From Sarea resinae (taxonomy: Eukaryota): a stretch of 64,000 bases of DNA. Below the pieces are notes generated by a model. The model had not been told where the DNA came from, did no database searches, and saw only the letters and a list, made by a program, of their open reading frames with translations. Where the stretch lies: NCBI GenBank assembly GCA_026026165.1, contig JAPEUD010000027.1, forward strand, positions 1 through 64,000. Direction: 5' to 3'. Position numbers and translations under genes: made by a program. Below are positions 1 to 64,000 of the stretch, one piece after another. Position 1 is the first letter of the stretch. Each line of letters begins with the position of its first letter.

Positions 1-894
1 TATAAGAGACAGGGGGAAGGAGAAGGGAAAAGAAAGGGAAAAAGTGGAAGGGGAAAGAAAGGTGGGATTGTCTTGCTTTCTTTCTCTTTTTGGGGGTATT
101 TCTTCACTGCTTTTCCTACACCCGTACAGCCTAAACCCTAAACCCCACACAACCTCCACACTTACCACGACAACAAAAGAACAAGCCCAAGCCCAAGACG
201 CAGAACAGAGACGAGGACGACGACCAGCACACAGACCAGCACACAGACCAGCGCTTCTTTTCGACCCCTACCTACCTACCTACCAGCCGCGCTTCTTTTC
301 GAGACACGGAAATCAAACCATTACATCAACCGATAATGACACACGGACGATATTCAACGACAAGCCGACAGCTGACAGCCGAAACCTCATAGCTTACAGA
401 TGGAGGAGATGGAGGAGATTCTGGATTCTGGTAGGCTAGGCTAGGCTAGGGTAGAAGAAAAAGTTGGTATATTGCGCTTGGAATTTTACGAACATGTAGA
501 CTTGCACGCATGCACGCGTGTAGTGGGATGAGGGTGGGAATGAGGATGATATTGAGTATGAGAATGAGGACAGAAAAAAGGAGGCCGGCCGGGGGGATGT
601 GGTTGGTGTGTAGTGTAGTGTAATCACCGCCTTTTGCGGTCTGTCTGACTGTCTGTTTGGCTGTCTGGCTGTTGTTCTCATTTATCTATCCGTCCCTCTG
701 CTTCGTTTCCTTCTCCGTCCATCTGTGCTGTGTCTTCCTTCCTTCCTTCCGTGTCTGGACACAAACCTCAAGGTACAAAGATATAAAGACATGAAGTTGA
801 ATGGTAGTGGCGTACAGGAGGAGCTTTGAACGGGTTGAGAAACAGAAAAAAATAAGAAAAGTAGGATGGTTAACGGAAGGAGGGAGAGAGAGAA

Positions 895-895
<1 letters not shown>

Positions 896-925
<30 letters not shown>

Positions 926-932
926 GGGGGGG
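896..932. repeat. Poly-G tract (G29-C-G7)
   Basis: Read directly from the sequence; lies about 125 bp beyond the VPS54 stop codon. Confidence 0.95.
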
Positions 933-1057
933 CGAGGGCCTTCTCTCAAAATACGTTGCAATTCCCGTCTATGAGTACGGGGAAGAATTTTACATGATAC
1001 TAGCCAGGACAGTTCTTATCGAGCTCTTCTCCCTCCATCTCATGTCTATGACTCTCG

Positions 1058-4000
1058 CTAGGCGGCCTCAGGCTTGGATTCAGAGGACTCCACCACCGCC
1101 GCGCCATCCTCATCCTGTCGGGGCTTCTCTGACGACACCTTTTTTGGACTGGCGGGCCTCGACGCCTCTGATTCTGAAGACGGCGCCGCTGATGCCGCGA
1201 CAGATGGGGCCGGGATCTCTTTCTCCTCGACCGGCTTTTCCTGCACCAGTTTCACCATGTAATCGCCTATGTCGCCGGAGCCGTCGAGCTTGCTGAGCCG
1301 AGAACGGAAGAGTTCGGCGTCTCGGAGGATCCTGCGATGGCAAACATGTTCAACACTGAAACCATAATAATACAAAACTTGACTTACTTTTGCTTGGCTG
1401 CTTCAGTCTTGGCGGGGATTTCGCTAAACGCATTTCCCCATTGCTCTCTATAGCTCGCGAAAACAGGATCCATGATCATTCCTACCGTCACCTCCGGTAG
1501 ATGCTTGCTGAGAACCTTATGCAAGGTCGTCGTCTCTCGAGTCAGCGTCTCCATGTACGAGTTGGGAGTCTCCGGACCGGATGTGTCGTTCCAATCAACC
1601 TTTTTCATGGCGTGCACGTGCATCGAGGCGCGACCGCTCATGATCTCGACGAATTTATCGTGAATGTTAGATTGATGGTCTTGGTAGAGGCGCTTGACTT
1701 TGTCGAATTCGGCGGTCAGAGCGTGTGATGAAGGCGCGTGACGTCGGATAAATTCGCGCATATATGGGATAAGTGCGATGATGAAGCTCAAGGCCTGAGA
1801 CGTGATTGCTAGATGCTTGGTCGTGATGTTTTTCAAACCGGCACTTCTAGTAGCACCTGCACCGAGAATGAGCTGATAAGAGCGTGAGCTGAAAAGCTTG
1901 AGATAGTCCAGCAAGTTGGTCGCCACTTCTGAGGTCATGCTGGGAATGCTGGAGATGAGACTCTCGAAGCTTTCAACCCCATGGAGGACTGCTATAGCAG
2001 AGAGAGGAAGGATATATTTTTGGTCATCAAAGGTTGCGCTGCGGACCTTGGCAGCGGTGCCGGTACCATTAGTGGCAGTCGATTCAGGATCATCAACATT
2101 TGAAGCCACATCGTCGTTCTCCGAGGGCTCCTCCCAAACGTGGCTGCCTCGAGCCCAGGCGCTTACATCTCTGGTACTACCCTCCAGTACTCTCGAGAGG
2201 ATAGTACTATCGACGCCCCCAAAGTCCTTGGCGTCCCAGCGATCTGTTTCCATGGTATGTGCGAGTCGCTGGATTTCCGAATCGCCCATTTGGGAGACAA
2301 ATTCTTTGATGTGAGTATTGACCACGTTCTTGAGTGCCGTCCCACTGCGGCCTGAAATGGCTTCGCATTCGTCTGCGAACAGGCGGTTGATGGTGAAGTA
2401 CCGTAGGAAACCAAGCAAGGGAAGATGTGTAGACTGTTCGGAGCGAACCTTCAAGATCTTGGTGATCTGTGTTTGTGCAATATCCACAGCCTGACCTAGA
2501 AGACTCGACATGTCCAAAGCTTGGGTGAGTTCCTCTTGCATCCTTGAAGCGGATGGTGATGCGTTTGACGTCGGTTTGTTCAGGTAGGAGTCTAGAGTGG
2601 GAACGTTCGGGCTTTTGGGGGGTGATTTTACTCCGCTGCCCCCTGTCCGGCTGCCCACACCGCTAGTCAAATCTAGGAGAACTTTGACCTGTGTGCTCAA
2701 TCTTCTCAGAGCTTCCCCAACGCCACAGTAGATTTTCATTAGAAGCTCCTCAGCAGCATCAGGGTCCAGAGCCCGAAGGTTGCGTGCAAGGATCGACGAC
2801 TTCTCCTGCTGACTCAGTTGTCGTCCGCTGTGCGTGGAAACAGAAATCATGGATTCGTTATCATCGTCGGTGGAGCTCGGAAGATGTTGCCTGATCAAGC
2901 TTTTCATCTCTCGGAGTGCTGCATCTCGAAACGCGGTCGTAGCCGGCATCGTATGATGGGACCGACTTAGCCCGTCAAGGTGTGAAAGCAAATCAAATCT
3001 GAGTTTGTTGTCCAAAGTAAGATATGCAGGGAACGCGGAGGGTTTGTGAGTGTGATCTCCTCGGGATCTTTGCGATGCATTTCCCCAGCGCTGCAACGTC
3101 TCTGTGGCTGGTACGCTCTTGACGTGATGGCGGAGGTCCCCCAAAAGAGATTCAAGAAACCTCGCCTCAAAGCCTTTTCCTACACGATACCTCAGCTGGT
3201 TCATCTCTTCCGATGCTCCTTCAAGCGCTTTGAGGCCTCTCAAATCAATCAGATTCTTTGGGCGCTCGGCGGCAGCCAATAGCAAAGGCCCCTCCTCACC
3301 AGCAATCAGACTTTCGAGACCTTCTACAGTATCTAACGCTTTTTCCATATCACCCTGCTCAATCAGATCATCACAATGTGCAACCTCGTTGGTTACCATT
3401 CGTAGCTGCTCCACTGCTTCCCCTAGCTTTCGAAGATTGTCACGTCTTCGCCGTAAGCCAACGATCTGTAGTCCGCCAGTGGCCATGTCATTATCCAACG
3501 TGGCTAAATCCGCTCTTAGCCGTTTGATCTTTGCCACGGAATCCGCAGCTTCCGAATGGAGTTCTCGAAGTGAGCCCAGGGCAGCAAAGAATGATGTCGA
3601 CGCAGTTGATATAGAAGATATCAAATGTACCTCGACAGTATCCATGTACCAAGACAGCTTTTCCTGGAGAATCGCGTTTGTAGCCAAGGCTTTTCTCCCA
3701 CTGGCCGCTGGGGTGGTCAGGGACCCATTTGCGACCTTGTTATCATTGCCAGGAGCGGGCCGTACTATGTCGGAACGGTCGCTGACAACGTCGAAGGTGC
3801 GCGGGTTCTCCAGGTGGAAATCATCGTCGAAATATACATTAGGGATGGTCGACAGTGGCGCAACCGCATGTCCCAAACGTCTCTGGCTCCCACCACTTGA
3901 CCGTCTCCGGGGATAAGGCGACTCAAGGGGTGATATAGTCAGCGAATTGATTGACCCGTTCGATCGTTGTCTCTTCAAGCTAGGCTCAAGGGATTCCGCG

Positions 4001-4586
4001 AATTCGTCTACTTTCTCCGCTTCCCTGTCCTTGCGAAATAAGAGCGATCCATTATCATCACCTGTCGCCTTTGCTCTTTGAAACGCTTCGTATAATGGGC
4101 CGGCTTGGGACAGATAAGGCTTGAAGACCGAAGAATCGACGTGCTCTAGATTTGTAAGAGAGACGGGTGGGATGTCTTTCGCAGAGGGTGGTTTGTGCCC
4201 GCTCGACAACGACGTTGCGGTATGGGGAAGTAGACCCGTTCGAACAATCGGAGGCTGTAGGAGGGTCGATATCGCTGCCGCAGGGAAAACTCATCGTCAG
4301 CCAGCCCGTCTTGGTGAAGCCAAATCAAGTCCAACATTCCACGCTGGTACTCACCGTTTTGCGCCGACTCTCGGATGGGAAGGGTACGGCCATGAGCGGA
4401 TGAGTCTAAGACTCCACCGATTGATGTTATGGAGCTAGCTGTTGAGCCTCGCCGTAGCTGGTATCTGCCGCTTGACGTTGGACGTTGCGGTGATTCATAC
4501 TGCGGGAATGGATACTGGTCCAGCTGGGTTGTGGAGAAGGACGAGCCCAGACTGTCTGACGACGTTCGCGGAGGTGGTGAGGACAT
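1058..4586 (-). CDS. VPS54: GARP complex subunit Vps54; exons 4586-4355, 4274-1388, 1331-1058
   Basis: 941-aa ORF with Vps54 motifs (LQEKLSWYMDTVEVHL, QLILGAGATRSAGLKNITTKHLA). GT..AG introns 4354-4275 and 1387-1332 give a continuous frame (SAQN/AISTLLQPPIVRTGLLPH; KQ/KILRDAELF). Confidence 0.93.
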
Positions 4587-5261
4587 CGTAGTGATGAGCT
4601 ACCAGGGGGTGGAGGAAAAAAGAATGGAGCAGCAACAGCGCGCCTCGTGGTATCGTGAAGCGTTATCGAGATATCATCGCTGGCTGTCCACTTGCGCGGG
4701 CCCACCGCGGATGGGAACGGCCAGTAGAACGAAGAGAGTGGTCTATCACTTTCTATTGCGGCGACAGAGCTGTCCATGCAATTGGCGACATTGACGGGAG
4801 ATTGTCAATGCAGATTGAGGGCTCTGCCTGTCGAGCGTGCAGGGCTGAACTTTGATAACATTGGTGGTGAACAAAGGTCGTCTCAGTGGAGATAGCCTTC
4901 AATACCTACAGAATGCATTGGCTGTGTGTATGTACCGATACCTGGAGCAGTATGCAAATCTGTGCTTGATCACAAGCATGACCGTGATCTACTCCGTAGT
5001 CTCTACATGACACTCCTGAATATTGAGGATTCCCATAATCATCTCCCTTGCCCGAGCTTTACAGACATATTGTGATACTACCTTGCTGTGCCAGAATGCA
5101 TGAAGCTACCGTGATCATACTTTACCTCCACTGCTCCATACAAAGCTTCGTACTTCGTCCACGTATCCCTATCGTCACGGAGTTCTCCTTAGGTGAAGGG
5201 TGAAGTACTGAAGGATCAGCCTCAGAAACACCCCTTTCCGCAGTACCTCGTGAACCACTTT

Positions 5262-5316
5262 ACGCGCTCGCTTCTCTTGCTCTGTTTCGCGTCCCATCCC
5301 AATTCACGCGTCGCGT
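5262..5316. promoter_or_regulatory. MCB-like (ACGCGT/ACGCGA) cluster upstream of MCM5
   Basis: ACGCGC at 5262, TCGCGT at 5287, ACGCGT at 5306 overlapping TCGCGT at 5311, 140-200 bp upstream of the ATG of a replication-licensing gene. Confidence 0.6.
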
Positions 5317-5457
5317 CTTCAGCAGTCGAGAAACCTTCCAAGACAACGTCCACGATCGCCATCAGCGCCCGACGTCTGTCTTCATTTTCTCAACACCCAC
5401 GACACGGCTCGAGTAGTCAGACAATATCAGCACGGCTCCACATCTTTGCCGCTCATC

Positions 5458-7839
5458 ATGGACAGGCAACCCGCATATTCTCTGAGTATCTTCCCCGTCG
5501 ATGAGGGGGGGCCGGCGGACTCGCGTGGTCACATCCAGGCACAGTTGCGCGAATTCGTTCTGGAGTTCCGTCTGGACAATGCATTCATATACAGGTAAGT
5601 TTTCCCCTCGAGTCTCAACGAGATCGCCCATTCTAAGACTTCTCTAGAGATCAAATTCGAGAAAATGTGCTCATAAGACAGTACTACTGCGACATCGACA
5701 TCGCACATCTCATCACATATAACGAAGAATTAGCCCATCGTCTAACATCAGAACCTGCTGAAATCATTCCTTTGGTATGTCGAAGTGTGGCCTTCGCAAT
5801 CAACCTTACTGACGGGGATGTCCACCAGTTCGAAGCAGCCCTCAAGCAATGTACTCAGCGCATCGTCTATCCCTCTCAAAGAAATATCCCTTTACCAGAC
5901 CATCAACTCCTGCTCCATTCGACCGCATCTCTGGTCTCGATCCGTGATCTTGATGCCACAAATATGTCGCATCTCGTACGCATACCGGGTATCGTCATCG
6001 GTGCCTCTACACTTTCTTCAAAAGCCACGACCTTGCACATCCAGTGTCGGAACTGCCAGCATTTCGAAACAATTTCTGTTTCAGGTGGATTCTCAGGAGT
6101 CACTCTCCCCAGAGTCTGTGGCCGGGAGAAAACAAATGAAAACCAGCCCGAAGACAGATGTCCGTTGGACCCTTACTTCGTGGTTCACGAAAAGTGCCAG
6201 TTCATGGATCAGCAGGTCCTCAAGCTGCAAGAAGCCCCAGATCAGGTCCCGGTTGGAGAATTACCCCGACATATCTTAGTTTCGGCCGAACGCTACCTGA
6301 CCAATCGAGTGGTTCCTGGTTCGAGATGCACAATAATGGGCGTCTTCTCCATCTATCAGTCTAAAGGTTCCAAAGGATCGTCGAACTCAGCCGTCGCCAT
6401 TCGCAATCCGTACCTCCGAGCCGTTGGGATTACAACAGACGTCGATCATACAGCCAAGGGCAATGCGATCTTCTCTGAGGAGGAGGAACAGGAGTTCCTC
6501 GAGATGAGCAGGAGACCGGACCTTTACGAGGTCTTTGCCAATTGCATAGCGCCGTCCATCTATGGCAACCAGGACATCAAAAAGGCCATCGCCTGCCTAT
6601 TAATGGGCGGCTCCAAGAAGATATTACCCGATGGAATGAGACTACGTGGAGACATCAACGTGCTATTACTAGGAGATCCAGGAACCGCCAAGTCTCAGCT
6701 CTTAAAGTTCGTCGAGAAGGTCGCTCCTATAGCCATCTACACATCTGGCAAGGGTTCTTCTGCGGCTGGTCTGACAGCATCCGTACAGCGGGACTCCTCC
6801 ACGCGGGAATTCTATCTCGAGGGCGGAGCAATGGTTCTCGCTGATGGGGGCGTTGTATGCATTGACGAGTTTGACAAGATGCGCGACGAGGACCGAGTAG
6901 CCATCCACGAAGCCATGGAACAGCAGACCATCTCCATCGCAAAGGCCGGCATCACAACCATCCTGAACGCGCGAACCTCGGTCCTGGCAGCCGCCAACCC
7001 CATCTTCGGCCGCTACGACGACATGAAGACCCCCGGCGAGAATATCGATTTCCAGACCACAATTCTCTCCCGTTTCGACATGATCTTCATAGTGCGCGAC
7101 GAGCATGAAAAGGGCCGCGACGAGCGCATAGCCAGACACGTCATGGGCATCCACATGGGCGGCCGCGGTATCGAAGAGCAGGCCGAAGCCGAGATCCCGG
7201 TGGATAAGATGAAGCGGTATATCAGCTATTGCAAATCGTGAGTCTCCTTCTCTATCCCTCCCTCCTTTCCACCTCTACCTACTTAATTCCTACAAACTAC
7301 CTTTTCAATTCTCCTCACCCAACCATCCACTGACTTTGGCCCACAGAAAATGCGCCCCTCGTCTCTCCCCCGAAGCAGCCGAGAAACTATCCTCGCATTT
7401 CGTCTCCATCCGACGTCAAGTCCACACCACGGAAATCAGCAACAACGCGCGCTCCTCGATCCCCATCACCATCCGCCAGCTGGAAGCGATAATCCGGATC
7501 ACGGAATCGCTGGCCAAGCTATCGCTGTCGCCCGTGGCAACCGAAGCCCACGTCGACGAAGCCATCCGCCTCTTCCTGGCCTCCACCATCGACGCCGTCA
7601 ACCAGGGTACCGACCAGGGCAGCCAGGAGCTGATGGCAGAGGTCGGCAAGGTCGAGGAGGAGCTGCGGAGACGCCTGCCGATCGGCTGGAGCACGAGCTT
7701 GGCTACGCTGAAGAGGGAATTCGTCGATGGCAGGGGTTATAGCGAAGCCGCGCTCAATCGGGCTCTGGTCGTGCTGCAGAGGAGGGATACGGTGCAGTTT
7801 CGGGCACAGGGCGCGCAGGTCTTTAGGAGTGGCATGTGA
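5458..7839 (+). CDS. MCM5: DNA replication licensing factor Mcm5; exons 5458-5594, 5648-5774, 5829-7237, 7347-7839
   Basis: MCM box ([23 protein letters not shown]), Mcm5-type [17 protein letters not shown] and [16 protein letters not shown]; three canonical introns. Confidence 0.96.
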
Positions 7840-8669
7840 GGCGGGCGTTCTTCATGTGTCGCAGGCCGAGTTTTCTATTTCTTTAACTTCTGGTGATTAG
7901 GGCGGAAAGGCGGATTAGGGTGAATAGGCATACAGTGGGAGAGGGAGGCTTCGTAATGATTGCGTGCAATGGGGCAGCGGCGGTGTTGAGGAGTTAGTCG
8001 GTCCCATTTACACATTTCGGCTCTATCTGATCGATTGCGATGCTGATGGGCCATCACATATCAAGCACGACAGATGATAGCGTGTTTCAAAATCCCCGGT
8101 ATAACCACATGTGATTGCCAGCAAGGGCGGCAAGAGGAGAGGCATGATGGGAAAGATCACAAGAACGTCATTGGACTGAATCAAGGACAATTCCATTGCT
8201 AACTCCCTACGCCCAAAGAATTTAATAGATTGGATAGATACGAAGTTGATAGAATCAGGACAGTCGAGACATCAACGCCTCGGCAACGGAGGCAACGAGT
8301 GCATTTCGATTATGTCGAACGATAAAGATCTCAATTTTGGGTCTTTGCTGGGATGCAATAAGATGGCTGGTCTGAAATGCCATTTTAGAAGGAGTGTCAG
8401 CAACAGATACCTTGCCTGCGGATAGTTAAGACAAAAATGAGGGAGCAAGAAAGTGAGACAAAAGGGAGAGATGGCGCAGACAAACCTGTTGTTACTAAGC
8501 CCCTTTCCTCCACGCCTGGTTTGCCCATCTGCACCTTGCTCGTCGAAGCTTTTCCGACGGCTTTCCTAATCCCTGGGGCTTACTGAAAGGCACGAACTAC
8601 CCTATCGTACAAAATGCGCCGAATCATCCGAAAGCTATCGAAGAGCATTTCCTACTCAACGTCTTTCAT

Positions 8670-10270
8670 CTACGAGAGAAGATCGGCAACTGGGAAAGAG
8701 ATTAGTGCGATGTACGGAGCACAATTCGAACTACTCTTACCATTCATTGGCATCTCATCGATCTGTGTAGAGTAGTATACTATTGCTAGTCAGCTTCTGT
8801 TGACACGAATAGAAGTATGTATAGCTTACACTCGATATCTCGCAAGATCCTAACGTCCTCGCTTGTGACGAAGTTGATAGCAACACCCTTTCGCCCAAAA
8901 CGTCCACTTCGGCCGATTCTGTGGATGTAATTCTCACGATTACTAGGAAGGTCGTAGTTGATGACTAGCGACACCTGTTGGACGTCGATACCGCGAGCCC
9001 AGACATCCGTGGAGATGAGAACACGCGAGTTGCCCTGCCGGAAGTCCTGCATGATGCTATCGCGTTCCTTCTGCGGCATCTCTCCATGCATAGACGATAC
9101 GGTGAAATTGGCATCGCGCATCTTGTCGGTGAGCCAGTCAACCTTGCGGCGGGTGTTGCAAAAGATAACGGCTTGTGTAATAGTCAAGGTGTCGTAGAGA
9201 TCGCACAAGGTGTCAAACTTCCATTCTTCTTTTTCCACCGCGATAAAGTACTGCTTGAGACCTTCGAGCGTCAACTCGTCGCGCTTCACCAAAATTCTGA
9301 CAGGATCAGTCATGAATTTCGTAGTCATATCCAGCACGTCGTAAGGGAGAGTAGCAGAGACCACAACGACTTGAGTCGCCGGAGGCAGGTAGCGGTAGAC
9401 ATCATAAATCTGCTCTCGGAAACCGCGGTTGAGGAGTTCATCTGCTTCATCGAGAACAAGCATCTTGATGTGGCGGGTGCGGAGGTTGCGGCGACGTATC
9501 ATATCTGCGACACGGCCTGGGGTTCCAGAAACCACATGCTGGCCGTAGTCAAGCTTGCGCATGTCTTCTCCAATGTTTGTTCCACCGATACAGGCATGGC
9601 ACTGTACGTTCATGTAGTCGCCGAGAGCCATGACGACTGACTGAATCTGAGTCGCAAGTTCGCGTGTTGGGGACAGGACGAGAGCTGGTCGGCAAAGCCT
9701 TCTTAGTACTCTATCCAAGAGAAGATCATGGGACAAACATACCCTGAGTCTCTCGAACCGCGGTATCAATGACTTGCAATATACTGATTGAAAACGTCGC
9801 CGTTTTACCAGTACCAGATTGTGCTTGAGCAATTGTATCACGGCCTTTGCAGATTTGAACTATAGCACGGGACTGCACCGCGGACGGGGACTCGTAGCCG
9901 TACGCATAAATACCACGGAGTAGATTTTCTTGTGAAATGTCAGTACTGTGCCCGATCAAAACACGAAAGTCCAAGACACCCACCTTTCAGTTGCATAGCC
10001 TCGACTGGAAAGCAGCGATTAGTAAAAATCCATATCGAAAATGGAGCAAGTTTTGCCTGCAAAGGGACTCACAAGTTGGGGCACTACAATCACCATGTGA
10101 GCTGTTATTCTTGACCAATCTGTCATAAGTGAGGTTTGACTTACACTGTCACCTCCTTGGACGTCGAGAACTCCATCCTCTCTATGATGCCGGTCAGTCG
10201 ATAAACTTTGACGTCCGAGTATTGTCAGAAGCACTGTACCTTCCGCCTTCCTATCAATACCTTCCGCCAT
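8670..10270 (-). CDS. FAL1: DEAD-box RNA helicase eIF4A-III; 8 exons (10270-10240, 10181-10145, 10083-10073, 10004-9984, 9928-9743, 9684-8830, 8779-8741, 8689-8670)
   Basis: Motifs [34 protein letters not shown]; eIF4A-III-type STDVWARG and C-terminal [16 protein letters not shown]. Splice junctions join in frame. Confidence 0.95.
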
Positions 10271-10584
10271 TTTGCTGATTCGTCTGACTGCGCGTAGGAG
10301 TTTCGATGAGGTGAAAGGTACGAATTGTCGATGGCGGCGATGGGTGGTTCAAGAGAAGAGCCTCTTTGCGATAGAAGGTGGAATGGTAGTAGGTCTGGCT
10401 GAGATCTAGAGATCTACTCTCGAGATCTACTGAAGTAGAGAGGTAGGTTGCGACTCGGTCGGAACTTGCCGCTGCGTTCGCCATCCAAGGTGCCCTTCAA
10501 TCCATATTTCTTGTCGCAAACACCGCGGACGCTCTCATTGACTGTTCCCCAACGACTGTTCTCCAACAGTCAAATCTCTCCAAC

Positions 10585-12240
10585 ATGAATGCAGTCATAG
10601 AAGAACAGAGATTTCTCCATGAGGATTTGGAGAGGCTGGAGCAAGCTATAAGTGACCGCGTCGCGCAAGATCCAAAAAATGTAAGTCTTTCATCCGCCAG
10701 CTTTCACTTGCGCATGTTTGGAAGCATGGTTCGAATTTTTCCTCATGCTCATCGGTTATAGGTCCGGGATCAGATGAATCGTGATCATGAGGTTGCTGGA
10801 TTTCTCCGGAGGATACAAGATCAGTCAAGACGCCTTCTCGACATCTATCAAGACGCGGACGGAACTCGCGCGCAGGAAATCCAGAATATCTCTACCGGTG
10901 ACCCCTTCACACAATTCTACAAGCAATTCAATGAGATAAAGGACTTTCATCGACGATATCCGAACGAGCCAGTCGAGAACTTGGAGCGCGCATACAAGCC
11001 GAAAGTGCCAGTAGATGGCGAGTTCTTCACGGGCGTTGTCGACAATATGTTCACGGGAGAAGAGTCATACGGCCGATTCATGGATCTAACAATGTTGCAC
11101 GAGCAGTATCTCAACCTGCCAGGAGTTGGAGGAGTCAAGAGGCCATCTTATCTTCAATACCTAGATATCTTCGACGTTTTTACAGAGCCACAATGTCCCA
11201 TCAAGAAATCCGACAAAATGACAGATAAATACTTCAGATACGTTGGAGACCTAGCATCTTACCTCGAAGGCTTCATGAAGCGAACGAGGCCATTAGAGGA
11301 TCTAGAGAAGCTCTTCACGAGCTTTGATGCCGAGTTCGAGAAGGCATGGGAAGCCAATGAGGTACCAGGCTGGGGTACCGAGGCCCAAATGGCAGGCCCA
11401 CAGACCGAAGGATCGGGAGAGGGGATATGGTGTCGCGAGTGTGAGAAGGAATTCAAGAATGAGAACGTGTACAGAAACCACCTCACGGGCAAGAAGCACA
11501 TACGAGCAGCTGAGGCCAAGAAGGCACACGCGAATGGAGATGCTGTCGATGACGCTGATAATGGTACTGCGAATGGTCGGGGAAACTCGGTACAGAAATT
11601 GAAGGAGCGTGCAATCGCCGAACGGGAGTTCCGAGTGCGCAAACTTGCAGGCGCAATGCAAACACAGCGCAGCGATACTCGTGTGAATGTCGAGCGAAGA
11701 CAAGGGATGACGGAACGAGAACGACAGATGGAGCTTGATGCGCTCTTTGCTCAGTCTGACGAACCTGCAACTCGAGGAGGTGACGAATCTGACTCCGAGG
11801 GGGAGGAAAAGATCTACAATCCGCTCAAACTTCCTCTGGCATGGGATGGAAAGCCGATCCCATACTGGCTCTATAAGCTCCACGGACTTGGCGCGGAGCA
11901 CTCTTGCGAGATTTGCGGCAACTTCGTCTACATGGGCCGACGAGCGTTCGACAAGCATTTCAATGAGGCGCGACATATCTATGGACTAAAATGCCTGGGG
12001 ATCACCAATACCACATTATTTCGCGAAATCACCGGTATCGAAGATGCACTAAAGCTCTGGGACAAGATCCAGAGAGATAAGAAGAAGGAGAAAATGAGCA
12101 CGGAGAATGTAGTCCAGATGGAGGATGCCGAGGGCAACGTAATGCCTGAAAAAGTCTACTATGAGTAAGTCGCTCCTTGTTTTTCGAGAACTATGATCCG
12201 TACTGACCTTACCAGTCTCCAAAAGCAGGGCCTGTTATAA
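10585..12240 (+). CDS. PRP9: U2 snRNP splicing factor SF3a subunit 3 (SF3a60/Sap61); exons 10585-10680, 10762-12164, 12216-12240
   Basis: N-terminal EEQRFLHEDLERLE; YNPLKLPLAWDGKPIPYWLYKLHGL; zinc finger CEICGN..FDKHFNEARH; C-terminal DLQKQGLL. Confidence 0.95.
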
Positions 12241-12748
12241 ATGCCGGACAATGGGTGCGTGGCGTATGGTGTTTCATCAGCGTTCTATTATCTTGTAGCA
12301 TATATAAACAGGTAGTGTCCATTTCCACGTCTGGACTGATGGATCTGCATTTGGGAGGCGTGCAACGGCACAAGCACTTGTGTTGAGAGCTCAGAGTTTT
12401 AGATCTCACAACCAAAAATGTTAATCATCCACGAAGGCCAGCGACGGGTTAGAATTCTCGTGTGCGAGTACACGGAATTCTGACTGCGAGTGTATATTGT
12501 CGGTCCTCCATCTGTATGCTTGTCATCCTCGTATATAGCCTAAATTAGGCGATGCGGGGTGGTGAGGCTCTAGAAGCTGAGTTTTGTTTTACAATGTGAG
12601 ATTTTGGGAAATCGACTGCTTTTTGGGGGGATTTTGACCCTACTACTTCGGCGGCCCTATCCTAGCTGCCTCTTTCCGGCACACACGTCCACGAACGCAC
12701 TTACTTCGAAGATCAACTCGGACCCGACCGCGTGCACCGCCCCTCGAC

Positions 12749-13636
12749 ATGGACTCTTCTCGTAGTGGCTCCTTAAGGATACCGGAAGGCTTCATCTCCT
12801 GGAAATATGAAGTCGCAAGGTCTCCGAGCTCCAAATTGCGCCCTACCTTGGTATTCCTTCACGCTGCCGTTGCAGATCACACATTATGGAACACACAGAT
12901 TGAATATCTTACAGCGAAAGAGTGGAATTGTCTGAGCTTCGATCTCTTTGGCTTCGGCCAGTCTAAGCCAAGCAAAGAATTCCTTGAGTCGGACCCACGG
13001 CGGCCAATAAATCATCTAAATCACCTTGAAATACTGCTGAAAGAAACCCTTCCAGTCCAATCAAAGGTCATCCTTATTGGCCTTAGCATGGGTGGCCTAT
13101 TAGCTCCTGACTTTGCTCTTGTTCACCCAGGGCTCGTCTCTGGCCTTGTAACCATTGCTGGTGGCGTCAGAGGCTCCGAGTTCCCTAACAAGCCCGAGGA
13201 GGACAACCTTTTCGATCAAGAAACTATCTTAAGTCAAGCCGGGAGTATTAAAGCCTTAGCCAAATTGAAAGTCAGGATATGGGGAGATGGTCCTCCACAG
13301 AAGCCAGGACGACTATCTGAAGCCATTGCCGATAAGATGTATAGCTGGTGTCTTGATATCGCGGCTCGGGAGTGTGCGAAGGAGGGTGGGACGGCTCTCG
13401 AAGATGTGGCACCAGAGCCATTCGCATTTACTCGCCTCCATGAGATCCGGGTCCCTACAGCGGTGGCGTTTGGCGCATACGATGAGAGTAATACTACAGC
13501 AGCGATGAAATACGTTGGTAGGACGATCGAAAGAGCTAACGTCAAAGCATTCGAAGCCGCACATATGATAAATCTAGAGGTGCCAGAAGAACTCAATGCA
13601 TGGCTGGGGGGGTGGCTCGAGGCCCATTGGCAGTAA
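12749..13636 (+). CDS. Alpha/beta hydrolase, intronless
   Basis: 295-aa ORF with VFLHA, D-x-x-GFG-x-S, nucleophile elbow GLSMGG, acid residue in GAYD and His in AAHMINLE. Confidence 0.88.
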   Translation: MDSSRSGSLRIPEGFISWKYEVARSPSSKLRPTLVFLHAAVADHTLWNTQIEYLTAKEWNCLSFDLFGFGQSKPSKEFLESDPRRPINHLNHLEILLKETLPVQSKVILIGLSMGGLLAPDFALVHPGLVSGLVTIAGGVRGSEFPNKPEEDNLFDQETILSQAGSIKALAKLKVRIWGDGPPQKPGRLSEAIADKMYSWCLDIAARECAKEGGTALEDVAPEPFAFTRLHEIRVPTAVAFGAYDESNTTAAMKYVGRTIERANVKAFEAAHMINLEVPEELNAWLGGWLEAHWQ

Positions 13637-14485
13637 GAGCTGTGGATAGAACCATTCCGATGAAATGCTGGTTCTCCCGGCGGAATGTCTTCTCCAATAA
13701 TCAGTTGCTGTCACTTGCCTATTTTTATCTCAGCTGTCAAGACTGCAAAGCTCCTCTTCGTGCTAATTTGACGAATCAGCTTGACAGTCTCGTCTATAGA
13801 TCTTGGTTTGTCATTTTACTTGCAAATTGCAATTGTACGCTAGGTATATTTGTTGCAATTATTATCATGACTGCTGTAAAACAGCTGTACATGCCGATTT
13901 CACTAATGCTTGTCTTGCAGGCAAGGCAAGGCCATTCATGCGAGAGATCAATATACTAGTAAAGCTCCTTAATTACATCAATATACAACTAAGGGTCCAA
14001 TATGAAGAGAATAGAAGAAAAGAGAGGAAATACAAAGCTGAGTAATGTACTATGAGTAGAAGAAATATGAGTAGAAGAAAGAGAAAGAGAGAAAGTAACG
14101 GAAAGGGTAAGAGATCTCGATGGTCGAAAGCTTGTTTTGACCTGTTGCGATCAGGTACCTTATCAATCGACACCGACAAGTCAAAAAGTCCATACTAAAG
14201 CCTCTAAAACACCTAGAGTTTCCGGAGGCCGGTTGATGGCCTGTAGGCTAGAGAGCTACTTAGCTAAATCCGCATTCACAAACCGGTTTACCTGCGTCAT
14301 GCCATCAAAACGTGCATCGCAATGGCGTCGCAAACATCCATGCCATTCACATTGCCTAAAAGCACAAATTTCCCACTCATCAGACGTCAATTGAAAACTT
14401 AGGAGAGAACAAATAAGTCGGAGCATTTTTACGAAATCACTAATATTACTGCAGGTTTAATTAAACCCGTCAAAAACATTTCACC

Positions 14486-15636
14486 ATGTGTCGTTGGTTT
14501 GCGTAAGAGGCTCCACGCAATTAATCCAACTCGAGCACCGGCTGACATCATTTTCTTTAGATATATTTCCCCCGATGAGGATTGCTTGCTCGAAGATGTG
14601 CTGGTGACTTCGAAGCACAGCATCTGCAAACAGGTGGACAACCACTTTCTCCCGCGGCTCATATCCCATGATCCAAACCAGATCACCTCTCAGCATGAGA
14701 TCACTGCCAGGAATCGCCTCTTCAACATTGATGGCCTAGGCGTCGCCTGGTATACGGACGCCCGAGAGGCCTTCAGTAGCTGCGAAGGTCAACGCCCAGC
14801 GCTCTTCAAGGTACGCTTGTCGTTTATCCCTGAGGAAATCTCATAGCTCAATTGTTCCTTGTCAGACCGCCCAACCGCCACTCAATGATCTCAACTTCAG
14901 GAGCATTGCGGCCAATAGTCGCACGAAAGTGTGCTTTGCCCATATTCGTGCTGCAAGCTCCACGCCAACGACGGCGGTGAATAACCACCCCTTTGTCTTT
15001 GGACGGCACAGCTTCATGCATAACGGCTTCATCTCGAGCTTCATTTCGATCCGGCGAGAGTTGTCGATGCTCATGGATGAGGATGTATTTGCAAATATCA
15101 AGGGTTCGACCGACTCGGAACACCTGGCGGGCCTGTACATGACATACTTGACGGATGGAAAAGGGAAGGCCGCGTGGGAGGAGATCTATCCCACATCGAA
15201 GATGCAGTCGGCGTTGAACAAGGCCGTCTCGACCGTCATTGAACTCCAGCAGAAGAAGCTTGGGCCCGACGGCATCTTCGCCTCGGACCTGAATCTTGCC
15301 ACCACGGACGGCCTTCAATTGCTAGCCTACCGATTTCGCAACCACAAGACCGAGCAGCCGCCATCTCTCTATTACTCCACGCGCGCGGGAATCACACTTA
15401 ACAGAAAGTACCCCGGCCACCCGGATGGAGGCGAGAACCCTGCGGCGTTCAAGGACCACGAGGAGCACGGCAAGCACGTCATTGTTGCCAGCGAGCCCAG
15501 CACGTACAAGGAAAAGGATTGGAGTTTGATCGAGAAAAACCACAGCGTGACGATCCAGAAGGACGGCAGCTTCGAAGTGGAGGCTATACCTTATGAGAAG
15601 TCATGGGATGCTGAAGCGGAGGATCCCTCTGAATAA
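14486..15636 (+). CDS. Class II (Ntn) glutamine amidotransferase-like protein, Dug3/EgtC family; exons 14486-14502, 14561-14810, 14866-15636
   Basis: Starts MCRWFAY (N-terminal nucleophile Cys); motifs NIDGLGVAWY, FAHIRAAS, NNHPF, FMHNG, GSTDSE, VASEP. Confidence 0.88.
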
Positions 15637-16137
15637 AATGTTCTTAAGAATTATGAGCCACGAGAGGTCGGGTGTATAATAGATCAAAGTGATGCCTTTA
15701 TTTTCTTGAGGTATGGTGGTAGTACTCTCAGCGCCCTGCCGGCGCCCGCTCCCCGAGAGAAAAATCAAAACAAACGAAACAATCACACTGCCGAAAATCT
15801 ACAGTCCGAATAAATTTCTAACAAGTTAGGAAGTATGCTGTCGCCCGTCTGTTTTGATGGCGATTCGCGACTCGCCAACGAGCTGGCACCCTTTCGACTT
15901 CGAAACGTCCCGGTCAAAGCGTCTAGCACGAGTGATGACATCAACATCGACATTTCGACCGGCCAGATCTCCCCCCAAAAACCAAATCTCATACGAATCG
16001 CCGAGTATATAGAGATGCGTAGCTTGCATTGTAATATCTAGGATAACATAATTGCACATCTTCTCTTGTCGCAGAAGAGATCCCTGTTGTAAAACAATCC
16101 TGTATCATTATTGTGTTTATCACTCCAAGAAAGCAAG

Positions 16138-17049
16138 ATGTCAACAACAACGACGACGGCTGCCCTACAAGGCCACGAGCCTCACCCCAACCCCCAAAAC
16201 CTCACCGCCACAGACACGCCCCAAACCGACCAGAAGAAAAATCCCACGAGCTCTCCCTCGAAGCAAAAAGCCGACTACGAGCCGCACCCGTCCTCCAGCG
16301 TCCCTCTCCCAGCCGCGCACGAGCAGATCGTGCGGTCGATATGCGCGCTGTACAGCGGCAGCGCCAGCGAGGCCGACATGCAAGTGTACGCGCGCGACGC
16401 CGTCTACGACGACCCGTTCAGCTTCTGCGACTCGCGCTACAAGATCGCCGGACAGTGGTACGGTAGGTGTCTCCTGTTTACCATCTTCCGGACCTTCTGC
16501 CCTTATTTCCTGTTCTTTGCGGCTTTCTACCGGCGGTGGAGGCGGGAGCGCGGCGAAGAGGTCGTGGGGCTGGAGATGGACAAGATGCAGTTTTTGGTCT
16601 GATTTTGGTGGTTGGTTGGTTGGTTGGTTGGTGTTCGGGTGGTTGGGCTTGCGGATGGTTCAATGCGTGGCCGAGACGAATGGGTGCGTGGTTCGTGCGT
16701 GTGTGTGTTGCATGGATTGCATCCGAGTGTTAAAGCTGACAAGAACACAAAACATCAAGGCATCCCTAAGCTATTCGCCTCGTCCAAGACGATCAAGACG
16801 GAGACGGTAGCCTCCACGCCACAGGAGATAGTGTTCAAGCTTCAGCAAGAATACACGCCCAAACTTCTGCGCATGTCGAAGGCAGTGAACAGCCTGGTAT
16901 CATTAACGCTGGATGACGAAGGGAAAGTCAAGTATCATAAGGATATGTGGAATGAGAAGGATTATGATCATCAGGGGCTGGGTTTCACTCTGAAGAAGCT
17001 CAATGGTGATAAGTTGACCGCCATCACAAAGCCACCGCAGACTTTATAG
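16138..17049 (+). CDS. Conserved fungal NTF2/SnoaL-like protein; exons 16138-16462, 16760-17049
   Basis: YARDAVYDDPF..IAGQWY/GIPKLF..GKVKYHKDMW pattern typical of SnoaL-like folds. The 297-nt intron has a GTAGGT donor, GCTGAC branch site and AAG acceptor. Confidence 0.72.
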
Positions 17050-17307
17050 GGTCATCTTCACTGGTCGATCTGTGGAAACTGAGTTGGATGGAGACTTGAG
17101 ACTGTTTTAATGTCAATATTGTTTATTATCTGCGATATCTGTTGTAGAGATCATAGGGGATCACAATATTGTCAAGCAATATATGACGCCATATCTCATT
17201 CTCCTATCGTATCAGGTTCGATGCTACCTTTGTAGGATATATACTCGAAGCAACTTGTGCCTACTGTAGTAGACCCTCCAGGAAATGAACACATTCCAAC
17301 GTCTCTT

Positions 17308-18300
17308 TCAATTTTGTGGCTGCTCTGCCTCTTTTTGGCTTGGTGTAGGGATTTCGTCCATGAATGGAATGGCGCTCTGAGCACCATTCTTCTCCACTGT
17401 CTTAGCTGAAGCTCTGTTCGCCCACTCGCAAGCTTCACCGATATTGAAATCCCCCTGCGCGGCGTGCCTTGCCGCTTCGACGGCATATGCTCCCACGAAT
17501 GTGTCGCCGGCGGCGGTGGTATCGATGACTTTTACTTCTTCGGCGGGAATGTGGCCCTCATATCCACCCTTGGCAGAAAAGTACGCACCCTTGGCTCCAA
17601 GAGTGATGACAACGTTCTCAACACCAAGGGCCAAAAAGCGCTCTGCCACACTCGGGATCCAGTAGCCATCGGCAAGATCCTCGACCTTGGCCCCCGCCAG
17701 CAGCGCAGCCTCGGTCTCGTTGAGTATTAGATGAGTGATGTCCTTGTAGATGTCCTTGGGCAATTCCACCGCCGGGGCTGGGTTCAGCAGGACTTGTACG
17801 CCCTTCTCTTTCGCCACACGGATGCATGAGAGGACTGTCTGCAATGGAATCTCGAGCTGCAGCACGACCACGGCAGGCAATGGCTCCGAAAAGCCGGCAA
17901 ACGTCTCCGGCCAGGAGTGATTGGCATTGGGAGAAAGTAAGATTCTGTTCTCGCCCGTGCCCTCTTCGACGATGATGACGGCATTCCCTGTCTTCTGGGA
18001 CTCGAGCACTCTCACATCCGAGACGTCAATGCCGTCCTTGGTCAGACCGGCGACAAGATCGCGTCCAAAGACATCGTCGCCCACGGCTCCCACCATCCGG
18101 ACGACGACATCTGGTTGGCCTTTGGAGTGCCTGGGCCGGGATAGCCTGGCACAGGCCACAGCCTGGTTGGCACCTTTTCCTCCGGAGCCGGTGGAGAAGT
18201 CCAAGGCCGTCAAGGTCTCACCTCCATTTGGCAGGCGCGAGCATCGCGTCACAAGATCGGCGTTCAGCGAACCAACGACGGTGATGATTGGGGCGGTCAT
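17308..18300 (-). CDS. RBK1: Ribokinase (PfkB family)
   Basis: VVGSLNADLV, GGKGANQAVA, NPAPA, NETEA, DTTAAGDTFVGA; most likely ATG is at 18300 (MTAPIITVVG). Confidence 0.92.
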   Translation of the reverse strand: MTAPIITVVGSLNADLVTRCSRLPNGGETLTALDFSTGSGGKGANQAVACARLSRPRHSKGQPDVVVRMVGAVGDDVFGRDLVAGLTKDGIDVSDVRVLESQKTGNAVIIVEEGTGENRILLSPNANHSWPETFAGFSEPLPAVVVLQLEIPLQTVLSCIRVAKEKGVQVLLNPAPAVELPKDIYKDITHLILNETEAALLAGAKVEDLADGYWIPSVAERFLALGVENVVITLGAKGAYFSAKGGYEGHIPAEEVKVIDTTAAGDTFVGAYAVEAARHAAQGDFNIGEACEWANRASAKTVEKNGAQSAIPFMDEIPTPSQKEAEQPQN

Positions 18301-20091
18301 GGTGGGCGGGGGGCAGAGGAAAGGAGTGCTATCATCATTGCCACGGTGTGGGTGCGGGCGCCGTAAGTACTGAATAAGGTAGTCTTGTCTGCCGTTGCTC
18401 GCAACGTGGTGGTGGGGCATGTATACGAAGTACGAAGCAGGAGCAGAGGGGCAGATGGACAAATCTATAGGTCGGGAGTCGATCCAGACGGACTACTCTA
18501 CTCGTCGACTCGGACCTATTCGACTTCGCCTAGTCCTGACCTGCCTCGAAAGTCCGGTCCTTGGGACGAGAATCCAACACGGACGGTCGATGCATGCGTA
18601 TACGTCGTGTGGTGTGTGGTGTGTGTGTGTGTGGTCTGGGCAAGGTACTTGTCTAATGCATTACTCTCGTGGTGTGGCGTTCGGCAGGGCATTGTAAGTA
18701 CTGCCAGAAGGGAGACGCGTCGAGTATCCATGATGAAGACGTGCTTTTCCGTGCTGGGCTACAGACGACGCAGCTGGAGGGCAACGGCACGGCATGGTTG
18801 ATCTTCAAAGCAATGGGATCGTGAAGCCGAGGCCAACCAAGACGACATGGGCAAGCATGGAGAATCATGGCGTGCATACATATCTATCCACTACCCCTGA
18901 TACACTCCCTCATCGAGTCGATGGAATCATTGGATAGAAGTGCTTTTTTACCTGTGTCTTGCGGCAATCTATATTTGCTACTGTCCGTCGTTGAGACCGA
19001 AACCTGTGTGGATGCTGAAGCTGAAGTGCAGTGCAGCACGCAGGAGGGATCACTATCAAGAAGGGACGATAGCCCAGCCAGCCGATCTCGAGGTGCAGAG
19101 GGATGCTCGAGAGGTCCATTGATTGATGGGGGGGGATGGGGGATGATGGATCAATGTAACCTCATGCACCAGGGAAGACGCCGTACAGCCTGCCCTGACT
19201 CTGCCTGGACTCTGCCCTGACTTTGTCGGTGAGAATCGCGTTCGTCGCGTTCAGAGACGTGGGCACTCGCGTCTTTAAGAGCCTACCTTAGGTGACTTCG
19301 TAATACCTACATAGGAGAGTACTTCGGACCTTGGACTTTGCCGCCCTGGGTGCTCCCCCAAGCCCCAATGAGGCAGGATTCCCTACTCACAGTAGGTACT
19401 CCGGAGTATTCCCTGGCCCTTGCAGGCTCTCCCAGGCACCTTGATCGAATCGTCCCCCTCCCCTCCTGCCCCGATGTCTCTGCTTGACCACTGAGAGCCG
19501 ACCTTCGCGAGCTGAACACGCTCAACACGTCGCGAACCTGCATGTTCCTGTGCTCCTGTGTGCTCCGACACGGCACTAGAGGGAAGAAGTACGAAGCCCG
19601 AAGTACTGCCTACTGCTCCCACCACGTAAAGGTACTTCCACCAACTCTATGCAGGGAGTGCCTGGTGCTCTACATCAAGGAAAGAAAGGGCTTTCTACTA
19701 CATACTTGCGAGTCCTTTCCCATTCACACCCGCGTCCGTGTCACAATTTGTCCGTTATTACTACCTCGCCTTCCCCCGCTCCCACTTCTTCTCCTTCCTG
19801 CTCCTCTCTCTCTTCTCGTTCCTCAGGCTTGCCTCTCTCACTCTCTTTGCCCATCTCATCTCGCTGCAATTGTGCTGAATTCAATCGATTGAGTGTCGTT
19901 GCGGCGTCGCTACCTACTTGACTACCTCCCTACCAGCTATTCAGTGTTTACTCCATCTACACGCCCACCATCATCGCTTCGCGTACCCCGTAAACACGCT
20001 CTTCGAAACCCCCTCCCATTTGTGCTTCTACACAACCAGTTCATCCAGCACGGCTTAAGCTCTCATTCGGCCGCGTTATCGGGTGTCGAAA

Positions 20092-21516
20092 ATGACGACC
20101 CACGCTCCAATGTCTTCTCCGAGACAGCCATTCGGCGTTCTCGATTCTCCTCGGCGGAGCAAAATTGCAAGCCTGAAGAACCGTCAAAATGGTATGCATG
20201 CAACGTTCTGAACCATCGAACCTTTGCGATGATCTTTGGCTGCAAATGTGGAGTTCTTACATGACTTCGCAGCTCTGCCATATTCTCTCTCTTCTCCCGT
20301 CAAACGCCGCCGTTCGCCCTCATCCACGGCCTTCGATGACTTCGACTCGGAGAATGTTGATCCCTCGATGTTCATGTCCCCGAGCAAGCGTGCGAAGAAC
20401 GTCGACGGTCTTCCCACGAAAAAGTCACACTTCGTCTTGACTGATGCTCCGTCCACTCCTTCGCATTTGAAACCCTCTCCTGCTCGTCCTATTGCCAGGT
20501 CGACTGTGCGACTTGACTCGCCTCGAGCTCCGCTCGGCCAGAAACGCAAGGCTTCTCCAGTGCCGTCTGTCCCCACTCCAGCCGCTGGTCGGTCACCGAA
20601 GAGCAAACGAATCGGCATCTTGTCTCGGCACCGCACTTCGTCACCCTTCACTCGGGTCGATCCTCCGACATATTCTCAGTCTCGGAATCGCAGTTCTATG
20701 CCGTTCTCAATTGACGCAGCCCTGGGAGGTACTATCTCTGGTTACAAAGCCCGTCGAGAATCAAAACCGCTTCAACAGATAACTGTGCCAACCCTTGAAG
20801 AGTCTGTTCCCAAAGGATGGATATTCGAGATATATGAGGACACTGCAGACGAGGAGATGGCGAACCTGATGCAGCACTCGACCTATACGCTCGACATCTC
20901 GGATGATGAGAGCCGTCGTGCTGGTAAGGACGAAAGAGGAAAGGAGAATATCCCGCCCCTTGATCACACGCCAACGCCCACGTCTGTCAACAGCTCTACG
21001 AGCGAGCCAGCTATGTCACCAGTCGATGCTGGGGTGCGAATGAAGACACGGCGCTCAGCAAAGTCAATGATGACCGATGACGAACGCGCTCCGTTGGGGA
21101 ACCTTGCGCCTGAAGACTTCTACGCCGATGGACTCGATGCCTCCTCGTTTGTGTTGGTGCAGGACGCCCCAACAGGGAAGTCTATAATCTCTCGTGAGGT
21201 CAAAGAACCATCTTTCGTCACGCCACCACGGCCCAGAATCAACCCCCTCGCTTCGAAGAAGGACGAGCAGAAGGACTTCTTGGAGAGCTTAGAAGGTACT
21301 ACTCGACGACGCAGTGCGCCTACGTTTCCGGCGCTCGAACGGCAGGAAAAGACGGATGAGATCTTAATCTGGGAGAGCAGCTCGGAGGCTAGCACCGCCA
21401 CTGAGATTGAAGAGTGCGCTCAGCGTGCCAGCGGCGGCGCTTCCGAGATGGATGCTGAGAATGCAGATCCTTCGAGAATGGAGGGAAAATCCGATCCCGA
21501 TGTGTCGATGGCGTAA
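20092..21516 (+). CDS. Disordered S/T-P-rich protein with ABBA, KEN and D-box motifs (Acm1-like APC/C regulator candidate); exons 20092-20191, 20273-21516
   Basis: Long ORF plus upstream exon (MTTHAPMSSPRQPFGVLDSPRR..KNRQN) joined by an 81-nt GT..AG intron. FEIYEDT at 20824-20844, KEN at 20941-20949, RAPLGNL at 21085-21105. Confidence 0.75.
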
Positions 21517-22020
21517 AAACTGTCTAGCTTTTGATTATGTTTCTATCATGAATTGTGCGGGGTCCGTCGTTGGGTTCGACGTCTGGTCTGCCTTTGGTTG
21601 AACTTCTTCCATGTTCAGTCCGGTGAGCGCATGTTTCCCTTCGGGTCGAGACGGCAATCATACCGGATTGAAAGGGTTCAGCACCCCTATACGGATTGCC
21701 TTCTGGAACGTGTCCATGGGTTGAGCTGCCCTGCTTGGATTAGAAGCTGCCTGGAATGCATACGGAGAAGGAGGATTTCTCTGCTTTGGGACGGGGTAAT
21801 TGGTTTGTCTTTGGGCTTGTATTCTGATTCGTGCGCTTTTGGCTTCCACTGTCTCTTTTGTTTGGGGGTGGGTGCCATACTCATGGCGGTGTTCTGGTTT
21901 CAGCGCTTGCTCGGCTGCTGCTGTTTCAGCTTTCTTGTGCTTGGAGATATCCATACCTTTCATGTTCGAATTTCTTCTGAGAGACCCCTTCCGGGACTCT
22001 CTGCTAATGGATGACTTGGC

Positions 22021-22066
22021 ATCTCTTGATCTCTTGATCTCTTGATCTCTTGATCTCTTGATCTCT
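22021..22066. repeat. (ATCTCTTG)n tandem repeat, about 5.5 copies
   Basis: Read directly from the sequence. Confidence 0.9.
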
Positions 22067-22419
22067 CTCTTGCGGACGAGGAGAACGAGTGCCCCGCGAC
22101 AAGCAATCTAGTAATTTCGATTTGGATACTCCTTTTTAGAAATAGTATGTCCTAAAGTACTCACTCGTTTTTGGGTTCTATTGGTGGACATGGGACGGTA
22201 GGGAGGTGTCAGTATGTAGTCCTCGCTGCCGCCGCCATTCTCCATGTCCGTATCATATTGGACGGCATTTGTCCAATGGTCCATACATACATCCCATTCA
22301 TCCCTTCATCTCTTCGTTGGCTCGTCCGTCCTCGAGGCGGGCACTCGCTAGCTAGCCCAACTCTCAAGACCGCAGTGCACGAAGAAAACTATTGGCTATC
22401 GTGCTCTCCCAGTGCTCGT

Positions 22420-22490
22420 TGATTGATTGATCGCTGATTGACTGATCATTGATTGATGGATGGATGGATGGATGGATATATGGACGGATG
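22420..22490. repeat. (GATT)n/(GATG)n microsatellite patch
   Basis: Read directly from the sequence. Confidence 0.8.
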
Positions 22491-23029
22491 GTGTACTCCT
22501 GACAGATCTATTACTATCCCGCGTCATCACGGCTAAGAAATGGAAGCGCCAATGTGACTAGCAACGATTTCGGCGCTAGGTTTTCCTCTCCCTGGAGTAA
22601 GAAAGAAAGACCTCTTGACTTGTGATCTGTGGGCTGGTTCAAGCATAAGTGATTACTGGGGCGAATGAATGAATGAATGAATGAAGGAATGTTGCAGGAT
22701 ACGAGGCACAAGAGCGGGTTAGATCGAGAAAGCGATGCAAAGCCCCGACTAAGGGAAAATTTCAAAATGAAGGTAGATTGATTGATTGAAAGGCATGACT
22801 AACCCCTTTTCAGGGCGTACCGTAGACTTTTCATGGTCGTCCGTCCATATTTTCGCTGATAACCGAGAGTCGTTAAATCGTGTGGGTATAGAGAGATTCA
22901 ACCTCTGCTGGCGCCCAGGGCCCGCCCCTTTTATGCCCGCCTGTCCAAAGAAGAGAAATTAGGTCATTCCAGTTGTAAATCCGGGCAACAAAGAATGTTT
23001 GTCGGCCCGACCATCAATGAAGCCAACAC

Positions 23030-25810
23030 TCAATGCCATACTTTCTGAGCCGGACCTCCGCGCGCCCATTCCAATCTTTCCGCCAATATCTCCCAGCAAG
23101 GCTCTCCACCAGCTCGGCTCACGCCCCGCAATCCCGCGCCCACAAAATTGCAGAGCCGTTCAAACTGTTCCCGCATCTTCCGCAATCGATCCGCGAATGC
23201 CGTCTCTTGGAAGGAGATATAACTCGTGTCGGCCTCGCCATGTTCCTCGTCATCGTCATCTTCAGAGGACGAGGAAGGCTCGGCATGCGAATTTGATGGC
23301 CGTCTGCGGCGACGAGGTCGCGCTTGACTGATGAAGGAAATCATGGAGCGATTTGTTGTATCGAAGAACTTCTCGCCCGCGTAGCGGGCCTGAGCATCTG
23401 AGAAAAGAATGGTAAGGTCGAGTAGGGAGATGATGGACTGATGGATCGGTGCCAGCTTTTTCGAAAGGAGACATTGATCTAGGAGACGAGAACTGAAAAG
23501 TTCGTGAGCGGCTATTATTGAGTCGACGTCCTCGGCCCCAGCTATGGAGTTGCGCATTTCTGCCGTAGCCATCGTGAGAACATGCTCGGTCATATATGTA
23601 TAGAGAGTGTTGGTGAACCACAGGAGTCGGTGACGCAGCAGCAGAGACAGACTCTGTTCTTCCTGGTCCAGAGGTCGCGAGTCAAAGTCTAGAAGGCGGA
23701 ACCGCTCAAGGATGCTCTTTGCACGGCGAATCTGTAGTAGAAAAGTAAAAACTGATTGATATACAGTGAGAGATTTGGCGTTGACAATGTTAGCAAGTGG
23801 CCAAGGTAGCTGCATGGTCAGGTCAGCTATATGAGGAAGCATAATATTCAGAAAGTTCAGGTGGCCTACCATATAGTCTATTGAGACGCTGCCTAGTATC
23901 TTCACCGACCGCCGCCGGTTCTGCACATCTCTATATCCCCCAACCTGCGATCGAATTGCTAGTCTGTCTTCATCGATGCTTTCAACGGCTGCAAAAGTAC
24001 CTTGGAGGAGATCGGTCAGGAAATAGCGGTCATTCCAAGCTTTCTTTCCTCGATCGATCCTGTCGTAGATTATCTGAGCAACGTTGCCCCGTAAAGCACC
24101 GTCTTTGAAGAAGTAGACATATTCTAAAGCATCCAAGACTCTCCACAGGCCGCACTGTGAAAACAAATGCTGTCGTAAGATACAGGAGGCTGAATGATGC
24201 TTAGTGTTGACCCAACGATCGAAAGCGCTATTAAAGAGCTCAGAGAAGGGTGCTAAAGTAAAAGACGACTTAGGATCTATTACGGTATCATAATTTAGAT
24301 CCAGTCCCGTCTCCCAGAGAGCATAATCTTCGAGGAAGACTCCAAGCTCTCTTAGGAATATCACACTCTTCCCAGTTGTGAAGATCCTGTTAGAAGAAGC
24401 GGAAAGGAAGTTAGGGGCATGCAGCCGCCCAAATTCGTTTCGCTGAACGTAATATCGATCATGCCAGAGCGCACTGAGTTCAGGTTGTCCTGCGGCCGGC
24501 CTAATGAAGAAGGACTGGTCGTGTGGGGAGAGCTCTCCTCTTTCCATCCACAAACTTATCGGCTTTAGATATGTCTCAAAGCAATCGAAGAACAAGCGTC
24601 CCATGAAATCAAACCTATCATCATCTCCAGTCATTTGTAGTAAACATGTTCTGTCGAAAAGGGCCTCGAGGAAGAGGAAGGAGTCATTCTGCGAGCTCAC
24701 AGATAACTTGCCGATGAGCTCTGCAAGCTCTAGCATACGCATGACGCTAGGCTTCAGGCGATGGGAGGTTTCGGTCAAGCTAACGACTTCACCCTCTGGT
24801 GAACCTAAGAAGCCACTCTCGAGCTTAGCAAGGACGCTGGCAAATTCCCTGATCCGCCGATTTACGGCTGCCCTTAAGGTCTGTAGTAAGGACGTTGACT
24901 GCTCCCTCTTAGTCCACATTCGAAGTCCGTTGATTTCCGTGCCAATATCCGCAAATGAGCGGAGGACGTCGTGGAAAGTGTCCTGAGAGGAATGCCGCAT
25001 AGCATATTTGCTGTTAATGCTAATGATTCCCGAGCGGGCGTCGATGTTGAAAAGGACTGTTGGAAGGCCGGACAGCATGAAGAGTACCTCTTTGACGGCT
25101 TGTAGTTCGGTGACGAGCCACGAGTCCTTTGAACTCTCGGAAAATTGGTTCTGGACGCGATCTTGAGGCTCGAAGAAGACAGGATTGTTCCAAAATTGCA
25201 ATCTTGAGAGATCATTGACGCCTTGATCATTTGGATTGACAAGAAAAGCAGCAGCCTCAAAGTCATCCTCAACTATCGAGGAAGCCTTGGTATCATTCAT
25301 ATCAGTGGACTCATCCAGACCAATGCTGTCATTCCGTTCGTCATCTTCAGAGCTGTCAGCGCCATAGTCAATGTCGTCCCATATCCCCTCTTCATCTAGC
25401 GGATCGTCCGCGATGATCTCGGACCATGTCAGCGGAGGAGGTGGATCTGGCGGCTTGAGAGATTCCAACTTCTCTAAGCCAGAGTTGATTGCCGGCCTAT
25501 CTGAGAGATGGAGCAGCAACAGAAGCGTTTCAGGCGTCCATCTGTTGTTTCTTGCGGCCAATTCGTCAAGCCGCTTTCGGAGGGCATCCGCCACCGCGTC
25601 CTGATTCAAGACCTGGAACTTTTCTTCCAGTCCTTCCAAGCGGCGATTGACATCGAACGGGTCCGTACGACCGAAATTGTGGTGCTTCAAGCTTCGAGAC
25701 GTGAAGTCCCGACATAATCTGAAGTTACGCGGATCGCTCTTGTCCGAAAGACCGGTGATGAGCGTAATGAGCTCGTCCGTGAGGACATTGATCCTGATAG
25801 CGGGGGCCAT
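23030..25810 (-). CDS. GCP5: Gamma-tubulin complex component, Spc97/98 family, GCP5-like; in-frame intron 23869-23810
   Basis: 926-aa ORF. N-terminus HNFGRTDPFDVNRRLEGLEEKF resembles fungal GCP5/Mod21; GRIP-like segments EVLFMLSG, IFTTGKS, LPWPL..YQSVFTFLLQIRRAK. The 60-nt intron GTAGGC..GCTGAC..CAG preserves the frame. Confidence 0.85.
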   Translation of the reverse strand: MAPAIRINVLTDELITLITGLSDKSDPRNFRLCRDFTSRSLKHHNFGRTDPFDVNRRLEGLEEKFQVLNQDAVADALRKRLDELAARNNRWTPETLLLLLHLSDRPAINSGLEKLESLKPPDPPPPLTWSEIIADDPLDEEGIWDDIDYGADSSEDDERNDSIGLDESTDMNDTKASSIVEDDFEAAAFLVNPNDQGVNDLSRLQFWNNPVFFEPQDRVQNQFSESSKDSWLVTELQAVKEVLFMLSGLPTVLFNIDARSGIISINSKYAMRHSSQDTFHDVLRSFADIGTEINGLRMWTKREQSTSLLQTLRAAVNRRIREFASVLAKLESGFLGSPEGEVVSLTETSHRLKPSVMRMLELAELIGKLSVSSQNDSFLFLEALFDRTCLLQMTGDDDRFDFMGRLFFDCFETYLKPISLWMERGELSPHDQSFFIRPAAGQPELSALWHDRYYVQRNEFGRLHAPNFLSASSNRIFTTGKSVIFLRELGVFLEDYALWETGLDLNYDTVIDPKSSFTLAPFSELFNSAFDRWVNTKHHSASCILRQHLFSQCGLWRVLDALEYVYFFKDGALRGNVAQIIYDRIDRGKKAWNDRYFLTDLLQGTFAAVESIDEDRLAIRSQVGGYRDVQNRRRSVKILGSVSIDYMVGHLNFLNIMLPHIADLTMQLPWPLANIVNAKSLTVYQSVFTFLLQIRRAKSILERFRLLDFDSRPLDQEEQSLSLLLRHRLLWFTNTLYTYMTEHVLTMATAEMRNSIAGAEDVDSIIAAHELFSSRLLDQCLLSKKLAPIHQSIISLLDLTILFSDAQARYAGEKFFDTTNRSMISFISQARPRRRRRPSNSHAEPSSSSEDDDDEEHGEADTSYISFQETAFADRLRKMREQFERLCNFVGAGLRGVSRAGGEPCWEILAERLEWARGGPAQKVWH

Positions 25811-26299
25811 TTCCTAGCTTATTTTCGAGGGTCTTAATACATGTTGCGGAGTCTTTGGTGTTTTAGGCTTTTGGTCCGCGCGCCGCGCGGTGTTCTTCGA
25901 TATCATCGTGTTCCTGGGGTGTACGCAGTAAACGGATCCATCTTTAGGGAGACGCGACGACTCGCTTCATCTGGTAATACTTTGTACTTTGTACTTCTCT
26001 CTGAAAATTGACGGTCCCTCAGGTAGGACCGTTAATTTTTCGCTTATGTAAACAAGTACGTACTACTAGATTATGTAATCCACTATTCATGTAAATCTTT
26101 AAAGTTCCTAAAAGATTTATTCACCTAAGGTAGGTAGGTAGGTATTCCTTAACTACTAGGTATATATATAACACCTCTCTCTCTCTCTTCTCTTTTTTCT
26201 CTAACTAAAAACACTACTACTACTACTATAACTACTACTTTGCTATACTCTACCTTTCTCTCTCTAAAAATTTTTTTTAAAAGCTATAAAATAGAATTT

Positions 26300-28600
26300 A
26301 AATATAAGTACTTCTCTAGCTAATAGCTTTATAGCTAGCACCTCTTAACATTGCAAACTATAACTGCTAAGTAAGTTTATTTTCTTATTAAATGCTTAAC
26401 ATTAATTTTCGATATTTTTAAAGTTTTACTTTTCTTTTTTTCAGAATTTTCAAAGCTTTTCTTCCTTGTATTTTACAATTCTTCTGCCTTTTTTTTCATA
26501 ATTTTTGCAACTTTTTAACCTTTTTTCAAAATTTTTAAAATTTATTTTTTTGTTAATTTTCAGAATTTTCAAATCCTAACTTTAAAATAGCTAATACAAA
26601 GCAGCCTATAAGGCTTATTAGAGCAAGGATACCTGCCTAGACTTAGAGGATATAGACAGTCTCTTTATAGAAGAACTTCTTAGGTAAGCTTTTAACTTTC
26701 TTTATCTAGTATTTATTTATTTAATAGAATTTTTAGAAATTACAAATATTATGCTAATTAATTTTTTAGATACAACTTCTAGGTTAAGGATTGTAAGAGC
26801 TTCTCTCTTTATTACTTATACTAGGCCTTAAACACCTCTTACCTTATAGAAGTAAAAGAGCCTCTTAGCTTTAACAATAAGGACTTGCTAAAGTGTAGCT
26901 ACCTATACAAGGTAAGTCTAAAAAATTTCAAATTTTTCATTAATTTTTAAAAATATTGAATTTTTCTAAACTTTTAAGATTTTTAAAATTAATGTCTAAC
27001 TCTAATGTAGCTATCTGCCTTTAAGATATAGATAGTTATACAAAAGATAAGCAGGTAGGAAAACAACGCTAAAGTAAGTATAATTTTCTATTTAATTCTT
27101 TTTTTTCTATTTCTTTTCTATTTTTTTCTTTTTTTTTAATTTTTAAAATTTACTAAATTTACTTTTATAGTACCCTAACACTATGTTACAGAAGACTAAA
27201 AATGCTATATAGGATGCAATAAAGATCCTATATAGTGGCAATTTTATAGTTAGAATGCTTTTCTCTCTAATAAGCTATAGATAAGCTATAGAATAGGCAC
27301 TAAAGCGTAATATCCTTAAGGAAATATAGGTAGCTAGTAGATAGCCTCTCTACTTATATTTTTAGAAATTTATAAAAATTGATAATCTCTACTCTTAATA
27401 CTATAACCTGTGAATTAAGGCTTAATATATAGAATTTTAAATAAGTAGATATTTTAAGAATTCTAAAATATAAAATAAGGAAAGTAATTTAAGATTACTA
27501 AAAATTAACTGAGCTTAAATTAGCTTACATAATACAATTTCTTTGAAATTCCCTTAAATCTTTTACCCTACTCTACTACCTATCTACTAGCTATTTCACA
27601 TTATATCTATTAACTATAGCCTTTGTTTTAATCTCTTATATCTCTTATTATAACTTAGACATATAAGTATACCTCTAGAAAGACCTTAGTAGGATAGGAT
27701 ATAAAGACTCTAAGGAAGATAACTGTATTGTAAGTAAAACAAAATACTTTAATAATGTTAAAGATCTTAGATTCTTTAAGATTTCTAAGAATTAATCTTT
27801 AGATTTAGCTAGAGAAAGAAAGCTTATATAGCTTGTTAGAGAAAGAATGCTTACTCTTCTCTTAATAGTAAGGATTCTAAAGAACAACTTAGGTAAGATT
27901 ATTAAATTCTTTCTTTTAATTTTTAGATATTTCAAAATTTTTAAGACCTAACCTATCTCTTTCTACAAGGTAAATTTCTAAGTAAGAGAAAGGAAATCCT
28001 TCTCTCTTTACTAGTTCTATTAGACCTAGAATGCTACTCGCTCTATTAATAAGAATAAGCTAAAAGAGATAGATAAAGAGAATTACTTAAAGTGCAGATA
28101 CCTCTATAAAGTAAGTCACTATCTTTTAAGATTGTTAAAGATTTACAGAAATCACAAATTTTAAAAATTAATATATTGCCTTAAGCCTATCCTTAAATAA
28201 TACAGTATCTCTTATACTAATAGCTTTTAGCCTTCTATGCTTAAACTTTAGATAAAGGATAATAATCTTATGCCTATAGTAAGGATCTCTTTCTACAGTT
28301 CTGTTTATAAAGATATCTAAAATTTGTTTTTTAATATTCTTAAATTTCTCTTTTAGCAATATCTAATATTCTTCTAGAATCCTAAGACTATACACTAAGG
28401 TGTAAAGCTTGCATTTTAGGCTACTTTAGTAGCCTTATATAGAGAGTTTAATGTTTTAATACTCTTTAATACTTAACTATATACTAGCACAATTCTTAAG
28501 AGAATTATAGAAAGGATTATTAAGGATATAGTACCTTCTAATCCTATTATAAAGGAAGAGAAAGAGAAAGAGGATATAGAGGAAGTATAATAGCGTATTT
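26300..28600 (+). pseudogene. RIP-destroyed multi-exon gene of unknown family inside the large element
   Basis: GTAAG donors at 26371, 26684, 26912, 27074, 27893 and 28111, most followed by CTAA[CT] branch sites and AG acceptors (e.g. 26590, 26769, 27010, 27170), with higher-GC exon-like spacers. Confidence 0.5.
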
Positions 28601-29577
28601 TTATAATTTCTAGTTTTCTCTACTCTACACTTCTATTTTTCAGCATTTCTTTTTATATTAGTTAAAAGTTTTGTTAGTAGTATACTAATAAATTCTGATT
28701 TTTTTTAGGTAAAAACAAAAAACAGAAATCAAAAAAAACGAAAACGCAACTAGAAAGATTGCTAGGATTATCTTGATTCTAAAGGTTATGCTTATAATAT
28801 TAAAGAGAATAGATTATATAAAATTAATGCAAAGAGTCTAAAAGAAACTAGTATAATGTTAGATTAATTTGCTTAAGAGTTTCCTAATACTGTAGTAGTA
28901 AAGAGTTAGAGAAGAAATATTAAACAAAGAATAAAAGAAAAGTAGATAGTAGATTCTTTAAGATCTTTAAAATATATAAAGATGTTAAGATCTTTAGAAT
29001 CTTTAAATCTTATAGATATTAAAATCTTTAAAACTTTTAAGACTAAGTATAATTATAAGATCTACTATAATGCTAACAATATTTCTCTATCTAACTTTAA
29101 GGATTTAAAAAATCCTCTTATCTATAGATTAGGTTATTGTTATAGCTTAATAAATAACATATAATTATAAGATTGTTAAAGTTTATACTCTACCTACTCT
29201 AATCACATAATTTTTAAATAGGCTATCTTTTTTCTTATACAAAATATTAGCACCTCTCTCTTTAAAATAAATAGGTCCTATATAGTGTTAGATTAATCCT
29301 AATATCTAGGAGGTTATAATAAAAGGCTTCTAAAAATTGCTTACTTATCTAGAAGAAAATAGTATTAGACAATATTTAGATATTCTAAAAACAGCTATTT
29401 AAGTATTTTAAAAAACTTATAAGAGGCTTATTCTCTAGAACAACCTAATTATATAATGTAACTTAACAGAATAGATAGCTCTTTATAATTCTAGCATATC
29501 TTATCTACTTAAGTAGAGTATAAACTAGATAGAGATATTTATCTTCTCTATTCTAATAGAGATAAAAGAGTTAAATC

Positions 29578-29886
29578 TATAAGAGCTACTACTAATAGAG
29601 GTGCTGTATAGAGTTTAGCGCAGCGTAGGGTAACTACCTAGTGTAGTTTAGCAACGTTTAGGTAAGCTAAGCAGAGTTATTAGTTATATAGATTAATAGA
29701 GGCGCTAGCTATTAGGGCTAGCGTTTAGTGCAATTACAAAGTCAGTGCCTACTAGCAATATCTATATCTATAGTATTAGTTTTATATCGCTAGAGTGACA
29801 CTAGCACGCTGCAATGCACTAGCCTATTTAATCATGCTATTCCTACCTACTCTACTATAGCTAGAAGCCTAGGAGGTAGTCTAACA
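29578..29886 (+). repeat. 5' LTR of chromovirus copy 1
   Basis: Matches 36665-36973, 56158-56466 and 58499-58807 apart from C>T/G>A changes; termini TA(from TG)..CA. Confidence 0.93.
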
Positions 29887-32800
29887 ATTCTAAACGCTCT
29901 ACTAACACAGCAGTAGACTAGGCGAGATAGTGACAATAAATATATATAATACTCTAAGGGCTCTTAATACTCTACTAGGTGAAAGAGCTAATAGAGACAA
30001 TAGTAAGACAGTAGCAAGCTAGGTAGAAGGCGAGGTTAAGGAGCCTGTCTCTAACTAGATCACTAATTAATTGCTAGACTAAATACAGTAAGAGTATAAC
30101 GCTAAAGAGCAGTAGGCTTAATATTGTTGACTCTAGAGAGAGATAGCCTAGTTCTATATAAAACAGCAACTATAAGCACTTGTATAAGTATTGCAGCTAG
30201 GATAAGGCCTTGCAGCCGCTACGCTAGCACCTTGTATCACTAACTAGACTAAAATCTAAGCTCTAGAGCTATTTACAAGCAAGACAATTAAGGAGTATAA
30301 TGAATTTATCTGATCCTATAAGATAGCGTTCTAACTAGGAGCTATTACAGACAAAAGTGATAATATAGCAAAGGTGCTATATGCTATACAGTACCTAAAA
30401 GACGAACTAGCGCTAGTATAGCACTAGGTTAAAGAATCTACTAAGAAAGACACTTATACCTAGGATAAATTTGTCTTATTCCTACTAGACTAAGTAGAAG
30501 ATCTAGTAAATTAGAGTGGTTTAATATTACAGCTATACTATAACGCTACACAAGGGCCGCACTAGAGCATTAATAGCTTTATAGCTTTCTTAGAACAGAT
30601 TAAACTAGAAGTGCTAGAAGGATAAGACATCCTTAAAGAGCAGCAATACAACTTGTTCTATACTAAGATCTAAAGTAAAATTTACTAGGAACTGCTCTAA
30701 ACTCTGCTAATACTACAAAAGTAGAGCGCTGCTATAGCGTCAGCAAATTAAGTAGAGGAACTCCTTTATATAAGTAATAAAGAGAATAAGAATAAGAACC
30801 TTAATCTATCTAAGCTAGATAATAAGCGATAGTATAGCGATAGTGTAAAGAAGAGAAAGAGTTAGAATAAATAAAGAACTAAATAAAAGTTTAATCCTAC
30901 TAAACATAAGGGCAAAAGCCTACCTCTATAAGAACAAAAAACTTCTGCTTAGCCTAAGGATAATAAAGGCAATAAGTCTATATAGTAGCCTTAACAGCTC
31001 TCTAATAAGGAGTATTGCTACAGGTAAGAAGGCAACCTTTACCTAAACTATAGCTAAGAGAGCTACTTTGCTTCTACTTGTAAGAACAAACGCAACAATA
31101 AGCCTACGCTAGCTTTATAACTAGAGCTAGAACCCTACACTATTTGCTATCTTAGTATAGGAGAATCTTAAGGAGCTCTAACTCTAAGATTAGAGACGTC
31201 GCTAACTATTTACACCTCTAGTAGTACAGCAGATAGCACTACCTTAATTGATTTAGAAGCAGAAGCTTCTCTAGTTTTGCAATCATAGATTAAGGAGTAT
31301 AGGATCTCTAAGGATAAGCTTAGGCAGCTACCTAGCGCAGTGATAGTAAACAGCTTGTAAGTAGCGATCTATAGCTAACACTAATTAGAAATACAAGTCG
31401 CTAATAGTAATAGTGTAAGGAAGACAGTGTAGTGCTAGTTCTTTACCTACAACTTTAATAGTCCTCTATTCTTACTTAGGTATCTATAGCTGTCCTTATA
31501 CCGCTACAATATGCGTTAGTTAGAAGGTAAATTTAGCTACGTTAAGCCTATAGATAAGCCTAGGCTTAGTAAGGAACATTAGAAGAAACATTAGCTAAAC
31601 TGCTAAGGGATTATAGTAGTGCCTAAACCTATAGAGGCAGTGAAGCTTTGCTAGGTCAGCGCTAGTAATAAGATACCTAAACAGTATAAGGAATTTGCTT
31701 CTATCTTTAGCAAAGAGAAAGCTAGCTAACTTCCTAAGCATAGCCTAGCTAACTATGCTATTAAGTTAGAGAGTAAAGACTCTCTCTATAGTCTTATATA
31801 TCTATTATCCTAGAAAGAATTAGGTATTCTACAGACCTACCTAGATAATAGCTTAGCAAAGAGGTAGATTACTCTCTCTATAAGCCCTATTAGTGCGCTA
31901 ATCTTATTTGTGCCTAAGAAGGATAGTAGCTTACAACTTTACATTAACTACTAGGCGTTAAACAAGGTCACTATTAAGAATCAATACCTATTACCCCTTA
32001 TTTCTAAGCTTATAGACTAAATAAGCAGTGCTAAAGTTTTTTTAAAACTAGACCTAAAGGATACCTACTACTATATAAGGATCTGCAAAGGCGACAAGTA
32101 TAAGATAGCGTTCTGCACTTATTACAGCTAGTTTAAATATAAGGTTATGCCCTTTAGATTAGCTAATGCACCTGCTACATTTTAGAGCTATATTAATTAT
32201 GCGTTATAAGGCCTAGTTAATGTCTGCTGCGTTATCTATCTAGATAACATTCTTATATACTCTAATTCACCTAATAAGTATAAGAAGTATATACACTAGG
32301 TCCTTAAACAGCTATCAACCTATAGCCTATATATAAAGCCCTTAAAATGTGTCTTTAAAGTGTAGGAAGTTGATTTCTTAGGATTTGTTATTAGGACTAA
32401 TAGTATCGCGATAGAGAAGAGCTAGGTAGACACTATAAAAGAATAGCTAGCCCTTAAGACCTATTATAACCTCTAAGTCTTCCTAGGATTTACAAATTTC
32501 TACTAACAGTTTATAGAGAAATACTTTGTTAAAGCGCTGCTATTAACTAGCCTGCTTGCTAGGAGTAAGAACAGAAAGAAAAGCAGTCTATTCTACTTCT
32601 CTAAGGAAGCTAAAGAAGCATTTAAAGCCCTAAAAGAAGCTTTTACAACGGCGCCTATACTGCGCTACTACAATCTAAAGAGGCAGATATAAGTAGAAAC
32701 TAACGCTTCTAGATTTGCTGTTACAGCAATTTTATCCTAGCTAGTCAAGGATAAACAAAGTGTAACAACAGCGTTAAGGTAGCACCTAGTTGCATACTAG

Positions 32801-35589
32801 TCTAGAAAGCTTACTAATACTAAATTAAGATATAAAGTGCATGATTTAGAGTTGCTAGCTATTGTAATAGCTTTTAAGCAATAGCACTACTACTTAGAAA
32901 AGGCTAATTACCCTATTAAGGTCTTAACTAACTATGTAAATCTACGCTACTTTATAACAACAAAGGAGTTAACCTATTGCTAGGCTAGATAGGCTAAACA
33001 GCTAGCAGCGTATGATTTTAAACTTATATATAGAGTAGAGAAAGCTAATCTAGCTAATAGGCTGTTGCAGCGCCCTAATTACAAGGTAAAGACATAGGGT
33101 CTAGAAGTAATGCTTTTTACTTTGTAGCAGAAGCTGCAGAACCTGTGTATATTAAAGAGAGATAGCACTGCGCTAGTGATCTAAAACCTTCTTACTAGAA
33201 CAGATAATAAGCATTTAGGCAAAATAGGCGCTAATACACTAAAGGATAATATGCATCTATAAGGGATTAAAAACCTCTCTAGGTTAGAGGATAACACTCT
33301 ACCTACTATTAATAAGCGATAGCAGCGCACTAGGATAACACCTAGTTTAAGCGCAAAGGATAATGTGTATCTATAAAGGATTAAAACCCCTTCTAGGTTA
33401 TAGGATAACACTTAGCCTAATATTAAAGAGCAATAGAGAGGCACTAGAGTGACACTTAGGCCTAGCCTAAATAACAATGCTAATAAGCTAGTATTAGGAG
33501 ATAAGTTTAAACACCTCTATATAAGACAAGTAGTGCATAAGGCAGCTGCTAATAAAAGAGTGTATAAGCTGCTAACAGGCTAGCTGCTTAATATTATCCT
33601 TAGGACTTAGTAAGAAGATTATTTCGCTAAGGAAAAGATTAAAAGCATTCTTACTAAGGAGGTTACAGGCTAAGAAAAGTAGAAAATAGACTCTATAGGC
33701 CTGCTGCGCCTAGAAGGCAAAGCATATATGCTGTGTAATACAGCTATTAGGTTAGAAATTATAAGAATAAACTATAATAACTTGTTTAGTAGCTACTTTA
33801 GTGCTAAGAGAATAACAAAGGTAATCTAGTGTAAATACTAGTAGACTAATTTAGCTAAGGATGTTAAAGAATATATTAATAAGTGCGATATATATTAAAG
33901 GGTCTAGGTGCCTAGGCATCGCCTATATAGCGAGCTATAGTTGTTACCTATGCCTTACTAGTTGTTTAAAGAAATCACTATAGATTTTATTACAGGCCTA
34001 CTACTAAGCAACATAAGAGATTATAAGGCCTGTGATATAATAATAGTAGTAGTTAACTGCTATACAAAGATAGCAAAATATACTCTATACTAGACGAATC
34101 TAAATGCCGCTATACTTGCAGACATATTTATTAATATTATAACAACAGTGTATAGCAATCTAAAGCGCATTGTATTAGATAGAGGCAGTGTATTTGCAAG
34201 CAAATTTTAGTTAGCTATATGCTATTAAATGCGAATTAAGAACTAGCTTAGCACTGCCTTCTACCTGCAGATAAATAGCTAGACTAAGAGGTAAAACTAG
34301 ATGTTAGAACACTACTTATAGTGCTATATAAGCAGCTGCTAGGACGACTAAGCCTTGCTGTTACCTATAGCTAAGTATGCATACAATAATAGCATACATT
34401 TATCTATAGCAATGTCACTCTTCTATGCTCTATATAGCTACAACCTAGATCTGCAACTTAATATTATAGACAATGCTATAGAGAGAGAGGTGCTAGCAGC
34501 GAATAAGCGCCTTAACATCCTCTAAGAGGTAAGATAAAGACTAGAAGAGGATCTTACTAAGGCATAGCAGTACTAAGCTAAGTAGTATAATAGGAAACAT
34601 AAGCTAATGCAATATAAAAGAGGCGATAGAGTTATACTATTAGCGCGCAACCTTAGCACTATACACCTAAGTAAGAAGTTAGAACACTGCTATATAGGCC
34701 TATTTGTAGTATTTAACCTTGTAGGCAAGCAAGCCTACTAGTTATAGCTCTCTAAGGCTTATAGATCTATCTATCTTATATTTTATATATCCTTACTTAA
34801 GCGCTACTACAGCGATAGCAATACCTTAGACTAGCACTTTAAGCTAGTTAATAGCTAGGTTAAGTAGATTGTTAAGAAAATCCTAGGCTATAGAGTACTT
34901 AAGAGAGAGTGATAATATCTAGTTAAGTAGAAAGGAGCTCTAGTAGATAACACTAGCTAGGAGCTAGCAGAACACCTAGCAAACGCTATAGACCTAGTAT
35001 AAGATTATAAACAGCACTTACTCTCTAACTAGTATAGAGGCCTAGCGAACAAAGAATAGGATGCTAGTGTGCTATTAACTAAGCCTTATAGTTAACTAAG
35101 GAAGCGACTACTTAGTGATAGCGCTATAGAGGCGACAGCTAAGAGGCTAAGAGGCTGCCTAAGGAAGAATCTACTACTCTATAAGGAACCTCTAGCTAGC
35201 CTAGAGATGCTAGTAACAAAACGCCTACAAGGAAGGCTATAGAAGTATAGCCTAAAGCTATAGGTAATTGTAAGAAGAAGACCTTACAGCTGTCTTAGAA
35301 AGGACACGCTGTTATAGCACTAGTAAAGAGCTGTTATTAGAACTCTTTCTACCTCTTTTACCTACAAAGGTTTTTAAGTGGTTTTAGCAAGCTAATGTAG
35401 AGGTAGGCTTGTAATGCGATTGCATGCTAATAGTGTACAGTCTCTATAGAAGGCTATTAGGCTATAGGGCTACAATGCTACAGTTATAAGAGGAGATAAA
35501 GTTATAAAAAAGAAAGTGAAATTAAACCTCTAGCGCTATCCTAGCGCGAACCTAAAGCTATCTAGTATACAAAGGAAATAGAAAGAACT

Positions 35590-36255
35590 ACTATCCTATT
35601 ACTAACTGCTTTGCCTTGCCTAGCCCTAACTAGCCTAATTGCTAGACCTCTCTAGAGGTGTAGTTGTATTATTATTATCCTTATCCTTACTCTTACTAGC
35701 GCGTGTGATTAAAGGTAGGTCAAACTATAAGCTTTAGTTAGCGCAGCCCTAAGCTAGTAATAAGCTAGGCTAGCTTATAGTATAGCAAAGAATGTTATTC
35801 AGTCTCTTAACACTGTTAGCTAGGCGCTTAGTAGTAATAGCAATGTGTAGAGCGTTGTCTAAGGGATAGCAGTTAGTAGTATTAATATAGGCTTTAACGC
35901 TCCTTGTAAAACGCCGCTGTTTAGCTTAAAGAGCACCTAACACAGGCTCTTTAGCTAGGTTATTGTCTGTAAAAGCTGCTACTACATCTGCTGCTTTAGC
36001 TAGCTAATTAAACTACTTATAGAACTTATACAGCACTTGTGCAGAGCCTAGTTAGAGCCTGCCTAGAGCTATATTAAGAGCATTGCTTACTTTATCGCAC
36101 TTCTTATAGAGCTAGGCGCAGCGTGTACACTTTGCTAAGGAGCTAGGACAACTGCACACAATGTCTAGGATAGCACTAAGGCACTTAGCACAGCGTAGAT
36201 AGAGCTCTTAATAGAGCTTAAGAGGCTCTTTTAGATTTAGATAGGGCTTATACAT
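35590..36255 (-). pseudogene. Antisense accessory gene relic in the chromovirus 3' region, six-cysteine (Zn2Cys6-like) domain, one intron 36090-36037
   Basis: ATG at 36255; minus-strand translation (Y<C)LRCAK..VCS..KCTRCA*LYKKCDK; GTAAGC donor and CTAAC branch site; downstream exon continues in a coding-like frame. The 3' end is approximate. Confidence 0.6.
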
Positions 36256-36664
36256 ATATAGCAGAATAATAGAGGCGCGATTAAGAACGTTTATAATAGG
36301 TAGATAAGTATATAGAATGTACCTAAAAACATAGTGCAAAAAGTTTAATTGTGCGCGCGCGCACTAGATCACCTACGTTTTATACCTACACACCTATAGC
36401 TAAGCGACCTCTAAGCGATAGAGAGAATGCCTAATACAGACAGTTTAAAGCATTTACTCTGTCTATTCACTGCTACTACTCTAGCGCAGCGTTTAGCAAA
36501 CTAAGCAAATAGGATAAAGAACTCTCTTTATTATCTATACAAATTCACTAGTTGCAGCAAATAGCAACGCTACTAAGGCGCTAGCGAGATAAAGACTTAA
36601 CACTATAATGTTATACATTGCGAACAAAGGACTTAGAGGACTAGGTCCTAAGAGAGGAGGTAAT

Positions 36665-36973
36665 TATAAGGGCTACTACTAATAAAGGTGCTGTATAGAG
36701 TTTAGCGCAGTGTAGAGTAACTACCTAGTGTAGTTTAGTAACGATTAGGTAAGCTAAGTAGAGTTATTAGTTATATAGATTAATAGAGGCGCTAGCTATT
36801 AGAGCTAGCGTTTAGTGCAATTACAAAGTTAGTGCCTACTAGCAATATCTATATCTATAGTATTAGTTTTATATTACTAGAGTGACGCTAGCACGTTGCA
36901 ATGCACTAGCCTATTTGATTATGCTATTCCTACCTACTCTACTATAGCTAGAAGCCTAGGAGGCAGTCTGATA
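36665..36973 (+). repeat. 3' LTR of chromovirus copy 1
   Basis: Direct repeat of 29578-29886, preceded by the purine tract AAGAGAGGAGG. Confidence 0.93.
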
Positions 36974-39900
36974 AAATCTCTATATTAATATTAGTAAATA
37001 TTAAAAGTTATATTTCTTTAATATTCTTAAAAGTTACCTCTATTTTAATGTGTTTTTTAAAAGAGTAGAGTAAGCTTAATTTTACCTCTTTCTTTATTAA
37101 TAACCTTAATATCCTTTGCTTAAATCTTAAGGACCTTATTAAATTAAAGAAGATAGAGAAATGCAATAATATATATGCACTATAGTTAAGCTCTTATCCT
37201 TGCTCTAGCCTAGTAGTATATTTTAGGATCTTTAAATATTTATAAGTTCTTCTAAGATTAAGCTTGTAGCTGCTATAAGAGAGGAACTACTTTAAATTAG
37301 CTGTTTAAGCTATAAAGATCTTTTATATTCCTTAATATAATAGATCTTACACTTTAAGAAACCTCTCTAGCTTAGACCTATATAGTATAAGTAGAATGTT
37401 TAGAAAATATAAAGTTTAAAGAAAACAAAGAATTACTCACTTTTTAACGTCTTAGACTATATATATAGCAAGATACAAACTAGGATAGAGAGGGATTTCC
37501 TTTCTATTTACTACTAGTAAGCTGTTTCTATAGCTAATATCTTTCTTCTAAGAAATACCTATATCTATAGCTTATAGCAGCTTAGATCTTTATACTATAA
37601 GAATATATTTAACTTATACACTTCTTTACAAATTTCAAAGAATTATCTAGTGTGTTACAGTAATAATAGATATATATAGCAATAAGTTAAGGTGTAAAGG
37701 CATTAAATTGCATTGCTTTCTAAAGGTTTTCTAAGCTAAACTTAGATTCTATAAAGTTTTAAAACTCTTTCTAGATACTAAGAACAATTAGTAAGTATAG
37801 CTAATACTTTTGTAATATTTAAAGAATAGGTTTAGAAAAGAAGATTCTTAAAGAATATTAAGGATATCTTATGTTTTGTATTCTGCTAAGGTTTTCTTTA
37901 ATAGAGCATTCTCTAATGCCTTTTAAAGAGTAACTTGTAATTAAGATAAAGTGTCTTTAACTTCTTACTAGCTTTCTTCTAGATCATTAGAAATTTTAAG
38001 ATCTGCACTATCTAGAATGTTGTTAGAGAAATTTAACTTTTATAAAAGATATGTAAAAAGCTATTCTATCTTTAGATAGAGTAGTAATAGATAACTTTAG
38101 ATATCTAAACGTGGATTTCTATAGTGTATAGACAACTGCATTTCCTTTTTTCTTCTATTACTTTGCAATTAGCTCTAATTAATTGTGCTACCCTATACAA
38201 AATTTTTAGCACACTTAGAAATTATCTGTACTTAAAATTAGTATTAATAAAAAATAGAATAACTAAAAAATAGAATAACTAAAAAACTTTCTATGCTTTA
38301 CTCTAGGTAGAATACTAGAATCCTAATATAGGTCTAAAAAAACAAGTTAGAAAGAGTAAGCAAAGGCTATAGGCATTGCAAAATTCTTAAGCAGCAGAGA
38401 ATTCTTCTATATTACAAGCATATTTAATTAATCCTAATTTTTAATTATCTTAACAAAAAACAGAGCTGCTATTATAGGCTAATAAGTATAGTGCAGTAAG
38501 AGAAAAGACTATAAGAGAAATTATGTAAGCTTACTCTATAACTAAACTATATAGTATAATATTAATTTAATGTAGTGTAGAATAAGAGAAGAATATAAAA
38601 AATCTGAATTCTATAGCTACTTTAGCACCTATAGATCCTCTAAGTTAAGAAACTAAAATTTCTAAAGATTTTCTATAGCAATCTTAGAAGTCTTTTAATA
38701 TTTATGTCTATTATCACACTAATTATACCTACTGTGTTCTTTAGTCTAATTAAGCTAAAGAGCCTCTTAATATCTAAGTCTAGCAGGCTATTTAGAATAC
38801 AGCTTGAAATATCTCTAGATAACCTTTAGAATCTTTAAATAATAAGAGAAAACTATTGTCTCTACTTAATCAGGCTGCTAAGCCTAAGTATTTTAAGATT
38901 CTAGAGCTTAACCTACATTGCTTAGTCTCTAATATCTCTAATCTACTACTAGTTTCCTATTTGTAAAATCTAGAAAGGCTTTTTTAAGATTAGGAATCTT
39001 TAGAAATTCTAGTTCTTTAAGGAATTCCTATACCTTTAAAGTATTAGAGTACTATGTATTAGAATAATGTTCTAGCTGCTTAGAAATTCTTTAAGAAGAA
39101 GTAGAGTTAGATATAAGTATATATATCTATAGAATCTTTATTATCTAGTAAGTAAGGAAAACCTTTAGAAATACTAAGTTTAACATAACTTTTAAGAAAT
39201 TTAAAAGGTATATATTAATCTAATGCTAATTATAAGTCTCTACTTAGTATATTGTTAAAGCATTCTATACTCTAGACTAGAGCTAGGATGCATTTTAGAA
39301 CCTATATAGAAAAGATAGTAATAATAGTAAAATTCCTATAGGATAGACTACTATAGTTAAAAACATTTAGAATTATTAAAAGATTGTTAATAAGAAAGAT
39401 ACTAATCTTATAAGATCTAAGTATAGCTCTACCTTTAAGGATTATTTCTTTAGTGTTAAAGAGAGAAAGAAAGTAGTTCTAAAAGATCTAAAGCATATTA
39501 TAAGGCACTATAGGCAGAAGAAAGATAGATAATAATAGTAGGATACTATTAACTAGAGTTATATATCTTATTTAAAGTTTACAAAAATAATATATCTGTC
39601 TTGCTATAATATATATAATAAATATAATATATATTTATTTAGGACACATATAATTATACCTCTCTAATTAGAAGAACAATACTAAGTTCTAGATAATACA
39701 TATATTCTAGAATAGAACAGCTAGAAACTATAGTTATAAGAAAGATATTTAAAGCTTCTTAGAGAAAAATTAAGATTCTTAAAGATTTAGTTAGAGACTG
39801 TTAATTTTTTAATGCAAAGCACTAATAGCTGTAGTTTATACTAGAGCTTGCTATAAAGCAAGGATTATAAAAAACAGAAAATTAATAGTCCTTACTATTA

Positions 39901-40527
39901 ATTTAATCTAGGACTATTAATTAGACAATTAAATCTTGCTAGACTTTAGAAATTACAAAAATTTTCGCCTATTATCTTCTAGTGTCTTTATATCTTTCTA
40001 CTCTATAATTTACCTCTAGGTAGTGTAATTCTTAAAAATTTTCTTAAAAATACTAGAATACTACTATTCTCTTTATAAAAATCTCTGGCTTTAATATACT
40101 AAGATTTCGCTCTATAAAGACTAATATTTGAAAATTCTAAGTATAATCCTCTAGCAGCCTAGGTTGTATTACCCTAAGGAATTTCGGCCGAGGGTCACAT
40201 AGGCTTCAGGGGTTACCCGGAGGGGGCTAGGGGCGGACCGGGGGGGGACCGTCAATTTATCGCGGCGAATCCCTACTTCGTACGTCCGAGGTCCTCCAGC
40301 CTGACCTCGTACCTACCCTGTACGGGATCGGAGCTTCTGAACGAAGTTAGAGACAGACGACCCTGCGTAGGGAATAATGCGTAACAGGAATTGTTATCAC
40401 AACGTCCGGCCAGATCTCTTCCGCTCCCACTCTCGACCTCTTTGTCACCTTCTATTGCCTGTTTGAACTCTCCGTCCACCAGGTTCGCCGTTGGCGGCGA
40501 TTCCGGTGGAAGTCTCTTCGTTTCGCC

Positions 40528-41902
40528 ATGGCCGTACCACGAGTGATGCGCCTGTTGGTGACGGCGTCGGGCCTCCTCTTTGTCTTTATCATCTTCCAAG
40601 TTTTTCGATCACCTGTATCAGTTGGTGGCCCTGCCGAGAAGCTGATGGACATGACGAGAGATCCAAACCTAGATCGTGAGGGCAGCCCCTGAGTCCGAAA
40701 AACGATCATAACTCACAGGTGGCAGCAACCGGAGAACCAGAAGGGCTTCTATGGCATGTCGACGGTGACAATTATGCGCCGGACAATGCGCATTCATCCC
40801 GTATAAATGCCACGCTTTTGGCTTTAGTACGAAACAGTGAAGTAATGGGGATGGTGCAATCGATGCGGGATCTGGAGAGAACATGGAACCACAAATTCAA
40901 TTATCCATGGACGTTCTTCAATGACGAGCCTTTTACAGAGGAATTCAAAAAGCGAACAAAGGCAGAAACGAAGGCAGAATGCAGATATGGTATTTCTTCC
41001 CTCACTTTGGCGGTGATCTATGCTACGAGGTGTGAAGCTAACATCGACTGTAGAGCTGATTCCGAAAGAACACTGGGACGTTCCTAGCTGGATAAACAAT
41101 GATCTGTTCCAGGAATCTGCGGAAATGCTCAAGGAGCAAAACGTCCAATACAGCAACATGATATCTTACCGTCAGATGTGCCGGTGGAACAGTGGGATGT
41201 TCTATAAGCATCCCGCCTTAGCCAACACGAGATACTACTGGCGAGTCGAACCCAAGGTTCACTTCTTCTGCGATGTGGACTACGATGTCTTCAGATATAT
41301 GCAAGATCACAATAAGACCTACGGGTTTACGATAAACTTGTATGACTCGCCGCAGAGTATCCCAACACTCTGGCCAGAGACAATCAAATTCCTCGCAGCA
41401 CACGCCGAGTATTTACACAGCAATAATGCTATGGATTGGCTGAAGGATAGCTCGCGGAGACCAAAGCATAATCTCGAAGCTAATGGCTATTCAACGTGCC
41501 ATTTCTGGTCAAATTTTGAAATTGGCGACATGGAATTCTGGCGAAGCCAAGCTTATGAGGATTACTTTAACCACCTGGACCGCGCCGGGGGTTTCTTCTA
41601 TGAGAGATGGGGTGATGCGCCAGTTCATAGCATTGCGCTTGGTTTGTTCGAGGATTCGAGCAAAATCCACTGGTATGCATTGACCTCCTTGGCCTCGAGA
41701 AATTGGTGATAGACAACCATGTTCGCATCTGACGTCTGAGAACAGGTTTCGAGACATAGGATACCAACACATTCCGTACTTTAATTGCCCGAATTCGCCA
41801 AAGTGCAAAGGATGCGTGAAAGGGCGGTTCACCGATGGCGAGAAATTTTTATACAAGGAGGACTGTCGACCGAATTGGTTCAAGTTTGTGGGAATGGGAT
41901 GA
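40528..41902 (+). CDS. Alpha-1,2-mannosyltransferase, glycosyltransferase family 15 (KRE2/KTR); exons 40528-40675, 40726-40989, 41054-41672, 41746-41902
   Basis: Type II signal anchor; NATLLALVRN, YPWTFFND, SYRQMCRWNSG, YYWRVEP, CHFWSNFEI, GGFFYERWGDAPVHS. Confidence 0.93.
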
Positions 41903-42364
41903 CCATGTATCATACTAGCTGGAATTTTCTTTGTCATGACTGGTGGATTTCTGGAATAGGCCATACATTTTTCTTTTCGGCTTTTCAGATGTGGACGAAA
42001 GAATGCTATCTTTCGCAGGCCGTCTTTCGGAATTCCACGCTGGCTCGCATCGGCGAGCAGGAAAAGACTGAAGAGGACATTCGACACTGCGACACTTCGC
42101 ATGTACAGAAAGCAGTTGATTATCGGGCGCTCAACCATTGACGCTATTCGAGCCTGATATAAATAGCGGGGTGAGCAATCTCATCTAGAAACTAAAATGT
42201 CAAATCACCCAAATGATCTTGGAAAAACGTGTCGGCTTAAACAGCAAAGGTTGATTAGATAAAAAGCTGTACAGAAGACTATTTGCACAAGAGCGTGGTA
42301 CTATCGGCAGCATGTGTAGCCGTCCACACCCGTAGCCTCGCTCGTGGTTGAGGACGCCTATGTC

Positions 42365-43148
42365 CTACTGCTGGTCCGGGTACAGATCATCCTTCAAATT
42401 GACACCCAGCTCCTCCCGTAGTGGCTGCAATTCGCGCAAGTATTCATCGTACTGGCCCTTGTTCTCGACCTTGGCCTTGATACCTGATCATGCGGGTTAA
42501 CACCACAAACGCCCTTTGATCGATGGCATCGGGGACGGGGAATTGCTCACCTTCGAAGATCCTTACTGCGGTGGGGTAGTCGTTGACTCTCCTGGCAGCT
42601 TTGAGAGCAGCAGTGATGACTGCAGGAGACGGGACGAGATCGTAGGCAAATGCGTTGTTCAGGTTGCGCTATTGTGATAAAAAGTGGTCTGATGTCAGTG
42701 AACTGGTCCTACCTGACCTATACCGGCTGACAGGTTCTGGAAGGCAACGAAATCCATACCTGAAGCTCGAAGACATCCTGCACGGCATCGAATTCCTTCT
42801 CATATCTGTGGTTGGACGGAAAGTCAGCAAGCGTACCTGGGAGGGCCAGTTTCGGATAGCCGAGAGATCCTGGAGACAAGATGCATTGAAGCTTCGCAAA
42901 GCTTCAATTGGCTGCCGGTGGGGACGATTGCGACGTCAAATGTACCTGGCAGTAAACTCCTCGAAACTCTCCTCGTGATGGCCGTCGTCGGCCGCTCTCT
43001 TCACGCTCGTGCTGAAGTGGGAGCAGCCCGCGAATGCCACCGGGGCGGAGCTGGCCAGAACAGGGATCCGTCTCGCCGTATACGAGGACCTCGAGAAAGC
43101 AGCTGGAGCCTTGCGCGTGGCCAGGCGGAAGAAGTTTATCGAAGACAT
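42365..43148 (-). CDS. COX6: Cytochrome c oxidase subunit VI (COX5A family), mitochondrial precursor; exons 43148-42946, 42805-42760, 42668-42551, 42483-42365
   Basis: Presequence followed by HEESFEEFTARYEKEFDAVQDVFELQRNLNNAFAYDLVPSP..AARRVNDYPTAVRIFEGIKAKVEN. Confidence 0.95.
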
Positions 43149-44734
43149 TTCGGAAGAGTGGAGAGAGAGCGAGATGCGCAGAATTGGTGGTGGATTGACT
43201 CTGAAGGACCGTTAGGTGCAGAGGCTGGATGGAAGGAGATGAGTGAGTGAGTGAGTGAGTGAACGAGCGAATGGGTGAGGTACGAGAGTACGAGCAAAGC
43301 CTTGTAGGACCGGGGGTGGGCTGTGGGAGAGGTCGGACTTCGGGTACGAGCGAGAGAGACTCGCAGGAAACTTACGATATGGCCATTAGCCACTACTGGA
43401 AAGAGTATGGACCATGTAGCTTCACGGTCGCTCTGCCTGACTCCCGTGTATGCAGAGGTACTCACCCAGGTGCTCTACTCGACGGAGTACATCAGAGTAC
43501 GACGTACTGCTGGCGCGCTGCGAGACGGGAAGCGAAGAAGAAGAGAAGGAACCTGAACGGGCGAATGAGATGTGGGTTGTTAGGAAGCAGGCGGGAAGGA
43601 GGGTAGATGTACTTGTTCCTACGGTGGACACGTACAGTAAGACAAGTACCGGTACCTGCCCACGGCACGGCGAGATCTCTAGGCTTGGATTGTCTGAGTG
43701 CTGTGTATGGCGGAGCCTCCGTCACGTGCGGTCGTATGTGCTTTGGGTATGGGTTCGTCCTTGCCTACCTAAGGTACCTACCTTACCTTATGGAGGACCC
43801 ACCGCAGTAAGGCACTACCTTATGTAAGGTAGGCACCTAGCTGGAGGGACGGTATGAAGTAGGTACCTACTGTAGTAGGTATTGCATCTGATCTCCTCTA
43901 CGATTCCGTTCCCATGGAAGTTTGGGCTGCATCGGAGCTAGGTACCAAGTCATATTGGCTGCAAGATCATGATCCATCTTATCATTGACGTTCCAATTGC
44001 GATCATGTCAATCGGGTTTGATGAGGGCTGGCCTGGCATGCAAAAGAGCTGGAGTGCTCCTCTCCTGCACCTCTACTACTATGAATATGTACTCCGCATA
44101 GGACTTCAGCAGGCACCTGTTCTACTCTGAAAGTGTTGGAAGTGGACTTCGGCCTCGGCCTGCTTTCCGGACCGGCCCACGTACTCCGTACCTGACGCGA
44201 AAGACATGTACTCCGGAGTAGCCCTCCCACGGACGGACGCTGCCATATCCGTATTCCATTGCAATTTACCGCGTAGTGCTTAGTGCTTGGTACATACCAT
44301 GTAGGCCAGTACTTACCTTACCTACCTGAGGTCAACAGGTCAATCCCATCCAATTCATTTGATCACCAAATCCCCGGCCAATCTCCGCGTCAACCGCCCC
44401 TTTCTTTTTCTTTATTCGTGCACGTCCGTCCTCGACGATTTTATCTCGACCCGTCCCGAACACAATCACCACCACCACCACTGCCACTCTCCTCCATCTT
44501 CGACGCGATCGAGTCTTCTATCTCCCTTGGCATTGTGTCCCTCGATCGCACTCTTTTTCTTCTCGTCATTCCTTTATCCTACCCCGCCGGGCTTCTTTTC
44601 AATTGCAATTCGCAGCTTATACCGGCAGCGCGTTCCGTCCCGCTTCCAGCCTCCGGTCCATCTTTCCGTCCGCCAACTCTTTTTTTTTCCGGCAAATCCT
44701 CTTACCAATTTCTTCAATTCGAGGGTTTAGCACG

Positions 44735-45945
44735 ATGTCGGCCGACCTTCTCAAGAACATACCTTTTCCGACTGTGGATCGGCCTTTCGGAATAGAATTA
44801 TGGCCCATCTTCGACAAAGTCTTCTCGGCGGTCGTGGGCTATTCCCCACAAGACTTCCGCTTCGTTCAGCATGTGACCCCGTTGTCGACATTGAAGGCGA
44901 CGGCGTCGATGCTCATATCATACTATATAATCGTCTTTGGTGGGCGGGAAATAATGCGCAGATGTCCGGCGTACAAACTCAACGGCCTGTTCATGATCCA
45001 CAATTTCTACTTGACCGTCATCAGCGGCAGTCTTCTCGCTCTTTTCATTGAGCAACTGGCGCCGACCATATGGCGGCACGGTGTTTTCTATGCCATCTGC
45101 GCTCATGATGGCGGTTGGACCAAGCAGCTGGTCACTCTCTATTATGTACGTTCATCCGTCGAAGTCGGCGCCATCGCGGTTTCTAACTTCAATAGCTTAA
45201 TTACCTTACGAAATACCTTGAACTTCTCGACACCGTCTTCCTGGTCCTCAAGAAGAAACCCCTCAGTACGTTTGCTCAGCAGAAAATTCCAGCCTTTATC
45301 TAATTGTCAAACAGCATTCCTTCACACATACCATCATGGCGCGACCGCTCTATTGTGCTACACACAACTCATCGGCCTGACCTCCGTCTCTTGGGTTCCT
45401 ATCACTCTTAATCTGACGGTCCACGTTGTCATGTACTGGTATTACTTCCAAAGCGCGCGAGGCATCCGCATCTGGTGGAAGGAATGGATTACCCGTCTCC
45501 AGATTGTGCAATTTGTGATCGATCTCGGTATGTAGTTCGGCGTTATGAAAATTGATCAAAGGGGTTTCCACTAATCCATCTTCTTACAGGCTTTGTGTAC
45601 TTTGCGTCCTACAACTACTTTGTTACCACATATTTTCCCTGGCTTCCCAGCTATGGGAAGTGCGCCGGCGAGGAATTCGCTGCCTTCGCTGGTATCGGCA
45701 TTCTTAGCTCATACCTTCTCCTTTTCATCTCGTTCTATCTCGCCACCTATAAGAGGTCTGGGGGCAAGGGTCCGCATACCGCCAGCAGGGCCAAGAAGGA
45801 TCTCATGAGCGCCCAAATTCCAACTGTTGAGGATACCAAAAGTGCTATCTCCCATGTCAATGGTGCATCCAAGCCGAATGGTAACGCGAACGCCTCTGGA
45901 AGGCAATCCAACGGGGGCCCGGCGACACGGTCGAGGAAGGCCTAG
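44735..45945 (+). CDS. Fatty-acid elongase (ELO/GNS1/SUR4 family); exons 44735-45145, 45196-45265, 45315-45527, 45590-45945
   Basis: KYLELLDTVFLVLKKK, FLHTYHH histidine box, HVVMYWYYF, TRLQIVQF; multiple hydrophobic segments. Confidence 0.93.
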
Positions 45946-46570
45946 TTCAGCATATATTCACCGTCAGCAAGGTGAATCTTTGCCGGGTGATGCTCAAATA
46001 TACCGCAGTTGCTCTCGGTCCAGAGACACCGAGACTCGGTGAGCAGGTTGCCTCTATTCACTAAGGCCTACCATATTTTTGGAGCAGAGCCGGGTGCTCA
46101 GGCATCGTCTGCACTAGCTGAGACTGTTCGAGCTAGTACGCAGCGATGCGTTTTGAAGTTGTTGCTACGTGTATATGTTCCAATCTTGGACTGTGTAAAG
46201 ATACCTCCGGGAAAAGGCATCTTCAGCACCAGTTCAGCACCGTCGCATCATGGACTGCCCGAGGTCGATGTTTGAAGGCAGAGTGTTCCGCGTGAAAAGC
46301 AGAGAAGCCTCTAAAATATATAGTAATGCATAATACATCGAAAAGTCACAACTTATCTACAATTTCTTCGGGGATGATCGGATTGAGTATTTCGCACCGT
46401 ACCATTAGTGTACCGTCTATAGTGCCGGAAAGGTGAAGATATTGTGATGAATTGATGGCTGTCACAACATGGCAAGAACATCCACTTCGTACATTTCCAA
46501 TTCAGTCACCCCTTTACAGAGTGCCTGTCAGGTCGTCTTAGAACAACATGACCGCTGCTATGCCCGAACA

Positions 46571-47946
46571 CTAATAAGTTGAATCAATCTCTGAGACAAG
46601 GAAGCATAGCTTGGCATTTGAGATTTTGCCATTCCGATTCATCTCAAAAGCTTCTTCCAACGACGGCCCGGTCAGCGGCCCCATATCTTTCACCCGCTGC
46701 GGTCTGAGCTTCCCATCTTCGAGGAGTCTCGGTAGAGCATCGAAGAACTCTGCACTTAAGTCATGCATATATGGATTTGCCTGATATACAGTAAGCCCTG
46801 AACGTCTACCTCTATCGGCGAGAAAACACTTACAGGCATTCGGGTAGTTCTCCTATATATATGAGGTTTCAAAATTGCCGCAAACACGATGACGTCGGTG
46901 ACTCGAACATTTCCTGGTACGCCTTCTGTATTCGTCTTCCCTGGCATAACAGTACATAACGCCCCCTTCTCTACATTGATGCACTTCGCAGCCGTGGGAG
47001 ATGACGTGGGGTTTCCAATAGTATCGAACACATAGCTGAGGTCGGGTACAGCTCGTCTGATTTTATCTACTACTTCAGGGTCATTGTAGTCAAAGACATG
47101 AGTGGCGCCGGCAGCCTTTACGGCCTCAAAATTCCTTGGGCTGCAAGTAGTAACCACCTGAATGTTGTGAACGTGAGCAAGCTGAATCGCGTAAGATCCT
47201 ACAGTTGCTAGACAGCAGAGACGTAAGCGGTGTGCGGCAACATCTGAGACAAAAAGATGACTTACAGCTACCACCCCAGACGAGAAGATATTGAGGCTCT
47301 GCGCTGACTCGTGCGAGCCCTAAGCATTCTTTGGCGAACAGTCCTAGCCAGGCTGTGTTGGCTGATAAAGGAAGTGTGGCAGCCTCGATAGAGCTTATAC
47401 CCTCGGGTATTTTGAATGCAATTCTTTCTTCCGCTATGCAGTATTTGCTATATGGAAATATATCAGTAATCTATAATTTCGCCTGAGATTTGCGCTTACG
47501 AATATGCCCCGACTCCTTCAACTTCACCTAAAGAGTATATCAAATTAGTCTTCGGCTCTCACACAGCCAAACATTAGAGAAATGGGTCACAATGAAAAGG
47601 ACTCTCTCTACCTCCCCAAATAAATGCTGCAATTCTATCCCCTATTTTCAATCTCTCTACGGACGAGCCAACTTCCACGACCGTCCCTGCAAAATCGCAA
47701 CCTAGGACTGCGCCATCATCAAACGCATGACTATCAAACGACCTTCCTGTTATCGCGTCAGAATTGGGCACCTTGGCTGGAACCGGCATGAGATATCAGA
47801 AATGGATATGTACTGTCGGTTGGGTTAAACGCAGCAGCTGATACTTTCACTAGGACCTGATGAGCCCCCAAGGCCGGTAAAGTAACAAATTCTTCCACTA
47901 GCTTCCCATCGCGTTGTACGATGGCGTCTGTGGTGATCGAGGGCAT
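46571..47946 (-). CDS. MDR-superfamily NADPH oxidoreductase (trans-enoyl reductase/ToxD-like); exons 47946-47814, 47746-47612, 47527-47500, 47447-47266, 47207-46834, 46780-46571
   Basis: NPTD, LGCDFAGTV, LVWGGSSTVGSYAIQLA, TTCSPRNF, GATHVFDY; five GT..AG introns join in frame. Confidence 0.88.
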
Positions 47947-48977
47947 GTCTATAGAACGTCGGCCAGTGGACGTAGGGTCCGCTTCTCTTCGATATCAGGC
48001 GATGTGAGATTACCGTCAACGGGCTTAGATTCTGGCAGAATAGTAGAGTTGCAAGTATGATTTTCAAGGTATATCTTGTTCTGAGCGAAACAATCGAGTC
48101 ACTAGGTAGTCTCCAAATTTACGATTATAATACTCGAAGCTCAGCTACTCCGTAGAAGCTGCTTGTTGATTTATAATGTGAGTAGGATACTCTCCACTCT
48201 TATCCCGCGTATACCGGAACGTACTTCTGTAACGCAACCTTGTCGGAATAAGCCGATCCATCATGATCATGTGACTTCCCAAATAGGAAGTCGGTGTAAT
48301 CTAGAGGAATTCAACATCCTTATAGGCTAAATTAAGGGGTAAACTAAGCGAGTTTTCCTACTTAATTATAGCTGAATCACTACCTAAGTTAGGCATTAAT
48401 TGTTCTATATCTAGCTATATAAACACACTTCTTTTACTGCTAATTAGTAGAGTAGATAGTTTAATATATAAGCGAATATTTCAACGAACCTTTGTCACTT
48501 TTAAATGTAGGTAGCTTCTAGAGTGAATCAACTCCTAGGTATGCTAGTAATACTACTTAGTAGACAAGCCTAGAAAGAAAATATTTAGTTAGAGATTTTT
48601 TATCTGTCTCTCCTCACTGTCGGAATACAATATGTAGACGAATTACAAGCAAGTCCCTAAGGGGGTGCTACCCTTTTAGCTTGTTGTCTAACACTCACTC
48701 ACTTCTCAGCCCTTTGGCCTACGAGTGTCTCGCTATTTCGTCGACCTGTTCTGTACTGAGTCAGTCAGAAAAGCATCATCCAGACTTACAGTCTGCGTTG
48801 ACCCTGACCTAGTAGCGAACCATTGAGATTGTTTTCGATCGAATGACCAACATAAAGCCACCATTACTAGGTTTCAGACGTCAAACGTGTCTCAAGAAAA
48901 TCAATAGTCTGGCATCTTCCCCTCACAAGCTTAGAAACCGAGCTAATTTCGAGCTAGACTAAGAGAACCCGATTAAC

Positions 48978-49880
48978 ATGTCCACTTCAAATGACAATGA
49001 TATGGTCACGCTTTATCCATCAGAAGTGTTTCAACAAATCAGTGTCGCTCTAAGCGGATGTGATACAACGCGTATCACATTACCGTGCTGGAGCCGATGC
49101 TACGATGCCATCGACGCGTCCAAAGCCGCCATTCCCAATCCTGGCACGGCAGTGTTCTTCACTCCCCTAAGCTCTCGTAAAGAAAAAGAAAAGAAAAGGC
49201 AGATGGCACAGCAGATGGCAGCTTCCGTCAGCGCCGAGAATATACCTTTTTCTTCGACACGCCGATAGGACATCAGCCAGCTTGACGTGCCAGATCCCGT
49301 GACACCAGAAGTGAAGGCTCGCCTCCGTGAGGTCGCGAAAGACTGGAATTGGACAGACAAAGATCCATACGTTACGACACTGAGATCTACTTCCGAGGAT
49401 GGTCTTTTGCCTCTCCTAAGTGGAATTTTAAGCTTGTCGGGTTGTGATTCCAATCTTGGTGACCCGGTAATGCAACTTAGAAGTCACACTATGATGTTCG
49501 ACACAGGCTCGCATTTTTGCACTATATCAGACGACTTGATTGACGACAAGTTCAAAGCATACCTGAGCAGCCCGCAGCATGGCCCATACCGCAATTCCTC
49601 CCAAACCCTAGTCCAAGTCGATGGCAATAGTCACTTTTCAAATGCAAGGTTTCCATTTTCCTTCATCTTTTCGGTCATTTCATTAAAAAGAGTATCGAAC
49701 AGAAGGCCCGGGATAATACTGGGTCAAGAGACCTTCATAGACTCTCTATTACTTCGAACTATCCCGAGAAGTTTCCTCATTACTCGTGGCAAAGCGATTG
49801 TCGACGACAACACGAGAGTATGGGGGGACTTAGTACTAGAAGAATGGATTAATGTGTTTGGGGATTCCCATCAGCTGTAA
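48978..49880 (+). pseudogene. ORF with a C-terminal retropepsin-like aspartic protease motif, interrupted by one in-frame TAG (49266-49268)
   Basis: ORFs 48978-49268 and 49287-49880 share the same frame; motifs MMFDTGSHFCTIS and IILGQETF. Confidence 0.5.
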
Positions 49881-51462
49881 AGAAGTGGGGCATCATTTAA
49901 GTGGCGGTTCGTTCCTTCATGTGTTTATATGCTGTAAGAGTGGAGGGTGGAAGTGTCGCGAGCGGCTCCCGTGCAGCTTGGCTTTCAAGGATTTTGGGTT
50001 CTGACTGATTCTAAGTATAATATCCGTTCGTATCATCTGTCAAATCATTACTTGGAATGGATCGAGATGAATCATTACATCTCTCACTATCGCATACCAT
50101 TAGGCACAAAGCACACGCGAGAAATGGGACACTGAGACGAACCGGATAATAAGGAGCAGGACCTGGAACCTCAGTGAAGCCACTTCTGAATGGGCATGCT
50201 GTTATGGCAGGACCTAGTAATAGAAATGAAAAAAGATAAGGTTTAAACTCTTTTCTAAACGATTTCAGAGATTATTAAATAGTCTTGAAAAAAGAAGGAA
50301 GGCTTCTTTAATAGGCTAAATGATTAATATAGTAAAGTAGAGGAAGGTGCTAAACAAGGAGTAATAGGGGTTATTGTATTACAAGAACTTGAAGATCCAT
50401 CTACAGAGGCGTAAGGTATTTATTATAGTAGTATAGAGTAACCTACCTAACGTAATACTAACGTAATAGAGAAGCTCAAGCAAGATATTTAGGAAATCAT
50501 TGCTACCAACGTAGCACTACAGTAGCAGGCCATGGTGTTGAGGGCTGAATCCGTCATGATAGTAGGCCCGATCCTAGGCCGTGTGAAGGTAGAGTATGGA
50601 GTGGCGTTCGAGGTGCATGGATTCCTGCAAGGTCAATTGTTAGCGCTGTCTCCAATCCAATGACTTTATGTCCCAGTCTTCGTGGACAGCGGCACACCTG
50701 CCACTACGTAATGCACTAGGTATCTATCCTGCCTAAGGTAAGGTACATACCTACCTACTCAGGTAGTACTACTATGGAGACCTTGGATAAGCTAAGGTAG
50801 GAAAACCCTGGGACTGCCGTATGGCCACTCTACCTATCTTATCTTTACTTCATACATAGTACAGCCCCGGGTTTTCATTCCTTCCTTAGGATCACCATCT
50901 AAACAAGCGGAGATCCCGAGCTTGGCCCTCTAAGCGGCCCCCCCTCCATTTCAGTTATCCTTTGCCATCCGGCACAAGTTGGTTATCTGGTTGTCGTTTA
51001 GCCCGTGCTGCTTCCCGCTCTCTGTACTACGTAATAGGTATGTAATAGGTAGGTAGGTAGGCAGTCATCACTCCCGTTCTATCTGATCTTCTCACTCTCA
51101 GCCACTAGATGCTCCATTGGCGTTGCTTCTTGGTGGTATCTCCCTGGCTGGCAAGGCTGCCTCGAATAGGTACTGTCTAGTACTGTTCCTGCGATTATTT
51201 AGAGAGGCGTACTCCAAAATACTTACGGCAGCCCTCCTTGCCAGCCAGGGAGATCTAAGGGAAGCACAGCCAGACTGCTGATACTGACTACCTAGGTAGT
51301 AAAGTTGGCTATTGCGTAGCCTCTCATTACCTTAATGTTTAACTCTCACCTTTGTCCATCTACAGGAGCAATCTCCGGTACTTTCTACATGGTGGAAGCG
51401 CACAGATAAGTAAGGTATTCACTACTGTTGGCATACATGGCCATTGCGTGTGATCGAGCACA

Positions 51463-54400
51463 ATGTCCGGCACCCCTCAGGTCGCCCAGAGCGTGTCCAA
51501 GTGTAAACTGTCTAAGAATACCTCGGAGACAGCCAGAGAACGAGAAGTTTACAAGTGAGTTGCGCTTCGCAAGACATGAGATCCGTATTGACTCGTCGAC
51601 AAAAGGTACTACCAACCGCTATATGTCGCACCTGATCTCGCAGGAATTCGACGGGCACCTCGATCGTCTTGGGATGCCTCCCTCACCGCCTTTGCTCAGC
51701 TCGGAGCCTTACGATTAAACGCAAAACGATGTCTGATCAGTCTTGTCACTCGCGATACTAGCTACGTTATTGCGGAGGCTACTCGAACCATTTCCCTGCA
51801 AGCAGACGGTGTTCATGATGAGGGTGATCATCTGTGGTTTGGAGTTGCTACTGTCTCAAAAACTCATGGGTTGTGTTCTCATACCGTTGATCTTTTCGTT
51901 GGAAACGATGATTGCGAAGCAGAATATGGCGCCATAGGGGATGATGGAAAGGTAAACCACGTTGCGGTCAATGATCTCTTGGAGGATAGATGTAATCGTC
52001 GACGGGAGATGGCCAAGCGGACTCCAGGTTTGCGGTTCTACGCCAGTGTGCCAATCACCACGAAGGCGGGATACATCATCGGAGCATACAGCCTAGTCGA
52101 CGATAGCCCCAGGGATGGTATAACGTCAATCGAGCTGGCTTTTCTCAAGGATATGGCCAATACTATTATGGACCACCTCGCCGTGACGAGAGCCAAGAGC
52201 CAGCATTACCGAGCCGAGAAGATGGTTAAAGCAATGGGATTGTTTGTTGAAGAAGGATCAAGCTTACGAGAATGGTGGCTTCGCACGGGACATGAGGCTT
52301 CAACACGCAAAGCCGAGAATGGTTCTTATAACGAACCGTCTCTCGACGAGCAAGCGGACTTTGAATTCGGAGTACAAGACGCGCCGGAGGGCTTCGGCAC
52401 AAGCACTATAGCGAACCTAGGCACACAGGAATATACTGCTAGTGCAAGCTCTCGAAGACCATTCCAATCAGAAAGCGGCAGCGCACTTACATCGATGGAA
52501 TCCGACATCACTGAGAGAATCTTGTCTACTGAGCCGCACCAAACATCTCAGGCGACATCAATCACAACGGGGATCGCAAGAAGTGTATACACGCCATACT
52601 CTCAAATGCAACCGGCAACTGAATCAGCCACGAAGAGTGGTGCAAATGCTGTGAATACCATGACGAATGCTACTGATATACCTGGATCCCAGTTGCAAGA
52701 AGCAATCCTCTCCCCTGATTTGAAGCACACGTTTGCTAGAGCAAGCAACTTGATTCGGGAGGCACTTGCGATTAGTGGGGCTTTGTTCCTTGATGCAAGT
52801 GTTGGCTCTTTTGCCGGAAGGTCTGGAAAAGCAACGATGAATGACACAGCTCCGTCGGCGTTTGCCCATGGTTCGGCCCCTTGTACAACACCCAGCAGTG
52901 ACGAGGAAAGGGGAATCAAAGGTTCACTGGTGGATCTCGATGGAAGAGCAAGTTCTTCAGGAACTGCTCCCCTCAATTCAAAGACCTGTGGTATTCTGGG
53001 ATATTCAACCAACACGCGGTCTAGTCTCAACATGCACAAAGCTTCCGAGCTACATTCGACTGTGTCAGAGTCTTTCCTGCGGAAATTGCTGAAACGGTAT
53101 CCCCATGGAAAGATATTCAATTTGGACGCAGACGGCACTGTATCCTCTTCGGATGACGAAGGCGCAAAATTCTTGCACATTCCTGTAGCCGAGAAGGTTG
53201 GGGTCACTCCAACTCGAAAGACAAAAAGAAAAGCGTTGTCGAAAGAAGCAGAATTCAAAACCATATTGGAGATCCTGCCCGGCGCTAGAAGTATAGCATT
53301 CTTCCCACTGTGGGACTCGCACAAGGAGAGATGGTTCGCAGGCGGCTTTTTATGGACCACTCAACCTGCTCGTGTCTTTGCGCCCGAGGATGAATTGACT
53401 TTCTTCGCGGCTTTCAGTAACAGTATCATGGCTGAGGTTGCCCGTTTGGACGCATTAGTAGCTGGGCAGATGAAAGTCAATTTCATTTCTTCGATCAGTC
53501 ACGAGTTGAGGTCTCCGCTTCATGGTATTTTGGCTAGTGTGGAATTACTACAGGATAGTGAGATGGATACCACACAAGCCGACTTGGCTAAAACAATCGA
53601 CGCTTGTGGAAAAATTTTGTTAGATACTATCAATCATGTCCTGGATTTCACCAAGGTGAACAGCAAAGCGAGACAAAAGGCACGAAAATCGAGAAAGAAG
53701 CCAAAAGTTCCAAGAGAGCATCTGGATAAAAAGACGACTTTGGATTCGGAAAACATATCAACGATAGCACCGGATATAAGCGTTCTTACAGAAGAGGTAG
53801 TAAGTGGCGTTTATGCTGGGCACCATCATCGCAAATGCTCTACACTCGACATGAAATCGCAACACAGTCAAACGAACTCCGATGGGCTCAACGATTGTGG
53901 AACCGATAGGTACCGAAACAAATCAGACAAAATGGCAGTCATCATTATCTTGAATATCTCTCTTCGAGAGAATTTCAGATTCGCTATTGAGGCGGGTGCT
54001 TGGCGAAGAATTATCATGAATCTTTTCGGCAACGCTCTCAAATATACCGCTGATGGATTCATTCATGTCTCGTTGCATACCAAGGACGAAGTGTCCAAAG
54101 ACGGATATTCTCGTTCCTTTGTCACACTCTCTGTCAGCGATTCCGGGCAAGGACTATCCCGAGAATTCCTCCAAAACCGCCTCTACACCCCCTTTGCCCA
54201 GGAGGACTCTCTCTCGGTCGGCACGGGTCTAGGACTCAGTATTGTGCGCCAGATCGTAGCCGACCTTGAAGGCAGCATAGAGTTTAACAGTGAGAAAGGT
54301 AATGGTACCGAGGCGGTCATAACCTTGCCCATGCTCACACCATCCCGCACATTTGGAAGTGATGCGCCTCTCGGGCGCGATATTGAGTCTGCTCGTAATA

Positions 54401-55571
54401 GAACTAGGGGTCTGCGCGCATGCTTTGTTTCGTTCGACGTCACTCCCGATATGGACGATACATCCGGCATTCTATCCACCGAAGCAGAACGCATGTTTGC
54501 TCTGAAAACAGCTCTCTCGTCCATTCTGGAAGACTGGTTTCAGATGTTGATTATCTCCAGCACGACTATGAGCACTTCACTCGCAGACATATATTTGATC
54601 ATGGGATCGGACTTCAATGACTTGAAAGCGAGCGGATATTTCGATCATACTGATCAAGACTTGGAGAAATCGCTAGGTCGTTCGCACCTACCCATATTGC
54701 TGGTCTTGAGCTCCATGGACTCGAATATGGAGGAGAACACTGCAGGAGGCTACAACGTCATCAACTTGCAATTGCCTCTCGGACCACACAAGTTGGCCAA
54801 TGTTTTCTCTCGCTGTTTGAGTAAACGAAACAGTTCTTGGGAAGCCTCACTGCCAAGCAGCAGTCTCTCAAGCCCTTTGAAGACTGTTTCGAACATCTCG
54901 TCAAGTATATCCAAATCGGAAACATCAACTACGAGGATACCAAGGTTGACTGTTCAGCAAACACACTGCTCTCCCCTGCGTCGGGAATCGACTGCGAGCA
55001 CTTCCCGCCGAGAATACAAAGCCCCGTCCACAGACATTGATAAGCAGTCTTACGATCCAGACTTCTCCCTCCCAAATGTTCTCCTCGTCGAAGATAATGA
55101 AATAAATCTTAAGGTATTACTCGTCCAGTCGAAGTCTTCCGCTTTGTTGAAAAACAACTTCCACCCAGAAAAAAGTTGACAACTTTCCAGCTTTTAGTAA
55201 CCTACATGCGCCGTCTCCATGTCCCACACGCAATCGCAGTCAACGGTCTCGAAGCCCTACAATCTTACCAATCAACCACGCGATCGTTCGATATTGTCCT
55301 AATGGATATCTCGATGCCTATCATGGACGGTCTCACGTCGAGCAGAGAGATCCGGAGTTTTGAAAGGGTCAATGATATCCCGCCAGCTACACTTATCGCA
55401 TTGACTGGGGCTGCAAGCCCAGCCGCCAGGCAGGAGGCTTTTGCAAGCGGTGTTGATCGATATTTCACGAAGCCAGTGCCTTTGCGGGCGTTGAAGACTA
55501 TTTTAGATGAATTCCAGATAAGGAAACAGGAGAAGAGAGGAGTAGAAAGGAGTGGGAAATTTAAGAGGTGA
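51463..55571 (+). CDS. Hybrid sensor histidine kinase (GAF-HisKA-HATPase-REC); exons 51463-51554, 51606-55113, 55191-55571
   Basis: GAF-like region (LTAFAQLGALRL..RFYASVPI..IGAYSLVDDSPR), H-box SHELRSPLHG, N-box NLFGNALKYT, DSGQG, GTGLGLSIV, receiver LLVEDNEIN/DISMPIMDG/KP. Confidence 0.93.
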
Positions 55572-56157
55572 GATAATTGGCTGATAAATATAATAAATAG
55601 GAAAAGCATTTCTTCTGTAGCACTGCATAGGATCGACATATATAATAGCATTGTGCTTTGTTCTAGGAGGCGTTTATTAGTCTTTATATTATACTAAAGG
55701 CTTAGAACAATAATTCTAACACTACTAATACTAGTTTAATTACAATTAACCTCTTATTTCTAAGAGTAGATTTTCACTTCTAAAATTAATGCTAATAGCT
55801 TATAAAGTTACCTATAATATATTATAGTAGCCTAAATTAAGCTTATAAATAGGTGATTTTAAAAGCTAAGTCTATTAGATAAGTATAGTTAGTTTTATAA
55901 CTACTATTTAGAACTTATATATAGTTCTAGTATATCTAGCCTTATAAAATAAGTTACTTAAGTAGACTATAACTATTATAAAATTAAATAGCTATTATAT
56001 TAATATTAATTAAATTTGATATAAAGAATATAAATTAAAATAAGTATTTAAAACTTAGGCTATTATACTTAAATATTATTAGAATTATAACCTTAATTCT
56101 AGATACTATAGAGTGATTAGAATTAAAGTTATAATTCTAATAACTCTTATCTCTTTA

Positions 56158-56466
56158 TATAAAGGCTACTACTAATAGAGATGCTATATATAGCTTAGTA
56201 TAGTGTAGAGTAACTACCTAGTGTAGTTTAGCAATGTTTAGGTAAGCTAAGTAGAGTTATTAGTTATATAGATTAATAGAGGCGCTAGCTATTAAAGCTA
56301 GCGTTTAGTGCAATTATAAAGTTAGTGCTTACTAGTAATATCTATATCTATAGTATTAGTTCTGCATTGCTAAGATAACACTAGCACGCTATAGTGCACT
56401 AGCCTATTTAATTGTGCTATTCTTACCTACTCTACTATAGCTAGAAGTCTAAGAGGTAGTCTAATA
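56158..56466 (+). mobile_element. Lone LTR of the same chromovirus family
   Basis: Aligns over 309 bp with the other three LTRs and is more heavily RIPed; no internal domain follows. Confidence 0.9.
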
Positions 56467-56472
56467 ATTCTA

Positions 56473-58498
56473 GTAAGTCTATAACTAAATCTAAGTAGAT
56501 TGTATAAAACAGAATTTCTAGTGAATTAATTAAGTAAAGTTCTATAAATAGCTAGTATTATATTAGTTGATTTACTATATAATTAAGATATAACACAATA
56601 TAATTATTTATAGATTAACCTATAGATTTCTACTAATATTACACTTTAATTTTTATATATATTCTTAGTAGACTATAGTGTGACTAGCAATTATATACTA
56701 GTTATAAGAGTTCTTAATATATTAACTATAGTATTACTAGATATAGCTGCCTATTAGATAAATTAATAAAATATAGTAAGTCTATAGTAATAGCAAACTA
56801 ACTTAATTAACTATACTATTAGCTATTTTTATTAATCTAGCTATACTAGAGTAGATAATCTTATATTTTCCTAATGTAGTTATTACTTTTAATACCTTAA
56901 TAGAGTTTAGTTTTATACTTATTAGTAGTATCTAGTAGTGTTATAAGGAATATAAAATTATCTAGTGTAGTAGAGTTTAATTATTCTTTAAGATATATTA
57001 TAAGTGTATTAGCATTATAATAGTAATAAGACAATATATTAGGTATAATTATATCTTAGCTCTCTTTATACATTACTAATAGGTAATCCTAGTATTAACT
57101 AAGGAATATAGTAGCATTAGTAAAGCAAGCGTTTATTTTAGCTAGATTAGTAGTGTGTATTAATTGTATCTTAGTAATTACCTTGTTTATATAATAGTCT
57201 ATAATAATAATTATATAGAGAGCTTACTTAATAAATAGTATTGTTTTATAGATAGCCTATACTAATGCAGTTATTTTAAGGTTAGTTAGCTAATAATAAG
57301 ATTCTAAGTCTTATAATTCTTTACTAAAGAATAGAATTAGTTAAAGTAGTATTAGTTTTAGTATCTCTATATAGTTTGTTCTACTATTATTGTTAGCTAT
57401 ATTAATAACTCACTATATAGTAACACTAAAGCCTTATTTATAAGATATATTAATAAAAACAAATAACTATTTTATAGAGTTAAAATAGATAAGTATAAGT
57501 CTAGAAATAAAAGCCTTATATAGGTCTTTAAAGGACACTTATTCTATCTTTATAAAGTAAAAGCAAGTGTGTAATGCTATTAATTTGCAAGCGCTGCCTT
57601 TTATCTAGAGTAGCAATTTTAGTAATTGTTTCTTTAGCTAGGCTAATAATTTACTTCTTTAGATATAGAATAGAATTAAGTAGTAATACTATCCTATTAC
57701 TCTAGTAAATTATTCTAAAGATTTAAGCGAAAATAGTGCAGGTAATCTAGTAATAGCCTTAACTTAAGTAGATATAGTAGTTAATCCTAATTAATTAACT
57801 ACTATACTAAAGAGTTCTACTAATTAAAAACTAAGGTATAACTTATAGGCTTTTAGTGTTATACTATAGTCTAATAGCAATTGTATAACTTTATCTAAAT
57901 ATTATATATAGTCTAAGAATGTATTTAAAAAAACAATAATATTATTAATATATAAAGCAATAAAATACTAGTTTATTCTCTTAAAGATATAATCTATAAG
58001 TTGCTATTAATAGGCTACACTGTTTTTATTCTCTATAACTATTACTATAAATTACTTAAGCCTATAGTAGGTAGTAATTATAGTATAATAGTAATTATCT
58101 AGGTAGATAAAGCGCTAGTAGTACACTAATATAGTATTAAAGCAAGTAACATAGGATTTTCCTACTACTACTATAGTAATACATTCTAGTTATAGAAGCA
58201 GATATATATCTCTTAACTAGATTTTATTAAGAGGCCTTATATCTATTACTATATAATCTTTATATAGGCTAAAAACAATAAAGACTTAAGTAGTATAAAG
58301 TAAACACAGGCTTAGGTATAAGTAACTAGTAGAAATAAGCAGATTAAATATTATATCTATAATATTGTATGTATAAGAAGCTAGGTTAATAGGTAGTCTA
58401 GACTTTACTTTTATCTTAAAGGCTAAGTCTACTAAGATTTATATCTATTTAGATTTAGGTTTATAAATTAATCCTAACTAATTATTAAATAGTTTGCT
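56473..58498 (-). mobile_element. Older Ty3/Gypsy pol relic of a different family (RT and RNase H)
   Basis: Minus-strand relic reads ALYINNIIVF (YIDD after de-RIP, 57941-57952), an RT thumb segment VKAI..LP..SLKSLE.F, and RNase H segments FI(D)(A)S..GF(G) and (P)ILFFSKEL..ES.Y(W)(P)T.LE. Confidence 0.8.
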
Positions 58499-61400
58499 TA
58501 TAAGGGCTACTACTAATAAGGGTGCTGTATGCGGCTCAGCGCAGCGCAGGGTAACTACCTAGTGTAGTTCAGCAACGTTTAGGTAAGCTAAGTAGGGTTA
58601 TTAGTTATATAGATCAATAGGGGCGCTAGCTATTAGGGCTAGCGTTCAGTGCAATTACAAAGTCAGTGCCTACTAGCAATATCTATATCTATAGTATTAG
58701 TTCTGCATCGCTAGAGTGACGCCAGCACGCTGCAGTGCACTAGCCTATTTAATCATGCTATTCCTACCTACTCTACTATAGCTAGAAGTCTAGGAGGCGG
58801 TCTAACAATTCTAAACGCTCTACTAACACAGTAGTAGACTAGGCGAGATAGCGACAATAAATACGCGTAATACTATAAGGGCTCCTAATACTCTGCTAGG
58901 TGAGAGAGCTAATAGAGATAATAGCAAGACAGTAGCGAGCTAGGTAGAAGGCGAGGTTAAGGAGCCTGTCTCTAACTAGATCACTAATCAATTGCTAGAC
59001 TAAATACAGCAAGAGCGTGACGCTAAAGAGCGGCAGGCTTGATATCGTTGACTCTAGAGAGAGATAGCCTAGTTCTATGCAGAACAGCAACTACAAGCAC
59101 TTGCACAAGCATTGCAGCTAGAACAAGGCCTTGCAGCCGCTACGCTAGCACCCTACATCACTAACTAGACTAAAATCTAAGCTCTAGAGCTATTTACAGG
59201 CAAGACAATTAAGGAGCATAATGAATTCGTCTGATCCTACAAGATAGCGTTCTAACTAGGTGCTATTGCAGACAAAAGTGATAATGTAGCAAAGGTGCTA
59301 TATGCTATGCAGTACCTAAAAGACAAACTAGTGCTAGCGTAGCACTAGGTTAAAGAATCTACTAGAAAAGACACCTATACCTAGGATGAATTTGTCTTAT
59401 TCCTGCTAGACTAAGTAGAAGATCTAGTAAATTAAGGTGGTTTAATGTCACAGCTATACTATAACGCTACGCAGGCGCTGCACTAGAGTATTAATAGCTT
59501 TACAGCTTTCCTAGAACGGATTAAACTAGAAGTGCTAGGAGGATAAGACATCCCTAAAGAGCAGCAATACAACTTGTTCTATACTAAGATCTAAAGTGAA
59601 ATTTACTAGGAACTGCTCTAAACCCTGCTGATACTACAAAAGTAGAGCGCTGCTATAGCGTTAGCAAATCAGGTAGAGGAACTCCTTTGTATAAGCAATA
59701 AAGGGAATAAGAATAAGAACTCTAATCTATCTAAGCTAGACAATAAGCGACGGCATAGCGATAGCGTAGAGAAGGGAAAGAGTTAGAACAAACAAGGAAC
59801 TAAACAAAAGTTTGATCCTACTAAACGCAAGGGCAAAAGCCTACCTCTGTAAGAACAAAAAACTTCTGCTTAGCCTAAGGATAATAAAGGCGATAAGTCT
59901 ATATAGTGGCCTTAACAGCTCTCTAACAAGGAGTATCGCTGCAGGTAAGAAGGCAACCTTTGCCTAAACTGTAGCTAAGAGAGCTACTTTGCTTCTACTT
60001 GCAAGAACAAACGCAACAACAGGCCTACACTAGCTTTATAACTAGAGCTAGAACCCTACACTATTTGCTATCTTAGTGTAGGAGAACCTTAAGGAGCTCT
60101 AACCCTGAAATTAGAGACGTTGCTAACTATTCGCACCCCTAGTAGTACAGCAGATAGCACTGCCTTAATTGACTTAGGAGCAGAAGCTTCTCTAGTTTCG
60201 CAATCATAGATTAAGGAGCATAGGATCTCTAAGGCTAAGCTTAGGCAGCTACCTAGCGCAGTAACAGTGAACGGCTTACAAGTAGCGATCTACAGCTAAC
60301 ACTAATTAGAAATACAAGTCGCTAATAGTAATAGCGTGAGAAAGACAGCGCAGTGCTAGTTCCTTGCCTGCGACTTTAATAGTTCTCTATTCTTGCTTAG
60401 GTATCTATAGCTGTCCTTATACCGCTACAATATGCGTTAGTTAGAAGGTAAATTCAGCTACGTTAAGCCTGCAGATAAGCCTAGGCTTAGCAAGGAATAT
60501 CAGAAGAAACGTTAGCTAAACTGCTAAGGGATTATAGTAGTGCCTAAACCTGTAGAGGCAGTAAAGCTTTGCTAGGTCAGCGCTAGTGACAAGATACCTA
60601 AACAGTATAAGGAATTTGCTTCTGTCTTTAGCGAAGAGGAAGCTAGCTAGCTTCCTAAGCATAGCCTAGCCGACTATGCTATTAAGTTAGAGAGTAAAGA
60701 CCCTCTCTATAGTCCTATATATCTATTATCCTAGAAAGAATTAGGTATCCTACAGACCTACCTAGACAACAGCTTAGTAAAAGAGTAGATCACTCTCTCT
60801 ATAAGCCCTATTAGTGCGCTAATCTTGTTTGTGCCTAAGAAGGATAGTAGCTTGCGACTTTGCGTCGACTACTAGGCGTTAAACAAGGTCACTATTAAGA
60901 ATCAATACCTATTACCCCTTATTTCTGAGCTTATAGACTGAATAAGCAGTGCTAAAGTTTTTTCAAAACTAGACCTAAGGGATGCCTACCACTGCATAAG
61001 GATCTGCAAAGGCGACAAGTATAAGACAGCGTTCTGCACTTGTTACAGCTAGTTCGAATATAAGGTTATGCTCTTTAGATTAGCTAATGCACCTGCTACA
61101 TTTCAGAGCTATATTAATTATATATTACAAGGCCTAGTTGATGTCTGCTGCGTTGTCTATCTAGACAACATTCTTATATACTCTAATTCACCTAATAAGT
61201 ATAAGAAGCATATACGCTAGGTCCTTAAACAGCTATCAACCTATAGCCTATACACAAAGCCCTTAAAATATGTCTTTAGAGTGTAGGAAGTTGATTTCTT
61301 AGGATTTGTTATTAGGACTAATAGTATCGCAATAGAGAAGAGCTAGGTAGACACTATAAAAGAGTGGCTAGCCCCTAAGACCTATTATAACCTCTAAGTC

Positions 61401-64000
61401 TTCCTAGGATTCGCGAATTTCTACTAACAGTTTATAGAGAAATACTCTGTCAAAGCGCTGCTATTAACTAGCCTGCTTGCTAGAAGCAAGAACAGAAAGA
61501 AAAGCAGTCTATTCTACTTCCTTAAGGAAGCTAAGGAAGCATTTAAAGCCCTAAAAGAAGCTTTTACAACGGCGCCTATACTGCGCTACTACAATCTAAA
61601 GAGGTAGATACAAGTAGAAACAGACGCTTCTAGATTTGCTGTTGCAGCAATTTTATCCTAGCTAGTCAAGGATAAACAAGGCGTGACAACAGCGTTAAGG
61701 TGGCACCTAGTTGCATACTAGTCTAGAAAGCTTACTAATACTAAATCAAGATATAAAGTGCATGACTTAGAGTTGCTAGCTATTGTAATAGCTTTTAAGC
61801 AATAGCGCTATTACTTAGAAAGGGCTAATTACCCTATTAAGGTCTTAACTAACTATGCAAATCTACGCTACTTTATAACAACAAAGGAGTTAACCTGTCG
61901 CTAGGCTAGATAGGCTAAACAGCTAGCAGCGTATGATTTTAAACTTATATATAGAGTAAGAAAAGCTAATCTAGCTGACAGGCTGTCGCGGCGCCCTAAT
62001 TATAAGGTGAAGACACAGGGTCTAGAAGTGATGCTTCCTACTCTACAGCAGAAGCTGCAGAACCTGTGTATGTTGAAAGGAGACAGCACTGCGCTAGTGA
62101 TCTAAAACCTTCTTACTAGAACAGATAATAAGTATCTAGGCGAAATAGGCGCTGATACGCTAAAGGATGATATGTATCTACAAGGGATTAAAAACCCCTC
62201 TAGGTTAGGGGATAACACTCTACCTACTGTTAATAAGCGACAGCAGCGCGCTAGGATAACACCTAGTCTAAGTGTAAAGGATAATATATATCTACAAAGG
62301 ATTAAAACCCCTTCTAGGTTATAGGATAAAACCTAGCCTAATGTCAAAGAGCAATAAGGAGGCACTAGAGTGACACCTAGGCCTAGCCTAAATGACAATG
62401 CTAATGAGCTAGCATTAGGAGATAAGTTTAAACACCTCTATATAAGACAAGCAGTGCATAAGGCAGCTGCTAATAAAAGAGCGTACAACCTGCTAACAGG
62501 CTAGCTGCTTGACGTTATCCTTAGGACTTAGTAGAAAGATTATTTCGCTAAGGAAAAGATTAAAAGCATTCCTACTAAGGAGGTTACAGGCTAAGAAAAG
62601 TGGAAAATAGACTCTATAGGCCTGCTGCGCCTAGAAGGCAAAGCATATGTGCCGCGTGATACAGCTATTAGGTTAGAAATCATAAGGATAAACTATAATA
62701 ACTTGTTTAGTAGCTACTTTAGCGCTAAGAGAACGACAGAGGTGATCTAGCGTAAATACTAGTAGACTAATTTAGCTAAGGATGTTAAAGAATATATTAA
62801 TAAGTGCGATATATATCAAAGGGTCTAGGTGCCTAGGCATTGCCTATACAGCAAGCTACAGTCATTACCTATACCTTACTAGCTGTTTAAAGAAATCACT
62901 ATAGATTTTGTGACAGGCCTGCCGCTAAGCAACATAAGAGATTGCAAGGCCTATAACATAATAATAGTAGTAGTTAACTGCTATATAAAGATAGCGAAAT
63001 ATATTCTATGCTAAACGAATCTAAATGCCGCTATGCTTGCAGACATATTTGTTGACGTTGTAACAACAGCGTATAGCAATCTAAAGCGCATTGTATTAGA
63101 TAGAGGCAGTGTATTTGCAAGCAAGTTTTAGTTAGCGATATGCTATTAAATGCGAATTAAGAACTAGCTTAGCACTGCCTTCTACCTGCAGACAGATAGC
63201 TAGACTAAGAGGCAAAACTAGACGTTAGAACACTACTTGCAGTGCTATATAAGCAGCTGCTAGGACGACTAGGCCCTGCTGTTACCTATAGCTAAGTATG
63301 CATACAATAATAGCATACATTTGTCTATAGGAATGTCACTCTTCTATGCCCTATATAGCTACAACCTAGATCTGCAACTTAATATCGCAGATAATGCTAT
63401 AGAGAGAGAGGTGCTAGCGGTAAACAAGCGCCTTAACGTCCTCTAAAGGGTAAGACAAAGACTAGAAGAGGATCTTGCTAAGGTATAGCAGTACTAAGCT
63501 AAGTAGTACAATAGGAAACATAAGCTAATGCAATACAAAAGAGGCGACAAAGTTATGCTGTTAGCGCGTAACCTTAGCACTATACGCCTAAGCAAGAAGT
63601 TAGAGCACTGCTATATAGGCCTATTTGTAGTACTTAACTCTGTAGGCAAGCAAGCCTACTAGTTACAGCTCTCTAAGGCTTATAGATCTATCTACCCTGT
63701 ATTTTATATGTCGCTGCTTAAGCGCTACTACAGCGACAGCGATACCTTTCACTAGCACTTTAAGCTAGTTAATAGCTAGGTTAAGTAGATTGTTAAGAAA
63801 ATCCTAGGCTATAGAGTACTTAAGAGAGAACGATAATATCTAGTCAAGTAGAAAGGAGCTCTAGTAGATAATACTAGCTAGGAGCTAGCAGAGCACCTAG
63901 CAAACGCTATAGACCTAGTACAGGATTATAAACAGCACTTACTCTCTAACTAGCATAGGGGCCTAGCGAACAAGGAATAGGATGCTAGTGTGCTGTTAAC
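58499..64000 (+). mobile_element. Second, less-mutated chromovirus copy (5' LTR 58499-58807, gag-pol through the chromodomain), truncated by the window end
   Basis: Collinear with copy 1 at an offset of about 28.92 kb. CLNC..(H)..C at about 59961, LID(S)GA at about 60165, YLD(D) at 61158, ETDAS at about 61617, integrase (M)DFVTGLP, chromodomain YLVK(W)KG..S(W)E(P). Confidence 0.95.

Follow-up and report, generated by a model that had tools for sequence, protein, structure and literature searches.

A conserved Pezizomycotina protein with an ordered ABBA, KEN box and D-box cassette: a candidate pseudosubstrate regulator of APC/C-Cdh1

The gene and its product

The stretch of DNA analysed here (the window) comprises 64,000 nucleotides of the Sarea resinae contig JAPEUD010000027.1. 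The locus at 20092..21516 on its forward strand is a gene of two exons, not a single open reading frame, and the spliced product is 447 amino acids long:

20092..20191, forward strand: exon 1, beginning with the ATG at 20092 and comprising 33 codons plus 1 base; the splice is identical to that of the NCBI model P0003
20192..20272, forward strand: intron of 81 nt, GTATGC...CAG; homologues align with the spliced N-terminus
20273..21516, forward strand: exon 2, ending in a TAA stop codon

For this gene NCBI has a model (Sarea resinae M1819_002903) with an identical splice and 100% identity, which starts at the second Met and comprises 441 amino acids. The database name "thymidylate kinase" is wrong for this family of cassette proteins. 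No Pfam domain is matched by the S. resinae protein, which is predicted to be intrinsically disordered, with an AlphaFold2 model of mean pLDDT 50.4 and pTM 0.21 and an ESM Atlas model of pTM 0.12. A WD40 or coactivator domain is absent from all 14 neighbouring open reading frames that were scanned in the window. A previous sequence-only reading of the locus had located a FEIYED string, a KEN box, a D-box and the strings RQPFGVLD and RAPLGQK, and all of them were found in place when checked on the spliced gene, with KEN at residue 257 and the D-box at residue 305 of the 447.

A family of Pezizomycotina proteins

At E<=0.001, the family comprises 621 clusters at 50% identity, of which the best 150 representative matches were inspected. 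The motif counts given below refer to 467 family proteins, and the profile and Pfam tests to 66 members. Pezizomycotina are represented by at least seven classes among the relatives, which are named from Sareomycetes, Lecanoromycetes, Candelariomycetes, Geoglossomycetes, Xylobotryomycetes, Leotiomycetes, Dothideomycetes and Sordariomycetes; no Eurotiomycete names are among the best 120 matches of each search. None of the family matches listed carries a precomputed Pfam domain, and a Pfam scan of the 66 members at E<=10 resulted in scattered single weak matches only. In one of the 66 members, Cyclin_N2, the APC/C-binding region of cyclin A, matched weakly (E 0.19), which was not counted as evidence. 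The cassette alone (residues 195-330) gave no usable match to named clusters in the ESM Atlas, and a literature search for a characterised homologue in filamentous fungi, either of the Acm1 type or a securin, found none.

The central cassette

The centre of the protein holds an ABBA motif with an adjoining helix, as well as a KEN box plus a D-box:

20818..20844, forward strand: ABBA motif WIFEIYEDT (F-x-I-[HY]-E-D-T), with FEIYED at 20824..20841; W210, F212 and I214 are invariant
20845..20880, forward strand: predicted alpha-helix adjoining the ABBA motif (AlphaFold2 helix 219-230 in P0003 numbering, in which the ABBA motif is 212-218)
20890..20910, forward strand: acidic block LDISDDE in the linker from ABBA to KEN; LD[IL]S in 451/467
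20938..20958, forward strand: KEN box GKENIPP (KENxPP), with KEN at 20941..20949, 39 residues past the ABBA Phe
21085..21111, forward strand: D-box RAPLGNLAP; family pattern R-x-[PA]-L-[GS]-[DE]-[LM]-x-[ATVP]

A KENxP-type motif was found in 466 of the 467 family proteins, and the Asn of KEN is followed by Pro at both +2 and +3 in 418 of them and at +3 alone in another 47, which makes 465 with Pro at +3. In 460/466, an ABBA pattern was found at 25-60 residues upstream of KEN, and the actual spacing is confined to 35-47 residues with a median of 40. Its first position is Phe in 460/460, P5 is Glu in 435/460, P6 is Asp in 439 and Glu in the other 21, and P7 is Thr in 420/460. P4 is His in 327 of these proteins, Tyr in 131 and Phe in 2, and His is found at this position also in cyclin A. 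The helix after the ABBA motif sits in the best-scoring blocks of the AlphaFold2 model (pLDDT 77 and 73). Downstream of KEN, the D-box pattern is present in 463/466 (P6 Asp or Glu in 408, P7 Leu or Met in 446) at a distance of 36 residues in the median, with the 5th percentile at 28. Pro or Ala at P3 and Gly at P5 fit the extended consensus, and P9 is Asn in just one of the 463 D-boxes.

ABBA motif, KEN box and D-box occur together and in this order in 457 of the 467 relatives. When the protein was shuffled 20000 times, the single motifs arose by chance in 283 (ABBA), 843 (KEN) and 6118 (minimal D-box) of the shuffles, and all three in the right order in only one. The ordered cassette that the sequence-only reading had claimed thus is real, and with regard to conservation in orthologues, which it had named beforehand as one test of its claim, the motifs are kept across Pezizomycotina. 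Extended consensus sequences have been described for KEN box, D-box and ABBA motif (PMC5717348, PMC3690534), and judged by sequence the motifs of the family match them, save for the His at ABBA P4 that falls outside the ABBA consensus Fx[ILV][FY]x[DE] (PMC5717348). Mutation of the Asn at D-box P9 has been reported to abolish the destruction signal (PMC5717348), and the near-absence of this Asn in the family leans towards a pseudosubstrate rather than a substrate. In the alignments, no columns of this fast-evolving protein with predicted disorder are better conserved than those of ABBA, KEN and D-box, and as these conserved parts are APC/C docking motifs, the protein is a good candidate for a regulator or a high-affinity target of the APC/C.

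Conserved elements outside the cassette

Further elements lie on both sides of the cassette:

20122..20145, forward strand: N-terminal D-box-like string RQPFGVLD; in the family RxP[F/L]xx[LVIM], followed by KNRQN
20290..20310, forward strand: CDK site 1, SSPVKRR, full consensus; its K and R are invariant or almost so
20347..20364, forward strand: degenerate KEN-type motif SENVDP (xENxDP); ENxDP in 413/467, with E54, N55 and P58 invariant in alignment A1
20377..20397, forward strand: CDK site 2, SPSKRAK, conserved
20524..20550, forward strand: second D-box-like string RAPLGQKRK; similar strings in some relatives only
20587..20667, forward strand: basic block GRSPKSKRIGILSRHRTSSPFTRVDPP with the third CDK site; R134, S135 and P136 invariant, GRSP in 404/467
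20698..20736, forward strand: PFS[IL]DAAL block, in 338/467; predicted short helix 174-179 (P0003 numbering)
21112..21159, forward strand: extension past the D-box, EDFYADGLDASSFVLV ([DE][FY][YF]x[ED]G..D..S); [FY][YF].[EDA]G in 273/467
21361..21384, forward strand: C-terminal ABBA-like motif ILIWESSS ([FIVL]x[ILV][WF][ED][SDE]); downstream of KEN in 392/467

The two N-terminal strings that had been taken for D-box-like fared differently. RxP[F/L]xx[LVIM] is present in 235 of the 235 gene models that keep KNRQN within their first 80 residues, and RQPFGVLD is therefore a family-wide element, though with Phe at P4 (Phe in 232, Leu in 3), whereas RAPLGQK is present in S. resinae but not conserved. 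All CDK sites of that reading, SPVK, SPSK, SPKS and TPPR, were found, with 16 S/T-P sites in total. Three SPxK/R sites are conserved in the family, and the full-consensus sites have a median number of 3 on the N-terminal side of the ABBA motif and of 0 on its C-terminal side. As to the xENxDP element, NEN and GxENxP motifs have been described to use the KEN receptor (PMC3690534). The basic block also contains an RxxSxP string (R..[ST].P in 253/467), and by their appearance the basic run possibly is NLS-like and the RxxSxP string possibly resembles a 14-3-3 site. The C-terminal ABBA-like motif lies close to the end of the protein, the median distance being 18 residues, and the forms FVVFDE, FAIYDE and IQIFADE of Dothideomycetes fit the ABBA consensus in full.

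Comparison with Acm1, Mad3/BubR1 and Mes1

The family resembles Acm1 (APC/C-Cdh1 modulator 1) of Saccharomyces cerevisiae in more features than the sequence-only reading had listed. In Acm1, the N-terminal D-box (DB1) is specific for Cdc20 and serves the destruction of Acm1 itself, the D-box downstream of KEN is DB3, there are CDK phosphorylation sites and a 14-3-3 site, and the protein binds the WD40 domain of Cdh1 and inhibits APC/C-Cdh1 without being turned over by it. Acm1 is disordered and the family protein is predicted to be so, both have Ser-Pro-x-Lys sequences of the CDK-site type (PMC3690534), and in both an N-terminal D-box-like motif, an ABBA motif, a KENxxP motif and a D-box follow each other in matching order, with a degenerate xEN motif in addition (PMC3690534). 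The distance from ABBA to KEN, which is 35-47 residues in the family, is 37 residues in Acm1 (F61 to K98, PMC3690534), and also the Glu at ABBA P5 is common to both, which in the case of Acm1 (E65) contacts K333 of Cdh1 and gives specificity for Cdh1 (PMC5717348, PMC3690534). A helix after the ABBA motif is described for the Acm1-Cdh1 crystal (residues 61-80), and one is predicted for the S. resinae protein. There are differences as well: KEN and D-box are 21 residues apart in Acm1 and 36 (median) in the family, the xEN motif is described just before KEN in Acm1 whereas it lies far N-terminal in the family, the family has the extra C-terminal ABBA-like motif and extra conserved blocks, and its ABBA P4 mostly is His. 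With 447 amino acids, the S. resinae protein also is about twice as long as Acm1, which has 209.

A profile of the 66 members was compared at E<=10 with all PDB chain sequences, and no Acm1 was retrieved, nor any securin or sororin chain; the one match of this search is unrelated (E 1.2). In the PDB, 4BH6 comprises Acm1 59-128 (PMC3690534), with the central inhibitory region. As homology to Acm1 thus is undetectable, the S. resinae protein can be an analogue at best, and of the suggested "Acm1 homologue or analogue" the parallel in the cassette is supported and the homology is not, there being neither an Acm1 in the PDB profile search nor a Pfam match. Acm1 has been described as confined to Saccharomycetales (Di Fiore 2016, PMC5179498), and for A. 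nidulans no obvious homologue of Emi1, Acm1 or Rca1 has been reported (Paolillo 2018, PMC6078057); the view that such a protein is uncharacterised outside budding yeasts agrees with what these two sources state.

A KEN box between ABBA-type motifs, at restricted distances and within a disordered stretch, D-boxes included, is known also from Mad3/BubR1, where ABBA-KEN-ABBA is the pseudosubstrate that blocks the degron sites of the coactivator in the mitotic checkpoint complex (PMC5179498, PMC5717348). However, the family has no Mad3/Bub1 TPR domain (Pfam 0/66) and disorder is predicted for the protein, its second ABBA-like motif lies more than 100 residues past KEN and beyond a D-box, and there is no sign of a connection to Mad2 or Bub3 in the family. 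Mes1 of S. pombe is meiosis-specific and comprises about 100 amino acids, and it is not known to have an ABBA motif. It is comparable in that it is a small disordered fungal APC/C regulator with KEN box and D-box, and it has been described as a competitive substrate and inhibitor (PMC3084671).

A possible pseudosubstrate of APC/C coactivators

The motifs, their order, spacing and conservation, the predicted disorder and the lack of a known domain are what was observed, and we infer from the sequence that the cassette by itself quite probably binds a coactivator. The conserved short linear motifs would dock on the WD40 propeller of APC/C coactivators, which may be Cdh1/CdhA and possibly Cdc20. 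The central cassette, consisting of the ABBA motif F-x-I-[HY]-E-D-T with its short helix, KENxPP and the D-box, would simultaneously fill three sites of a single coactivator, namely the ABBA inter-blade groove, the KEN site of the top face and the groove for the D-box, like the central inhibitory region of Acm1, and such a multivalent binding would result in a high affinity. A high-affinity multivalent binding together with a D-box without the substrate-type P9 Asn would make the protein a pseudosubstrate inhibitor or a buffer of APC/C-Cdh1. Inhibition in preference to turnover, and roles of the CDK sites and of the outer motifs, would be further steps of this proposal: the three N-terminal Ser-Pro-x-Lys/Arg sites may bring the protein under the control of CDK and Cdc14, the N-terminal RxPFxxL and xENxDP could be its own degron for a timed removal, and the C-terminal ABBA-like motif may provide a second contact. 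In an alternative geometry, the protein may bridge two coactivators in a BubR1-like manner.

As a whole, the statement that this CDK-site-rich disordered Pezizomycotina protein inhibits or buffers APC/C-Cdh1 as a pseudosubstrate is tentative, and we judge it to fall somewhat short of an even chance. It is possible, but rather doubtful, that the family is the missing pseudosubstrate inhibitor of Cdh1/CdhA in filamentous ascomycetes, in which case it would be an analogue of Acm1 that either arose independently or diverged beyond recognition. What speaks against the proposal is the mostly His at ABBA P4, the Phe instead of Leu at P4 of the N-terminal "D-box", and the lack of homology to Acm1. From the lethality of the pucA deletion it has been argued that A. 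nidulans lacks any further sufficient means of inactivating CdhA at G1/S (Paolillo 2018, PMC6078057), which speaks against a strong independent inhibitor in that organism.

No homologue of Emi1, Rca1 or Acm1 is recognised in filamentous ascomycetes, and with this family a single gene offers itself as a concrete candidate, the defined motifs of which are open to point mutation. Among filamentous ascomycetes are the main model moulds and the majority of fungal plant pathogens. PMC6078057 names as an open point by what means, other than CDK phosphorylation, APC/C-Cdh1 is kept in check. If the binding to Cdh1 holds true, this would be the first pseudosubstrate cassette of ABBA, KEN and D-box known beyond Saccharomycetales and the Mad3/BubR1 lineage, and a clean example of either convergence at the level of motifs or extreme divergence. 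If the protein in addition is an inhibitor, the length of G1 in multinucleate hyphae would be under a control that is gated by CDK/Cdc14.

Alternative roles

Instead of inhibiting the APC/C, the protein may have its main job elsewhere, for example as a regulator of chromosome cohesion or mitosis, and be a multi-degron substrate of the APC/C, the motifs of which time an early and processive destruction as in the case of cyclin A and Clb5. We regard this as somewhat less likely than the inhibitor, and if it were so, the family would still be a new and strongly conserved APC/C target for fungal cell-cycle biology. Cyclin A and Clb5, which are true substrates, have been described to combine ABBA, KEN and D-box in the same way (PMC5717348), and the cassette by itself therefore cannot separate an inhibitor from a substrate. 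There are lysines around the cassette, and the PFSIDAAL, LDISDDE and FYAEGxD blocks as well as the near-C-terminal motif are no degrons; these blocks are not explained by a role at the APC/C only and hint at another partner. Sororin and S. pombe Sor1 are comparable as disordered, KEN-bearing and CDK-phosphorylated proteins that keep a conserved motif close to the C-terminus (PMC11148194), the CDK sites of the family being predicted from sequence. An uncharacterised Pezizomycotina-wide family around Pyrenophora XP_001941430.1, which may be the same family, has been reported as the best fungal match to the Sororin-domain HMM, with a C-terminal match at E 0.089 (Prusen Mota et al. 2024, PMC11148194). 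The features that define Sororin are missing, however: the FGF motif is found in only 4/467 family proteins, a K/R-rich run within 45 residues ahead of the C-terminal motif in only 10/392, this region being acidic with a median net charge of -5.5, and Pfam Sororin in 0/66 members at E<=10. A substrate in general also normally needs the Asn at D-box P9 that is so rare here, and five coactivator-type motifs with constrained spacing seem excessive if nothing but the time of degradation had to be set.

It is improbable that the family represents the securin of Pezizomycotina, i.e. an APC/C-degraded pseudosubstrate inhibitor of separase. Securins (Pds1, Cut2, PTTG; PF04856) are likewise disordered proteins with KEN box, D-box and a conserved acidic Glu patch, and conserved Glu residues are present in the family within the E-D-T-x string of the ABBA motif and within the WES motif. 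A Pezizomycotina securin family has been seeded on Chaetomium globosum XP_001225358.1 (Cromer et al. 2019, PMC6690013) and may be the same family, and in an ESM Atlas feature search an Ascomycota cluster was found at rank 12 (score 0.77, a lead only), 55% of the members of which have PF04856. This same cluster, with proteins of about 307 amino acids, also is an argument to the contrary, as it carries PF04856 and a separate securin family thus probably exists. In the family, PF04856 was matched by 0/66 members at E<=10 and no Pfam domain is on the listed matches, the degrons are central and not N-terminal as in securin, and an LPE motif is lacking at a distance of 11-14 residues downstream from the E-D-T-x string. 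Securin has been described to run along separase over about 85-115 residues (PMC6858450, PMC10317155), whereas the family has no such long conserved C-terminal segment after the candidate pseudosubstrate Glu, its last conserved motif being so close to the end of the protein. On the basis of these comparisons, the readings as securin and as sororin fail the tests on their defining features, which makes both less probable.

It is very improbable that the motifs are there for some partner different from the APC/C and look like degrons by coincidence, as, although short motifs are degenerate, with a minimal D-box in nearly a third of the shuffles, and the "ABBA" P4 is mostly His, three independent motif classes fit their extended consensus in a known order and spacing that arose in one of 20000 shuffles, and just these three are what is best conserved in an otherwise fast-evolving disordered protein.

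A family of putative multi-degron proteins in filamentous ascomycetes

The gene considered here encodes a member of a protein family of filamentous ascomycetes that, judged from its sequences, is probably a multi-degron ligand, and perhaps one of the pseudosubstrate type, of the APC/C coactivators (Cdh1/CdhA, possibly Cdc20). This family has not been described before in the literature found, and a literature search returned no paper on it. The gene is organized as follows:

20092..21516, + strand: gene of the candidate protein, ATG at 20092 to TAA stop at 21514..21516
100 bases from the ATG at 20092, + strand: exon 1 of the spliced model
20192..20272, + strand: intron GTATGC...CAG, 81 bases, between exons 1 and 2
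up to the TAA at 21514..21516, + strand: exon 2; the spliced product has 447 aa

In the database, the same gene is found as 'hypothetical protein M1819_002903' of Sarea resinae (Sareomycetes; 441 aa), with an identical splice and the second Met as start. The protein consists of 14% Ser and 10.5% Pro, contains 16 S/T-P sites, and no Pfam domain was detected in it by a Pfam scan. It is predicted to be disordered almost throughout, as the AlphaFold2 model (66-sequence alignment) reached a mean pLDDT of 50.4 and a pTM of 0.21 with four short helices only, and the ESM Atlas model a pTM of 0.12.

The sequence-only reading had proposed an Acm1-type inhibitor on the basis of an ordered cassette of ABBA motif, KEN box and D-box, and these motifs are indeed present, with FEIYED at 20824, KEN 39 residues further at 20941, and the D-box RAPLGNLAP at 21085. 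Also the N-terminal RQPFGVLD (20122) and the SPxK/R sites are where they had been placed. The string RAPLGQKRK, which had been read as D-box-like and N-terminal, exists at 20524-20550 but is not conserved in the family; a related R[SA]PLPKLST occurs near the same position in several Leotiomycete members. When the protein was shuffled 20,000 times with its composition kept, the ABBA pattern arose in 283, KEN in 843 and a minimal D-box in 6118 cases, and the ordered triad once.

Distribution and annotation

With the exon-2 product as query, 895 proteins were retrieved at E<=0.001 (8000 candidates scored), and a profile of 66 members, picked for spread among the best 120 of these matches, detected 621 clusters (50% identity), including 372 at E<=1e-30. 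The matches listed belong to Sareomycetes, Lecanoromycetes, Candelariomycetes, Geoglossomycetes, Xylobotryomycetes, Leotiomycetes, Dothideomycetes and Sordariomycetes. Of two divergent members used as queries, one had Sordariomycetes among its listed matches (including Fusarium, Colletotrichum, Verticillium, Metarhizium and Lasiosphaeria), the other Mycosphaerellales and other Dothideomycetes (including Zymoseptoria, Cercospora, Fulvia and Hortaea). Eurotiomycete names do not occur among the best 120 matches per search, from which neither presence nor absence in that class follows. The family is fungal apart from P0437 and P0439, two members that nr attributes to cork oak (Quercus suber). Their nearest relatives are Dothideomycetes, and they look like fungal contamination in a plant assembly.

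The matches listed are labelled exclusively 'hypothetical', 'uncharacterized' or 'thymidylate kinase', the latter being the name of the family in many UniRef and NCBI records. None of the 66 members scanned had a Pfam match better than E 0.029, and none had a convincing one, be it to a thymidylate-kinase or to another domain. An identity as thymidylate kinase is therefore spurious, and the name a propagated mis-annotation.

Conservation of the motifs

Motifs were counted in all 467 proteins returned by the four family searches, a redundant set (with e.g. many Colletotrichum and Hortaea sequences) in which every member was selected by full-length similarity. A KEN box that has Pro at +2, +3 or both is present in 466 of the 467 (both Pro in 418), an ABBA pattern precedes it by 25-60 residues in 460/466, and a D-box pattern follows in 463/466. 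The ABBA motif has Phe at P1 in 460/460, His (327), Tyr (131) or Phe (2) at P4, Glu at P5 (435), Asp (439) or Glu (21) at P6, and Thr at P7 (420). In the 463 D-boxes, P3 is Pro/Ala in 440, P5 Gly in 299, P6 Asp/Glu in 408 and P7 Leu/Met in 446, whereas P9 is Asn in a single one and, with few exceptions, Ala, Thr, Val or Pro in the others. ABBA and KEN are 35-47 residues apart (median 40), and the distance from KEN to the D-box is more variable (5th percentile 28, median 36). The full triad occurs in order in 457/467 proteins, and in the ten remaining members the gene models seem to be truncated or mis-spliced. Nearly all invariant columns of the 66-sequence alignment fall in cassette motifs or CDK sites. 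A lack of conservation in orthologues had been named beforehand as a possible refutation, and in view of the triad counts and the invariant columns within the motifs, this refutation fails.

Further elements accompany the cassette. All 235 models that retain the N-terminus have RxP[F/L]xx[LVIM] followed by KNRQN (P4 Phe in 232), and three full-consensus Ser-Pro-x-Lys/Arg sites lie N-terminal to the cassette (median 3 before ABBA, 0 after). A helix is predicted directly after ABBA, in the best-scoring part of the AlphaFold2 model. A motif xENxDP, with the spacing of KENxxP but no Lys, is found in 413/467, and its E, N and P are invariant in the 66-sequence alignment; NEN of Acm1 and GxENxP of Xkid are reported to bind via the KEN receptor (He et al. 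2013, PMC3690534). Additional conserved blocks are PFS[IL]DAAL, LD[IL]S-acidic and, after the D-box, [FY][YF]x[ED]G. A C-terminal [FIVL]x[ILV][WF][ED][SDE] is present in 392/467, at a median of 18 residues before the protein end, and its variants in Dothideomycetes, FVVFDE, FAIYDE and IQIFADE, match the ABBA consensus completely.

Likeness to Acm1 and proposed mode of action

As described by Alfieri et al. 2017 (PMC5717348) and He et al. 2013 (PMC3690534), the D-box consensus is RxxLx[D/E][hydrophobic]xN[N/S], a KEN box has a Pro within the next three residues, and ABBA motifs, Fx[ILV][FY]x[DE], bind between blades 2 and 3. Acm1 contacts Cdh1 by F61, Y64 and E65, of which E65 (P5) pairs with Cdh1 K333 and thereby confers Cdh1 specificity; a helix extends from ABBA as far as residue 80, the KEN box occupies 98-100 and has its Pro at P103, DB3 starts at R119, and the N-terminal D-box DB1 leads to anaphase destruction by Cdc20 (PMC5717348, PMC3690534). 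The family mirrors this plan, with an N-terminal D-box-like motif, ABBA with P5 Glu and a predicted helix, KENxPP about 40 residues further, and then the D-box. The central cassette is therefore read as a multivalent ligand, which by analogy would occupy one coactivator propeller. Mutation of the P9 Asn of a D-box is reported to abolish the destruction signal, and P9 and neighbouring positions face Apc10 (PMC5717348); the near-complete lack of Asn at P9 in the family thus leans towards a pseudosubstrate role. By their fit, the serine SPxK/R sites would be phosphorylated by CDK and dephosphorylated by Cdc14, for which a preference for pSer-Pro-x-Lys/Arg is described (PMC11407943).

The sequence-only reading had the protein as a divergent homologue or analogue of Acm1. 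It shares the motif-level features of the Acm1 cassette, but when PDB sequences were searched with the family profile, none of the Acm1 chains was retrieved at E<=10, which is why we do not assign it to the Acm1 family. The protein may work like Acm1 without being an Acm1. Di Fiore et al. 2016 (PMC5179498) describe the Acm1 ABBA motif as confined to Saccharomycetales, and Paolillo et al. 2018 (PMC6078057) state that A. nidulans has no obvious homologue of Emi1, Acm1 or Rca1. The latter authors argue as well that CdhA inactivation in this species depends essentially on PucA-CDK, which weighs against a strong independent inhibitor there.

Alternative functions

It is possible, though somewhat less likely, that the protein is an APC/C substrate with another function. 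Cyclin A and Clb5 are reported to carry the same three motif classes, and a role in APC/C binding only leaves several conserved blocks unexplained. Such a function could be sororin-like, as a Sororin-domain HMM matched the C-terminus of an uncharacterised Pezizomycotina-wide family (Prusen Mota et al. 2024, PMC11148194), but FGF occurs in just 4/467 members, a K/R-rich run ahead of the C-terminal motif in just 10/392, the stretch there being acidic (median net charge -5.5), and none of the 66 members scanned had a Pfam match to support it. Quite improbable is an identity as the Pezizomycotina securin, a family described by Cromer et al. 2019 (PMC6690013; seed Chaetomium globosum XP_001225358.1), as PF04856 matches 0/66 members while 55% of the members of an Ascomycota cluster in the Atlas (~307 aa) carry it, the degrons lie mid-protein and not N-terminally, and there is no long conserved C-terminal segment like the one with which securin is described to line separase (PMC6858450, PMC10317155). 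Coincidence of the motifs is very unlikely because of the shuffle test and the motif conservation.

Genomic surroundings

Five neighbouring genes were identified by Pfam, with no APC/C component among them:

1384-4290, - strand: Vps54
5637-7839, + strand: MCM5, in two ORF pieces and thus with an intron
10762-12168, + strand: SF3a60/Prp9
23030-25813, - strand: gamma-tubulin complex GCP5/Mod21, adjoining the candidate gene downstream on the opposite strand
51592-55179, + strand: hybrid histidine kinase

No ORF of at least 180 aa was found from 25814 to 41016, and AT-rich blocks extend over 26001-40000 and 56001-58000 (GC 0.23-0.37 versus about 0.5 elsewhere). Such an AT-rich, ORF-poor pattern is typical for RIP-degraded repeats in Pezizomycotina genomes.

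Follow-up and report, generated by a model that had tools for sequence, protein, structure and literature searches.

The window analysed here, the first 64,000 nucleotides of a contig of Sarea resinae, carries ordinary fungal housekeeping genes (Vps54, MCM5, a DEAD-box helicase, SF3a60/Prp9, a GCP subunit, and others). Two AT-rich islands break up this gene-bearing DNA, and the first of them holds a complete LTR element (copy 1). Its 5' LTR (29578–29877, plus strand) is the reference copy of direct repeat family D1, and its 3' LTR (36665–36964, plus strand), of the same family, is 95% identical to it. Between the two LTRs, a RIP-mutated gag-pol of Ty3/gypsy chromovirus type forms a single plus-strand frame (29878–35242, frame 2, the end near 35240 being approximate), in which Pfam identified RVT_1, RT_RNaseH, RT_RNaseH_2, Integrase_H2C2, and SH3_Tf2-1. 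Pfam returned no Chromo call in the RIP-mutated window pol; tblastn alignment with the intact pol proteins of two related loci described below (L001 and L003, in which Pfam Chromo reached 1e-16 and 4e-12, respectively) extended to residue about 1810, through the chromodomain. With RT, RNase H, and integrase in order and a C-terminal chromodomain, the host element reads as a Ty3/gypsy chromovirus. After the chromodomain, the plus strand of the window at 35096–35240 holds 48 stop-free, Arg/Lys-rich codons, which suggests a pol with a basic C-terminal tail resembling the RRRK-type ends of the L001 and L003 pol. A tandem duplication of about 114 nt (75 to 79% identical) within the pol frame is found in both window copies of the element (33240–33479 and 62161–62400) and is therefore a feature of the element family. 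The DNA flanking copy 1 (26000–29577 and 36965–40000) is 25% G+C, has strong RIP indices, and shows no similarity to the element; it probably represents older, more degraded repeats that were the target of the insertion.

RIP has left a heavy imprint on the element. TpA/ApT is 2.04, versus 0.62 in the flanking genes, and (CpA+TpG)/(ApC+GpT) is 0.68, versus 1.24; the pol frame contains 7.3 stops per 100 codons. By these indices, we regard the window element as heavily RIP-mutated. A second copy runs from 58499 to the end of the window (64000) and shares 92.4% identity with copy 1 across a stretch of 5502 bases. It leaves the window at the equivalent of position 35079, short of the accessory gene that is the subject of this study, so the antisense region is single copy within the window. 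A solo LTR of the same element family (56158–56472, about 88.6% identical to the copy 1 LTRs) sits 2.0 kb ahead of the 5' LTR of copy 2 (58499).

Downstream of pol, which ends near 35240, and ahead of the 3' LTR, which starts at 36665, the minus strand carries an antisense gene spanning 36294 to about 35599. The frame that the original prediction placed here, starting at 36255, was confirmed on rereading and translating the sequence; unspliced, it contains 16 stops, every one TAA or TAG. Exon 1 (36091–36294) encodes a basic N-terminus and a six-cysteine module, the first cysteine of which now reads TAT in place of TGT, as had been proposed; all four database homologues described below have cysteine at that position. 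Intron 1 (36037–36090, 54 nt) has the GTAAGC donor at 36090, the CTAAC motif (as CTCTAAC), and the CAA at the acceptor position that had been predicted. It is real, because the homologues P0002 and P0003, which are correctly spliced, lack those 18 codons. In P0004 and P0005, an in-frame intron has been read through at the same site and opens with Val-Ser, as expected from a GTxAGx donor. Exon 2 (35779–36036, 86 codons) encodes a helical region that aligns without a gap to P0002. The uninterrupted downstream exon of about 140 codons envisaged in the original prediction did not survive this comparison, since it contains a second 54-nt intron (35725–35778) that had been missed. This intron appears as a further 18-codon insertion in the window relative to P0002 and has an ATAAGC donor (GTAAGC would be expected in intact copies), a GCTAAC motif, and a TAG acceptor. 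Exon 3 (35596–35724), delimited by alignment with the C-terminus of P0002, is the formerly acidic tail, now rich in Lys and Asn, and closes with three stops in a row (35604–35596).

The ATG at 36255 is present in frame, as had been noted, but its counterpart in P0002 is Val13. Ahead of it lie 13 further open codons that, after reversal of C>T and G>A changes, match the P0002 N-terminus from an ATA codon at 36294–36292; the original start was probably at 36294, converted from ATG to ATA by RIP. Upstream of this position, the stretch of about 370 bp before the 3' LTR (36295–36664 on the minus strand) is presumed, from its sequence, to hold the gene's own promoter and includes TATAAAA at 36384–36378. 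On the plus strand, a purine-rich tract immediately ahead of the 3' LTR is probably the polypurine tract.

With both introns removed, the window product aligns with P0002 without a gap over 182 residues, of which 89 are identical. When positions reachable by undoing a C>T or G>A change are added to the identical ones, the count rises to 145 of 182, whereas shuffled pairings average 30 and reach at most 46. All nine exonic stops sit where P0002 has Arg or Gln. A caveat that some cysteine codons might be RIP products of arginine codons holds in part: extra cysteines are present, at Val, Lys, Lys, or Arg positions of P0002, but a RIP-type change yields Cys from only some residues. In the window copy, the start codon and the first cysteine are thus gone, one intron has lost its acceptor and the other its donor, nine premature stops have appeared, and the acidic tail has turned to Lys and Asn. 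It is a dead copy with no present function.

Other copies of this stretch were examined in one public DNA run, X1, which is probably from the source sample. Positions 34800 to 36664 were wholly covered by 781 contig pieces, which differed from the window at 239 variant places (230 transitions and 9 transversions). Since so many pieces are present and their differences are mostly transitions, the antisense segment belongs to a multicopy element; the original prediction had considered that the segment might be unique to this copy, and it is not. Summed depth was lower across 35680–36310 than over the rest of 34800–36664. Base-level reading covered 40 of the 239 variant places, and 16 of these 40 lay in the gene. 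The RIP-derived base is the one found in the window at 11 of the 16, and two of the 16 variants bring back the P0002 residue. At 36015, where the window has a stop, the other copies have CAG in 92% of their summed depth. None of this stretch was present in two runs of other organisms from the same study.

A word-indexed protein search with the RIP-mutated query gave no matches. An exhaustive phmmer search of 1.84 billion representative proteins, in which the frame was entered with X at its stops, returned four matches at E values up to 1e-3. The best was P0002 (E 2.1e-34), a 194-amino-acid hypothetical protein labelled as a Sarea resinae MAG, and the other three had E values of 4e-5 to 6e-4. 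Six cysteines are present in all four, in the C-x2-C-x11-C-x8-C-x2-C-x6-C arrangement that had been read from the window, with a third spacer of x7 in P0005. Profile searches extended the family to 19 and then 32 proteins, for a combined total of at least 44 with the window's own excluded, and the family-wide spacing is C-x2-C-x10/11-C-x7/8-C-x2-C-x6-C. Labelled members span four classes of Pezizomycotina, namely, Sareomycetes (Sarea resinae), Lecanoromycetes (Pleopsidium flavum), Coniocybomycetes (Chaenotheca gracillima), and Leotiomycetes (Hyaloscypha hepaticicola, Helotiales), and the remainder are metagenomic. All members are "hypothetical" or unnamed, and none of the 44 is labelled brtn or Botrytis. 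No Pfam domain was found in P0001 to P0005 or in the 19 members searched, and scans of viral_contigs and prokaryote genome_contigs revealed no relative.

Several features of these proteins point to a repeat-borne family. Eight of the first 19 members lie on contigs of 6.3 to 10.6 kb, which is about the size of one element; three others are on large contigs of 139, 183, and 882 kb. In at least five members (P0019, P0022, P0023, P0031, and P0033), cysteine positions have become Tyr, a change that we read as the RIP signature on TGY codons and thus as the mark of a gene carried by repeats. For P0004 to P0011, P0013, and P0015, the automatic gene calls mostly run through short introns or end inside them, so that the corresponding database entries misrepresent the intron sites and the acidic tail is often missing from them.

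The genomic context of relatives was read from metagenomic loci. A scan with a 10-member alignment (a 16-member alignment was too diverse) yielded six loci, L001 to L006. L001 bears the P0007 gene at 99% identity, L003 and L004 bear P0010-like genes at about 80%, L005 retains a short motif remnant followed by stops, and L002 and L006 are too short for context, which leaves three lineages (the window, L001, and L003) in which the context could be read. In L001 and L003, the strand opposite the gene carries an uninterrupted pol (RNase H, Integrase_H2C2, rve, SH3_Tf2-1, and Chromo) that is convergent with it; the antisense convergent layout is therefore seen in all three contexts with enough pol-side sequence. 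The spliced products are intact, with 186 amino acids and two introns (45 and 44 nt) in L001 and 177 amino acids and three introns (52 nt each) in L003. The original prediction, which had allowed that the consensus might have no open spliced frame and had proposed a search for homologues inside LTR elements, is borne out in these two loci, where the gene has the same place and orientation as in the window.

The introns of the relatives agree with those inferred for the RIP-mutated copy. All introns of L001 and L003 have GT..AG boundaries, and every one contains a branch motif resembling CTAAC, CTGAC, or CTAAG. Counterparts of window intron 1 lie at the same position (45 nt in L001 and 52 nt in L003), and those of intron 2 lie at 1408–1451 in L001 and 2559–2610 in L003. 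The first and last introns of both loci therefore fall at the same protein positions as the window's two and are shared by the three lineages. TATA-like boxes occur about 120 to 165 bp upstream of the ATG in L001 and L003. In L001, at 560–660, two adjacent direct repeats that each contain ACTGGTCCGTG lie about 250 to 350 bp upstream of the ATG and could be a regulatory repeat or part of an LTR.

The pol proteins of the three lineages are 33 to 56% identical, and the accessory proteins are 27 to 34% identical; between L001 and L003, the values are 56% for pol and 34% for the accessory protein. At closer range, the accessory genes of L003 and L004 differ at 8, 7, and 23 sites by codon position, 19 codons differ synonymously and 14 nonsynonymously, and both genes retain the full set of six splice sites and the same lengths for the three introns. 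This excess of third-position and synonymous differences indicates purifying selection on the protein. L004 itself shows no pol, and its similarity to L003 ends 138 bp past the stop of its intact accessory gene (regions compared: 1781 onward in L004 and 2823 onward in L003). Truncation or rearrangement of the element, a nested insertion, or a chimeric assembly may account for this. Because the gene has the same place and orientation in L001 and L003 and is multicopy in run X1, it is not a one-off insertion. One-off transduction and unrelated nested insertion were both rejected, given the site, orientation, and introns shared by the three lineages and the many copies in X1. By sequence comparison, the gene belongs to the element, has been inherited with it over deep divergence, and has been selected as a protein. 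The claim of an antisense, intron-containing element gene is thereby upheld, and we hold with high confidence that it is a conserved, spliced accessory gene, encoded antisense between pol and the 3' LTR, of Pezizomycotina chromoviruses, with the window copy inactivated by RIP.

The intact product is predicted to have about 180 to 195 amino acids: the six-cysteine module sits in a basic N-terminus, a region of three helices follows, and the tail is acidic and disordered. Over the first 70 residues, the net charge comes to +10 in L001 and +14 in L003; over the last 35, it is −10 and −11, respectively. An AF2 model of P0002 built from 16 sequences has pLDDT values of 92 to 97 across residues 30 to 120; helices span residues 70 to 88, 96 to 123, and 127 to 154, the compact cysteine module packs on them, and the tail is disordered. 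The secondary structure of the cysteine module differs between two AF2 models.

The original prediction also described the domain as similar to the fungal Zn2Cys6 zinc cluster, and here the results diverged from it. Pfam Zn_clus matched none of the 19 members, even at E values up to 10, and none of P0001 to P0005. The canonical spacing is C-x2-C-x6-C-x5-12-C-x2-C-x6-8-C, from which the family deviates in the second spacer alone, with 10 to 11 residues instead of 6. A PDB sequence profile search gave only coiled coils, with E values above 0.3. Foldseek and VIA searches with the whole model retrieved only generic helical hairpins, at Z scores up to 5.9, with no Gal4-type chain, and the isolated 45-residue cysteine module gave no VIA match at a Z score of at least 2, Foldseek E values of at least 3, and again no Gal4-type chain. 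Atlas structure neighbours include Zn_clus clusters, at low TM scores of 0.24 to 0.36. Membership in Zn2Cys6 (PF00172) is thus not supported by sequence profiles; a divergent relation of the cysteine module to Zn2Cys6 is possible. The two have in common six cysteines, a second half (C-x7/8-C-x2-C-x6-C) that fits the canonical spacing, and the position of a fungal N-terminal module followed by helices and an acidic tail, a miniature of the Gal4 layout. In contrast, the family's second spacer lacks the basic residues typical of that position in Zn(II)2Cys6 proteins, and neither a Pfam nor a Gal4-fold match was obtained.

Genes antisense to gag-pol have precedents, in fungi as in plants. Zhao et al. 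reportedly described, in 2011, brtn as an antisense gene of Boty-like (BcGypsy1) retrotransposons in Botrytis cinerea and Sclerotinia. Botrytis belongs to the Helotiales, as does one member of the present family (from Hyaloscypha), although none of the 44 members carries the brtn name or a Botrytis label. In excerpts of four papers, brtn is an extra gene antisense to gag-pol in Botrytis Boty elements (PMC8365987, PMC4227169, PMC5987419, PMC7264820), and in one of them Boty is grouped with elements having an extra gene between pol and the 3' LTR (PMC7264820). By these descriptions of brtn, both cases concern an extra gene antisense to gag-pol in a fungal Ty3/gypsy chromovirus. Passages of the same review list plant counterparts, termed aORF-3R, in maize Grande (gene23), rice RIRE2, Silene Retand, and Phaseolus PvRetro13; state that no function is known for extra genes lying antisense in the interval from pol to the 3' LTR; and report that Grande GENE23 is nuclear (PMC7264820). 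Extra open reading frames (eORFs) of the Tat lineage of plant LTR retrotransposons are the subject of a further paper (PMC4408406). The gene described here shares several marks of an aORF-3R as judged from its sequence: it sits in the interval separating pol from the 3' LTR, it is encoded on the strand opposite to gag-pol, and its protein is conserved across lineages. Like the plant genes as the review excerpts present them, it has the same position and orientation, a presumed promoter of its own, and conservation within element families (PMC7264820). Unlike them, it comes from another kingdom, has no sequence relation that we found, and lacks their domains (PMD, Tr28, and SMC-like); conserved introns are not mentioned in those excerpts. 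The "unusual chromovirus architecture" of the original prediction must accordingly be qualified, as Boty and several plant elements are already published with an antisense gene placed between pol and the 3' LTR. Our literature search on antisense or additional ORFs of fungal chromoviruses found no description of this six-cysteine family within the limited collection searched; the kind of architecture is known, and the family is a new and well-defined case of it.

We propose a model in which the gene, convergent with pol and interrupted by two short introns in the window element and three in one sister lineage, would be expressed from its own promoter within the stretch of about 370 bp between its start and the 3' LTR. 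An intron that is antisense to the genomic RNA stays unspliced there and survives reverse transcription, which is the principle of antisense-intron retrotransposition reporters. The introns of this gene, being antisense with respect to that RNA, would pass through retrotransposition unharmed, and their conservation therefore implies transcription of the opposite strand from integrated DNA copies. The cysteines would bind zinc, the product would act in the nucleus as a nucleic-acid- or chromatin-binding regulator, and the acidic tail would recruit or modulate host machinery, in trans, on the element's own expression. Many transcriptional activators, and some chromatin proteins, are built in this way, with a basic metal-binding module joined to an acidic tail, and it is because of this layout that we favour a nuclear regulator acting in trans.

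Retroviral accessory regulators would be analogues of such a protein, with HTLV-1 HBZ as the antisense, spliced one. HBZ, which is encoded antisense and spliced, is a small nuclear regulator that combines a DNA-binding part with an activation domain, and as a retroelement protein of this spliced, antisense kind it provides the best functional analogy. It differs in being a bZIP protein of a vertebrate retrovirus transcribed from the 3' LTR, with no homology to the present family, the promoter of which seems to be internal. Excerpts of the review cited above likewise place the antisense HTLV promoter in the 3' LTR (PMC7264820). The proposal of a nuclear regulator draws on composition and analogy, and, taken by itself, we advance it tentatively; taken together with the anatomy of the gene, the overall account is one towards which we lean on balance.

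We rank the regulator first among the possible roles and, second and with less conviction, a protein that, instead of activating transcription, shields the element from RNA silencing (quelling), heterochromatin, or RIP. Several plant RNA viruses use small, zinc-binding proteins rich in cysteine as silencing suppressors, and the accessory protein is likewise small, cysteine rich, and fast evolving (its 34% identity against 56% for pol between L001 and L003) and is confined to a RIP-targeted repeat; its acidic tail could, moreover, bind histones. We nevertheless consider a counter-defence function unlikely, as the PDB, Foldseek, VIA, and Pfam searches brought up no similarity to a known suppressor or chromatin factor, and the window copy and several other members have been hit by RIP all the same.

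Less probable still is that the protein serves replication directly, as a cofactor in the particle or preintegration complex with a part in nuclear import, RNA chaperoning, or integration targeting. The basic N-terminus resembles a nuclear localisation signal, cysteine modules are frequent among retroelement nucleic-acid chaperones, and such roles are proposed for plant antisense ORFs in the excerpts of PMC7264820; the six-cysteine spacing, however, differs from that of the Gag CCHC knuckle. The same excerpts raise, for antisense ORFs, the idea that the antisense transcript is the main product, which would pair with the genomic RNA in a double-stranded RNA-based self-regulation and leave the protein secondary (PMC7264820). 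We give this slightly less credence again, because the gene lies downstream of pol without overlapping its coding part and because constraint is seen at the protein level, in the 23 third-position differences versus 8 and 7, the invariant cysteines, and frames that stay open at about 30% identity.

That the gene is a host gene, either transduced or belonging to a family near which elements insert, is improbable. The three members on large contigs might be host genes; against this, three element lineages with pol 33 to 56% identical agree in the gene's position, orientation, and intron sites, the gene is multicopy in run X1, and several members have RIP-type changes. Finally, a chance cysteine pattern in noncoding, RIP-mutated DNA, conceivable in that RIP can turn CGY into TGY codons, is refuted by the phmmer E value of 2.1e-34 to an independent protein and the gapless alignment with P0002.

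In sum, the antisense frame of this element belongs to a family with a clear conserved design: the six cysteines are invariant, the helical core is modelled with confidence, the tail is acidic, and the introns are conserved. This family is invisible to current annotation, where all members are "hypothetical" and most gene models are wrong through unspliced short introns. Returning to the regulator that we tentatively prefer, a chromovirus clade present in at least four Pezizomycotina classes might encode a trans-acting nuclear regulator, with an undescribed six-cysteine zinc module and an acidic effector tail, from a spliced antisense gene; such a protein would be a fungal equivalent of HBZ, Tas, and similar accessory regulators of retroviruses, with brtn as a possible member of the family, and we offer this fuller picture as a speculative one. 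Intact copies exist in unmutated elements and could be cloned and tested. If the protein does regulate the element or blunt genome defence, it would bear on how LTR elements persist in fungi that possess both RIP and RNA silencing.
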